The translations under genes were made by a program, and so were the position numbers. Shown in pieces: positions 1 through 44,571 of a stretch of DNA of 44,571 nt. A model generated the notes under the pieces. The model was given only the letters and a program-made list of their open reading frames with translations, was not told the origin of the DNA and ran no database searches. Positions within the stretch are counted from its first letter, which is position 1, and each line of letters begins with the position of its first letter. This stretch comes from a virus (lineage: Duplodnaviria; Caudoviricetes): IMG/VR virus record IMGVR_UViG_3300010358_000001, positions 1 through 44,571 of that record. The stretch is one strand, 5' to 3'.

Positions 1-123
1 AGATGTTGCCGCGGCGCACGCGAAGATGGATGAGCAGCCGGTGACGGAAGAGCCGGTCGGCGTGGTCGTCGAGGAGGAGCCGCCGCGGGCAATCCTGACC
101 GTCGAGGAGGCTGAGCTGTACGC
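1..123 (+). repeat. Terminal direct repeat, left copy (probably assembly overlap)
   Basis: Identical to 44449-44571 and lies inside an ORF that reads through the junction. Confidence 0.95.
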
Positions 124-352
124 CGCCGAGGTCGAGGAGCTGGGTCAGGAGGAAGCCGACGGCTGGGCCAACGTGCGTGCGGCCGAGGCCGCCCCGGCCC
201 CGGAGGCCGCGGTGCTGACCAACGGGCAGGTGATCGTGGAACGGGAGACGGTCGGCAGCGTGATCGACATGCTGCTGCTGCACGCGGCGATGAACAACAC
301 GCGGCGGGCGGAGGCAAAGGCAACAGCCCTGAAACTGCTGGGCATTGACTGA
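26..352 (+). CDS. Acidic 3' part of the junction-spanning C2H2 zinc-finger protein
   Basis: In frame with the 43613 ATG through the terminal repeat. Confidence 0.8.
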   Translation: MDEQPVTEEPVGVVVEEEPPRAILTVEEAELYAAEVEELGQEEADGWANVRAAEAAPAPEAAVLTNGQVIVERETVGSVIDMLLLHAAMNNTRRAEAKATALKLLGID

Positions 353-372
353 GAGGGAGTGGAGTAGACCTG

Positions 373-406
373 AGCCCCTCACCGCACTACGCGGTGGGGG
401 GCTTCT
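373..406. terminator. Stem-loop between convergent genes, putative terminator
   Basis: AGCCCCTCACCGC-ACTAC-GCGGTGGGGGGCT followed by TCT. Confidence 0.6.
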
Positions 407-418
407 GTCGTTCTTCAG

Positions 419-856
419 TCAGAGCTGGTCGTCGATCGAACCCAGCAGCTCGCTGAAGTTGAAATGCGTCGTTTTTTCAACAGAGCCGTTGCTTTTACCT
501 AGATCCCTTACTGCGCTTTCGTCTTGTAGTTCTTTCTCTCTCTGTCTCTGGGCTAGCGGCTTGCTAGCAGAAAACTCAATGAAACCCGCATGGTTGAGCC
601 GTTGCCAATGCTGACTACGTGCAGAACCTCTGCAGTTCCTCTGCACTTCCTCCGCAGTTACCTGTCCGTTGGAGGCCGCGAACTCCAGCCAGATCGTCAT
701 CAGCAGCCCGCGCTCGGCGACGTTCAGTGCGAGAAATTCCTGTTTGTGCAACAGCTCTGTGTACAGCTTGATCCAGGGCGGCGTGCGCTTGGAGTAGTGC
801 TGGAAGCGCGGCCAGTTCGGAACGATGATCCAGCTGTTGCTGTCCACGTCGAACAT
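419..856 (-). CDS. Putative replication initiator / replisome-organizer-like protein
   Basis: NWPRFQHYSKRTPPWIKLY resembles phage replication protein N-termini; GGAGG RBS. Confidence 0.55.
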   Translation of the reverse strand: MFDVDSNSWIIVPNWPRFQHYSKRTPPWIKLYTELLHKQEFLALNVAERGLLMTIWLEFAASNGQVTAEEVQRNCRGSARSQHWQRLNHAGFIEFSASKPLAQRQREKELQDESAVRDLGKSNGSVEKTTHFNFSELLGSIDDQL

Positions 857-864
857 CTGTTAGC
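849..864. promoter_or_regulatory. Imperfect Gram-positive-type SOS (LexA) box
   Basis: TCGAAC-ATCT-GTTAGC versus consensus TCGAAC-N4-GTTCGA; covers the start codon of the 419..856 gene. Confidence 0.4.
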
Positions 865-1000
865 CTCCTTCTAGTTCGTACGGCACCCGGTAGCTTGCGC
901 TCCGGGACGGACGGAATCAAGCCCCGGCTCTGGGTTAGCCTCCAGCCGGGGCTTGTTCGTGTTCGCCCTCTTGTTCGCAGACCTGGTAGGGTCGTTCGAT

Positions 1001-1210
1001 GTGTCCGAACAGCCGATCGACCGGAGTGCGATCCCCGACATCATCAGGGCCTCCACGCAGCTACGGGGCTTTCCTCCAACTGTTCGGGAGATCAGCCTGG
1101 TGCTCGGCTGCGTTGTCTCGACGGCCCACTACCATCTCGCGATCCTGCGAGCCGAGGGCGTTGTGGACTGGGAGCCCGGCACGCAGCGCACGCTCCACGT
1201 AATCCACTAG
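1001..1210 (+). CDS. Stand-alone LexA-type winged-HTH DNA-binding protein (no peptidase domain)
   Basis: RGFPPTVREISLVLG...STAHYHLAILRAEGVVDWEPGTQRTL matches the LexA N-domain pattern; start could be 953 or 1001. Confidence 0.8.
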   Translation: MSEQPIDRSAIPDIIRASTQLRGFPPTVREISLVLGCVVSTAHYHLAILRAEGVVDWEPGTQRTLHVIH

Positions 1211-1221
1211 GAGGTCGTGAT

Positions 1222-1731
1222 GTGGCGAAGGTTCTCGGCTTGGGCATTCCGTTGGCGCTCGGCGCCACGCTTTCGTGGCCGTTCCGAAGCACAGATCCCC
1301 CCGTTCCCGGAACACCACCGGTGAGCTACGTCACCGTGACGCAGATCACCCCCCAGCTCTACCAGGCCCACAACGCACGCTGGTGGGCCCACAGGGCCGT
1401 GCGAGCACGTCGGGAAGCCAACGGGCTGCACCGGGGGGTCAAACGCCTCCAGGGCGCTCTAAATGCATCACGTTACGATTGGAAGCCCACGGTGGACTAC
1501 GCCATCGACCTGGCTAGCCGGGTGTTCGGAGTGCCCGAGGCCAAGATGCGCGCCGTCGCATGGTGCGAGTCCACGATGCGGCCGTGGGCCTCCAACGGCC
1601 GCTACCACGGCCTGTTCCAGCTCGGCTGGGCCCCCTTCGGCCTGTCCCCGTACGACCCCGTGGCGAACGCCCTCTCCGCCGCGCAGACGGTTGCCCACGA
1701 CGGCTCGTGGAGACAATGGGCGTGCGGCTAG
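1222..1731 (+). CDS. Exported lytic transglycosylase, Rpf/SLT-like
   Basis: AGGAGG RBS then GTG; hydrophobic N-terminus; AVAWCES...NGRYHGLFQ...W.QW.C motif. Confidence 0.75.
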   Translation: MAKVLGLGIPLALGATLSWPFRSTDPPVPGTPPVSYVTVTQITPQLYQAHNARWWAHRAVRARREANGLHRGVKRLQGALNASRYDWKPTVDYAIDLASRVFGVPEAKMRAVAWCESTMRPWASNGRYHGLFQLGWAPFGLSPYDPVANALSAAQTVAHDGSWRQWACG

Positions 1732-1763
1732 CCCGGCATCGAACCGAGGAGTGGCAGTTCGGC

Positions 1764-1961
1764 ATGAACCGCTGGTACACGGAAGACCGTCCCCCGATGC
1801 AGCTGTACGCCGGGGTGGAGGTCGACGCGATGGTGGGACAACAGTGGCTGGCCGACGAAATGCACAAGCTGATGCTGCGCGCCGAAAAGCGTGCTACAGA
1901 GGTGAGGAATGGTGGAACTGCGGATCGTCCTCGATGGCGACGAGGAATCAAGACTTCTTGA
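1764..1961 (+). CDS. Hypothetical protein
   Basis: ATG downstream of GAGGAG; fills the gap in the operon. Confidence 0.45.
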   Translation: MNRWYTEDRPPMQLYAGVEVDAMVGQQWLADEMHKLMLRAEKRATEVRNGGTADRPRWRRGIKTS

Positions 1962-2056
1962 GCGCTGCGCCCATCTCGGCCTCGACCCCGAGGGCATGGT
2001 CAAACGCGCCCTGCTCGTGTTCATGGGGCTCACCGTGTCCGCCGAGGTGCTGATCT

Positions 2057-2413
2057 GTGCCCAAGAGCACGACGCGGACCTACGCGGGCTCGCTGAAGGA
2101 AGACGATTTCCTCAGCGCCGTGATCGACGCGGCGCGCCTGCAGGGCTGGACCGTGGCCCACTTCCGCAGCGTGCAGACACCCACCGGCTGGCGGACGCCG
2201 GTTCAGGCTGACGGCACCGGCTTCCCCGACCTTGTGCTAGTACGGCACAACCGGCTGATCTTCGCCGAGCTGAAAACGAAGACCGGAAGGCTCAGCGACG
2301 CTCAGATCGCGTGGCGCGAGCTACTGCTCGCCGTCGCTGGGGATTCCCCCCACGTGCAGGTCGAGGTGTGGAGGCCCGACGACTGGGACCTGATCCTCCG
2401 CGACCTCCACTGA
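2057..2413 (+). CDS. VRR-NUC family nuclease
   Basis: E..F...V...A...GW, GFPDLVLV, FAELK..TGRLS.AQ.AW motifs. Confidence 0.85.
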   Translation: MPKSTTRTYAGSLKEDDFLSAVIDAARLQGWTVAHFRSVQTPTGWRTPVQADGTGFPDLVLVRHNRLIFAELKTKTGRLSDAQIAWRELLLAVAGDSPHVQVEVWRPDDWDLILRDLH

Positions 2414-2581
2414 CTTTGTGACAGGGCGCAACTTAGTCTGGCGATTCTTACGCTTCTTTAACAATTCCTGTTTGCAAGTGGGGCACAAGGCGGGGATGGT
2501 GTCGATCGTCACCACCTGCCCGGAATCCACCGTCTCCCCACACCGCGAACACTCCACGCTGAGCACCGCCGTGAACGTCAC
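2321..2581 (-). CDS. Small zinc-ribbon protein
   Basis: CSRC...CPTC; start overlaps the upstream stop; 3' end overlaps the VRR-NUC gene. Confidence 0.5.
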   Translation of the reverse strand: MTFTAVLSVECSRCGETVDSGQVVTIDTIPALCPTCKQELLKKRKNRQTKLRPVTKSVEVAEDQVPVVGPPHLDLHVGGIPSDGEQ

Positions 2582-3627
2582 CCCGGCCCTCCCGAGTTCG
2601 CCAACACGATGTGGACATGGTCGGAATGGCCCCCGATCGCGCCCTTGTACACCCTGCCGTTCTTGATGAACAAGCCCGCCGGGTCGTAGAACAGCTCCGT
2701 GAACAGCTGCGGGTGGGCCAGCGCGTAGCGGTAGAACTGCTTCGCCTTCTCGGTGGGAGCCACGTCGATCGCCTCCCCGCGTAGGTGGTAGGAGTCCGGC
2801 ACGCCGCCCACAGCCTTGTTCTGCGCCTCCGAACGGTACCCCGAGGTGATCTGCAGCCCGTAGCGGTGCGCGACCGCGACCAGCCGCGTGTCCAGCTTCC
2901 CAGGACGAGACGTCGAGGCCCCCGGCAGGGAGGTGAGAGACCTGTCGGGAGCCGCCGACGAGGAAGTACCGACTGCGGAGGATTGTACCCCGTTCTGCCG
3001 GTTCAGATCGGCCAGCGTGGACTGGTAGCTCTGCAGCTTGCTGAGCAGACCCGGGATGTTCCCATCATGCATCTGCTGGGTCTGCTGCAGGCTGGAGATC
3101 AGCTGATGAGCGAAATCCGCCTGCGCCTGCGCGTACGTCGGGTTGCCGATCATGTCCGGCGAAGTGGGGAACGTCGCCGGGTGCAGCGTCAGCGTCGTGT
3201 CCAACGGCGCGCCTCCCCCCGGCATCGTCGCACCGTGCGCCAAGCCGCCGATCGAGCCCACGATGCGCAACGGGCCCGCGTAGAACGAAGCCCCCATCCC
3301 GCTGCGCTCCACCGCGGAGGCGGCCTCCCCGGGGGCAGCGTTGGGATGGGACCTCCAGTATGAAACGTAGTCGGGCAGGATCGCGTCGATGTTGGCCTGC
3401 GGATTCGTCACGCCACCAAGCCGATTCGCCTTGTTCACGTAACCGCTCGACAGCAGCTGAAACAAGCCCGTGGCGCCCGACGAGCGGTTGCGCACCGTGT
3501 TCGACAGCCCCGACTCCGCGTACGAGGCGGCGACCAGCTCCAGCGCCCGGTTCGGCGCCAACCCCGCGTGAATCCCCGACTGGTAGATGCGCCGCGCGTT
3601 GGAGACCTGGTTGGAATTAAGGGCCAC
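2578..3627 (-). CDS. Virion-associated peptidoglycan hydrolase: N-terminal SLT-like domain plus C-terminal peptidase M15
   Basis: AESGL...GATGLFQ; ITSGYRS...NKAVGG...SYHLRGEAID...H.DHVH; last large gene of the virion operon. Confidence 0.8.
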   Translation of the reverse strand: MALNSNQVSNARRIYQSGIHAGLAPNRALELVAASYAESGLSNTVRNRSSGATGLFQLLSSGYVNKANRLGGVTNPQANIDAILPDYVSYWRSHPNAAPGEAASAVERSGMGASFYAGPLRIVGSIGGLAHGATMPGGGAPLDTTLTLHPATFPTSPDMIGNPTYAQAQADFAHQLISSLQQTQQMHDGNIPGLLSKLQSYQSTLADLNRQNGVQSSAVGTSSSAAPDRSLTSLPGASTSRPGKLDTRLVAVAHRYGLQITSGYRSEAQNKAVGGVPDSYHLRGEAIDVAPTEKAKQFYRYALAHPQLFTELFYDPAGLFIKNGRVYKGAIGGHSDHVHIVLANSGGPG

Positions 3628-6600
3628 TGACCTTGATCCCCAGCCGCGACTGCAGCGCCGACACCACCGAGGACGGCATCGCCCCACGATTCTTCTCGAA
3701 GTAGACCTTCTCCAACGCCGTCGCAGCCTGCCCCATCTTCGCCTCGTACAGATTGTTCAACGCGTCCGTCGGGTACTGCTTGCGCTGCAACTTCTCCATC
3801 GCGTCCAGGAACACCTGCGGGTACACCACCTTGTCGCCCTTCAACGTCGCGTTCCACGACTTGTTGGGGATCTGCCCCAGGCGCGACATCAGCTTGAAAA
3901 CCGCAGCCAGCCGATCCACCGGACGCAGCGCCCCACCCACATGCGACTTCTCGTCGTCGTAGGCCTGCTGCAGGCCCTCCCACGCCTGCGCACCCGCCGT
4001 CCACGACGGAGGCAGCTGCGACAGCTGCGGCCTGCCGTGCTGCTTATTGAAGTCGTTGATCGCGCGCAGCGTGTCCTCCAGGTAGTACTGCCCCTTCGCC
4101 CGCGCCTGGCCCGCCGGACTCAACGTCGGCAGATACTGGCCGCGGTACCGAGAGCGCGCCTCCTGCAGATTGAACGGACGCGGCACCGCCACGCCGCCGA
4201 TCGCCATCCTCGCGATGTCCTTCGGCGTGTACGGGATCAGCACCTTCGACAGGTCGTACCGGTTCGCCGTGTTCAGCGCCGTGCCCTTCAGCAGGAACGG
4301 GCGGCCCTTGCCGGTCGCCCAGTACGCCGGGTTGGGAATTCCCGAACGCAGGAACGGGATGCCGCTCGTGAACCCGTAATGCAAGAACCTGCCGGGCATC
4401 GGAAGGATGCCGCCCGGCCCCGAGATCTTGCGCCCCGTCGACACGTCGTATTTGCCTGCCGCGGCGATCGTCCCTGCCAGGAACGGTGTCGCGTACTGCC
4501 CCAAATCCTCCGAGCCCGCCGCCCCCGAGCCCAAGCCCATCTCCAGAAGCTGGCCCGGCGTGCCGAGAATCGTGCCCGACTGCACGTTGCTGCCCAACGG
4601 CAGGTCACCCAAGCCCGGCACATTACGGGTGCCGGTGTGGATCAGGCCCTCCATGTACGTGGGGATCTCCGAGCCGAACCACTTCACGTTCTGGCGCTGA
4701 CCGTACTGCCCGAACTGGTTGGCGATCGCCGCCTGCACCGGATGATTCATCAAGTAATGCCCGGCGTACATCGACGAGCCCTTGTACCAGGGGTAGAAGT
4801 ACCAGGCCCGGCGCATCATCGTCGACTCGCGCGGACCCAGCCGCGTGTAGTCGATCGCCTCCCGGTTAGAGCGGCGACCGATGCGGATCAGATCGGCCTG
4901 CTTCGCGGGATCCGTCAGCAGATCGTGGACCTTCCCCGGCGTGTTGTATCCCTCGCGAAACGCCTCGTGGTAGAACGCCGCCTGCCGCCACGGCTTGTCG
5001 ATGATCGCCGACCAGACGCCCGCCGCCACCGCGTGCGCCCGGGCCACCGCCTGCGTCACCCGACCACCCACCACATCCCCCGACATCACCCGGCTCGGCC
5101 CCGAACCGACCACAATGTCACGCCGATCCTTCGCCAGCTGATCGAGATGCCGATTGATGTGCGGCAGGTCATACAGCAGCCTCTTGGGCAGCTTGATGCC
5201 CATCTGTGTGGCAGCCAGCACGATCTGCCCCACCGCATTGATCGCGTATTTCGGGGCCAAATACAGCTGGAAAGTCTGGGCCAAACGGTTCGCCGTGTCG
5301 ATCGCGTTGACGATCTTCCCCGGGTCGATCGGCTTGCCCTGCAACCCCGGGTTCTGGTTGTAGTACAGCGCGCGCCCCATGCGCTCCTGCTGCGGCCGCT
5401 CGATGTTGATCCGGTTCTCGATATACGGCTGGCGCAGGCGGTCCACGACCGTGGGAAACACGCGGCGCTGCAGCATGTTGAACTGCGTCATCTGCTGACG
5501 CTGCGACCACAACGCGTCGCGCACGTTGTTCACCTCGCGCACGTAATCCTCGGCGGCCTGCTGCTTGGTGATGAACCTGCCGTTGCGGCCCTTGACAACA
5601 CCCTTGCCGCCGAACCCGGCGCGCTCCGGACCGGCCAGCACATTACGCGCCGTGTCGTGCGCCGTCAGGTCGAGCCCCGCCTTGCGCGCCTCGGCGATTA
5701 CCTGCTTGTCGGTCAGCTGCGCGCCTGGCGCGATCTCCTCCACATGCGAATGCAGCGCCGAGTGGTAGCGCTGGATGTTGGTGCGCCCCCGGCCCGCCGG
5801 GATGCCCATGTTCTCCAGCACCCGGCGTTGCTTCTCCAGCGAGTTGAGGAAGCCGATCCCGTACGTCGCCGTCGCCCCCGACACCTCCTCCGGCGTGCCC
5901 CTGAGCGTCATCCCCGTCGCCCGGTCCACCACCTTCTGCACGCCGCGCGGGATCGGCGCCTTCGCGTACTGGGCCTCCTGCACCTCGCCCGTCAGCGGGT
6001 TGCGCAAGTAGCGCGGCCTGGCCTGCTGGATCGCGTTGTTGCGCGCCGCTGCCCGCGCCGCCGCCAGCACGCCCTCGTCACGGCTCAGCGCCCCCGCGAA
6101 CGCACCGGTGCGCGCTACCGCCGAAGCACCCAGGTTCGCCACTGCCGAAGCTGTCAACGCGATATTGCCCAGGTTGTGCATGGGGTCGTGGATCATCTGC
6201 CCCGTCTGGTGGTACATCCCCTTCGCCGCCGCGAGCGGGTGCTCGATCGAATACACAACCCCCGCGGGGGTGTTGATGAAGCCCTGCGCGATCTGGTTCA
6301 AGCCGATCAGGAACGGGTCGACCTTCAGCGCATGGCGTTGGCGCGCGACGACCTTCGCGGCGTTCACGAAGTCCTGCATGCGCACCCCGAAACCGGCCAG
6401 CGTCGGCTTCTGCTGCGACCAGTACAGCTTGCGCAGCGCGTCCTTGGATCGCGGCAGGACACCACGGTCGGCGTCCAGCAGCCGCTGCTCGTTGATGAAC
6501 TGCTCCTCGCCCTTCTGTGCGAGCAGCGCCTGCGTCGTGTTGAACGCCGTGGAGGAGGGCACGATCTGCTGGTTGCCACCCCCGAACTCGCCGTGGAATC

Positions 6601-7216
6601 CGGCAGGCATCGGCCCGCCACGCGCCGGACGCACCGACTGCTGCACCTGCTGCCACACCTGCTCCGCCGCGTTCGGCTGGCGCAGCAAGAACGGCGCGTT
6701 GCGCATGAAGTCGTGCTGCTGCGCCTTCGTCAGGTTCGCCGCGTAATCCTCCAGCGCACGCTGGGTCTGCGCGCCGTAGATGCCGTCGGTCGCGATGTTG
6801 TAACCGGTGTGGCGCAGCATGTGCTGCAGCTCCAACACCTTCCCCGGCTTGTTCAGGCCGCCGCCGAAGCGGCGCATGAACTCGTTCACCTGGCCGCGCC
6901 CCGGACCGCCGCCGGGCAGCGCGCCGCGGCGCACGTTGGAGCCCATCGTCCCCGTCGCGCCCTGCAGCAGCGGCTCGGCCAGCGACCCCGTGCCGTAGCG
7001 CACCAGGGCGGGCCGCGTGCGCTCCGTGCGCACCGGCTGCGGGCGCGGCATCGGAGCCTTCGCCCGTGGCGGTGTCGCACCAGCCAGGTTTGGACGAAAC
7101 GGCGTGCCGGGAAGCGGAGTCGGTGGGGGCGGCTTCTTCCTCCTCGGCGGAGGCGCAGGACGACCCATGCCGCCCCCATGCTCACCCACCACCGGAACCG
7201 CGCGTCTGCGCGCCAC
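3617..7216 (-). CDS. Large internal virion (ejection) protein with a peptidoglycan-binding domain
   Basis: 1199 aa; VLELQHMLRHTGY...DGIYGAQTQRAL is PG-binding-like; position after the tail genes. Confidence 0.65.
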   Translation of the reverse strand: MARRRAVPVVGEHGGGMGRPAPPPRRKKPPPPTPLPGTPFRPNLAGATPPRAKAPMPRPQPVRTERTRPALVRYGTGSLAEPLLQGATGTMGSNVRRGALPGGGPGRGQVNEFMRRFGGGLNKPGKVLELQHMLRHTGYNIATDGIYGAQTQRALEDYAANLTKAQQHDFMRNAPFLLRQPNAAEQVWQQVQQSVRPARGGPMPAGFHGEFGGGNQQIVPSSTAFNTTQALLAQKGEEQFINEQRLLDADRGVLPRSKDALRKLYWSQQKPTLAGFGVRMQDFVNAAKVVARQRHALKVDPFLIGLNQIAQGFINTPAGVVYSIEHPLAAAKGMYHQTGQMIHDPMHNLGNIALTASAVANLGASAVARTGAFAGALSRDEGVLAAARAAARNNAIQQARPRYLRNPLTGEVQEAQYAKAPIPRGVQKVVDRATGMTLRGTPEEVSGATATYGIGFLNSLEKQRRVLENMGIPAGRGRTNIQRYHSALHSHVEEIAPGAQLTDKQVIAEARKAGLDLTAHDTARNVLAGPERAGFGGKGVVKGRNGRFITKQQAAEDYVREVNNVRDALWSQRQQMTQFNMLQRRVFPTVVDRLRQPYIENRINIERPQQERMGRALYYNQNPGLQGKPIDPGKIVNAIDTANRLAQTFQLYLAPKYAINAVGQIVLAATQMGIKLPKRLLYDLPHINRHLDQLAKDRRDIVVGSGPSRVMSGDVVGGRVTQAVARAHAVAAGVWSAIIDKPWRQAAFYHEAFREGYNTPGKVHDLLTDPAKQADLIRIGRRSNREAIDYTRLGPRESTMMRRAWYFYPWYKGSSMYAGHYLMNHPVQAAIANQFGQYGQRQNVKWFGSEIPTYMEGLIHTGTRNVPGLGDLPLGSNVQSGTILGTPGQLLEMGLGSGAAGSEDLGQYATPFLAGTIAAAGKYDVSTGRKISGPGGILPMPGRFLHYGFTSGIPFLRSGIPNPAYWATGKGRPFLLKGTALNTANRYDLSKVLIPYTPKDIARMAIGGVAVPRPFNLQEARSRYRGQYLPTLSPAGQARAKGQYYLEDTLRAINDFNKQHGRPQLSQLPPSWTAGAQAWEGLQQAYDDEKSHVGGALRPVDRLAAVFKLMSRLGQIPNKSWNATLKGDKVVYPQVFLDAMEKLQRKQYPTDALNNLYEAKMGQAATALEKVYFEKNRGAMPSSVVSALQSRLGIKVSGP

Positions 7217-7219
7217 GGA

Positions 7220-8620
7220 TTAGCCCGGCCTTCCGGGGCCCGTCTTCGGCTGCTGAGTGCCGCCGCCCGGTGGGCGCGGATACCCCGACGGCGGGTAGTT
7301 GCCCGACTGGTAGAGGCGGATGTTCGGCCCCGTGTACCCGGCAACCGACAGCACGCTCAGCGCGTACGTGTAAACCCACAGGTTGCTGGCGTTCGGGTAG
7401 TAGTGGCGGATGTACGCGCTGATCGCGCTCATCGCCTTGTTCGGGTTCGTGATCCGCGTCGTGCCCGGAGGAGCGAAGCCGCCGCCCAGCGCAGCAAGCA
7501 CGTCGGAGCCCGCGTTCGACCCGCCCGTGCGGTACGCCGTCGCCAGCTGGATCGCCTTCGTGTAGATGTTGCTCGCCATCTTCGCCGCCGCGCCCGCCTT
7601 GCCGCCGCTGCGCGCCTTCAGCGCCGCCGCAGCCCGCGCGTTCGCCGCGTCGATCTGCTTCTGCGTGCGCGCGTCGATCTCGCCCTGGATAAACCGTGTG
7701 CGCGCGTCCGCCTCGTTAGCGGCGAAGATCTGCCGCTGGTTCTGCTGGCCCTGGTTGTAGATCGCCCGGTTCATCGAACCCTGGATCTGCGCCGTCGCCC
7801 GCTGATTCGCCCCCGTGATCGCCGCCATGTTCGACGCGAACGTGGAGCGCGCCACCGCCTTCTGCATCTCCTGGTTCAGCAGCTGGTTGTAGATCTGCTG
7901 CGTCATCCCCGGGATCGAGGAGCGGATCTTGTCCGTCGCGTTGGCGAGCGCCAGGTTCGACTGCGTGGTCAGCGCACGCCGGTTGTACAGCTTCTGCGCC
8001 TGCGCGATCACCGGCAGGAAGCGCGCGAAGGCGAGGTTGCCGGAGCCCGTGTTCGCCACGCCCTGCCCGATCACCGCGCCACGCGCCGCGCCCTGCTGCG
8101 CCAGCGACTGGCCGAACTGCGACGCCGCCTGGGAGAACGCACCGGGCGCGTTCGCCACCCCGGTCTGCTGGGCCGAGAGGGCATTCGCGGCGCTCGACGT
8201 GGCGGCGTTCATGCCACCCGTGAGCACCGCGTTCGCGGCATCCGACTGTCGCTGCGCCGCGTCGTAGATCGACGCGATGTCGCGCGGGATCGGCGCCACG
8301 AACTGCGAGTACGTGTTCGCCGCCGTGTTCTGCTGGGCGAGTTGCTGGGCGAGCTGCCGCCGCGACTGCGCGATCGTGGACTTCATCAACGGGTTGATCT
8401 GCGAGTTGACAAGCGCGTTGGCCTGCACGCGCAGCTGCTGCGGCGTGGAGGGCGCCAGCGCGTCGACCGGCTGCGGCGTGGAACGGGCGACGATCGCCGC
8501 GCGCCGCCGGTTCACGTACTTCACGTAGCGGTTGTAGGCGCCCGAGCCGGGGGCGCCGAATCGGGCGCCGTACCGATTGTAAAACTGCTGCTTCGTGAGG
8601 CGGGGACTGAAGACCGGCAT
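7220..8620 (-). CDS. Putative internal virion/ejection protein
   Basis: 466 aa, Ala/Gln-rich and helical-looking; synteny. Confidence 0.55.
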   Translation of the reverse strand: MPVFSPRLTKQQFYNRYGARFGAPGSGAYNRYVKYVNRRRAAIVARSTPQPVDALAPSTPQQLRVQANALVNSQINPLMKSTIAQSRRQLAQQLAQQNTAANTYSQFVAPIPRDIASIYDAAQRQSDAANAVLTGGMNAATSSAANALSAQQTGVANAPGAFSQAASQFGQSLAQQGAARGAVIGQGVANTGSGNLAFARFLPVIAQAQKLYNRRALTTQSNLALANATDKIRSSIPGMTQQIYNQLLNQEMQKAVARSTFASNMAAITGANQRATAQIQGSMNRAIYNQGQQNQRQIFAANEADARTRFIQGEIDARTQKQIDAANARAAAALKARSGGKAGAAAKMASNIYTKAIQLATAYRTGGSNAGSDVLAALGGGFAPPGTTRITNPNKAMSAISAYIRHYYPNASNLWVYTYALSVLSVAGYTGPNIRLYQSGNYPPSGYPRPPGGGTQQPKTGPGRPG

Positions 8621-9601
8621 CTACTTCGTGAGCATCAGCCCGAGAGAGTTGTAGCGGCGTCCCGCGCGCGCGTCCTTCAGCGCCTGCTGGTACACCTTCG
8701 GCCCCCAGCCCGTCACCTTGCTTGCGCCGCCGCCGCCGCCACCACCGCCGCCGCCCTGGTTGTTGGGGTTCTGCGAAGCAGTCTGTGCGGCCTGCGCCTT
8801 CTTGAACAGGTAGTCGGCGATCTGCTGGTTGTACGCGTTGCCGAGCCCGGCGAACTGCTGCGCCAGCGACTGCCGCATGGTCGCCTCGTTCTGCAGCCGG
8901 TTGCGGTTCATCTCACCCTCCTGGGCGAGGCGCGCAGAGCCGTAGTACAGGTTGTTCATGATGTTGTTGGAGCGCTCCGTGCGCAGCCCCTGCTTGTACT
9001 GGTGCAGCGCGTTGCCCAGCCAGCCCGCCGTGTTCTCTGTGATCTGCGCCTCCGGGGTCAGCGAGTTGTAGAAGGCGTTGAGGTTGGGGTTCGTGCCCAG
9101 GTAGCCGCGGAACTGCGCGTTGCCGACGATTGGATCCAAGATGGAGTGCGCCAGCTCGCGCGAGCCGAAGCCGAGCAGCAGATTCTCCAGGCCGCCGAGA
9201 TAGCCGGATGCAGCACCCTGCTCGCCCTGGTTGATCGCCGCCACCGCCGCCAGATACGTGGGATCGTTCTGCCACGCGGGCGTCTGCGATGTCGACGTCC
9301 CCGGCGTACTGCTCACGCCAGCCACCGGCGGTGCGCCCGGAGGCCACGGACCGCTGCCCGGCAGGTTGCCACCAGCACCGCCCGTGCCCGGCCCCCACGG
9401 GCCTACGTTCGGCACGGTGAACTGCGACATCGGCTTCGGCGCAGTCGACCCCGTGAGCATCCCCGCCAGCCTCGGAGCGTGCACCGTCGGCGGCTTCGAC
9501 GCCTGGCGCAACGCGAACGCGCTCAAGGCGCCGGGAGTGGTCGCCCCCACCCCCGGCTGGTAGCGGCGGTACTGGGTTGCGTACCCCGCGTAGCTCGACA
9601 T
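8621..9601 (-). CDS. Putative internal virion/ejection protein
   Basis: 326 aa, Gln/Asn/Gly-rich; synteny. Confidence 0.55.
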   Translation of the reverse strand: MSSYAGYATQYRRYQPGVGATTPGALSAFALRQASKPPTVHAPRLAGMLTGSTAPKPMSQFTVPNVGPWGPGTGGAGGNLPGSGPWPPGAPPVAGVSSTPGTSTSQTPAWQNDPTYLAAVAAINQGEQGAASGYLGGLENLLLGFGSRELAHSILDPIVGNAQFRGYLGTNPNLNAFYNSLTPEAQITENTAGWLGNALHQYKQGLRTERSNNIMNNLYYGSARLAQEGEMNRNRLQNEATMRQSLAQQFAGLGNAYNQQIADYLFKKAQAAQTASQNPNNQGGGGGGGGGGASKVTGWGPKVYQQALKDARAGRRYNSLGLMLTK

Positions 9602-10368
9602 CAGCCCACCCGAATCGGCATCACGGAGATCGTCCGGGACGCCCAGTGGGGGCCGCCGCCCACTGACTTGTACTGCAGCTTGAGCACCGTGCCGCTGGTC
9701 AGCCCCGTCTTGCGATACACGCGCGAGGAGCCGATTCCCTGGTTCGTGCTCGGACCGCAGCCAGTGTTGGAGAAGCAGTCAGCGTCGACGGTGGTCAACG
9801 TTCCGACCTTCAGCGCGGTGACCATGTTCTGCCCCGCGTTCAGCGAGTTCCAGCCTGTGCTTCCCGCCCGGATCTCAAAGTCTCCGCCTACCGGCAGCGT
9901 GACCTGCGGGCCGACGGTGGCGAGGTCGACGTAGCCTGTTCCCGCAGTCGCCGTCTGGTCGGTCAGCACCTCCGCATACAGCGGCGAGCCGCCGATGTTG
10001 CACCACTTGCCGATCGCCTGCACGTAGATCAGCTGCCACGTGAAGGCGGGGTTCGCCACGTTGTCGCAGAAGACGACGAACTGGCCGTCGCTGGGGGCAC
10101 CGGGCAGCACGGAGACGAGAGAGACACCCCCGGTGCCCCCGCCGGTGCCGGACGGCGCCCACTGCGTGCCGTCCCACGCGAGCGTCTGTCCTGTTGCGGC
10201 ACCATCCTGTTTCAGCCTGTTCGGCGTGATCGCCTGCGCAGCCACGTTGGAGTCGTCGATGCCGCCGTTGACGAGACTCTCGATCGTCGTGAAGCCGTTG
10301 GAAATCTGGTTCGCATCAGCCAGCGTGTTAGGAATCGGCTTGGCGAGCGTGAGATCAAGCAGGCTCAA
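9601..10368 (-). CDS. Tail fibre/spike-like protein
   Basis: GAATGQTLAWDGTQWAP fibre-type motif; beta-rich C-terminus. Confidence 0.55.
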   Translation of the reverse strand: MSLLDLTLAKPIPNTLADANQISNGFTTIESLVNGGIDDSNVAAQAITPNRLKQDGAATGQTLAWDGTQWAPSGTGGGTGGVSLVSVLPGAPSDGQFVVFCDNVANPAFTWQLIYVQAIGKWCNIGGSPLYAEVLTDQTATAGTGYVDLATVGPQVTLPVGGDFEIRAGSTGWNSLNAGQNMVTALKVGTLTTVDADCFSNTGCGPSTNQGIGSSRVYRKTGLTSGTVLKLQYKSVGGGPHWASRTISVMPIRVG

Positions 10369-11951
10369 GACAACCCCAGCTGGAAGAGATCGAAGCGGAG
10401 CCCGTACACAGCGAACGCACCGACTTCTGAGGCGGCCCCATCGCCGAGCAGCTTAGGAGCCACCGCGGACGTTGAACCTATTTGCTGAAGCTGCACCGCC
10501 ACCGATTTGCCGAACCCCAGGCTGTACACGTCGGAGATGTACTCGTAGACGGTGGGTCCCCACGACGCCTGGTTCCACTTGTCGACGTTCCACGTCATGT
10601 CGACCTGGCCCTGCGAGGGGATCGAGTACTGCTGCCCGATTCCCGTCTGGTAATCGACCTTCACGTGCAGATCGAAGCTGCCTCGGCCCTCCACGCGTAG
10701 CCGCCTGTACCTACAGGTGATCGCCGCCGCCGGGAGGAACCACTTGGACTGCCAACGGCAGGTGATCGGCGTCCCCATGTCGGAGCCGCCCTTGTACATC
10801 TGCACGATGAACGGCTGGCCGGGAGCACCGGCGATCAGCTGGTCGTCGAAGATGTCGATCACCGTGAACGAGGTACCCGCGCACGTGGATGGCGCGAACC
10901 AGCCGATCGTCGGGTGGTACTCCAGCGTCAGGTTGTTGATCGTCGACCCCGCTCGCGGCATGGAGAACACCACCCGGTCGCGGTAGTTCCCCGCACACAC
11001 CTGACTCAGGTGCTGGTAGTTCAGCTGGTTGGGGCGGAATAGCGGTTCCAATTTCCCCGAGGCAAGCACCGGCTCTTTCACCCCGTCGGTGATGTAGATG
11101 CCGCGCTCCCCCATGAAGCAGATCTGGCCGGTGCGCGCCGTCGTCACCGCCTGCGGCCCGCACGCCCCCGCCGACGTGGACATCGTGGTGTATTGACCGT
11201 CGATGTGGAAGATGCGGTGCACGGAATGCTCCTTGAAGACGAGCAGCCCGGGGCGCCCCATCGTGTCCATGCCCTGTCCGGCGCCGAGGCACAGCACCGG
11301 CATGTCGTCCTTCTCCTTGATGTCGATGAAGATCCCGTTGTCCACGTCGTCGACCGTGGTGCCGATCGTCCACTTCGTGGGGTCCTGGAACGCGGAGCGC
11401 CACACCCGCGACGTGGGGCCACCCGACGCCCAGCAGAAGCCCTGCCACACCGCCAGCGTGTTGCCCTTCGGCGGCGTGTCTGCGTCGACTGCCGTGACCG
11501 CTGCGAACGCCGTGCCGTTGTACGTGAACAGCCCGTCGACGGGGTGGATCACGACGAGCAGCGGCGGCCCCGACGTGTAGGCGTTCACCGTCGGCCCCGT
11601 GGTGGTGGGAACGTGCACCACGAACGCCATGTCGGCCATGCCCACCATCGCCGTCGTGGTGAACGTGTGGACCGTCGTGAACGTCGCGAAGTCGGTGGTC
11701 TTCAGCAAGTCCGCGCCGATCTGCACGAACGTGGTCTGCGTCGTCGCCTGGTAGAACAGCCGCTTCACCGGCCCTGACAGCGTCCCCGTGTTCTTCTGCG
11801 CGCAGCCCAGGCGTTTGATCACGCCGCCGCGCTCGTCGAAGGTGACGTTGATCAGGTCCGGCGACTCGTTGTTCGCCAGCTCCGAGGGTGCGTCACGGGC
11901 GTTCCACCCACCCGAGAAGTCGGTGACATGGAAGGCGAGCCCCTTACCCAC
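10365..11951 (-). CDS. Tail nozzle / DNA stabilisation protein (tail tubular B-like)
   Basis: 528 aa; DFSGGWN...N ESPDLINV...G...KRLG N-terminus; beta-propeller-like composition; synteny. Confidence 0.7.
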   Translation of the reverse strand: MGKGLAFHVTDFSGGWNARDAPSELANNESPDLINVTFDERGGVIKRLGCAQKNTGTLSGPVKRLFYQATTQTTFVQIGADLLKTTDFATFTTVHTFTTTAMVGMADMAFVVHVPTTTGPTVNAYTSGPPLLVVIHPVDGLFTYNGTAFAAVTAVDADTPPKGNTLAVWQGFCWASGGPTSRVWRSAFQDPTKWTIGTTVDDVDNGIFIDIKEKDDMPVLCLGAGQGMDTMGRPGLLVFKEHSVHRIFHIDGQYTTMSTSAGACGPQAVTTARTGQICFMGERGIYITDGVKEPVLASGKLEPLFRPNQLNYQHLSQVCAGNYRDRVVFSMPRAGSTINNLTLEYHPTIGWFAPSTCAGTSFTVIDIFDDQLIAGAPGQPFIVQMYKGGSDMGTPITCRWQSKWFLPAAAITCRYRRLRVEGRGSFDLHVKVDYQTGIGQQYSIPSQGQVDMTWNVDKWNQASWGPTVYEYISDVYSLGFGKSVAVQLQQIGSTSAVAPKLLGDGAASEVGAFAVYGLRFDLFQLGLS

Positions 11952-12624
11952 CGCGCGGCCCCACGTTCCACGGAGCGCCGTACTGCTGGTTGACGGCTAC
12001 GTCGCCCGGGAGAAGCGACGCGGCCATCAGCTGCAGCCCCTGCTGCACCTCCTGTTCCAGGGCTGGGAAGGAATCGTCGTTCTCCATCTTCAGTCCCGTC
12101 GCCATCGCCGCGGCGACGATCAGGTAGCACCACTCGTCCGGCCACGCGGGCACGTCGGAGTCGTTGACCATCGGCCCCACCTTGTAGACGCCCCCTTCGT
12201 AGTGGCCGAGCTTGCGCTCGTAGACGATGGTCAACGACGTTCCGGCGAGGTCGGGAGCGAAGAACGGAACGAGCGTCATCGCGGTCGGCACGTCGGAGTT
12301 CAGCACCGTGTAGTTGTTCACGGGGGCGCCACTTGAGTTGTTCGCCACGTAGGAGAGGAAGAACTCCTTGGGCCCCATGTACTCCACCGGCGAGCCGTCC
12401 GTGGTGTTCTGCACCGAGATCGCTCGCTGCAAATCAGCGGGCCACACGCCCTGCCCGGAGCCGGTGACGATCTGGTCGGAGACCAACACGGCGTTGCGCC
12501 ACGGCCACGCTGCCGAGCCCCAGAGCTGTGCATAACGGAGATTCAGCCAGCGACGCACAGACCCTTGCAGGTTGTTGTTGAACCTGAAGCTAATGACCTC
12601 CTTCTGCATGTCGCTGAAGATCAT
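11944..12624 (-). CDS. Head-tail adaptor (tail tubular A-like)
   Basis: WLN..Y..LW....WPW and DSDVPAWPDEW.YLIV motifs; lies between capsid and nozzle. Confidence 0.7.
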   Translation of the reverse strand: MIFSDMQKEVISFRFNNNLQGSVRRWLNLRYAQLWGSAAWPWRNAVLVSDQIVTGSGQGVWPADLQRAISVQNTTDGSPVEYMGPKEFFLSYVANNSSGAPVNNYTVLNSDVPTAMTLVPFFAPDLAGTSLTIVYERKLGHYEGGVYKVGPMVNDSDVPAWPDEWCYLIVAAAMATGLKMENDDSFPALEQEVQQGLQLMAASLLPGDVAVNQQYGAPWNVGPRGG

Positions 12625-12753
12625 GTTTGCTCGTCCATACCTGCAAATAGGGCGTTTCTTTCGCAACGGCACGGATCTGCCGATGCACCGCGTTTGCTAC
12701 TTCGGAGAAATGATCTGGCGAAATCCAAACGTGAATCTCCAGCTTCTCCGGCT

Positions 12754-13218
12754 TTACACGTTTTCGCCGCGATTCCGCTGCTTGTCTCTGCTCATCCTCA
12801 AGGCGACTCCGCGTGGCGGAAGCGTCTTCCGCGGGCGCAAAACACGAGGGAGCATATCCCCAGCGACTTCGAAATACCCGGCTTCGGCGTCGCGCGTATG
12901 CCGTTCCTCCAGCAGCTTGTTCGCCCTCACTACTTCCGCTGCGACCGTCCACCCCAGCCCCTCCTTGCGTTTCAGGTCGTCGACGATCGCCCACCCCAGC
13001 TCCCGAGGTGAGCCGTCTGCCTCTCGCCAGTCTGTGACCAGCAGCGGGTACTGATCACCGCGCGAGTATTTCACAGTCCAGAACACCCCCGAGGTGGGGC
13101 TGAATTCGGGATCCAGGAACAGCTCGGGGTCGAGGCGCTTCAGCGCCTTGTCGATCGTGTCCTTCTCCGGACCGTGGCTGACGAGGGTGAAGCCCCCGTA
13201 CTGCTCAACGCGGAGCAC
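12754..13218 (-). CDS. Hypothetical protein (head module)
   Basis: 154-aa ORF in the operon. Confidence 0.6.
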   Translation of the reverse strand: MLRVEQYGGFTLVSHGPEKDTIDKALKRLDPELFLDPEFSPTSGVFWTVKYSRGDQYPLLVTDWREADGSPRELGWAIVDDLKRKEGLGWTVAAEVVRANKLLEERHTRDAEAGYFEVAGDMLPRVLRPRKTLPPRGVALRMSRDKQRNRGENV

Positions 13219-13411
13219 TGTAGACGCCCCGCTTCTTCAGCCTCTGCTTGAGCTTCCGCTTCGACGGAGCCCTCGACCCGTTCGACGTGGCAACCCCTTC
13301 GTGCACGTAGCGGGGCAGCGGGCCCTTGTTGTCGAAGTGGTGCTGCTTGGCGAACGCCTTGCCGAACTTGGCGAAGATGAACGCTCTCTGCGCTTGGCTG
13401 ACGGCGGGCAT
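13205..13411 (-). CDS. Small basic hypothetical protein
   Basis: MPAVSQAQRAF...LP..V pattern typical of small phage head-region proteins. Confidence 0.6.
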   Translation of the reverse strand: MPAVSQAQRAFIFAKFGKAFAKQHHFDNKGPLPRYVHEGVATSNGSRAPSKRKLKQRLKKRGVYSAPR

Positions 13412-13426
13412 CGGGAGGGAAGATAC

Positions 13427-13458
13427 GCGGGGGGCCGGACGAAGCCGACCCCCCTCGC
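13427..13458 (-). terminator. Stem-loop after the major capsid gene
   Basis: GCGAGGGGGGTCGG-CTTCGT-CCGGCCCCCCGC on the minus strand. Confidence 0.55.
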
Positions 13459-13471
13459 TGGACGTTTCCCT

Positions 13472-14800
13472 TTACGGAGCCTGGTTGAGGTTGCCGACCT
13501 TCACGAAGCTGTTGCAGCGGGTGAAGCCGAACTGCACCATCCACACCAGCCACGCCTCCACCGGCAGGGTGCGCGCCGCGAAGCGCTGGAACATGGAGCC
13601 CGTCTGGTTGTCCCAGTCCGGCCCCGCGTCGAGCGTGTACAGCGCGCAGTCCTCGCGGCTGATCCCGTACGCGGTGGACGCGGGCATGTCGAACTCCGGA
13701 ACGAGCAGCTTGTTGCGGTAGCGCACTCCGGTCCATCCGGTCTCCAGCGTGCCCGCGTCACCGGCCCACCGCGCAGACGTGGTGAGACCCTGCGAGAACT
13801 TGTCGATCACCGCCGGGTCGCACAGGTAGAAGTCCGGCGGCGTGCCGCTGTTGATCGCGGCCAGGCGCTCCGCCCGGTCGAACGTGGAGAGCCCCGGGTC
13901 GGTTGCCACGCCCGGCGACGCGTCGGTGCCCTGCCACTGGGAGACCGACGACTTGTCGATGCCCTCGAAGATGCCCGTGGTGGCAACGGCGGAGCCCAGC
14001 CCCTGCAGGCCGTAGTTGTTGCTCGGCTGCGCCTGGTTTGCGCCACCGGCGTTCCAGTAGCCGCCGCCCTCGACGTAGATGCCCTCCGACGTGGAGAACG
14101 TGATCGAGGATCCCGAGTCACCGCCGAAGCCCGCCGAGGAGAACGTGATCGCGCCTGTGGTGCGGTTCACCGAGGCGATCTTGCGCGACGCGCCACCCGT
14201 GGTCAGCACGCCCGTCGCCTTCGTGCGGATGTCGACGATGCGGCCCGGGTACAGCTGGTAGAAGTTCGCCGTCGCGGGGACGGTGATCACCAACGTGCCC
14301 GTGGTGCCCGACGCGATGTCGGTGAGCTTTCCGACATCACCCGCTGACGGTCCGCCGCCGCACATCTCCTCGTTCATGAAGCGGCCGATCGCGTCCTCGG
14401 CCATGCGCATCTTGGTGGGCAGCACCTGCGCCCACGACGTGTCGTCCACCTTCGCCTGCTGGATCACCTGCGTGGAGAACGACACCGCGTGGGTGACGAT
14501 CGCCGTCTTGATGTTGGCCTGCGTGTCGTCGATGTTGTGCGGCAGGTTCAGCGTCCCGATTTCAGACGGAGGCGCCGTCTGACCGATGCCCGCGAGCATC
14601 TGGCCGCCGATCGTGCCGGTGCCCTGCTGCGGCGCGAGGATGATCGGAATCGTGATCTGCTTTCCCGCCCAGCGACGGGCGTTGCCGTCGCGCTTGACCT
14701 CGGAAAGCAGAACCGTCTTCCAACGCAGCGCCTCGACCAGCGGGCCCTTCATCTCCCGAAGGAGGTTTGCCCATGTGGTGCTGGTTTCTACGTCAGCCAT
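13472..14800 (-). CDS. Major capsid protein
   Basis: ATG after GAAAGGA; 442 aa; follows the scaffold; GLQGL...G.FEGID.S....W motif. Confidence 0.8.
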   Translation of the reverse strand: MADVETSTTWANLLREMKGPLVEALRWKTVLLSEVKRDGNARRWAGKQITIPIILAPQQGTGTIGGQMLAGIGQTAPPSEIGTLNLPHNIDDTQANIKTAIVTHAVSFSTQVIQQAKVDDTSWAQVLPTKMRMAEDAIGRFMNEEMCGGGPSAGDVGKLTDIASGTTGTLVITVPATANFYQLYPGRIVDIRTKATGVLTTGGASRKIASVNRTTGAITFSSAGFGGDSGSSITFSTSEGIYVEGGGYWNAGGANQAQPSNNYGLQGLGSAVATTGIFEGIDKSSVSQWQGTDASPGVATDPGLSTFDRAERLAAINSGTPPDFYLCDPAVIDKFSQGLTTSARWAGDAGTLETGWTGVRYRNKLLVPEFDMPASTAYGISREDCALYTLDAGPDWDNQTGSMFQRFAARTLPVEAWLVWMVQFGFTRCNSFVKVGNLNQAP

Positions 14801-14813
14801 TGTCCGGTTCCTT

Positions 14814-15509
14814 TCACTGGGGCTGGAGATCCCGATTCTGGAAATACTCCTGCGCCAACCGTTCGTAGCGGTCTGGCCCCCGCGGCATCGGCCTGACCTC
14901 GGCCGCCGAACCCTGCCCTGCCGCGGGCTCCACGGGAGCAGCGGCGACCGCCTTCCGCTTCTCCTCGTACTCGCGAATCGCCGCCTCGCGAATCTCTTTC
15001 TCGAAAGCAACCTGGTCCGTCGCCGCCTGGCGCAGCGCCTGCTCCGGGTCGTAACCCTGCTCCATGTACTGCACGGCGGAGAGCACCGCGCGGTCGTGGT
15101 TGAACGGCCCCAGTTCCTGGCCGAGCCCGTCCAGCGCGGTGCGCGCCAGTTGCTCGCCCTGTGACTGCGCGACCTGGCCGAGCAGTGGCTCCCAGGGGCC
15201 CAGCGCATCCTGGATCTGCTGGCCGATGTAGCCCTGCAGCTCCTGCTGCTGCTGCTGCTCGTAGGCGGCGCGCTCGGGGTCGAACGTGGGGTCGTACTGC
15301 TGCTGGTAGTAGTAACCCTGCTGGTCCTCGTCGTCGGGCTCGTTCATCACCTGCGCAAGCTGGTTGAGGATCGGACCAGCCTGCTGCACGAAGGAGTCCA
15401 TGTTCTGGTACCACTCCTTCTCCGGCGCAGACCACGCGTCGGCCTCCGGTTGGGCCTGCTGCTGCTCGTAATCGCCCGACTCGTAGCCGACGCCCTCTTC
15501 CTCAGCCAT
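14814..15509 (-). CDS. Capsid scaffolding protein
   Basis: Acidic, Gln-rich and helical; AGGAGG RBS; immediately before the capsid gene. Confidence 0.7.
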   Translation of the reverse strand: MAEEEGVGYESGDYEQQQAQPEADAWSAPEKEWYQNMDSFVQQAGPILNQLAQVMNEPDDEDQQGYYYQQQYDPTFDPERAAYEQQQQQELQGYIGQQIQDALGPWEPLLGQVAQSQGEQLARTALDGLGQELGPFNHDRAVLSAVQYMEQGYDPEQALRQAATDQVAFEKEIREAAIREYEEKRKAVAAAPVEPAAGQGSAAEVRPMPRGPDRYERLAQEYFQNRDLQPQ

Positions 15510-15518
15510 CCAATCCTC

Positions 15519-16034
15519 CTATCGCAAGAGATTCTGTGCGTTACGCTGCACCATCGCGGGCAGCACGTAGCGCAGGTAGTAGCGCGGGTCCTGGTACCCG
15601 GCCGCGCGCGAGGCGTCGGCGAACCGGCCGCTCACGCCGCGATACCCGGCGGCGAGGTTGGGGTTCTGGTTCGCCGCGCGGATCTGCGCCTGCAGCTCCG
15701 GCGGCAGCGCGGAGATCACCGCCATCATCTGGTTCAGTCGCATCCGTGCATAACGCATCGCTGCATTACGCGCCGCGTTCTGCATGGCCGCGTCGGGGAT
15801 GTTGGAGATCAGCCCCTGCGGCGGCTTGCGATACGCCCCCAGCGTGGGTTGCGTGCCCTGGTACACGACAGGAGGGCGACCGTACCCTCCTGGCACCGGC
15901 TGGGCGGGAGGGGGAGGTGCCGCTGTGGGCGGTGGAGGGACGGCCAGCCCATAGGCCCCCAGCGGGGGCACCATGCCGCCACGTCTGCGCTGGCGCACCG
16001 GGTGCGCGGGCGCGTACGGATCGACCATCTGCAC
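15519..16034 (-). CDS. Pro/Arg-rich hypothetical protein
   Basis: 171-aa ORF coupled to its neighbours. Confidence 0.55.
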   Translation of the reverse strand: MQMVDPYAPAHPVRQRRRGGMVPPLGAYGLAVPPPPTAAPPPPAQPVPGGYGRPPVVYQGTQPTLGAYRKPPQGLISNIPDAAMQNAARNAAMRYARMRLNQMMAVISALPPELQAQIRAANQNPNLAAGYRGVSGRFADASRAAGYQDPRYYLRYVLPAMVQRNAQNLLR

Positions 16035-16297
16035 TACTTACCTCCGGCGGCTTTGCCCGCGGCTTCGTACGTGTCGATTCCGAAGCGCTTCGCGGCGGCG
16101 TAGATGGCCGACCGCACCTTCGACAGGTTGCCCGACGAATAGCGTGACGCGTTGCTGCCCTTGTTGATGTAGGAGAGAGCGGCACGCACGTGCGCCTCGG
16201 TGTCGATCGGGTAGCGCTTCTTGCCGTCCGCCTGATACCCGGGGTCGGCGTAGCGCACGTTCCCGTACGGCGCCTTAGGAGTGGCAGTGGCGGCCAC
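16034..16297 (-). CDS. Small head-module protein (DUF6582-like)
   Basis: YADPGYQADGKKRYPIDTEAHVRAALSYIN motif, recognised from actinophage head proteins; start uncertain. Confidence 0.65.
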   Translation of the reverse strand: MAATATPKAPYGNVRYADPGYQADGKKRYPIDTEAHVRAALSYINKGSNASRYSSGNLSKVRSAIYAAAKRFGIDTYEAAGKAAGGK

Positions 16298-16331
16298 GGC
16301 TGAATCGTGAATTAGCGGTCGGACAGCACGG

Positions 16332-16652
16332 CTAGTTGTCCACGAATCCGCGCACCCAGCCCTGCACGCCACCGCCCGTGGTGACCAGGCCGAGCGACTG
16401 CCCCGCCGTGTTCGTGCTCAGGATCGGTGTGTTGCCGTCCGGAGAGGTGACCACGAAGCCGGTGTTGGCAGCCAGCGGGATCGGTCCCGTGAGGTCGGTG
16501 CCGCCCTCCTGGAACTTCACGGTCCCGGCGGTGCCCATCACCAACACGATGGTGGTCACGTACACCTTCGACCCGGCGGCCCCGGCGAACATCGTGAGCG
16601 AGCCCGCCCCGCCCTGCGCGATCGAGACCTGCGGTGTGGTTCTTCCAATCAT
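16332..16652 (-). CDS. Small beta-rich putative structural protein
   Basis: 106 aa, Gly/Thr/Val-rich; coupled to the upstream gene. Confidence 0.55.
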   Translation of the reverse strand: MIGRTTPQVSIAQGGAGSLTMFAGAAGSKVYVTTIVLVMGTAGTVKFQEGGTDLTGPIPLAANTGFVVTSPDGNTPILSTNTAGQSLGLVTTGGGVQGWVRGFVDN

Positions 16653-17341
16653 CAGCCCACTCCTGTCAGCATTCGCACCCCCGTCGAGGCAGGGATGAGT
16701 CCGGTGTTGTAATGCGCTTGCACTCTTGCCTGAGTAAGCGCCGTAGGGTAGATCGCCACCTCGTCCATGAGCACACTGGTGACAGGATTAGCTCCATTAT
16801 CATTTCCAAGAGCAAGCCAATACGCCGTGTTCGTACATGTCGAGTTTGTAACTGTTCCCGTAACATCCACTCCGTCTACATAGACCTTGACTGCCGCTCC
16901 ATTTTTTGTCACCACACAGTGGTGGACATTTTGATCAATGGTGATCGTGGATGCTGCAAGAACCGCTGTTGATGCCCGAACGGCACACAGGTTGTTGTTC
17001 TGGAGGTACATCCCGTATCCACCATTGGGTTTGCTCACAAGATATTGGGCTTGGGTGGCCTGGTCACCTCGTTTGATCCACGCCTCAATTGACCATATGT
17101 CTCCAAGGTCGGTCGTGGCGCTTGTTCCACCCATTCCTGCCGCAGAGGTTGGACTCACTTGCAGAGATCCATCGGGGTTACCCGGCACCAAACTTGGTTG
17201 CGCCCTGACTGGGCTCGTTCCTGCTGCCGACATGTTGTTTCCGTGGCCGGTTAGGTCGGGGAAATTTCCAACAGCTTCTCCAAGATGCCAGAACGCAGCA
17301 GGCGAATCCGCTAGCACCGCTGTCTCGTACGCGGTTGCCAC
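16652..17341 (-). CDS. LamG / concanavalin-A-like domain protein
   Basis: Y..AVLADSP.AFW.LGE, WSIEAWIK, HH.VVT..G..VKVYVDG, MDEVAIY..ALT...V.AHY. Confidence 0.85.
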   Translation of the reverse strand: MATAYETAVLADSPAAFWHLGEAVGNFPDLTGHGNNMSAAGTSPVRAQPSLVPGNPDGSLQVSPTSAAGMGGTSATTDLGDIWSIEAWIKRGDQATQAQYLVSKPNGGYGMYLQNNNLCAVRASTAVLAASTITIDQNVHHCVVTKNGAAVKVYVDGVDVTGTVTNSTCTNTAYWLALGNDNGANPVTSVLMDEVAIYPTALTQARVQAHYNTGLIPASTGVRMLTGVG

Positions 17342-19419
17342 TAGGGCATTCCCGCCTGCACGTTGCCGGGCAGCGGTGACAGGCGATTCACGTACGCGGG
17401 GTTGGACAGGCCACCGCCGTTCGGCGGCGTGGGGGACCCAGGCGGCTGCCCGCCGAGAGCGCCCAGCGGGCCCTGCATGTTGGGCGATGCGGCCGCAGAC
17501 GCCGCCGCCTGAGCTTGCTCCTGCTCGTGTTCTTGGATGTGCTGGGTGAGCAGCTGCACGAAGGCGTCCATGCCGGGCACCAGCTGCGCGGCGGCGAGCG
17601 CGGAGTCGTGGATCGCGATGTGCACGCTGGCGTCGTCGGAGGGATGCGTCTGCACCGGCACCCCGCGCGCCATCAGCATGTTCTCGTTCTCCGCCAGGCG
17701 GCCCTGCACGTCGGATGGGGAGTCCGGGATCGGCAGTGCCTTGCCCGCGGCCAGCGAGTCGTACAGCCACTTCAGCTCCAGCGGCTGCGAGCTGGACACG
17801 CCGCGGTCGAAGAGATCGAAGATCTTCTGCACCTCGGCCGCCTGGTTCTTGGGAACCGGGGCGCCGGTGCCGACCTCGACGAGGATCGACGCGGGCAGGT
17901 CGTTGCTGTTGAACACGAACGCCTCGACAAGGTGGTTCTGCCCGGCCAGCTGGATCTGCTTGTTGGGCGGCCAGTACTGGCGGATGTCCTCCAGGGTGAG
18001 CTTCACGAGGCTGGCGATCTCGGAGCGGATCGCCTTCAGGATGGGGCCCACGCGGCGGTCGTCCTGCTCGGCGAGGAGCGCCATCGCGGAGTACGCGCTG
18101 ACGCCGCCCGGCGTGGTTCCCAGCGACACCTCGCCGGTGCCTGCCACCTTGTCCATGTCGAGGTCGTGCATCTCCACGTCCTCTTTGATCCACGGACCGA
18201 CGCCGGTGCCCTGCGTCTCCTGCGGGTAGTCGTGGCCCTGCCGGACGTTGATGATCTCCATCACCTTGCCCTCCGGCATGGAGGCGATCTCCAGCGAGCC
18301 GGGGCGGGCGTAGATGCGGCCCAGGCCGCCGCGGTCCTTCATCTCGATGTACTGCGAGCGGGAGCGGTTGCGTTCGCGTTGCGGCCCGAGCAGGGGCTCC
18401 ACGACGCCGACCGCCCAGAAGCGGTTGGGGATGCGGTGGTACTTGAAGAAGCGCACGCCGTGTGTCCAGCAGCCGTCGACGACGTAGGGCAGCCTGTCCT
18501 GGGAGTTCAGCAGCTGCTCCTGCGTCCACCACACGGTGCGTCCCTGGGGGAACTGCTGGGTGGGCATCTGGTAGCCGGTGGAGACCAGCGTCTGCCCCTT
18601 CAGCTTGATCGGGTTGCCCTCGCTGTCGGTGCCACCCACCGCCTGCTGGTCGGTGGACACCATGCTCTGCGCGGGCACCCGCTTGCCGAACATATCGAGC
18701 ACCTTGTTCACGTCCACGGGGCGGTCCAGGATCAGCCACGGGAAGTTGCGCTCGTTCTCGATCCCCGGCGGCGGCACCACGTTGAACGGGGACAGTGGCT
18801 CCCAGCACAGCTTCCCCGAGTAGCCGGGCTGCATCTGCGCCTGCGTCCCGTTCTGCACCGCCTGGGACACCTGATCGTACGCCTGCGGGCCCTGCATCAT
18901 CTGCCCGTTCTGGTCCATCGGCTGCATCCCCATGTACGAGCCCTGCGTGGGGTCGAAGCGGCACTGGATGCCCGACGTGCCGTACGCGCACATCTTGAGC
19001 AGCGTCTCGAAGATGCGGTCCTCGGCCTCCAGCTCCTCGGTCCAGCAGTACTCCACCGCGCGGTTGGCCTGCGAGGCGAACTCGATGGAGCGGATGTCGT
19101 CCTCGCGGAAGAACAGCTGGGGGCGGAAGTCGTCAGTGGCGAGCTTGCCCGCGATCGTCCAGTAGTACTGGGTGATCACGTTCACCACGTAGCGCTCGCG
19201 GTTCGCCGGGTTGGCGAGGTTCATCACCCGCTGCGTGCGCTTGTCCCAGCCCACCCACTGCTTGTTGGCGAGGTAGGAGCGGCACAGCTGCCAGTCCGCC
19301 TCGTAGCGTTTGCGGTCCTGCAGTCCCTGCTTGCGGCGGTCCAGCCAGATCTGCAGCGCGGGGTCGACGTTGCTCTGCGAGACAACCGCGTCGGGGTTGC
19401 GGTAGGGGACGACGCTCAC
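17341..19419 (-). CDS. Portal protein
   Basis: 692 aa downstream of terL; N.I, PLSPFNV..PP, FW..G.VE.L..PQ...N..RS motifs of podovirus-type portals. Confidence 0.85.
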   Translation of the reverse strand: MSVVPYRNPDAVVSQSNVDPALQIWLDRRKQGLQDRKRYEADWQLCRSYLANKQWVGWDKRTQRVMNLANPANRERYVVNVITQYYWTIAGKLATDDFRPQLFFREDDIRSIEFASQANRAVEYCWTEELEAEDRIFETLLKMCAYGTSGIQCRFDPTQGSYMGMQPMDQNGQMMQGPQAYDQVSQAVQNGTQAQMQPGYSGKLCWEPLSPFNVVPPPGIENERNFPWLILDRPVDVNKVLDMFGKRVPAQSMVSTDQQAVGGTDSEGNPIKLKGQTLVSTGYQMPTQQFPQGRTVWWTQEQLLNSQDRLPYVVDGCWTHGVRFFKYHRIPNRFWAVGVVEPLLGPQRERNRSRSQYIEMKDRGGLGRIYARPGSLEIASMPEGKVMEIINVRQGHDYPQETQGTGVGPWIKEDVEMHDLDMDKVAGTGEVSLGTTPGGVSAYSAMALLAEQDDRRVGPILKAIRSEIASLVKLTLEDIRQYWPPNKQIQLAGQNHLVEAFVFNSNDLPASILVEVGTGAPVPKNQAAEVQKIFDLFDRGVSSSQPLELKWLYDSLAAGKALPIPDSPSDVQGRLAENENMLMARGVPVQTHPSDDASVHIAIHDSALAAAQLVPGMDAFVQLLTQHIQEHEQEQAQAAASAAASPNMQGPLGALGGQPPGSPTPPNGGGLSNPAYVNRLSPLPGNVQAGMP

Positions 19420-19634
19420 CCGAACGCCCCGTCGTCAGGGAACGCCTCGTCGGCCATCGTCAGCCGCTCGTCGGGCGTCCGGGTGACCATCGGCTCAGGC
19501 ATCGGCGGCGGCGTCCACGGGTTGCCCGCGAGCAGCATGATGCGGTCGAGCAGCGTCTTGCGCTCGGCCTCCCACGCCTGGCGCTCGCGCTCGTGCTCGC
19601 GAACAGCCCGCTCGTACGCGCGCCGGTAGAACAC
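19416..19634 (-). CDS. Hypothetical protein
   Basis: 72-aa ORF coupled to the portal start. Confidence 0.55.
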   Translation of the reverse strand: MFYRRAYERAVREHERERQAWEAERKTLLDRIMLLAGNPWTPPPMPEPMVTRTPDERLTMADEAFPDDGAFG

Positions 19635-19937
19635 CTACTTCGTCTCCTCCGACGCGGCCTCCTCGGGCGGCGGCACTTCCTCTTCACCGAGGAAGTCCTC
19701 GGCGGGCAGCGGCCGTCCTGCTTGCAGGCTGTCGTGCAGCCACTCCAGCGGCATCGGGCGCACCGCGTTCAGCGAGTTCTCGAAGATCGTCAGGATGTCG
19801 TGCACGGACGAGGCGAGCGCGGAGTCGATGTACGTGTACTTGCCGTCGTCGTAGATGTGGTCGTTGCCGTTGGCCTTCTCGTCGCCGTTGGCCTTCTCTT
19901 CCTTGTCGGCTTTCTTCGCCTTCGCGGCGGGCATCAC
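19635..19937 (-). CDS. Small acidic protein containing a copy of a portal segment
   Basis: 16/40 ungapped identity to portal residues encoded at 17722-17841. Confidence 0.65.
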   Translation of the reverse strand: MMPAAKAKKADKEEKANGDEKANGNDHIYDDGKYTYIDSALASSVHDILTIFENSLNAVRPMPLEWLHDSLQAGRPLPAEDFLGEEEVPPPEEAASEETK

Positions 19938-20239
19938 GGCCTCCTCAGATAGGTGCTCTGCTTGAGCATTCGATGGTGGTATTCGCGCAGGGCGGGAGGA
20001 TCCATCTGAACGGGGCGCCTCCCCGCTGTGATCCCGATGGCTGTCGAGTCCATGTCACCGCGCCCTGCGCGAATCCTGTTTGAGAGCGACGCCTGCTGGT
20101 TCTGCGAAGCCTGTTTGCGGGTCTCGGGGGCGGTGCGCAGCGACCTGTTGCGGGCGGCCGACTGCATCGGCCCCGTGCTCGGAGGAGCACCGGCGCGAGC
20201 AGCTTTGCGGGCGGCCTTTCCCTGGGACTCATTCAGCAC
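19934..20239 (-). CDS. Basic hypothetical protein
   Basis: 101 aa; overlapping start and stop with neighbours. Confidence 0.5.
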   Translation of the reverse strand: MLNESQGKAARKAARAGAPPSTGPMQSAARNRSLRTAPETRKQASQNQQASLSNRIRAGRGDMDSTAIGITAGRRPVQMDPPALREYHHRMLKQSTYLRRP

Positions 20240-20630
20240 TCTTGCGTGGCCTCCCCGGCTTCGCCTTCAGCTCGGCGTCAGCCTTCACCGTTTCCCCCAA
20301 CCACACTTTGAAATCTTCCCGGCTGACGACCTTGTTGTCGCGCGCATCGGCGAGTTCGTCTTCCAGGATCTGCACGCGGAACAGCAGTTCGCCGCGCTCG
20401 TCGTGGAGCTTGCGCGCCTCCTCAGGGACGATGCAGCCGATCAGGTGGGCCATCTGGGTGACGCACGAGGAGCAGATGTAGACGTGCCCGGTGAAGATCT
20501 CCGCGCCGTGCGCGGTGTTGATCGTCACCTCTTCGATCCTGGTGTCGATGAACGGCCCCGTGTCGGACTTGCACGCCATGCACCACGTCGGCGAGTACGT
20601 CGCGTGCTGCACCAGGTTCAGGTCACCCAT
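20229..20630 (-). CDS. Hypothetical zinc-binding protein
   Basis: CMAC...CSSC plus a coiled coil; directly after terL. Confidence 0.6.
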   Translation of the reverse strand: MGDLNLVQHATYSPTWCMACKSDTGPFIDTRIEEVTINTAHGAEIFTGHVYICSSCVTQMAHLIGCIVPEEARKLHDERGELLFRVQILEDELADARDNKVVSREDFKVWLGETVKADAELKAKPGRPRKSAE

Positions 20631-22061
20631 TCAGCCTCCCATGTACAGGGCTTGCGCGGCCCGTCCCCGGGCTCGTTCGATGAGCCGCTCAGCGTAAACC
20701 TCGCGTAGGTCGTCGGGCCCTGGATCCTCCGGCTCGTGCGGCGTCGGCGGTCGCGACATCACCGCGTAGCGCAGCGCATCGAGGGCGTGGTCGTTGCGTT
20801 TGATGATGTCGTCGGTATCGTCTTTCAACTTCGCGGAGGGCAGCTCGCGGATCAGGTTGCGGCACGTGTTGAAGATGCGCAGCTGCGGCTTGCCGTCGAT
20901 CATCGTGATCAGCATGTCGTCCAGCCGCGCCCACCCTCCCAGCCGTTCGTTCTGAGCTTTCGCGCAGAAGATGCCGCGGTCGGACAGCTCCATCGCCACC
21001 GACTCGTACGTCCCGTGGTGCGCCCAGCACGACGGATCCAGCCACGACACGGAAGGAGCGAGGTTGTGAAGCTCGCGTATCTCCTTGATTTTGCGGGAAT
21101 GCCAGCCGACCCCGTGCTCGGACTCGTAATGCTCGGCGACTACGAACCAATGTCCCTCTGGGCCAATGGCGATCCACAGGCAGCAGAAGGGGTTTTGGTA
21201 TCCGTAATCGATGCCCTCCATAATCTCCCACCAGCTGGGGATCGGGAACGGCTCCGTGACGTGAATGTCCTGATCAAACGCTTTGAAGCGTTTGCCGCCG
21301 AACGCACCCCACTGTCCGAGGATGAAACGCTTGTAGTAATCCGGGTTCGATTTTTCGGTCCGGATACGCGAGGAGAAATACTTGGGGTCTAGGTTCTTCT
21401 GATTGTCCCAGAGGGTCACAGAAATGCGCCGACACCAGGGTTTCTTTGTCTCCTCGTTGACGAAGCGGCGGTGCACCCAGTGGTCCTCAGGGCCCGGGTT
21501 TGCAGCGAGAAGCATCTTGCCCGGGCCCCGAGGGTCTGAGAGACGCCCCAGCAGCTCCTCGTACAGCTGGGCGTCTGCTTCCTCGTCGAGTTCTTCGACC
21601 TGATCGATGAAGGCCGCGTTCAGCGACAGGTTGCGCAGCTTGGCCTTCGCGTCGTCGCGATTCTCCAGGGAACGAAAGAGGATCTCCGCGCCGTTGCGTA
21701 GGTAGATCGTCTCGTCGGAGGCGCGGTACATCTTGACCAATTCCGGTGGGCAGGTGGGCGGCAGATCGCCTTCCCCGCGGAGGAAGACCGCCTGAGTGGA
21801 GTCCCTAAGCTCCCGGTACGTCTTCCGGGCGATCAGATACCGCCCACCATGTGTCCATGCCCAGGCGAGCAGCTTCTTGCACGCCGCCTGCGTCTTGCCG
21901 CCGCGGATCGAGCCGTCGAACAGGATCTCTTCGACGTCGGGATCGTCGCACGCCTGGAAGAACTCGCTCTGGATCGGGGTCGGGCGGAAACCGTCCTCGA
22001 CGCGGAGCGTGTTGCCCTTGCGAGAGACCTTCGTTACGCGGGTTTCGGTGTGCGCCGCCAC
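20631..22061 (-). CDS. terL: Terminase large subunit
   Basis: Walker A GSIRGGKT, Walker B FIDQVEE, AANP, nuclease GIDYG..NP and DHALDALRY. Confidence 0.95.
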   Translation of the reverse strand: MAAHTETRVTKVSRKGNTLRVEDGFRPTPIQSEFFQACDDPDVEEILFDGSIRGGKTQAACKKLLAWAWTHGGRYLIARKTYRELRDSTQAVFLRGEGDLPPTCPPELVKMYRASDETIYLRNGAEILFRSLENRDDAKAKLRNLSLNAAFIDQVEELDEEADAQLYEELLGRLSDPRGPGKMLLAANPGPEDHWVHRRFVNEETKKPWCRRISVTLWDNQKNLDPKYFSSRIRTEKSNPDYYKRFILGQWGAFGGKRFKAFDQDIHVTEPFPIPSWWEIMEGIDYGYQNPFCCLWIAIGPEGHWFVVAEHYESEHGVGWHSRKIKEIRELHNLAPSVSWLDPSCWAHHGTYESVAMELSDRGIFCAKAQNERLGGWARLDDMLITMIDGKPQLRIFNTCRNLIRELPSAKLKDDTDDIIKRNDHALDALRYAVMSRPPTPHEPEDPGPDDLREVYAERLIERARGRAAQALYMGG

Positions 22062-22438
22062 TGCGTCGCCGCGGTCGTCACGTACTCGATCTGGGTGACT
22101 TCCTGCTGCACCTCTTGGCGCTGCGTCGGCCTACCCCACTTGTGCTCCAGCAGCATCTTCGCGGCGGCCTGCGCGATGCGCTCGTCGTCGGACTCCAGCT
22201 GCGCCTCCAGCACCTCGATGGCGCGCGGCTCCAGGCGGGACAGCTCCTGCTCGCGCTCGGCCTTGGTGGGGAACTTGGGCGGGATCGGGCGCCGCGGTGT
22301 GGTGCGCTCGACCTCTTTGCGCTTCATCTCCTTCTTGGCGAGCCACTTGATGCGGCCTTCCTCCAGCGCCTTCAGGTGCTCGGGGGTCGGCCTGTACGTG
22401 CGCCGCTGCGGGGTCAGCTCAACCGGCTCGTCAGCCAC
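22034..22438 (-). CDS. terS: Probable terminase small subunit
   Basis: Immediately upstream of terL; AAAKMLLEHKWGRPTQ C-terminal motif. Confidence 0.6.
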   Translation of the reverse strand: MADEPVELTPQRRTYRPTPEHLKALEEGRIKWLAKKEMKRKEVERTTPRRPIPPKFPTKAEREQELSRLEPRAIEVLEAQLESDDERIAQAAAKMLLEHKWGRPTQRQEVQQEVTQIEYVTTAATQWRRTPKPA

Positions 22439-22466
22439 GGGGAGATCGTACTGCGTCGATCTGACA

Positions 22467-24824
22467 TCAGCCGCCCATGCCGCGCTTCTTGCGGGAGCGG
22501 CGCAGCTTGTTGCGGAGCTTGCGCGGGATCCGCGTGCCGGGCGTCTTCGGCGTGGTCTCGGGAAGCTGGCCCTGGCGCAGGTCGATGCCCGCGTTCTTCA
22601 TCATCTGCATGATCTCGTCGGGGCCGGGCGGCGAGATCGGGTGGGCCGCCTTCGCACCCGCCTGCTCGGTCGCCGCTTCCATCATTCCCTTGTACAGCAG
22701 CGGATCAGCTTGCTCTGGACCCATCGGGTGCTTGCCGCGGCCGAGGATCGTTTCCGGCGCCCCGATCTGCATCGGCTTGTTGCGGCCGCCAGGCTTGATG
22801 CGCGCCTGCGGCTCGATCTGCTTGCTGATCGCGCGCCACACGCCACGCACGTTAGGGGCGATGTCGAAGGGACCGAACCCGGGAGCGTCGGGCAGCGGCC
22901 CCTGGTAGCCGAAGCGAGGGCTTTTGCCGGGGTATCCGGCGCCGGTCTGCCCCTGGCGGAGGCGCTGCTGGAACGTCTGTTTGGAGCGCAGCGTCTCGGC
23001 GGGGATCTCGGTGCCCAGACCGCGCTCCTTGGCGACCATCCACATGCGGTTGACGTTGGTCTGGATCGCCTCCATCGCCCCCTCCGGCGACCATCCGGCC
23101 TGCCGCAGCCCGTCGTACATGCGCTTGTAGATCTGCGGCTCGTAGAACTGGGTGGCCTCCGGTGGGCGCCGCTGGTAGTAGGAGATCGGCACGTTCTGGC
23201 GGCTCATCGGGGCGAGGAACTCCTTGGGCGGGACCGGCTCGATGTTGGAATGCGGGCCGGTGCCGAGTGGCTCGCCTTTGCCCTTGCCGCCCCACGAGAT
23301 GAAGCCGGGCGGCAGCGGCTTGCGAGCGGGCCCGGGCCGGAACGCCTCGGGGCCGATCACACCGCCGGGGAAGCGCGCCTCGGGGTTCAGCTGCGGCATC
23401 TTCGCGTACTCGGGGCCGAGTGGCTGCGGGTACAAGCTGGGGTTCTGCCGTAGCTCCAACCAGGGGTCCTGGGAGCTGCCCATGCGGCGCCGCAGGTTGA
23501 GTTCCGTGTTGGCCTGCACGTTGGCGTCGCGGTGCGCTTCGAAGGACTTTCGGAACTGGCTCTCCAGCATCCCGTGGGCTTGCTTCGTCTTGCTTATGAA
23601 GCGGGAGAAGCTCTGCGGCGTGACCTTCTGGCCGGGGTACATGTCGCCGCCCAGAGCGTCCTGTAGCCGCGTCTGCTGGGTGCCGATCTGGTTCGCGAGG
23701 TCGTGCCAGAACCCCATCGTGGCCGGGTCGCCGGTGGTGGACTCCATGAAGCGGGCGTGCGTGTACAGGTGGTTGGCGGCGAGCAGGCTGTTGCGCGCCG
23801 CCGACGCGGCGTCCTTCGCGGCCTGCGGCTGGACCGCCTTGAGCAGCCCGCGAGCGTGCATTTGCCACACCGGGTCGACTCGCTCGTGCAGCGCCTGCGC
23901 CTTCAGCATGTGCTCCTCGGTGGCGCGCGCCCACTGCCCCATGCCTTCCGTGTACTGGCCGGGGGTGATGATCCCCTGCTGCAACCCCGTGGGATGCAGC
24001 CGTTGTTCGGCGGTGCGCAGCGGGTGCGTCAGCCACTGCTTGCCGACCTGCAGCGGTCCCTCCACGGAGCCCACAGCCAGATCGCGCGGCAGCAGGCCCA
24101 GCTGGATGCCGAGGTTGAGGGCGTGGCTGCCGGTGTGCGGCACACCGTGCAGGACGTCGATGCGGCGGCCGGTGGGACGCATCCCCGGAGCGGCGACGCC
24201 GTGCGGAAGGGCGGCACCGAACGCGGTGCGGCGTGGCGGAGATGGGGCGAGGCCCCCGGCGAAGCGGCGGCCGGGTGTGGCCGTCTTGTCCACCGGCTCG
24301 CTGAACCCGGCGCGGGGCAGCAGGCCGCCCAGCGCGTGCTCGAAGCTGAAGGCGAGCGGGAACTCGCGCACGGCGCGCGGCGCCGTCACGTCGCCGAGCC
24401 CGACGTCGCCGCCAGGGCCTTTCTGGCGCAGCGCAGCGAGCGGGTGCTGGGTCGCTTTGTACAAGCTGTACCCGGCCAGCCCCAGACCGGCGGGGATGCG
24501 TGTCTCGGGGAGCAGGAAGGGCGCCGCTTCGGTGCCCGCGATGAGGGTTTTGGCGATCGGCCCGGCGATGTCGGAGGTGGCTTTCGTGCGCTTGCGTAAC
24601 GCAAGGTTGTGTACGACGTCGAGAGGCGTCACCCGCGGCCCGGCGGTGGGCCTCCCGTACGTGGGGGTGGTGTACTGCCCGCCGCCGCGCGCCTGCCCGC
24701 GGGTCTGCTCGGTGACGATGGGAGTCGCTCTATTAGTTACACGCGCGCGCGCGCGAGGGCGCGCGTGTGTACCTCCGTATGTCTGTCCGCCGCCGTGCTC
24801 TCCCATCGGGGCGCGTCGTGCCAC
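22467..24824 (-). CDS. Large basic Pro/Gly/Arg-rich hypothetical protein (possible virion protein)
   Basis: 785-aa ORF; N-terminus resembles that of the 1199-aa ejection protein. Confidence 0.6.
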   Translation of the reverse strand: MARRAPMGEHGGGQTYGGTHARPRARARVTNRATPIVTEQTRGQARGGGQYTTPTYGRPTAGPRVTPLDVVHNLALRKRTKATSDIAGPIAKTLIAGTEAAPFLLPETRIPAGLGLAGYSLYKATQHPLAALRQKGPGGDVGLGDVTAPRAVREFPLAFSFEHALGGLLPRAGFSEPVDKTATPGRRFAGGLAPSPPRRTAFGAALPHGVAAPGMRPTGRRIDVLHGVPHTGSHALNLGIQLGLLPRDLAVGSVEGPLQVGKQWLTHPLRTAEQRLHPTGLQQGIITPGQYTEGMGQWARATEEHMLKAQALHERVDPVWQMHARGLLKAVQPQAAKDAASAARNSLLAANHLYTHARFMESTTGDPATMGFWHDLANQIGTQQTRLQDALGGDMYPGQKVTPQSFSRFISKTKQAHGMLESQFRKSFEAHRDANVQANTELNLRRRMGSSQDPWLELRQNPSLYPQPLGPEYAKMPQLNPEARFPGGVIGPEAFRPGPARKPLPPGFISWGGKGKGEPLGTGPHSNIEPVPPKEFLAPMSRQNVPISYYQRRPPEATQFYEPQIYKRMYDGLRQAGWSPEGAMEAIQTNVNRMWMVAKERGLGTEIPAETLRSKQTFQQRLRQGQTGAGYPGKSPRFGYQGPLPDAPGFGPFDIAPNVRGVWRAISKQIEPQARIKPGGRNKPMQIGAPETILGRGKHPMGPEQADPLLYKGMMEAATEQAGAKAAHPISPPGPDEIMQMMKNAGIDLRQGQLPETTPKTPGTRIPRKLRNKLRRSRKKRGMGG
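24734..24759 (+). repeat. 26-bp inverted repeat, copy A: TAGTTACA(CG)7AGGG
   Basis: Exact reverse complement of 30636-30661. Confidence 0.9.
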
Positions 24825-24839
24825 GGCTTCGGAGAATAG

Positions 24840-24898
24840 AGAGCCCGTCGGTCAACCTGATCCCAAAGGGAGGGAAAAACGATCAGCCGACGGGCTCT
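24840..24898 (-). ncRNA. Candidate anti-RBS stem-loop sRNA
   Basis: 12+6 bp stem; minus-strand loop GTTTTTCCCTCCCTTTGG is complementary to the recurrent CAAAGGGAGGG RBS motif; expression not shown. Confidence 0.5.
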
Positions 24899-24923
24899 GC
24901 TTCGTGAGCTAGATGCTCCGTCC

Positions 24924-25082
24924 CTATCTTAACGCCGGGTCGTGCGCGTGCATCGCCAGGTAGTAGGAGATCGCGTGGCGCACGACGATGGACAGGTTCA
25001 CTTCACGCCGCGCTGCCAGGGCTTCCAGCCGAGCCTTCGTCTGCGGGTCGATCCTCACCGTTACGCTCGTCGAGTCCGCCAT
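24924..25082 (-). CDS. Ribbon-helix-helix (CopG-like) regulator
   Basis: MADSTSVTVRIDPQTKARLEALAARREVNLSIVVRHAISYYL (52 aa, below the ORF-track cutoff); GGAGG upstream. Confidence 0.75.
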   Translation of the reverse strand: MADSTSVTVRIDPQTKARLEALAARREVNLSIVVRHAISYYLAMHAHDPALR

Positions 25083-25338
25083 CGTCATCACCTTCCTCCG
25101 TGGCGAGGCCGGGGATCATCACGTACGCCGAGCCGTGCATCATCACCGTGGCGAGGTCGTCCATCGACAGCTCGTCGAGTTGCGCGTTGTCCTGCGCGAC
25201 GATGACGCTCGCCACGTCGTCGCCGCCCTTGTCGACGGTGCCGTGCTGGGAGACCATCAGGTCCCCCAGCGCGGTGAGCAGCATGTCGTGGTCGGGGATC
25301 TTCCCCGAGTCGAGGATGTAGATGACGTACACCCTCAT
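25003..25338 (-). CDS. Hypothetical protein
   Basis: Start overlaps the upstream stop (ATGA). Confidence 0.5.
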   Translation of the reverse strand: MRVYVIYILDSGKIPDHDMLLTALGDLMVSQHGTVDKGGDDVASVIVAQDNAQLDELSMDDLATVMMHGSAYVMIPGLATEEGDDDGGLDERNGEDRPADEGSAGSPGSAA

Positions 25339-25832
25339 CGCTCCAGCTCGGCGATCGCGTTGTCGATGGCGGCCAGCACCCCCTCCTTCGTGGACAGCTC
25401 ATCGTCATTCATGCGGGCGACGGCTGCAATCACGTGCTCGTTGGAGTGCTGCTCGATGTTGTTGGCCGTGAGGATCAGCCGGGCGGCCCGCTCGATGCGC
25501 TGCGTGGCCGACTTCGTGGCGGGGAAGCCCACCTTGTACGAGGCGGCCTGCAGGGCGCCGCTCATGCACCACGCGGCGGCGTGCGGCGAGTCGGCCTCCA
25601 CAGGATTGCCGCTCTCGTCGACGGCGATCTCGTGGTGCACCCACCCCGCCTCCAGCAGAATGCGCGCCTCGCGCAGGGTCTGCAGGGTGTAGTCGGCATT
25701 CGACTTCTGGTTGGGCTGGCGGCGCGGCGGCCCCTCGCCGGGCTTGCGCCGCACGATCTTGGTGCGTGTGTCCTGCTGCCGCTCCAGGATGGAGAGCAGC
25801 CGGTCAACCGGTGTTGACGCCATTCTTCTCAC
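25335..25832 (-). CDS. DUF6197-like hypothetical protein
   Basis: L..AR.LL..GW...WC..GAL...ND....T...V....D.AI pattern. Confidence 0.6.
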   Translation of the reverse strand: MRRMASTPVDRLLSILERQQDTRTKIVRRKPGEGPPRRQPNQKSNADYTLQTLREARILLEAGWVHHEIAVDESGNPVEADSPHAAAWCMSGALQAASYKVGFPATKSATQRIERAARLILTANNIEQHSNEHVIAAVARMNDDELSTKEGVLAAIDNAIAELER

Positions 25833-26142
25833 CTCTTCGTGTCTTGATTTCGTTCACCCACTGCTTGCGCACTCCGGGGCGCTCCAGGAACGCGACCGGG
25901 TTCTTGTAGATGTCCCCGTATGTGCTGCTGAGCACGAACATCCCGTCGGCGAAGTCGCCGTACAGCTGGCCGAGCACGCAGCGGTTGCCGCACTCCATGT
26001 CCAGCTTGCGCGGGTTCACCTTGTGCGCCCACCCCGGGTACACCTCGTCGAGCATGGCCGCCTTCTCGACCACGGCGCGCTCGTTGGTGGTGGGGGTCTC
26101 CGGCATGAAGCCGGGGATCGTGGGCAGTCGGTACTTCAGCAT
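25804..26142 (-). CDS. Hypothetical protein
   Basis: LDEVYPGW...LDM.....CVLGQLYG motif; GGAGG RBS. Confidence 0.65.
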   Translation of the reverse strand: MLKYRLPTIPGFMPETPTTNERAVVEKAAMLDEVYPGWAHKVNPRKLDMECGNRCVLGQLYGDFADGMFVLSSTYGDIYKNPVAFLERPGVRKQWVNEIKTRRGEKNGVNTG

Positions 26143-26151
26143 TGCTTCCTC

Positions 26152-26445
26152 CTACTCGTTGCTGTTCTGGCCGTAGCGCACGTACACCTTCCCCACGCCG
26201 TCGACGAGGACGGTGCGCACGTCCCACGTGCCGGGCGGCAGCTTGCCGCGCTTGTACGCCTTGCGCAGCAGGCTCCCGGCGTTGGAGGCCGCCTTCGGCT
26301 TCTCCTCGTAGCGCCGGATGCACGCCCAGTAGCCGGGCCGCTGCATGACGATCGACAGCACCTCGGTGTACCACGGGTCGCGACCGGTCGGGCCTGGCCG
26401 CCCCTCGGGCGGCTCTTCCCAGATCACTTCGATACCGTTACTCAC
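26152..26445 (-). CDS. Hypothetical protein
   Basis: WEEPP...RPG.WA...VYVRY motif; strong RBS CAAAGGGAGGAGG. Confidence 0.65.
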   Translation of the reverse strand: MSNGIEVIWEEPPEGRPGPTGRDPWYTEVLSIVMQRPGYWACIRRYEEKPKAASNAGSLLRKAYKRGKLPPGTWDVRTVLVDGVGKVYVRYGQNSNE

Positions 26446-26469
26446 TCTCACCTCCTCCCTTTGTACGAC

Positions 26470-26480
26470 ATTGTACCACA
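26470..26480 (-). promoter_or_regulatory. Extended -10 promoter
   Basis: TGTGGTACAAT (TGnTACAAT) just upstream of the RBS of the 26445 operon. Confidence 0.55.
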
Positions 26481-26697
26481 TTTCCCTAGGGAGAGGAGGA
26501 GGAGGGCCTCGCAACCGCCGGGTAGCCAGGCCCTCCTGTGACCGGAGCCGCCAGGCCCCCGGTCGAACATACATGCTACCCTCCGGGGGTTCCAAGCGCC
26601 AGGACGTGGGGCGTGGGCTACCAGCTGTAACGGCCACTGCCCCGTACCGGGGTGATCCCGTGCGCTCCACGTCCGGCACCACGGTTACTCTCCGCTC

Positions 26698-27954
26698 GTG
26701 CAGTACCAGATCCGCGAGATCGGCTCGGTGGGCAACAGCCGCCGTGTGCTCGTGGACTTGACGGTGACCGACCCGGCGGACTACCAGAACGGGCTGGTCA
26801 TCGACCCGGCGAAGGTCGACCTCGACCACATCGACTCGATCACCCCGGTCGGCATCGACGCCGGTGGGGTGTGCCTGTTCGACCCGTTGGTGAAGAAGGT
26901 GCGCGTGTTCACCGGCGGCGGCGGTGGCTCGCAGGGTGTGCCGGGGCCGCCGGGTGCTGACGGGGCGACCGGTCCTGCGGGGCCGACGGGGGCGCCGGGT
27001 GCGACCGGCCCCCAGGGTCCCCCGGGTCCGGCGGGTGTGAACTCGTCGGTGCCGGGGCCGACCGGTCCGACGGGGCCGCCGGGGCCAATGGGCCCGGTGG
27101 GTCCGACCGGCAGCGCGGGCGCGACGGGACCGGCGGGCGCGGTCACGGTCTTCGAGCAGCCGGGCGACCCGTCGCCGCAGCCCTCGGGGGTGTTATGGAT
27201 CGACACCGACGCGCCGGTCGGCACGGGTATCGCGGGGTTGGAGTGGGAGGATGTGGGGGTTTCGGGGGCGTCGGCGTGGGTGCCGGTCAGCCTGGTCGAC
27301 GCGAAGGGCGACCTGCTTGCGGCGACGGCCGACAACACGGTTGCGCGTCTGCCGGTGGGCACCAACAACCAGGTGTTGACCGCCGACTCGACGCAGGCGA
27401 CCGGCGTGAAGTGGGCGACCCCGGCAGGCGGTGGTGGGGCGCTGACGCTGTTGTCCACGACGACCATCGGCACGGCAGCCAACTTCGACATCACCGGCAT
27501 CGTCGGCACCTACAACGATCTGGTCCTGATGCTGATCGGTCGCTCGTCGTGGACGAGCAACCACGATGGCCTCCAGATCCAGTTCAACGGTGACAGCGGC
27601 AGCAACTACTCGCGGCAGGACGTGCGCGGCACGGGCACCAGCGCTCTGGCTGCCCAGGGGATCGCCTTGTCCAGCATTCAGACTCCCGATGCGCTTCCCA
27701 CCGTCAACGCGCTCGCGAACAGCTTCGGGATCGTTGAGATCGTCATTCCCGGCTACGCATCTACCGCGTGGTCGAAGACCCTACTGATCAAGGGTGGGCA
27801 TCTTGAGGGCCAGTCGGGCGGCGAGATGACCACGTTCCAGACAACCGGCCACTGGAACAACACCGCCGCCGTCACCCGCGTCACGTTGCAGCCGGTAAAC
27901 ACTCCCTTCACGTTCGTGACCGGTTCCCAGCTTCGCGTCTACGGGAGAACGTGA
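26698..27954 (+). CDS. Collagen-repeat tail fibre / receptor-binding protein
   Basis: Gly-X-Y repeats; AKGDLL.AT....[21 protein letters not shown] motif; beta-rich C-domain. Confidence 0.8.
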
Positions 27955-28616
27955 TGCCGTCCTTTCCGACGACGACGCACATCCAGTTCGGCGACGCGTT
28001 GAACGTGACGGATCTGGGGTCGGGCCAGATTCGTGTGGACGGGCAGGGTTCGGTGGGTCCCACGGGGGCGACGGGGCCGCAGGGTCCTGCTGGCCCGGCG
28101 GGCACGGGCGGCATGGTGAAGCTTTTCGACTCGTTGCTGGGGGCGGACGCGGCGTCGATCGACACGGGCGCGGGCGGCGTGGCGGCGGGGTACGCGTGTT
28201 TGGAGGTGCGCATGTTTGTGCGCACCGACGAGGCGTCGGACCCCGGCCAGCTGTACGTGCGGTTGAACAACGACTCGACGGCGATCTACGATTGGCAGCG
28301 GGCTGGTGGGTCGAACGTGACGGCGATCGCGTCCACGATCAACGGCGACACGGGGTGGGCGTGTTTGTGTGCGTCGTCGAGCATCGCCAACAACTGGGGG
28401 GCGGTCACGATGTCGATCCCCAATTACGACAACACGCTGTCCTGGAAGGCAGCGACGTGGGTGGACGCGTACAACGTGTCGTCGGGCTCGGGCCGCGCGT
28501 TCGTGCGGGGCGGCTTGTACCGGTCGGCTTCGGCGGTCAGCCGCATCGCGGTGACGTGCTTGAACCCGGCGCAGAAGCTGCGGTCTGGGTCACGGATGAC
28601 GGTGTGGGGGGCGTGA
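27951..28616 (+). CDS. Short collagen tail-fibre paralog
   Basis: Gly-X-Y repeats; C-domain aligns with that of 26698..27954. Confidence 0.75.
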
Positions 28617-28621
28617 ACTAG

Positions 28622-29884
28622 GTGCCGAACCAGATTCGGGTGCGCACCGCGGCGGGGTGGACGGACTTGATCTACCCGGGTCCGCAGGGTCCGGCGGGGC
28701 CGCAGGGTGCGGTGGGTGCCACTGGTCCGGCGGGTCCGACGGGCGCCACGGGGGCGACGGGCTCGCAGGGGCCGACGGGGCCGCAGGGCGCGCAGGGTTT
28801 GCCCGGCTCGACGGGCGCAACGGGCGCGACGGGCGCAACGGGTCCGGCTGGTCCTGGTGTGCCGACGGGCGGCGCGACGGGGCAGGTGTTGCAGAAGACG
28901 TCGGGCACCGACTTCGCGACGGGGTGGGCGACGGCAGCACCCGCTGCGGACGTGCAGACGTTCACTGCCAACGGGACGTGGACGAAGCCCGCCAACGCGA
29001 CACAGGTGCGCGTGTTCGCCATCGGCGGCGGCGGTGGCGGCGGGCGCGGTGAACTCAGCGCCACAGCCACTCAGGGGGCTGCCGGTGGTGGTGGCGGCGG
29101 GCTGGCGGACCGAACGTTCCGCGCCTCCGATCTGCCTGCCACAGTTGCCGTGGGCGTCGGCCAAGGCGGTCTCGGTGGAACCGCTGGGAGCGGACAGGGC
29201 GGCACGAACAGCACGTTCGGCACGCTGCTCGTAGCTGGTGGTGGAGGTGGCGGCTTCGCAGCGACGGCGGGCAACGCGGGATCGGGCGGTGCCGGTGGTG
29301 GCTACGGGAGCGCCGGGGCTGACTTCGTGACGACGACGAACACCAGTCCTCTCGGCGGCGGTCTTGGTGGTTCTCAGCAGCTTGTTGCTGGTGTCAGCGC
29401 GAACCAACTCAATGCGTCTAGCCCGTGGGGCGGCGGCGGCAGTTGCTGGGGTCGGGGCGGCGGGCACGGTGGGGGTGGTGGTGGCGGCGGCAGCAGCGCA
29501 ACTGGTAACGCTGGCTACGCGGGCGGCAACTCACTTGGTCTCGCGGGCGGTGGCGGCGGCTGCGGTGGGTGCAACAGCGCGGGTCCAGCCGGGTTCGTCG
29601 GCGGTCTCGGCGGTCGCTCTGCGTGTGATTTCACCGTTGCCCCACAGGGCGGTGGAGCGGCAGCCGGTGTCGCCGGAGCCAACGGGGCTGGCCCCTCCGT
29701 CGGTCTCGGAGGCGATGGCGGCGGGGGAGGTGGGGGGAACTCTGGCTCTGGGGTGGGCGGCAGGGGCGGAGACGGTGGTTCGTACGGCGGGGGCGGAGGT
29801 GGCGGCGGCGCGAGTGGATCGACCGGCACTCGCGGCATGGGCGGCAACGGCGCCCCCGGCATCGTCGTCGTCATCTCATGGTGA
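28622..29884 (+). CDS. Collagen plus glycine-rich tail fibre protein
   Basis: Gly-X-Y repeats; [10 protein letters not shown]...[10 protein letters not shown]...[13 protein letters not shown]. Confidence 0.8.
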
Positions 29885-29894
29885 GGAGGATCCG

Positions 29895-30062
29895 GTGGAC
29901 GTTGTGAGCGACACCCTGGCGGGCACACAGCCGGAGCTTGAGGATCCGCCGCCGGTGATCGAGCTGAACGCGCCGTTGCCCAGTTCGCTGACGGAGGTGT
30001 CGGGCACTGATCTACTTGGGCACGTGATCCGCGTGGAGATCATCGTGTACACAACGGACTGA
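29895..30062 (+). CDS. Small hypothetical protein
   Basis: GAGGAGG RBS then GTG; 55 aa. Confidence 0.45.
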   Translation: MDVVSDTLAGTQPELEDPPPVIELNAPLPSSLTEVSGTDLLGHVIRVEIIVYTTD

Positions 30063-30292
30063 TGCCCGGGGTGATGCAGCCGTCGTTGGTGCGGTCGCGC
30101 AAGCTGTTCGCGCTGACGATGAACCTGGTGTGCTTCAGGTGCGGCCGCCACCCGGCGGAGCTTGAGGGCGACCGTTGGCGGGCGACGGGCTATTCGAAGG
30201 TCCACGGGCACTGGGCGGTGTGCGAGGAGTGCTACCTCGCCGATCGCGCGGCCCGTGCAGCTTCTCCATCCACTGCTGCTGACGGCAGTTAG
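30062..30292 (+). CDS. Small zinc-finger-like hypothetical protein
   Basis: CFRC...CEEC; overlaps the convergent ORF. Confidence 0.4.
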   Translation: MPGVMQPSLVRSRKLFALTMNLVCFRCGRHPAELEGDRWRATGYSKVHGHWAVCEECYLADRAARAASPSTAADGS

Positions 30293-30476
30293 CGCACCAC
30301 TGGGAGGCGGTGCCTTTGCTGTTGCCGACGGTGGGGCGCCCGCAGTTTTTGCATTCCCCGGCGTACAGGGTGTGTTTGCGCTCGGTGACCTTGGCGATCG
30401 TGCGCTGCCTGTTCTCGGGGCGGGCGTACCATTCGCGCGCGTACGCCCGCCGCTTCTCGGGGTCTTTCCTCGGCAC
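30135..30476 (-). CDS. Basic zinc-finger hypothetical protein
   Basis: MPRKDPEKRRAY.REWY N-terminus; CKNC...CANC. Confidence 0.55.
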   Translation of the reverse strand: MPRKDPEKRRAYAREWYARPENRQRTIAKVTERKHTLYAGECKNCGRPTVGNSKGTASQWCANCRQQQWMEKLHGPRDRRGSTPRTPPSARGPSNSPSPANGRPQAPPGGGRT

Positions 30477-31220
30477 CTACAGTCCCCGCCGGAACCGCTT
30501 GTGCTGAGTCTGGCCCTGGGCGGCCTGCTGGAGCAGCTGCTGGATGTGTTCGCTCATCTGCGCGTGGTAGCTCTTGGTGCTGCTCCCCGGGGTGGGCGCC
30601 CACGTCGTGGTGGGGATCGGCACTTTCCGGGTCGTCCCTCGCGCGCGCGCGCGTGTAACTAGAGAGGCGGGCAGTTTCTCGACGGGCGTGCCCGGGTAGT
30701 TGTCGGCCAGTGTGGGCACCAGTGCGGCGGGTGCGTACAGGGTTTTGGGGTACGCGTACTGGCAGCGGAACCCGTCGTCGGCGTGCACCACTTTCCCCCA
30801 CCCGTTGATCTGTCCGTACACGGTGCCTTCCATGCAGTAGTCGATGGTGCGCGCCGCGTAGATGCCGCACCGGCAGTTCTCGTCGGGGCTCGTGTGCTGG
30901 GTGGTGGTGACGCGCAGCTCCCACATGAACCCGGGGGGCGGCACGCTGCGCGGGGTGCGCACGTTGAGGAGCCCGGGGTCGGGGCCGGGCGACACGTCGG
31001 CGTCGATCCTGCTGTCGGAGCCGGACCCGTCGACGGGCACCAGGTCCCAGTAGTGGTGCAGCTGCGGCCCCGGCCCCCCTTTGCAGCGGGCCTCCATGCG
31101 CTCCCCCGGCAGCCACAGCACGTGCCGGGTGCACGCCTGCAATGTCGGCCTGCCGTCGTGGATCGCCACCTGCCAGCTTCTCCAGCCGACGATCGGCTCG
31201 ATGCTGTCGGGCACGATCAT
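30477..31220 (-). CDS. Conserved-looking hypothetical protein
   Basis: PIVGWRSW...P...CRCGIYA...V.G....WGKVV....GFR..YA motif. Confidence 0.7.
   Translation of the reverse strand: MIVPDSIEPIVGWRSWQVAIHDGRPTLQACTRHVLWLPGERMEARCKGGPGPQLHHYWDLVPVDGSGSDSRIDADVSPGPDPGLLNVRTPRSVPPPGFMWELRVTTTQHTSPDENCRCGIYAARTIDYCMEGTVYGQINGWGKVVHADDGFRCQYAYPKTLYAPAALVPTLADNYPGTPVEKLPASLVTRARARGTTRKVPIPTTTWAPTPGSSTKSYHAQMSEHIQQLLQQAAQGQTQHKRFRRGL
30636..30661 (-). repeat. 26-bp inverted repeat, copy B
   Basis: CCCT(CG)7TGTAACTA. Confidence 0.9.
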
Positions 31221-31327
31221 GCGCCCACCCCCGTCGAGCCGGACCCGCACCCGGCGGCGACGAGCAGCAGCCAACCGCTGGCGATCACCGCGACGGCGAT
31301 GAGCAGCGTCCACGCGAACCGGGTCAT
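31217..31327 (-). CDS. 36-aa membrane peptide
   Basis: MTRFAWTLLIAVAVIASGWLLLVAAG; coupled at both ends. Confidence 0.5.
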   Translation of the reverse strand: MTRFAWTLLIAVAVIASGWLLLVAAGCGSGSTGVGA

Positions 31328-31881
31328 GCCCCACCCCAGCTTGCCGAGCTGGTGCCGTTCGCGTTCACGGTGATGCTGACGCGCGGGTACTTGTACGAGC
31401 AGTAGTTGATGCCGAGCGCCCCCAGGCACACGTGGAACTTGCCTTGCGTCCACACCGTTTCTGTGCTGGCCCCCGTCATCCCCGTGCAGAACTCGTTCGT
31501 GCAGTTGCCCCCGATGTTGCCGTCGAACGCCCACCCCGCGTGCGTGTCGGCGGGCCACCGGTCGCGGTGCATGTACGTCACCTTCAGCCCGTTCCAGCAC
31601 CAGCGGGCCTGCTCGTTGTACGTGAACACCGTCAACCCGAGCAGATTCGAGCGGGTCGCCCGCGCCCACCGGGTCCTGCAGCGTCCCGCCGCCGCGTCCG
31701 GGGAGTAGCCGTACAAGCCGGGGCTCTCCGTGAGCGTCCCCGTCGCCCCGCTTCCCGTCCCACAATCCACGTCCTTGAAGTAGCAGCCGCCCCCGTCCGA
31801 GGGGATGTTCGGCTCCGTACCCCCGGCAGCGACCGGAACCACGGCCAGCGCCACCACCATCACACACAAGCTGAGTCTCAC
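31324..31881 (-). CDS. Secreted Cys-rich protein
   Basis: Signal-peptide-like N-terminus, several Cys, beta-rich; GGAGG RBS. Confidence 0.65.
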   Translation of the reverse strand: MRLSLCVMVVALAVVPVAAGGTEPNIPSDGGGCYFKDVDCGTGSGATGTLTESPGLYGYSPDAAAGRCRTRWARATRSNLLGLTVFTYNEQARWCWNGLKVTYMHRDRWPADTHAGWAFDGNIGGNCTNEFCTGMTGASTETVWTQGKFHVCLGALGINYCSYKYPRVSITVNANGTSSASWGGA

Positions 31882-31962
31882 CTCAAAGCCTCCGATACTA
31901 GGTAAACCACGCTCAACACCCCGACGCTCGCGACGAGCGTCCACGCGAACCGGTGCCCCCAA

Positions 31963-32079
31963 TCAGGCGGGGACGAGCGGCTTCGCCTCGACTTCCTTCT
32001 CAGGCTCCCGCTCCCTGCCGGGAACAGGCTCCTCGACGGGCTCGATGACCGTCGTCTCACGCTCCGTGCCGATCTCCAC
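31963..32079 (-). CDS. 38-aa acidic peptide
   Basis: MEIGTERETTVIEPVEEPVPGREREPEKEVEAKPLVPA; purine-rich RBS. Confidence 0.45.
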   Translation of the reverse strand: MEIGTERETTVIEPVEEPVPGREREPEKEVEAKPLVPA

Positions 32080-32311
32080 GAACCTCACCCTCCTCCGTCA
32101 CGACCGCCGTCATGCCCATCACGTTCAGCATCCCCTCCGCCGCCGCCAGCACATGCTCAGCCATCGTCCTCAGCGTCTCCATCTCCGACCGCAACGCCTG
32201 ATTCTCCGAGCGCAAGAACAGCAGCTCCTGATAATCAGCGTGCTGCTGACCGATCTCGTCGCGCAACGCCTGAATCTCAGCCAGCGCGTCCCGCTCCTCC
32301 AAGAGTCTCAC
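32057..32311 (-). CDS. Coiled-coil hypothetical protein
   Basis: 84 aa; AAGGAGG adjacent to the start. Confidence 0.55.
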   Translation of the reverse strand: MRLLEERDALAEIQALRDEIGQQHADYQELLFLRSENQALRSEMETLRTMAEHVLAAAEGMLNVMGMTAVVTEEGEVRGDRHGA

Positions 32312-32323
32312 CTCCTTGGTTCA

Positions 32324-32334
32324 AGTATATCACA
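32324..32334 (-). promoter_or_regulatory. Extended -10 promoter for the leftward arm
   Basis: TGTGATATACT upstream of AAGGAGG. Confidence 0.55.
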
Positions 32335-33099
32335 GGTTCGTATCCCGTCCGGCCCAACCCCCATCATTGACTGAACGCCCACGAGCCGGTGGTCCAGGAT
32401 CGAGCTACCTGGTCGCACCGTGCACGGCTCGTTCACAAGCTGGGGGGGACAACAGGGGGGGATGTGCACAGGCAGTCCGCGTGGGTCGCCCGCTGCGCGG
32501 GCCCCCGACCCACGAACAGCCGCACCCCCCGCTGGTTCAAAACCCCCCGTTATCGGAGACCCGGTGGACATGGGGCCGGGGGTTCAAAACTCCCCGAAAA
32601 CCACAATCTCCCGTAGATGGGGCCCTCGCTACGCTCGCTCGGCAGCCCTGGGCCCACGATCACCCCCGGGGGGGTCAGGCCGAGCGTTTATGCGCTCTTA
32701 TGCGCGAGTTCACCCGAGAGGATGGTCGAATCCGGTTCGGCCGGGGACGTCTACGCGCACCCGGGCAGGCGTTGAGTGCCTACGTACTGCCTACGCTCCT
32801 TTGCCTAGGCATTGCCTAAGCAAACCGGGGGAATAGATCGGGCCTCTCGTTCGTTGCACCCTGTGCGGGCCGCACCGACGCAAGGGTGCGACCTCGCCGC
32901 CGGGTAGGAATTCCTCGGCGTTAAAGACAGGGCTAGAACCCCGCGCAATTCCTCTACTGATTATCGGGAGAATCGCTCCGAAGATCGTCCCTCTCTCCCT
33001 CGGGAGTTTCCTGGGAATTAGCGCAAGAGTTAGGTTCCCTCTTGCGGTGATTCTCGGAGAATTCCCTCTGGGAACGCTACAAGAAAGGACGGTACCAAA

Positions 33100-33693
33100 A
33101 TGCCTGCAAGGGCGAAGGCAACTCCGGTTGGCAACACGAAGGGGAACGGTGCGACGATTCCTCAGCGCAAACCACCGGCGATTAGCTACACGGATCACCC
33201 GACGCTCGCCCCGTCGGAGGAGTTGACGAAATTCGTGACGGATCTCGTTGCGAATCTCGTCGCCGCGAAGGTGCCGGGCGAGGAGGCGCGGAAGATCGCG
33301 CTCCAGACGGCGATCGACAGCGGCAAGTTCAACGCAAAGCCCGTCGCAAAGGCGGCCGCAACTCCCGCGAAAACTGTCACGCGAACGCTCAAGGGAATTC
33401 GCGCGGACGAGCGGGTCGCTGTTGCCGCTTCCGAGGCGGTCAACGAGAACCGGGACGCGGCGGAAATCCGCGGCTCTATTGTCGGCGCAATCGAAGCTCT
33501 CAAGTGGAACCTTAACGAGCTGGGATTGCCCGTCAGAATTCCGGCGGTCAATGAGGACGGAACTCCCGTCGTCGACGAGGCCACCGGAGAGCCGATGGAG
33601 ATGCTCACCGAGATCGGCGAGCACTTGCAAGCGGTCGTTGCTCCGGCAGTTGCGGAGATCGATCGGCGGATGAAGTCCGACATCGTGATCTAA
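33100..33693 (+). CDS. First gene of the early arm, hypothetical
   Basis: GAAAGGA RBS; 197 aa; followed by a terminator. Confidence 0.75.
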   Translation: MPARAKATPVGNTKGNGATIPQRKPPAISYTDHPTLAPSEELTKFVTDLVANLVAAKVPGEEARKIALQTAIDSGKFNAKPVAKAAATPAKTVTRTLKGIRADERVAVAASEAVNENRDAAEIRGSIVGAIEALKWNLNELGLPVRIPAVNEDGTPVVDEATGEPMEMLTEIGEHLQAVVAPAVAEIDRRMKSDIVI

Positions 33694-33706
33694 TCCCTCG
33701 CGAATC

Positions 33707-33746
33707 GCCCCTCGCAATTCCCTCCGGGGAGTTGCGGGGGGCTTTT
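33707..33746 (+). terminator. Rho-independent terminator
   Basis: GCCCCTCGCAATTCCC / GGGAGTTGCGGGGGGC stem followed by TTTT. Confidence 0.8.
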
Positions 33747-33833
33747 CATTGGGAATTGGGTTTGCAGGACGGGCAACGGCCGTTGCCAGAACCGGCAGCT
33801 GGTCGTTGCCCGGCGGGGCGACAGGAGGAGAGT

Positions 33834-33859
33834 CGGTCAAGTCTGTCCGGTACAGAACG
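33834..33859 (+). promoter_or_regulatory. Repeated operator/promoter-like motif, copy 1
   Basis: CGGTCAAGTCTGT-N5-ACAGAACG; near-identical copy at 34492. Confidence 0.55.
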
Positions 33860-33930
33860 CTCGCGCGATCGTCGCGAACGTTGTGTAACGGTCGGAATCC
33901 TCTGGCCGTGTGAGGAAGGGACGGTACAAA

Positions 33931-34203
33931 ATGCAACTCGGATCCGAGCACTACGATCCTGAGTTTATCGCACCCAGCGTTCATCGTGAGCGCTGGGAAT
34001 ACCAACGGGCGCTGGTTCTGGACAGCGACCCTCCGCCCGGTCTTGCGGTGCTCGCCAAAATCAAGTACCGCAAAGGCGAAAAGCTCACGCCCAAGACGCA
34101 AACCGCGTCGAAGGCTGTCGGCCGTGCCTCCGCGAAACTGCAACCTGTCGCCAGGCGATTCCTCGCCCAGCGGCGGCGCGACAGGATCCGGAACGCACGA
34201 TGA
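33931..34203 (+). CDS. Hypothetical protein
   Basis: Leader GGACGGTACAAAATG shared with the 33100 gene. Confidence 0.6.
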   Translation: MQLGSEHYDPEFIAPSVHRERWEYQRALVLDSDPPPGLAVLAKIKYRKGEKLTPKTQTASKAVGRASAKLQPVARRFLAQRRRDRIRNAR

Positions 34204-34391
34204 GCAACTCGTTCAAAAAGCCCGCGCGCTCCCGGCAAGCGATAAGCCGCGGGCTCAAACAGAAACTCTCCGCGTACGAAAAAGGGTCGATCACCGGCCT
34301 CGAGATGCGCGGAATCCTGATCGCCGCCGCCGCCGACGTGCGGCGGGAAGCGTTCGCCTCCATGAGGCAGCTTCCCCTGGCGATCAAATAA
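34200..34391 (+). CDS. Hypothetical protein
   Basis: ATGA coupling; 63 aa. Confidence 0.55.
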   Translation: MSNSFKKPARSRQAISRGLKQKLSAYEKGSITGLEMRGILIAAAADVRREAFASMRQLPLAIK

Positions 34392-34423
34392 CCGCCGAAC
34401 CGCGAGGGATTCGGCGGAACGCA

Positions 34424-34477
34424 GCACAAGGCCCGGCACCGCGCTGACGGGAGCGGCGCGGTGCTGGGCCTTTGTGC
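34424..34477 (+). terminator. Long hairpin (terminator or processing site)
   Basis: GCACAAGGCCCGGCACCGCGC / GCGCGGTGCTGGGCCTTTGTGC; preceded by a smaller hairpin at 34392-34417. Confidence 0.55.
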
Positions 34478-34491
34478 GCGGGCCGGGCAGC

Positions 34492-34516
34492 CGGTCAAGT
34501 CTGTGGAAACAGAACG
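34492..34516 (+). promoter_or_regulatory. Repeated operator/promoter-like motif, copy 2
   Basis: CGGTCAAGTCTGT-N4-ACAGAACG. Confidence 0.55.
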
Positions 34517-34586
34517 AGGGGCGTTCGCGGTGCGTGCAACCCGTGGCGCCCCTCGTGGTGTTTCCACAACACAAAGGGAGAGGACA

Positions 34587-34982
34587 ATGACACCGATTCC
34601 GCTGGTCGAACTCGACGACACCGTGGAGGTCGAGCCCACGCAGGAAACGCTGCAGGAAGTCGAGCAGGAAACGAGCTTCCTCGGCAACGTGCTGAAGCTC
34701 GTCAACAAAATCCGTGGCAAGCACGGCAAGGACGCGCTGTACGAACTGCCGCAAGGCGTGATCAGCAGCGGCTCGCAATGCGTGCTCGCCAGGGCGTTCG
34801 TCGACTTCTCGCCCGACCACAGCGTGTGGGTCGACGGCCAATCCGTCGACTGGTACGACGCGAACGGCAACTTCCGCTCGTTCGGCTTCTACGGCGAATT
34901 TGAGGAACTGACTATCTTCGTCGACCGCTTCGACGACGGCGAATACCCGGAGCTGACGACCTACGAGGAGGAGGAACTGTGA
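34587..34982 (+). CDS. Acidic hypothetical protein
   Basis: CAAAGGGAG RBS then ATG. Confidence 0.7.
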   Translation: MTPIPLVELDDTVEVEPTQETLQEVEQETSFLGNVLKLVNKIRGKHGKDALYELPQGVISSGSQCVLARAFVDFSPDHSVWVDGQSVDWYDANGNFRSFGFYGEFEELTIFVDRFDDGEYPELTTYEEEEL

Positions 34983-35236
34983 CCTCGTGGATTCTCCTCG
35001 GCCTACTGCTCGTCACCGCGCTGTTCAACGCGTGGCTGGTGTACGAAAACAACGACATGCGCGACCGCATGGCACGCGCCACCGTGCTGCTCGACGACCT
35101 CGACGCGATGCTCGTCGAAATGCAGAACAACGTGGGACGCGTCGACCACCTGAACGAGCAGCTGATTACCGAAAACCAACGGCTGCTCGAAAGCAACCTG
35201 TCGCTGTCAGGCGTCGAATGGAGGGCACGGCCGTGA
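34979..35236 (+). CDS. Membrane-anchored coiled-coil protein
   Basis: N-terminal hydrophobic helix. Confidence 0.6.
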   Translation: MTSWILLGLLLVTALFNAWLVYENNDMRDRMARATVLLDDLDAMLVEMQNNVGRVDHLNEQLITENQRLLESNLSLSGVEWRARP

Positions 35237-35442
35237 AACCAACACGGATCGTGCACACCATCGACGACGACCTGCGCAACTACAGGGACGGCAAACCCAG
35301 CAGCCTGTCGCCGGGAACGTTGCCCCGCGACAGGCCCGACCGAACGGAACGCATCCAATGGATGCGCGACTGGGCGAAGCAACACAAACGCGACGTCAGC
35401 AAAGGAATACTGAACAAGCGCAGCAAGATCGTCCGCAGGTGA
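35233..35442 (+). CDS. Basic hypothetical protein
   Basis: GTGA coupling. Confidence 0.5.
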   Translation: MKPTRIVHTIDDDLRNYRDGKPSSLSPGTLPRDRPDRTERIQWMRDWAKQHKRDVSKGILNKRSKIVRR

Positions 35443-35512
35443 TTCCTGCCGGTAGCGCCCAGCAATGGGCGCCTCCGGCAGCAATTGTGCTGCACAAAGG
35501 GAGGGAAAGACA

Positions 35513-35845
35513 ATGGACGAGAAATACCGCACCACCGTTCTGCGCTCCGAACTGAAGCCCGAACTCGGGCTCAGCGACGCCGAGGTCGCGCTGCAAGACG
35601 CGATCAACGACGGCACGATCAGCGACGTCATCCACGGCAACGAGTACGACCCCGAGGATTTCCTCGTCGTCGAACTCGACTCGCTCGACATGGCCGTCGT
35701 CGTGCCCGCCATCGAAGCGGTGATCCTCGGCTCCTCCGTCATGGACGACACGCTGCGCGAAGGCATCGCAAGGCGGCTCGCCGGAAAGCTGTCACGAACG
35801 ATCCGCGAACAGAAGTTCATCATCGTCGAGGACGACGATGCATAG
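35513..35845 (+). CDS. Acidic hypothetical protein
   Basis: CAAAGGGAGGGAAA RBS. Confidence 0.7.
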   Translation: MDEKYRTTVLRSELKPELGLSDAEVALQDAINDGTISDVIHGNEYDPEDFLVVELDSLDMAVVVPAIEAVILGSSVMDDTLREGIARRLAGKLSRTIREQKFIIVEDDDA

Positions 35846-36020
35846 CCACATCGTGCTGATGGGCAACCTGCACGACGGCTACGTCGCCGTCGGCGTGTTC
35901 GGAAACCGCAAAACCGCCGAACTGTGGGTCAACCAGCAGAAAGCCGACGGCTCCGAACTCGGCTACGAGTTCGTGCCGATCGTCAAGCCCGCGCTGCACG
36001 GCACCAAAGTCGCTGCGTGA
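35838..36020 (+). CDS. Hypothetical protein
   Basis: 60 aa; overlaps the upstream stop. Confidence 0.55.
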   Translation: MHSHIVLMGNLHDGYVAVGVFGNRKTAELWVNQQKADGSELGYEFVPIVKPALHGTKVAA

Positions 36021-36085
36021 TGCTGCCGAGGACAGCCCGAAAAGGGCTGTCCCGGGGAACATCAACAGCCGACAAGGGAGGGAAA

Positions 36086-36283
36086 ATGAACGCCATGTGG
36101 CAGGAGATCGACGCGCGGCAAACCGACGAGGGCATCCTCCGCTGGGAGATCGACCTCGTGGCCGGAGTGCACCGCGTCGTGCTCAACGCCCACGACGAAA
36201 CTGAGCACACGCTCGGCGACGGCGTGGACGCCACAACTGCACGCAACCTCTACGACCACCCGTTCGTGGGGTGGAAGCGATGA
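36086..36283 (+). CDS. Hypothetical protein
   Basis: CAAGGGAGGGAAA RBS. Confidence 0.65.
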   Translation: MNAMWQEIDARQTDEGILRWEIDLVAGVHRVVLNAHDETEHTLGDGVDATTARNLYDHPFVGWKR

Positions 36284-36678
36284 GGCTGCGCTGCGAGTGC
36301 GGCAGGGAACTGCACGAGCACTTCCAGGGCACCGAATTCTGCATGGTGCCCGGCTCGACGTGCGAGAAAGTCAGGCACACGCTGCCCGACCTCGCGCCCA
36401 CCGAGCGCTACCTCGCACAGTGGTACGAGTCCAACGACTCGATGCTCGGCCCCACCGCGCACACAGACGACGACGGGCCGTGGGCACCCGAAATCGAAAA
36501 CGACGCCGAGTTCACGAAGGACTGGAAGAAGGCGCTGAAGCGAGCCCAGGGATGGGCGAGCGGCGGCGGTCACTTCAAGACCTGCCGCGTCGTCGTCGTC
36601 GACGTCGACACGCTGGAACTCGTCGACGACGAGCCCGTCGTGTGGGAGTCCAACCGGCGGATCACCGTCGAGGTGTAG
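36280..36678 (+). CDS. Hypothetical protein with a Cys/His-rich N-terminus
   Basis: ATGA coupling; CEC...H..H...C...C. Confidence 0.6.
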   Translation: MRLRCECGRELHEHFQGTEFCMVPGSTCEKVRHTLPDLAPTERYLAQWYESNDSMLGPTAHTDDDGPWAPEIENDAEFTKDWKKALKRAQGWASGGGHFKTCRVVVVDVDTLELVDDEPVVWESNRRITVEV

Positions 36679-36751
36679 GGATCGTTGCCCATTGCAGCCG
36701 GAAACGGCTGCATGGGGGAGCGATTCTGCTCCAAACCAAAGGGAGGGAGAA

Positions 36752-38200
36752 ATGGCAAGCAAGTTCGCAACCGCGGACAAAGCCAGGATTGCAACGTCGT
36801 TGCAACTCCTGCGCGACCTCGGCGGGCAGGCGATGACGGAGGACAAGATCACGTTCTCCGGGCACCGCATCACGCTGCCCGAAGGAACAAGCATCCCCGA
36901 CAACATCCGAATCCTGCAGCAGGTTCACGCCGAGCAGCAGCAGATGACGACGTTCAAGGAGACGTTCCTGTACCGGCCGTGGGACGGCGCGTACACCGGG
37001 TACAAGGCGATGAAGGAGGCGTTCGGGATGATCTCCCATCACGGAACGTTCTTCCAGGCGCCCGAACTCGTCACCATCCCCGTCGACGTCGACGAGACCG
37101 AACGCGTCCCCTGGGGACTGTTCTCGATCCCGTTCCTGCCCGGCGTGGAGTTCTCGTTCGGCTCCGTCATGCACGAGGAGTTCGGCGAGGTGTTCCAGGT
37201 CGCGGCGTCCGGCCCGCAGATGCTCGCCAGCGAGGTCAACGGCGTGTTCAAGCTGATCGGCGAGGCGCTGAAAACCGACTCGCTGTACCGCGGCAAGGCG
37301 CTCGACGGCAGGGATCAGCCGAACTTCATCGACGTGTTCAGCGTCGACCCTCGGACGGTCGTCTACTCCGAGGAGGTTCTGCGCCAACTGTCCGCCAACG
37401 TGTGGTCGTACATCAAGTACGCCGACGCGTACGCGGCAGCGGGAATCCCCACAAAGCGCAGCGTCGTTCTGTACGGGCCGTACGGCACCGGCAAGACGCT
37501 CGCCGGTCTGCTCACCGGGCAGGTCGCACGGCGGCACGGCTACACGTTCCTCATGGCTCGCCCCGGCAGGGACGACTTCATGAAGGTGCTGCAAACCGCG
37601 CGGCTGTACCAGCCCGCCGTCGTCTACTTCGAGGACGTCGACACCATCGCCAACCCGCAAGGGCTCGACGGTGACGGCCTCTCCATGCTGCTCGACGCGT
37701 TCGACGGGATCACGTCGAAGAACACGCGGATCATCGGCGTGTTCACGACGAACCACCCCGAGCGCGTGCACGCAGGCATGTGGCGGCCGGGACGGATCGA
37801 CAAGGCGATCAAGATCGGCTACCTGGACACCGTGGGCGTGGAGAAGCTGATCCGCGCCACCGTGCCGGAGACGATGATCGCCGGAGACGTCGACTTCCAG
37901 GCGATCAGCGACTCCATGCCGGAGTTCACGCCGAGCTTCATCACCGGCGTGGCGAAGGGCGCGTTCGACTACGCGCTCGACGCGGCGGAGGGCCACACTG
38001 AGGGAATCCTGCTCACCACACAGGACTTCCTCGACTCGGCACGCTCCTACCGCGACCAGCTGGAGCTGCAGCAGGGCGCCCCGGTCGACGCCCAGCACGA
38101 CTCGCTCAGCGACAGCCTGCACCGCGTCGTCGTTTCGGCGGCGAAGCAGGCAGCGAAGTCGGCGATCTACGACGAGGTTCACCCCGACGTCCTGATCTGA
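36752..38200 (+). CDS. AAA-family ATPase (classic clade with second region of homology)
   Basis: GPYGTGKT, VVYFEDVD, TTNHPER, RPGRID. Confidence 0.9.
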   Translation: MASKFATADKARIATSLQLLRDLGGQAMTEDKITFSGHRITLPEGTSIPDNIRILQQVHAEQQQMTTFKETFLYRPWDGAYTGYKAMKEAFGMISHHGTFFQAPELVTIPVDVDETERVPWGLFSIPFLPGVEFSFGSVMHEEFGEVFQVAASGPQMLASEVNGVFKLIGEALKTDSLYRGKALDGRDQPNFIDVFSVDPRTVVYSEEVLRQLSANVWSYIKYADAYAAAGIPTKRSVVLYGPYGTGKTLAGLLTGQVARRHGYTFLMARPGRDDFMKVLQTARLYQPAVVYFEDVDTIANPQGLDGDGLSMLLDAFDGITSKNTRIIGVFTTNHPERVHAGMWRPGRIDKAIKIGYLDTVGVEKLIRATVPETMIAGDVDFQAISDSMPEFTPSFITGVAKGAFDYALDAAEGHTEGILLTTQDFLDSARSYRDQLELQQGAPVDAQHDSLSDSLHRVVVSAAKQAAKSAIYDEVHPDVLI

Positions 38201-38279
38201 CGGCTAGTACCACGGGTAGCGCCCGGCAACGGGCGCCTCCCGGGGCACTCGCCCCGCACCAAAACCAAAGGGAGGGACT

Positions 38280-38681
38280 GTGGAACTACAGGAAATCCTG
38301 GAGCGGCTCAAAAAGGTCGAATCCAAAGTCGACGACCTGTTCGCCGACGTCGACAGCGCACCGTCCACGTCCGGCGCGTACGACACCCTGAGCGACGTTT
38401 ACGGCTACATCGAAAGCGCGCAAGGGGAGTTGCAATACGCGCTCGATCAGGTCTCCACCGCCCAAGGCGATCTGGAGAACCTGCCCGACGTGTACGGCCA
38501 AGTCGAAGAGTTGATGAATGAGGTCGCAGAGCTGCGGATCGAACTGGAAAAAGCGCTGCTCCAACGAACGACACCCGCGCTTCCGGCCGGGAAACCCACC
38601 AACAACATCAACAGCCCGGAACCGGAGCAAATCTCCACACCGACCAACGACGCGTTCGCCGCGCTCACCAAGCGTGGCTAG
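38280..38681 (+). CDS. Coiled-coil hypothetical protein
   Basis: CCAAAGGGAGGG RBS; heptad-like acidic sequence. Confidence 0.7.
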   Translation: MELQEILERLKKVESKVDDLFADVDSAPSTSGAYDTLSDVYGYIESAQGELQYALDQVSTAQGDLENLPDVYGQVEELMNEVAELRIELEKALLQRTTPALPAGKPTNNINSPEPEQISTPTNDAFAALTKRG

Positions 38682-38868
38682 GCGGCTAACAACCGGCACC
38701 GTCGTGGTCATCGTGGCGACGGTCGTCGTCCTCTACTACGTCATGTTGTGGGCTTCATACACACGGCCGCGGTAGGGAATTCCGCGTAGCCCGCAGCAGA
38801 CGAAAGCCAGGGGGGCCGGGTCTATTCCCTTCCGCCCGGCCCCCCGCCCCAAAGGGAGGGAAACCAGA

Positions 38869-39474
38869 ATGGACATGAACCAGCTGTTCGGCGAGCCGTG
38901 CACCGGCCCGGACGATCCGAACCACGGCGAGCATTGCAAGGAGCACCCGATGGTCGAGATCGTGCAGGGCGCGCTCGCCAAGGGGCCGCTGTGCCAGGTC
39001 ATGCCGCTCAACTTCTCCTCGCTGGCCGCGTACATGCAGGCCACCCTGGAGGAGAACGACGGCGACGTCGGCGTCACGACGGAGAAGCTGCTCAAGGAGG
39101 CCACGTTCGTGCTCACACAGATGACGGCCCTGATGGGCAATCCGCTGCTCGTGCTCGCGCTGTTCTCCAGCGCGATGAGTGCGTTCGGCATCGCCTCCGA
39201 GCTGATCCTCGGCTCCGAGGAGACGATCCTCGACCAGGCTCGCGATTACGTCGACTCCACCGGCGGCACGCCGGAGGAGGAGCGGGCGGCGCACGACCAG
39301 CTGACCGCCGTGATGTACGCGATGCTCCGCGGCAACGAGGCGATCAAGTTCCACCCGGCCGCCGTGGAGAAGTACGAGGCGATCCTCACCGAGGTCGGAC
39401 TCAACGACGAGCCGACGATCAGCGCGGAGCAGGCCAACGAGCTGCGCAAGCTCGTGGAGGGAAACGAGGAGTGA
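38869..39474 (+). CDS. Hypothetical protein
   Basis: CCCAAAGGGAGGGAAA RBS; 201 aa. Confidence 0.7.
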   Translation: MDMNQLFGEPCTGPDDPNHGEHCKEHPMVEIVQGALAKGPLCQVMPLNFSSLAAYMQATLEENDGDVGVTTEKLLKEATFVLTQMTALMGNPLLVLALFSSAMSAFGIASELILGSEETILDQARDYVDSTGGTPEEERAAHDQLTAVMYAMLRGNEAIKFHPAAVEKYEAILTEVGLNDEPTISAEQANELRKLVEGNEE

Positions 39475-39744
39475 CAAAGACCGGCGCCCGTGGGCCGACG
39501 AACAGAACACGCGGGCTCGTTGTCCCGGAGTGAACGGGGCCGGGCGGGGGCGACCGGAACGATCGAAGGCGCGCCCCGCCACCTTTTTCCTTCTGAGAGG
39601 GGCGGCGGCATCGGCAATCGACGCACGGCCACGCCGACGTAGCCGCCGCCGCTCTGAGGAGGGGCGGCCTGCACCTCCGGGAAGATTCGTGCGGACCGCC
39701 CCGGACAAGTCTGTCCGGCCGGGCAAGTCTGTTCAATTCCCGGC

Positions 39745-40662
39745 ATGGCACCGAACTGGGACTACAAGAATCCGTACCCGGGTGGCCCCGCCGTCACCAC
39801 CTGCAAGCTCCCCAGGCCGCTCTACCCCAAGGACGCGAAGGGATACACAGCATCCGACCCCGGTCCTGATGTGAAGGCGCTGAAGCGCACCATCAGCAGG
39901 CTGGGGCGTTGGCCGTGGCAGGACGGAGGGTCGTTCTCCACGGAGTACACGAAGGAGTTCGCGTACGGCAAGGCGGGCGGCAACGTCGCCGACTCCGGGC
40001 TCGCCGGATACCAGCGGCAGATGAACATCCAGGCCACCGGCTACCTCGGAGAGACGACGTACAACAGCCTGCGCAACGCGCGCATCCCGTCGGGGCTGCC
40101 AAACGCCGGGCAGCCCGGCATGGACGCCACCGCGATCAACCTGTTCGAAGAGGCGTGGCAGATCTACAAGGGAAAGCCGACGCCGCCGCCGTCGAAGGAC
40201 ACGCTGCGCCAAACCGCCCTCGCCAAGTCTGTAAGCCAGATCGGCACCAAAGAATCACCGGCTGGTAGCAATCAGTGCAAGTACTGCGACTGGTACGGCA
40301 TGGTCGGCCCGTGGTGCGCGATGTTCGTGACGTGGTGCTACGAAACGTGTGGGGACAGCCCAGCGTTTGTGAAAGGCTCGCGCTATGCGTACGTCCCATA
40401 CGTGGTTTCTGATGCGCAGAACTCGCGCTACGGCCTCTCCGTCACCAGCTCCCCCATCCCCGGCGACCTCGTGTGCTACGACTGGGACGGTGGAGATTAC
40501 GACCACATCGGCATCTTCGAATCCGGCAATTCCAACAATTGGAACGCCATCGAGGGTAATACTTCTACCTCCAACAACAGCAATGGAGGCGAGGTAATGC
40601 GTCGCAACAGACAGCGGCAGCAAGCAGCGAAGATCTGCTTCGTGCGGGTCGCTGAACCGTGA
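39745..40662 (+). CDS. Endolysin: PG-binding-like N-terminus plus CHAP domain
   Basis: PWCAMFV.W, PGDLV.YDW, DHIGI.E, IEGNTS. Confidence 0.85.
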   Translation: MAPNWDYKNPYPGGPAVTTCKLPRPLYPKDAKGYTASDPGPDVKALKRTISRLGRWPWQDGGSFSTEYTKEFAYGKAGGNVADSGLAGYQRQMNIQATGYLGETTYNSLRNARIPSGLPNAGQPGMDATAINLFEEAWQIYKGKPTPPPSKDTLRQTALAKSVSQIGTKESPAGSNQCKYCDWYGMVGPWCAMFVTWCYETCGDSPAFVKGSRYAYVPYVVSDAQNSRYGLSVTSSPIPGDLVCYDWDGGDYDHIGIFESGNSNNWNAIEGNTSTSNNSNGGEVMRRNRQRQQAAKICFVRVAEP

Positions 40663-40673
40663 TGGGAGGCAAA

Positions 40674-40751
40674 GTGACACTCACCCTGGAGGGCGTGGCC
40701 CTCGCCGTGATCGCCGTCTGCCTGGTGGTGCTCACGTTCCACTGGACGTAG
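40674..40751 (+). CDS. 25-aa transmembrane peptide (lysis cassette)
   Basis: GGGAGG RBS; MTLTLEGVALAVIAVCLVVLTFHWT. Confidence 0.45.
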   Translation: MTLTLEGVALAVIAVCLVVLTFHWT

Positions 40752-40755
40752 TGAT

Positions 40756-40932
40756 GTGGCGCCGCTCGACCAGCTGGCCGCGATCGGCGCGTTCCTGTCC
40801 GGCGCGGCGGCGGTGATCGGCGCGCGGCGGGCGATCAGAGAGGAGCGCAAGCGCTCCGACGAGAACTGCGAGAAACGGATCGGCGCGCTGAAGGAAGGCA
40901 TCGAGATCGGTGAAGACCATGAAGATCGGTAA
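40756..40932 (+). CDS. Putative holin-like membrane protein
   Basis: One TM helix (LAAIGAFLSGAAAVIGA) plus a charged tail; follows the endolysin. Confidence 0.5.
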   Translation: MAPLDQLAAIGAFLSGAAAVIGARRAIREERKRSDENCEKRIGALKEGIEIGEDHEDR

Positions 40933-41218
40933 GCCGGTGGTGTACGCCGCGGTGGCGCTCACCTTCGCCGGAGGCGCCGGGTTCCTGGCCGCCACCTCGA
41001 TCGGCGCCGGAACGCAGGCGCCCACGCAGACGGTCACCATCGACGTGGGAACCGGCGCGCAGGGCCCTCCCGGTCCAGTCGGTCCAGTCGGTCCGCAAGG
41101 CCCCGCCGGGCCGACCGGGCCCGCGGGTTTGGAGTGCATCAGCGGGTTCGCCCCCGGCATCCTCGTGATCAACGCCCCCAAGGGCCAGGTCACGCTGTAC
41201 ACCTGCCTCAAGTCCTAG
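40910..41218 (+). CDS. Exported/membrane protein with collagen repeats
   Basis: Hydrophobic N-terminus, Gly-X-Y repeats, two C-terminal Cys. Confidence 0.65.
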   Translation: MKTMKIGKPVVYAAVALTFAGGAGFLAATSIGAGTQAPTQTVTIDVGTGAQGPPGPVGPVGPQGPAGPTGPAGLECISGFAPGILVINAPKGQVTLYTCLKS

Positions 41219-41326
41219 GGGCGGTCATGTCTGTGCGACGGGGTTTCATCTCCATGTAGATAACCCGCCACATCCGGCCCGCTCCCTAGGATCTTCCCGA
41301 GTATACTGCGGGAAGGAGGTGAGCGC

Positions 41327-42097
41327 ATGAGCAACGAGATCGAGATCGTGCCCGACGAGGCCGATCAGGGAGACCTTCTCCCAGCTCCACAGGAGCCGCC
41401 TGCGCCGATGATGAACCTGTTCGGGACAGATGACCCGGCCGAGGTGATCCAGCGCGCCACGGCGGCCGCAAATGCGTTGATGGAGGTCGTGGAGGCGAAG
41501 GGGCTGGTCGTCCGCATCGGCCCGTCGAAGCATCCCAAGGTGGAGGCGTGGACGCTGCTCGGCTCGATGCTGGGCGTGTTCCCCGTCGTGGAGTGGACGA
41601 AGCCGATCGTGCGCGGCGGCGTGAAGGGCTACGAGGCCCGCGTCGTGGCGACCACCCTGGCCGGGGCCACCGTCGGCGCGGCTGAGGCGGAGTGCCTGTC
41701 CAACGAACGCAACTGGATCGGGAAGCCCGATTACGCGCTGCGCTCGATGGCGCAGACCAGAGCCACGTCGAAGGCGCTGGCCGGTCCGCTCAGGTTCATC
41801 ATGGTACTCGCCGGGTTCGAAGGAACACCCGCCGAGGAGATGGACGGGGTGAAGAACAACCGCCCCGCTCCGGCCCAGCCCGTGAGCTTCCAGCGCGACG
41901 AGCTGCTCGACGAGATCGAGGCGTTCTTCGCGCGCACCAAGGACGATCCCCCACAGGGGTTCTCGCCGAAGGAGGTCGTGGAGACCGCCAACCGGCTGTG
42001 GGGCACCCCGCAGCGGCAGATCGAGGTGCTGGCCGACATGGACGGCGAGGAACTCGATGCGATCAAGCGCTCCGCGAAGCAAACAGGAGTGTGGTGA
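41327..42097 (+). CDS. Putative single-strand annealing recombinase
   Basis: SMAQTRATSKAL...TPAEEM motif; near an exonuclease; TATACT and AAGGAGGT upstream. Confidence 0.6.
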   Translation: MSNEIEIVPDEADQGDLLPAPQEPPAPMMNLFGTDDPAEVIQRATAAANALMEVVEAKGLVVRIGPSKHPKVEAWTLLGSMLGVFPVVEWTKPIVRGGVKGYEARVVATTLAGATVGAAEAECLSNERNWIGKPDYALRSMAQTRATSKALAGPLRFIMVLAGFEGTPAEEMDGVKNNRPAPAQPVSFQRDELLDEIEAFFARTKDDPPQGFSPKEVVETANRLWGTPQRQIEVLADMDGEELDAIKRSAKQTGVW

Positions 42098-42333
42098 TGG
42101 CGTACCGACTGCACATGAAGCGCACCGGACCGAATCGTGAATACGGCTGGTACACGCTGACGGTGCCCGCCAGGGTGGCCGCGTTGATCCCGGAGGGAAT
42201 GGAATTCATGGTGGAGGTTGACTCCAAGGGAATTCACTACCTGCCCGTGGACAGCGACGTGGCGATCAACAGGCCCGACTGGGCCAAGCCACCGGAAGAG
42301 GAGGAAGATGACCGAGGTGAGGATGGTATGTGA
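42097..42333 (+). CDS. AbrB/MazE-like DNA-binding protein
   Basis: YTLTVPA.VA...IPEGMEF.VEVD..GIHY.P. Confidence 0.5.
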   Translation: MAYRLHMKRTGPNREYGWYTLTVPARVAALIPEGMEFMVEVDSKGIHYLPVDSDVAINRPDWAKPPEEEEDDRGEDGM

Positions 42334-42475
42334 AGTATGCGGTCGAATTGGAACACGAAACTTCATCGTGTTAAACACGAACGGTCACACCGACAAACCG
42401 TACGTACGCTGCGCAACAATTACGGCGTGTGTGACGAGGCAGATGAAGAACACTCGCAAAGGGAGGGCGACATGA
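42308..42475 (+). CDS. Small zinc-finger protein
   Basis: CEVCG...C...C. Confidence 0.5.
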   Translation: MTEVRMVCEVCGRIGTRNFIVLNTNGHTDKPYVRCATITACVTRQMKNTRKGRAT

Positions 42476-42657
42476 ACGACGAGGTACTAGAAGCCCGCCT
42501 GGACGACGCCGATCTGCGCCGCAAGCGCGAGAAGGAAGCGATCCTCGATCGCGACGTGTGCACGATCTGCGGGCAGCTGATCGAGCCCCGGCCGCTGTTC
42601 TGGATGGACGGCAGGCCGGTTCACATGCTGTGCAAGCAGCTACAGCTCGGTGCATGA
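42472..42657 (+). CDS. Small zinc-finger protein
   Basis: CAAAGGGAGGG RBS; CTICG...H..C. Confidence 0.6.
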   Translation: MNDEVLEARLDDADLRRKREKEAILDRDVCTICGQLIEPRPLFWMDGRPVHMLCKQLQLGA

Positions 42658-43559
42658 AGGAGTTCGCTCCGCGCAGCCTGGAGGATCTGCGGCACGAGTG
42701 GCCGCCGGATCTGAAGCACATCTCGGCGTCCAGCCTGAAGATGTGGATGCGCTGCCCGGAGCAGTGGCGGCGGCGGTACGTGCTTCACCAGCGCGTGCCG
42801 CCCGCCGCCGCCCTGATCCAGGGCCGCGCCGACCACCAGGCGATCGCGGGCAACTTCGAGCAGAAGCTGGAGACGCAGGAGGATCTGGCCGTCTCTGACG
42901 TAGCGGCCTTGTTTGTCGAAGCCTTCGAAGGCGAGATCGACAAAGAAGGGGGCTACGCCGAGGTGGACTGGGGCGAGTCCAACACGTCCATGAAGGAGAA
43001 GCGCCGCGAGGCTGGGCGCATCAAGGATCGTGGTGTGGAGCTGGTCTCGATCTACCACAAGGAGGTGTCCCCGTGGGTGATGCCGGAGTCCGTGGAGTAC
43101 AGGTTCGACCTGCCCGCCGGTGATCTCCCCGTTGCCGTGATCGGCTACATCGACCTCACGGCGTACGACGTGAACGCCTTCCACGCGCCGGGTGAGAGCG
43201 GCGTCGTGGACGGCACCTTGAAGATGATCGAGAGGAAAACGTCGGCGACGAAGCGCACGCAGCCTGAGTGGGCCGTGCAGGCCCTGGTCTACCAGCAGGC
43301 CCGTCCGCTGGACGTCGACTTCCACCTGTCGATCAAACAGGCCCGCCAGTACGTAGCGTGGGCCGACCCTAAATGGCGGGTGTCCTACACGGACACCACG
43401 CGACGACGAGGGATGCTGCTCTTGCAGCAGCTGGTCTCCGAGATCGGGCTCACCTACCAGCAGTACGGGCCTGACCTGGCGTGGCCGGGGCATGGTCTCA
43501 ACCACCCGTGGGCGTGTGGCTACTGCGGCTACGCGCCTCTGTGCTGGTGGAAGCGCTGA
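42654..43559 (+). CDS. PD-(D/E)XK exonuclease (RecB/Cas4-like)
   Basis: ISASSL...RCP, G...H, GYIDL, ERKT, Q...Y, CGYCGY..LC. Confidence 0.85.
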   Translation: MKEFAPRSLEDLRHEWPPDLKHISASSLKMWMRCPEQWRRRYVLHQRVPPAAALIQGRADHQAIAGNFEQKLETQEDLAVSDVAALFVEAFEGEIDKEGGYAEVDWGESNTSMKEKRREAGRIKDRGVELVSIYHKEVSPWVMPESVEYRFDLPAGDLPVAVIGYIDLTAYDVNAFHAPGESGVVDGTLKMIERKTSATKRTQPEWAVQALVYQQARPLDVDFHLSIKQARQYVAWADPKWRVSYTDTTRRRGMLLLQQLVSEIGLTYQQYGPDLAWPGHGLNHPWACGYCGYAPLCWWKR

Positions 43560-43612
43560 TCATGTAAGATGATGTAGGACATGCAGTACCGACTGTAGGG
43601 AGAGGTGAGGAT

Positions 43613-44571
43613 ATGAGTGTGAAAGGAGCCAAGACCTGGCTCACCGACCCACGGCGCGCTGACAAGACTCAGCTGATCGCGATCGCTCGCGTGCAGCTGA
43701 TGAACATCTTCGAAGCAGCCGGGATTCCGTGGGATCCGCCGCAGAACACCGCTCCGGGACGCCGCCTCGGCACCTCGGAGCGGCTGTACGAGTTCTTGCA
43801 GGGAGTGTCGGTCGAGGTCGGCCACCCGCTGAAGAACACGCGTACGGTGGCCGCCAACCTGTACCCGTTCCGCAAGGACGAGAACGCAACGATCGGGCCG
43901 GGCCTGGTGGACACGGTTGCCGAGGCGTACCGGCGGATCGAGGAAGACGACTCGATCATGGAGCGCATCACGACCGTGGAGCTGCACTGCGAGGAGTGCG
44001 ACCGGGAGTTTCCGACTCCCACCGCGCTGCGTCGCCACCGGCAGTTCACCCACGGCGCGCCGGTGCGCTACCCGCTGGCGAACATCACGCCACGGGACCC
44101 GGTGAGGCAGGCAGCGAGAGTCCAGGCGGGGCGTGACTACTCGGTGGACGAGAACGCGTCGGGCCGTGCGTACCAGGCGATGCACGACCTGCAGCTGGCG
44201 CACCGCAGGAGGATCCAGAGGCGGCTGCGCAAAGTGGTCGCCCAGCTGGGTGGGGGCCGCACGGCGGCGATCCTCATGGAGGAGTCGGCGATCGCAGGGC
44301 GGCGGGTGAGCCCGTCATTCCAGTCCGCGCACCGTTCCGTGGAGCACCTCGTCAACACGCCGACGCTGAAGAACCAGAAGGTGTGGTTCTGGGAGATGGT
44401 CGAGTACGGGCTGCCGCGTGCCGAGGAAGAGGCCACGCGTGTTGCCGCAGATGTTGCCGCGGCGCACGCGAAGATGGATGAGCAGCCGGTGACGGAAGAG
44501 CCGGTCGGCGTGGTCGTCGAGGAGGAGCCGCCGCGGGCAATCCTGACCGTCGAGGAGGCTGAGCTGTACGC
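43613..44571 (+). CDS. C2H2 zinc-finger protein, 5' part (continues across the junction to 352; about 395 aa in total)
   Basis: ATG at 43613 after GAGGTGAGG; open frame joins ORF 26..352; contains CEECDREFPTPTALRRHRQFTH. Confidence 0.8.
   Translation, partial: MSVKGAKTWLTDPRRADKTQLIAIARVQLMNIFEAAGIPWDPPQNTAPGRRLGTSERLYEFLQGVSVEVGHPLKNTRTVAANLYPFRKDENATIGPGLVDTVAEAYRRIEEDDSIMERITTVELHCEECDREFPTPTALRRHRQFTHGAPVRYPLANITPRDPVRQAARVQAGRDYSVDENASGRAYQAMHDLQLAHRRRIQRRLRKVVAQLGGGRTAAILMEESAIAGRRVSPSFQSAHRSVEHLVNTPTLKNQKVWFWEMVEYGLPRAEEEATRVAADVAAAHAKMDEQPVTEEPVGVVVEEEPPRAILTVEEAELY
44449..44571 (+). repeat. Terminal direct repeat, right copy
   Basis: agatgttgccgc...gctgtacgc is identical to 1-123. 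Confidence 0.95.

What the first reader, a model, noticed from the sequence alone, without database searches (positions are those of the whole stretch)
19635..19937. Small protein carrying a copy of a portal segment (possible portal mimic)
Seen in sequence: ASSVHDILTIFENSLNAVRPMPLEWLHDSLQAGRPLPAED (19695-19814) aligns without gaps to portal AAEVQKIFDLFDRGVSSSQPLELKWLYDSLAAGKALPIPD (17722-17841), 16/40 identical. It is flanked by low-complexity charged tails and lies two genes upstream of the portal. Established knowledge: portals are sensed by some anti-phage NLR-like systems such as Avs4. Inference: a decoy against portal-sensing defence, or a competitor or chaperone regulating portal assembly or packaging.
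Basis: partly seen in the sequence, partly recalled or inferred. Interest (0 to 1): 0.75.

Follow-up and report, generated by a model that had tools for sequence, protein, structure and literature searches.

The report
Stand-alone copy of phage portal crown
An uncultured phage and its relatives keep a small, conserved gene copied from the inner 'crown' end of their DNA-entry portal protein; it sits among the packaging genes and likely helps portal or head assembly by docking through the copied helices, but what it binds is untested.

Summary
Residues 41-80 of a 99-aa ORF (19934-19635, minus strand) match portal residues 527-566, 16/40, far beyond shuffles. That segment is the first two helices of the portal crown, the part that faces the capsid interior. 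The gene is not a decaying duplicate: it belongs to an unnamed family of 22 small acidic proteins (60-160 aa). Some members also keep the third crown helix. In all 4 phages where I have DNA it lies two genes upstream of the portal with a strong ribosome site. Those 4 fall in one portal clade, and 0 of 45 loci outside it carry the gene. It has diverged together with the portal since one old duplication. It keeps the crown's hydrophobic positions (10 of 14) but not its conserved polar ones (1 of 9), and it does not track its own portal's sequence. That fits a repurposed crown module better than a faithful decoy. My best reading is a head-assembly accessory that docks on exposed crown surfaces (about 0.4). 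A self-assembling head protein (0.25) and a defence decoy (0.2) remain open. No complex could be modelled, and expression is not shown. I found no description in print.

The parts
19635..19934 (-). Small crown-paralogue gene, 99 aa, net charge -12 (window member of a 22-protein family)
   Evidence: ORF with GC3 0.92; no Pfam or PHROG family; homologues
19940..19946 (-). Ribosome-binding site GAGGAGG, 5 nt before ATG 19934; this ATG overlaps the stop of the upstream ORF (TGATG)
   Evidence: Sequence; GGAG-type sites also precede the gene in L003, L004 and L008
19695..19814 (-). Crown-like segment, residues 41-80: helix, loop (P60), helix (E64 W65 L66), then G73 and a short linker
   Evidence: a relative folds as H19-37, H44-53, H59-79
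19824..19838 (-). Family-specific Tyr/Thr motif (residues 33-37) ahead of the first helix; not portal-like
   Evidence: T[YF] found 30-38 residues before the Trp in 21 of 21 cores; no match to the portal in this register
19845..19934 (-). Charged low-complexity N-terminal tail with a near-exact 18-bp tandem duplication (19863-19898)
   Evidence: Sequence; length varies from 2 to 63 aa across the family
19638..19694 (-). Acidic C-terminal tail; the third crown helix kept by longer relatives is absent here
17341..19419 (-). P22-like portal, 692 aa
   Evidence: PF16510 and phrog_156; AF2 mean pLDDT 81; residues 18-520 align to P22 portal 5-523 at Z 23-27
17722..17841 (-). Source segment: portal residues 527-566, crown helices H526-542 and H549-558
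   Evidence: P22 crown is residues 525-600 (PMC5290284; PMC12005531)
17668..17718 (-). Third crown helix (568-584), copied in some longer family members but not in the window's small gene
19416..19634 (-). Conserved 72-aa gene between the small gene and the portal; abuts the small gene's stop and overlaps the portal start
   Evidence: Cluster in 36 of 48 terminase-portal intervals; junctions
19934..20239 (-). Arg/Gln/Gly-rich ORF directly upstream, overlapping the small gene's start
   Evidence: similar ORFs in the same place in L003 and L004, by eye; no family
20229..20630 (-). Conserved Cys-motif/coiled-coil gene after the terminase
   Evidence: By eye the window member of a cluster found in 36 of 48 intervals
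20631..22061 (-). Terminase large subunit
   Evidence: PF04466, phrog_2

Best explanation
The gene is a conserved, free-standing paralogue of the first two helices of the phage's portal crown, placed in the packaging gene block, and it likely acts in head assembly by docking its retained hydrophobic crown face on exposed crown surfaces of portal subunits, with acidic tails that would keep the complex soluble and would delay or tune ring formation. Shown: homology, crown identity, family, fixed position, one origin, co-divergence with the portal, retention of hydrophobic positions. Inferred: late co-expression (from ribosome site and gene overlaps), a need for a partner to cover the hydrophobic face in two-helix members, the portal as that partner, and the effect on assembly.
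For: Homology and crown identity. Family of 22 proteins of 60-160 aa, all 21 with the core net acidic. Same position in 4 of 4 phages with DNA, with overlapping or abutting stop and start codons. One change on the portal tree; 4 of 4 tested in a 99%-supported clade and 0 of 45 outside. The 21 cores are one side of a 96/86 branch against 34 portals. Small-protein and portal identities correlate over 8 pairs (Spearman 0.74, exact Mantel 3 of 40,320; 4 pairs from DNA, 4 inferred from equal source and contig length), as expected of a stably inherited morphogenesis gene. Portal-conserved hydrophobic, Gly and Pro positions are kept in 10 of 14 cases, and several members, the window's among them, end soon after helix 2, which would leave that face open. 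Portal ring formation is a regulated step in P22, where scaffold acts on portal monomers (passages of PMC12005531), and the crown is a mobile switch (passages of PMC5290284).
Against: The portal's conserved polar crown residues are mostly lost (1 of 9 kept), portal L536 became mostly Gln, and the family has its own conserved residues at four positions, so the surface that meets neighbours in the ring may not be kept. Each small protein matches its own portal no better than other portals (ranks 4, 8, 2, 8, 2, 7, 5, 2 of 8; permutation 31,236 of 40,320), whereas a cognate binder might co-vary. 45 of 49 related loci have no such gene, and their slot holds unrelated acidic small proteins with no match to portal or terminase, so it is not needed for this portal type. 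Eight of the 16 in-clade portals have no linked small gene so far (no DNA held).
Confidence: 0.4

Rival explanations
1. Exapted domain: the crown hairpin became a self-associating mini-domain with its own surface. It would serve as a small acidic head or procapsid protein, or bind scaffold or ejection proteins, without binding the portal. It would be one of several interchangeable acidic proteins that fill this slot.
For: Family-specific conserved residues (T[YF] motif 21 of 21; Glu before Trp 21 of 21; Arg and Gln in helix 1). No tracking of the own portal. Other clades hold unrelated acidic proteins of the same build in the same interval. Tails vary from none to about 100 aa, and one carries an E3-binding domain.
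Against: Four members also keep the third crown helix and following loop in register (0 of 2,000 shuffles each; scores 14-19 against own-clade portals and 4-7 against outside portals). That is more portal likeness than a freely drifting domain needs.
Confidence: 0.25
2. Decoy: made just before the portal and probably in excess, the free crown would soak up a host sensor or inhibitor that reads the portal crown fold without triggering it.
For: Portals are sensed by Avs4, Avs11 and RAZR, and Avs proteins read folds (passages). The gene has a strong ribosome site and would be co-timed with the portal. Earlier unchecked notes of this scan report similar mini-genes copying portal clip and capsid pieces in other phages (leads only, not support).
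Against: RAZR needs a ring of about 170 A, and RelA/SpoT binding needs the intact ring. That Avs4 contacts stem, clip and wing rather than crown is recalled, not checked. The conserved polar surface is not kept, and the own portal is not tracked. Distribution is clade-wide and vertical where tested. The host is unknown, so no sensor could be tested.
Confidence: 0.2
3. Interference protein: a dominant-negative crown that would poison portal rings of competing, related phages or satellites lacking the gene.
For: A partial subunit that keeps one interface can block polymer assembly (general principle). The copy fits outside portals as well as clade portals in the core (72.7 against 71.8 for the window protein).
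Against: It lies in the phage's own packaging block and would meet its own portal first. Nothing marks it as a lysogenic or early gene.
Confidence: 0.07
4. Non-functional, decaying duplicate of part of the portal gene.
For: The window copy lacks helix 3 and is among the more divergent members; expression is not shown.
Against: 21 intact cores at 22-94% pairwise identity in the subsets compared, three invariant columns, cores better kept than tails (62/71 against 21 of 52 for P0047 and P0049), synonymous differences at most unchanged residues in two of three comparisons with the window gene (7 of 11, 6 of 8; 2 of 11 in the third), GC3 0.92, and other short members of the same type (P0059, P0063, P0066).
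Confidence: 0.02

Closest known systems
Crown domain of P22-like podovirus portals (PF16510; P22 gp1 residues 525-600; Pa223, SU10, N4, Pan3 portals)
   Same: Homologous sequence (HHalign 97%, E 1e-10, portal 506-603); the same helix-loop-helix-helix layout; the relative's model aligns weakly to the crown ranges of the Pa223 (524-597, Z 4.0, rmsd 7.0, 58 aligned, rank 5) and LME-1 portals (471-547, Z 3.4, rank 28) among 48,161 chains, below significance
   Different: Free-standing gene of 60-160 aa with no wing, stem, clip or barrel; own N-terminal motif, remodelled polar surface and acidic tails
Paralogues of virion proteins kept by phages and satellites (T4 gp24 from gp23, SaPI Ccm: recalled; SPN3US head paralogues, PMC5694885: search listing only)
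   Same: A structural gene duplicated and kept for a new role in assembly
   Different: Those are whole folds of capsid or core proteins; this is a two- or three-helix piece of the portal
Portal assembly helpers: P22 scaffolding protein (PMC12005531 passages; PMC5529062 listing) and T4 gp40 (recalled)
   Same: Proposed role: act on unassembled portal subunits
   Different: They are not portal-derived; P22 scaffold binds the wing; no sequence link was found (no PHROG hit)
Portal-sensing defences Avs4, Avs11, RAZR and their phage inhibitors
   Same: The portal is a known trigger, so a free portal piece could act as a decoy
   Different: No crown-binding sensor appears in the passages read; I found no portal-fragment decoy in print

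Membership tests
Portal crown homologue | Significant sequence homology to the portal segment | tested here: met
   the small-family profile retrieves 6 portals among 28 hits in 1.84 billion proteins
Portal crown homologue | The source segment lies right after the wing, at the position of the P22 crown | tested here: met
   Model 18-520 aligns to P22 5-523; last wing strand 513-516, helices from 526; crown 525-600
Portal crown homologue | Same helix pattern when folded from small-family sequences alone | tested here: met
   L003 member: H19-37, 6-residue loop, H44-53, H59-79, pLDDT 82-91 over residues 21-60; portal H526-542, H549-558, H568-584. The window protein itself was not folded with AF2
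Portal crown homologue | Significant structural superposition on a solved crown | tested here: inconclusive
   No Foldseek hit at E <= 0.001; VIA Z 4.0 and 3.4 on crown ranges
P22-like portal protein (PF16510, phrog_156) | Wing, stem and clip domains able to form the DNA channel | tested here: not met
   99 aa, crown helices only, no family hit; the neighbouring 692-aa gene meets it
Portal assembly chaperone or modulator | Binds portal subunits | not testable with these tools
Portal assembly chaperone or modulator | Encoded with the portal and inherited with it | tested here: met
Anti-defence decoy of a portal sensor | Binds the sensor and blocks its activation | not testable with these tools
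   Host unknown; needs an assay
Anti-defence decoy of a portal sensor | Reproduces the portal surface that the sensor reads | tested here: inconclusive
   Polar conserved positions kept 1 of 9 and own portal not tracked, but the sensed surface is not known for this portal
BRCT domain | Central beta-sheet with flanking helices and a BRCT profile match | tested here: not met
   Atlas scores 0.79-0.82 and TM under 0.5; no Pfam hit; all-helical model; only the Trp-x3-Ser helix is alike
Pseudogene | Broken frame, no conserved homologues, no selection | tested here: not met

The most novel reading that the evidence does not exclude
A phage clade has turned its portal crown into a separate trans-acting protein that binds either the portal itself, as a built-in assembly brake, or a host sensor of the crown. 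It would be the first natural portal-domain inhibitor or decoy, and the crown-side member of a wider, undescribed class of phage mini-genes made from pieces of their own virion proteins.
Probability: 0.55. Interest if true: 0.8.

Novelty: new variant of a known kind. Interest (0 to 1): 0.6.

Why it matters
Portal rings must form once, with 12 subunits, at the right time, and portals are also a main trigger of bacterial immunity. A naturally selected, soluble crown fragment is a ready reagent for both questions. It can be co-expressed with its portal to ask whether crown contacts control ring assembly, and with portal sensors to ask whether any of them read the crown. The family also shows how a new phage gene arises from one domain of an essential gene and is then kept through about 50% divergence of the portal. 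If it only proves to be a minor head protein, it is still a new, unnamed family with a traceable origin.

Tried and rejected
Single-sequence searches with the window protein found no relative: viral contigs, 5.8 billion proteins (only itself), phage records (two hits at E 1 and 7). Relatives appeared only through portal loci and profiles. The Atlas BRCT lead was rejected. P0062 and P0070 are unrelated repeat proteins and were dropped. L081 matched through its portal; L079, L080 and L082 repeat L003, L008 and the window. No prophage or host: the genome scan found no portal relative, and the nearest cultured portals are 23% identical, in Arthrobacter and Microbacterium phages. Extra viral scans gave no new small-gene locus. 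No PDB sequence match for the portal or small-family profiles. Fold searches with the small model were not significant. No RNA holder listed; runs X2 and X3 give only short, divergent pieces. No sigma-70-type promoter on the minus strand of 16000-26000, no excess of terminators, no tRNA. The idea that other slot proteins also copy structural genes was not supported: none of the 8 other profiles hit a portal or terminase at E <= 0.02. The idea that the beta-type slot protein is a known sponge protein was not supported: no PDB match, only a PGDYG-like Atlas lead (0.93, family on 15% of members), and no paper with that term. A formal dN/dS was not run: DNA is held for only four distant members and GC3 is near 0.9. 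I did not use the 4 of 4 against 0 of 45 split as a statistical test, because it reflects one origin.

Full report
Observation. The window is a complete 44,571-base virus record with direct terminal repeats, 66% G+C. On the minus strand the order is terminase large subunit (20631-22061), a 133-aa Cys-motif gene, an Arg/Gln/Gly-rich ORF, the small ORF, a 72-aa gene and a 692-aa P22-like portal. Residues 41-80 of the small ORF match portal residues 527-566 at 16/40 with no gaps; BLASTP E is 6e-9, and the alignment score of 92 was reached by 0 of 10,000 shuffles of either protein (maxima 56 and 57). DNA identity is highest at codon position 2, so the likeness is old and held at protein level. The ORF has GC3 0.92 and GAGGAGG 5 nt before ATG 19934. 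Its start overlaps the upstream stop and its stop abuts the 72-aa gene, which overlaps the portal start. Co-translation with the portal is inferred from this layout; no expression data were found.

What was copied. AF2 of the portal (42-row alignment, mean pLDDT 81) ends the wing at strand 513-516 and continues with helices 526-542, 549-558, 568-584, 597-611 and 618-643. Residues 18-520 superpose on P22 portal 5-523 at Z 23-27, and the P22 crown is residues 525-600 (passages of PMC5290284, and PMC12005531). The window copy is therefore crown helices 1 and 2. A relative folded from seven small-family sequences alone gave helices 19-37, 44-53 and 59-79 with pLDDT 82-91 over residues 21-60 (pTM 0.44), the same pattern. 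Fold searches with that model were not significant. In a search of 48,161 chains, ranks 5 and 28 were crown ranges of two portals at Z 4.0 and 3.4, which is weak support only. The window protein itself was not folded with AF2; its Atlas model is poor (pLDDT 0.46).

A family. The protein alone finds no relative. A crown profile built only from portals, run over six frames of 75 related viral loci and the window, found free copies in the window, L004 (E 3e-7), L003 (2e-4) and L008 (0.013); the next non-portal hit had E 6.7. Profiles of these gave 7 proteins and then 28 hits in 1.84 billion representatives: 5 input members, 15 new small proteins (one, P0058, starts after the core), 6 portals and 2 unrelated repeat proteins that I dropped. 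The family thus has 22 members. The 21 with the core are 60-160 aa long and all net acidic. All 21 have a T[YF] motif before helix 1, and Pro, Glu and Leu are invariant around the Trp. Of the first seven members, four continue in register through the third crown helix (0 of 2,000 shuffles each), one does not match there and two are too short. Profile against profile, the match spans portal 506-603 at 97% probability. Short members of 60-69 aa exist, so the window's two-helix form is a normal type. No member matches a Pfam family over the core.

Position and history. A small-family profile over 77 loci and the window found free copies only in the same four phages, always directly before the 72-aa-type gene and the portal. 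For the tree I kept 49 of these 78 sources; I dropped 15 without a terminase hit, 8 duplicates and 6 with short portal fragments, and added 17 portals without DNA. The four carriers fall in one clade of 16 portals with 99% support (FastTree), the label changes once, and 0 of 45 outside loci carry it. Four more small proteins share source and exact contig length with in-clade portals, and none of the 18 members without DNA shares a length with an outside portal; this pairing is an inference. Eight in-clade portals remain unlinked. The 21 cores form one side of a 96/86 branch against 34 portals, on only 36 columns. Over 8 pairs, small-core identity follows portal-body identity (Spearman 0.74, exact Mantel 3 of 40,320). 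The third-helix part scores higher against clade portals than outside ones (14-19 against 4-7). I infer one duplication near the base of this clade, then vertical inheritance while the portals diverged to about 50%.

What selection kept. Of 23 positions conserved by class in at least 80% of 34 portals, hydrophobic, Gly and Pro positions are kept in the small family in 10 of 14 cases and polar, charged or Ala positions in 1 of 9 (Fisher p 0.009). Portal E529, Q531 and K532 are lost, L536 is mostly Gln, and the family has its own residues at 525, 531, 538 and 539. No small protein tracks its own portal's crown. So the fold is kept and the surface is rebuilt. I had no coordinates to map these positions onto ring interfaces, so 'core' and 'surface' are inferred from residue type.

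How it most likely works. A two-helix hairpin cannot bury eight conserved hydrophobic residues alone, so it probably needs a partner (inference). It is placed to be made with the portal, and it descends from a domain that sits beside its neighbours in the ring (established for P22-like portals). I therefore put 0.4 on an assembly accessory that docks on exposed crown surfaces, with acidic tails keeping the complex soluble until scaffold-driven ring formation. Against this stand the rebuilt surface, the lack of co-variation with the own portal, and 45 related loci without the gene. The same interval in other clades holds unrelated acidic small proteins of similar build, none matching portal or terminase; this supports the rival that the hairpin is an exapted, self-associating module of a minor head protein (0.25). 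A decoy (0.2) is possible because Avs proteins recognise folds by direct binding and Avs11 senses portals at an unmapped site (passages of 10.64898/2026.01.04.697583). But RAZR assembles around rings of about 170 A (passages of PMC13017515), RelA/SpoT binding needs the intact ring (passages of 10.64898/2026.01.27.700999), and the Avs4 site on stem, clip and wing is only recalled. Interference with rival phages gets 0.07 and a dead duplicate 0.02; the remainder is unassigned.

Comparison with what is known. The protein is a crown homologue by sequence, position and helix pattern, but it is not a portal, not a BRCT domain and not a pseudogene. Nine full-text searches returned no stand-alone portal crown or portal-fragment decoy; I saw these as listings with abstract starts. 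I read passages of seven papers (the last two added nothing on this point), no whole text and no supplements. Three papers were not held, and most subscription journals are outside the library. Duplicated virion genes with new assembly roles are a known kind (T4 gp24, SaPI Ccm; recalled), so I rate this a new variant of a known kind. Earlier notes of this scan hold 52 findings with the words portal, mimic and decoy; of the 8 shown, most copy the portal clip or capsid pieces. They are unchecked leads; searches for crown and for this sequence returned none.

Verdict. Real, conserved, undescribed in the searches made; mechanism inferred. Interest 0.6. The host is unknown; the best-matching run is labelled soil metagenome and may be the source sample.

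Noticed in passing
L005-L007, L009, L011-L017, L019, L026 (for example L014:7422-7685): In relatives without the crown gene, the terminase-portal interval holds an acidic small protein with a short beta-type domain; weak hits to phrog_419, 1810 and 36774, Atlas lead PGDYG-like (0.93, 15% of members), no PDB match.
   Followed up: partly
L031-L035, L051-L062, L053-L058, terminase-portal intervals: Three more clade-specific acidic small-protein families with short conserved cores occupy this interval; two of them match each other weakly; none matches portal or terminase.
   Followed up: partly
window 19416-19634 and 20229-20630: Two unnamed genes, a 72-aa helical protein ending in a Pro-rich acidic tail and a Cys-motif/coiled-coil protein, recur in 36 of 48 intervals each; they look like core packaging-block genes of this phage group.
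   Followed up: partly
P0053: One family member ends in an E3-binding (peripheral subunit-binding) domain, PF02817, E 1e-9.
   Followed up: no
window 15519-16034: Homologue (E 4e-20) of a Gln/Ala-rich gene that lies between terminase and portal in L006, L007, L009 and L011-L013, but here lies downstream of the portal.
   Followed up: no
window 13205-13411: A 68-aa basic ORF resembles, by eye, a family of 55-59 aa found between terminase and portal in six other loci.
   Followed up: no
window 16034-17344: A LamG/concanavalin-like gene, a 106-aa gene and a DUF6582 gene follow the portal directly.
   Followed up: no
L081:1065-1521: Small gene before the 72-aa-type gene begins with what looks, from recall, like a Rho N-terminal-type helical motif.
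   Followed up: no
window 19863-19898: Near-exact 18-bp tandem duplication in the N-terminal tail of the small gene.
   Followed up: no

Follow-up and report, generated by a model that had tools for sequence, protein, structure and literature searches.

The window, by which we mean the whole stretch of 44,571 nucleotides analysed here, is a circular contig of a soil phage with a terminal overlap of 123 nt and a GC content of about 66%. Its minus strand carries, from 24.8 to 2.6 kb, the genes for a P22-like portal, an SU10-type adaptor and terminase as well as the major head genes. Tail-fibre genes occupy 26.7–29.9 kb of the plus strand, and small non-structural genes together with an AAA ATPase gene lie at 33–39.5 kb of the same strand. 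The phage is podo-like, and its host is likely actinobacterial, because the nearest cultured relatives of the ATPase are Gordonia and Mycobacterium phages (36–40% identity).

Between a short minus-strand operon, whose last gene encodes a ribbon-helix-helix (RHH) protein, and the late operon's first gene lies a long hairpin. The features of this border, and one related site near the tail-fibre genes, are as follows.

22467..24824, minus strand: first late-operon gene, 779–785 aa, followed by TerL, portal and major head; no Pfam or PHROG family
24830..24838, minus strand: possible late −10 TATTCT(CCG), just 3′ of the stem, with GTG 24824 8 nt further on
24833..24919, minus strand: candidate sRNA of about 87 nt with putative ends, comprising a 5′ hairpin, a linker and the long hairpin with the anti-RBS loop; fold of −41.4 kcal/mol
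24840..24898, minus strand: main hairpin, a 12-bp outer stem and an inner stem with two possible registers, from folding
24863..24880, minus strand: seed GUUUUUCCCUCCCUUUGG, antisense to the ribosome-binding-site (RBS) tag, with predicted apical loop UCCCUUU, from folding and matching
24906..24918, minus strand: predicted small 5′ hairpin GAGC-AUCUA-GCUC
24924..25091, minus strand: RHH gene, last of the 26445–24924 operon (PF01402, E = 1.4e-07)
24926..24931, minus strand: possible −10 TAAGAT from a hexamer search, overlapping the RHH stop codon; putative start at about 24919
26686..26694, plus strand: second TAYTCTCCG, a putative −10, with GTG 26698 of the first tail-fibre gene 6 nt further on

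The arms, their coordinates and the 18-nt loop (24863–24880) described in an earlier sequence-only reading proved accurate, the 12-bp and 6-bp arms being set apart by a 5-nt bulge. In that register the stem contains no G–U pairs, and the loop is enclosed equally on both strands (−30.8 versus −30.1 kcal/mol). The open 18-nt loop is not the lowest-energy fold of the minus strand (−30.8 kcal/mol, probability 0.001), as that strand is predicted to prefer a shifted register with a 7-nt apical UCCCUUU loop and a GUUUU internal loop (−34.6 kcal/mol, probability 0.46); opening the full seed is predicted to cost about 4 kcal/mol. The folding z-score was −3.2 for 101 nt, and −4.5 for the 87-nt minus-strand candidate versus −3.6 for the plus strand. 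The enclosing stem reached −32.5 kcal/mol. Unrelated viral contigs, mostly of lower GC content, contain the 16-mer 65 times, and for none of these 65 was the enclosing stem better than −17.4. The candidate RNA is predicted to be a two-hairpin fold with a single seed. Rfam gave no match at E ≤ 1 in the window, and the 6C/B11 and c4 models had no match.

A strict sigma-70 scan of 24000–43900 called no promoters, so the promoter calls given here rest on the hexamer search. TAAGAT has two copies genome-wide, one preceding the stem by 28 nt and one ahead of gene 43613, and we take it as a hint only, because TAnnnT occurs about once per kb on each strand. It would possibly start a stand-alone RNA of about 87 nt that includes the small 5′ hairpin. 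The origin from the 3′ UTR of the RHH operon that had been proposed at first stays an equal candidate but is not unique, since TAAGAT could give such a separate RNA. On the other side of the stem, TAYTCT is found at only two sites (24830..24838 and 26686), both times as TAYTCTCCG; because both lie 6–8 nt before a GTG, they suggest leaderless late promoters, which would place the hairpin just upstream of a late start.

Several further elements were noted around the window. CTCCCTAGG is present at 26484–26491 and 41284–41290, ahead of the −10 sequences TACAAT (gene 26445) and TATACT (gene 41327), and the two genes may share it as a middle-promoter element. At 24734–24759 and 30636–30661 lie the two copies of a perfect 26-nt inverted repeat with a (CG)7 core, and between them are the hairpin, the RHH operon and, in the opposite orientation, the tail-fibre genes; a motif resembling this repeat occurs about 2.9 kb upstream of TerL in locus L102 and at the TerL end in locus L090. 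The repeats might bind a protein, belong to an origin or mark the two ends of a segment that can invert, and no inversion joint was present at them in the contigs of one DNA run, possibly the window's own source. CAAGTCTGT has five copies, all on the plus strand (33838, 34496, 39706, 39724 and 40224), four of them intergenic, including a tandem pair before the lysin gene, and one within the lysin gene; it is a possible operator or promoter element. The stretch 32700–33090, ahead of the first early gene, is AT-richer intergenic DNA with repeated CCTA(G/C) words and is a possible origin or genome end.

The shared ribosome-binding tag and its predicted pairing with the loop

The motif CAAAGGGAG occurs exactly eight times in the window, seven times in RBSs, 6–14 nt ahead of the start codon, and once in the hairpin loop. 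Under an order-3 Markov model, 0.14 exact copies would be expected in the whole genome and 0.019 within its intergenic DNA. Relaxing the search to one mismatch gives 10 copies, a number no higher than chance would produce (mean 6.84; 17 of 100 shuffles gave as many). The exact copies precede the starts at 34587, 35513, 36752, 38280, 38869 and 42472 and, on the minus strand, 26445, while gene 36086 has the variant CAAGGGAGGG instead, a genome-wide count that bears out the original claim of a motif at about eight gene starts. The longest perfect matches between the loop copy and the eight sites measure 9, 14, 13, 13, 13, 16, 11 and 10 nt, and the 16-nt perfect match that had been reported at 38869 is correct by this computation.

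26454..26463, minus strand: tag in the RBS of gene 26445 (10-nt match), fused to canonical GGAGGTGAG and directly after the −10 TGTGGTACAAT
34572..34580, plus strand: tag in the RBS of gene 34587 (9-nt match)
35495..35508, plus strand: tag in the RBS of gene 35513 (14-nt match)
36074..36086, plus strand: variant tag in the RBS of gene 36086 (13-nt match)
36736..36748, plus strand: tag in the RBS of AAA ATPase gene 36752 (13 nt perfect, 18 with G–U)
38265..38277, plus strand: tag in the RBS of gene 38280 (13-nt match)
38848..38863, plus strand: tag in the RBS of gene 38869 (16-nt match)
42457..42467, plus strand: tag in the RBS of gene 42472 (11-nt match)

The tag is thus an asymmetric conserved motif a few nucleotides 5′ of starts and is confined to non-structural genes, with no copy before the head, tail or lysis genes of the window. 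It keeps a conserved 5′ CAAA and is joined at 26445 to a separate GGAGGTGAG; because the canonical GGAGGTGAG is separately present there, the tag appears to be more than a good RBS. No ATG, GTG or TTG follows the plus-strand copy in the loop, in agreement with the initial view that this copy is not itself an RBS. We also weighed a peptide with the rare start ACG downstream of the plus-strand copy but rejected it, because plus-strand gene context is absent at the site. Short GC hairpins, two of them near-duplicates, lie upstream of tagged RBSs (35451–35498, 38215–38262, 36030–36053 and 36692–36712) and are possible processing or stabilizing stems of early messages.

When all curated starts were ranked by duplex energy with the loop, the tag genes took the top 8 of 62 places. 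After opening costs were included, seven tag genes were the top 7 of 60, with net energies from −18.3 to −6.6 kcal/mol; ATPase gene 36752 had the best value (−18.3), and gene 26445 ranked tenth of 60 (net −2.9 kcal/mol). The suggestion that the RNA would also silence its own operon is therefore weak. As expected of a trans-acting anti-RBS sRNA, the candidate is predicted to have an accessible seed complementary to several RBSs. This ranking and the recurrence with other tags described below support, with moderate confidence, the proposal of a multi-target anti-RBS RNA.

Hairpins with tag copies in other phages

The exact loop pattern had no matches in viral contigs and three unrelated, stemless matches in genome contigs. 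TerL relatives are 45–66% identical, except the window's own record (L083) and locus L084 (91%), which stops about 1.5 kb upstream of TerL, before reaching the hairpin. L084 also holds a 63% identical part of the 779–785-aa late protein, which has no other homolog among 8000 scored candidates except itself. BLAST of the hairpin region against the fetched loci returned no homolog, a search by major head protein found no cultured relative, a profile search gave relatives of about 50% identity without DNA context, and the contigs of one DNA run (possibly the window's own source) contained no sequence variant within the hairpin. Because no relative covering the window hairpin was found in these searches, we examined the design in other phages.

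Eighty loci were fetched through the ATPase; 39 of these records, taken whole or in large part, and seven cluster K right arms were analysed. Genes were called with a simple script, the commonest 9-mers upstream of starts were taken as tags, and spare intergenic tag copies were scored for an enclosing stem against random intergenic sites. Many of the loci bear private RBS tags, such as AAAGGAGAAC, AAGGATCAGC, AAGGGGGAAC and GGAGAGGA. Of 27 tag-bearing genomes, 6 had a copy of their own tag in a strong hairpin, compared with 12 of 918 foreign-tag pairs, a count that leaves out the window and six extra cluster K phages; a first pass with the window included gave 5 of 25 genomes and 10 of 646 foreign-tag pairs. 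One of the six own matches (G030) is a palindromic repeat rather than an RBS and was dropped afterwards. In about 20 of the 27 genomes the exact 9-mer search found no hairpin with a tag copy. Enrichment per spare copy was weak (5 of 30 own versus 13 of 147), which we ascribe to the many spare copies that are probably overlooked or degenerate RBSs.

Orientation separated the copies, in a split that was post hoc and chosen once the data had been seen. Spare own copies whose antisense strand is read by the flanking gene were in hairpins in six of eight cases (null p ≤ 0.10), compared with 1 of 22 own copies oriented otherwise and 11 of 43 foreign copies (6/8 versus 11/43, p = 0.012). At a stricter cut of 0.05 the counts were 4/8 versus 7/43 (p = 0.055). 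Among genomes with a GGAGAGG tag, a 7-mer search chosen by eye found such hairpins in five of six (G009, G010, G011, G033 and G039), G033 and G039 having no valid null for hairpins of this 7-mer; the stems of G010 and G011 differ around an identical loop. In G009–G011 and G032 the loop comes last in a tagged operon and faces a convergent gene, and in G005, G033 and G039 it lies inside the early region near the downstream gene. G001 has a sense copy on the transcribed strand, and the analogous hairpin of G008 is followed by a U-run. The G011 hairpin had no match among cultured phages, and Rfam scans of eight other loci returned only a tRNA.

Three of these genomes showed features of their own. 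In G008 (L157:13190–13320), two same-strand hairpins lie 70 nt apart; the loop of the first contains the tag AAGAGAGAG, and that of the second, a terminator-like hairpin, carries the antisense sequence. The pair could possibly form kissing loops in one RNA. In G013 (L177 near 16990–17030; L053:19488–19507) the arms of a hairpin are the tag and its complement, which could hide the RBS in cis. The intergenic DNA of G030 (L295–L297) contains dozens of copies of the palindrome AGGGCCCT.

Cluster K mycobacteriophages carry a comparable motif, the start-associated sequence (SAS). The available text of its 2011 description reports one reversed, start-less copy in four phages and leaves open whether RNA or protein binds (PMC3203893), and that of a 2024 study still calls the function of SAS not known (PMC11373665). 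The reversed SAS copy in Anaya is the loop of a hairpin, and this region occurs in about 190 mycobacteriophage records. Ten of ten aligned phages share the loop CCUCCUAUCC without change, 98% of the cells in the alignment of the stem are paired, and two pairs have changed on both sides, with G–U pairs on the anti-SAS strand. The covariation score was reached by 4 of 500 shuffles; because the aligned phages are close relatives (87% identity), for which such counts are not probabilities, the test is modest. Stem covariation around a conserved loop was thus seen in cluster K analogues; homologs of the window hairpin were not found in the searches described above.

The Adephagia loop is found between genes 92 and 93, 106 nt past a conserved TAGACT, in the interval where, in the accessible part of an RNA-seq study, late transcription appears to begin (PMC11373665). 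Across 21 cluster K phages, 11 have the exact anti-SAS loop, four a C/U-rich variant and six a different loop. The SAS was unchanged in all six right arms checked among the ten phages without the exact loop, so loop and tag do not track each other in cluster K. The early-to-late switch inferred at first from the window has, by analogy, a parallel in the position of the Adephagia loop; the 10 of 21 cluster K phages that lack the exact loop speak against its having a universal role. Two accounts of the variant loop were rejected: the SAS is not changed in Ximenita, Amgine and Shandong1, which carry it, and a match to the repressor RBS fits Ximenita only, SirPhilip having that RBS without the loop. 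Separately, a conserved multi-hairpin RNA follows TAGACT in 13 of 13 aligned cluster K phages (L181:39770–39990, alignment A3); this late-start region is annotated as nothing or as a hypothetical ORF, and five such loci scanned gave no Rfam match.

Interpretation, alternatives and known systems

Our preferred reading, drawn from sequence and held with moderate confidence as the probable one, is that the hairpin is part of a trans-acting anti-RBS RNA that would damp the early genes, probably as late expression begins. A minus-strand RNA would be made at the early/late border, either starting at a promoter with the TAAGAT hexamer or forming the 3′ end of the RHH operon's transcript. Its UCCCUUU loop would pair first with the tagged leaders, after which the weak inner stem would open and the pairing could grow to 9–16 bp. 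The RNA would then cover the Shine–Dalgarno sequence and prevent initiation on the eight tagged non-structural genes as a group, with the repression probably timed to the shift toward late expression.

The hairpin might instead be a terminator, or a processing or stabilizing stem, of the RHH operon, its loop incidental or a relic and the tag a strong RBS spread by cassette shuffling. It lies directly past a stop codon and directly before a possible late promoter, as such a stem would, and the analogous G008 hairpin has its U-run; the window hairpin, however, has no U-run and was not among the 21 terminator-like sites called. Actinobacterial terminators can lack U-runs. Early leaders do share duplicated sequence (35451 and 38215), consistent with shuffling, and foreign tags are fairly often found in 3′-end hairpins (the 11 of 43 above). 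Against an incidental or relic loop, an exact intergenic CAAAGGGAG is expected only 0.019 times, a relic RBS should share the orientation of the flanking genes whereas the window copy is reversed, and the loop is invariant in the ten cluster K phages while the stem varies. We regard this explanation as unlikely. The loop could also pair with the tag and yet serve early negative feedback with the RHH operon, or guide cleavage or stabilization, rather than act as a timing switch. The RHH operon has a sigma-70-like extended −10 and would bear the hairpin at its 3′ end, and the loops that end tagged operons (G009–G011 and G032) or lie inside early regions (G005, G033 and G039) fit feedback. The window hairpin, in contrast, lies exactly at the late-operon border, and the Adephagia loop lies in the interval where, in the part of the study available, late transcription appears to start (PMC11373665), which leaves feedback or guidance very unlikely.

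The tag may otherwise be a protein site, for a translational repressor, a RegB-like nuclease or a DNA-binding regulator such as the RHH protein, with the hairpin copy a plus-strand decoy or a late-promoter operator. The RHH gene adjoins the hairpin, the stem extends into the upstream portion of the possible late promoter, G001 has its sense copy on the transcribed strand, and SAS persists in cluster K phages without the loop. Protein binding is one of the two options left open in the available text of the 2011 SAS paper (PMC3203893), and T4 RegB, as described in the accessible part of its source, inactivates early mRNAs at the RBS sequence GGAG (PMC3014915). On the other hand, the 62 window proteins gave no match to RegB-, RegA- or CsrA-like families, the consensus GGAGRAYARAA is not in the window, and a DNA site would not need a covarying stem with G–U pairs. 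As to a decoy, no plus-strand gene reads into the hairpin site, and only 1 of 22 non-antisense spare copies lies in a hairpin. We disfavour the plus-strand decoy for a CsrA-like protein, offered as an alternative in the sequence-only reading, given that both neighbouring genes run on the minus strand and that hairpin copies in other phages are mostly antisense. A protein site of any of these kinds seems to us quite unlikely.

Beyond the window, we offer one broader proposal tentatively, with our doubts outweighing our confidence: many unrelated actinobacterial phages may independently have built an address and a key, that is, a private early-RBS tag and an anti-tag hairpin RNA that would end the regulon at late onset while sparing late messages and most host messages. 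SAS would be such an address and the reversed SAS in the late leader its key. Reading the hairpin in this way may explain the long-unexplained start tags of related phages, and the reversed SAS, as a conserved loop in the late-start interval, makes cluster K phages a concrete test case. If the proposal is true, a phage would time a whole regulon by RNA only, as a counterpart of the T4 protein RegB; early regulons could be read by rule from sequence alone; and natural orthogonal RBS/anti-RBS pairs would be available for gene control in high-GC bacteria.

Among bacterial RNAs, staphylococcal RsaE and RNAIII use an unpaired UCCC seed against Shine–Dalgarno sequences, but they are host regulators of host genes and have no private address tag. 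The mycobacterial sRNA 6C (B11) is alike in that, in the available text, its C-rich loops bind many mRNAs without a chaperone (PMC6486639); unlike the window RNA, which would use one loop against a phage-private tag on the phage's own genes, it is host-encoded and has several C-rich loops. The c4 RNA of P1 and P7, as presented in the accessible part of its source, is likewise a phage RNA whose single-stranded parts pair near RBSs of phage mRNA, but it has three stems, is cut by RNase P, uses seeds a′ and b′ and acts in immunity and lysogeny (PMC5320573), whereas the window RNA would have one seed and about eight targets in separate transcription units. T4 RegB offers a parallel in logic, the available text describing early mRNAs inactivated together through an RBS motif, which is proposed to ease the passage from the early to the later phase (PMC3014915); it is a protein nuclease, however, and the window has neither its consensus nor a detected homolog.

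The nearest likeness is to SAS of cluster K and of Microbacterium cluster EF, which in the accessible portions of the literature is, like the window tag, a non-palindromic, over-conserved RBS motif of non-structural genes (PMC3203893, PMC7302621, PMC11373665). Both have one reversed, start-less copy, which for SAS is a hairpin loop in 11 cluster K phages. Unlike cluster K SAS, the window has CAAAGGGAGGG and not GGGATAGGAGCCC, and the phages are unrelated; no ESAS, a 17-bp inverted repeat, is among the repeats listed for the window, and the tag does not belong to cluster K SAS proper. The parts of these SAS papers that were available give SAS no function and make no mention of a hairpin (PMC3203893, PMC7302621, PMC11373665). 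In a literature search of incomplete coverage, including the available text of a 2025 review of phage sRNAs (PMC12197685), we found no description of a phage that makes an RNA complementary to an RBS tag shared by its own genes. Such hairpins may be present, unnamed, in the supplements of a catalogue that lists 10,006 structured RNAs of viruses (PMC10690425). Together, these comparisons place the candidate, with moderate confidence, among the loop-seeded anti-RBS RNAs, as a member of none of the named systems compared.
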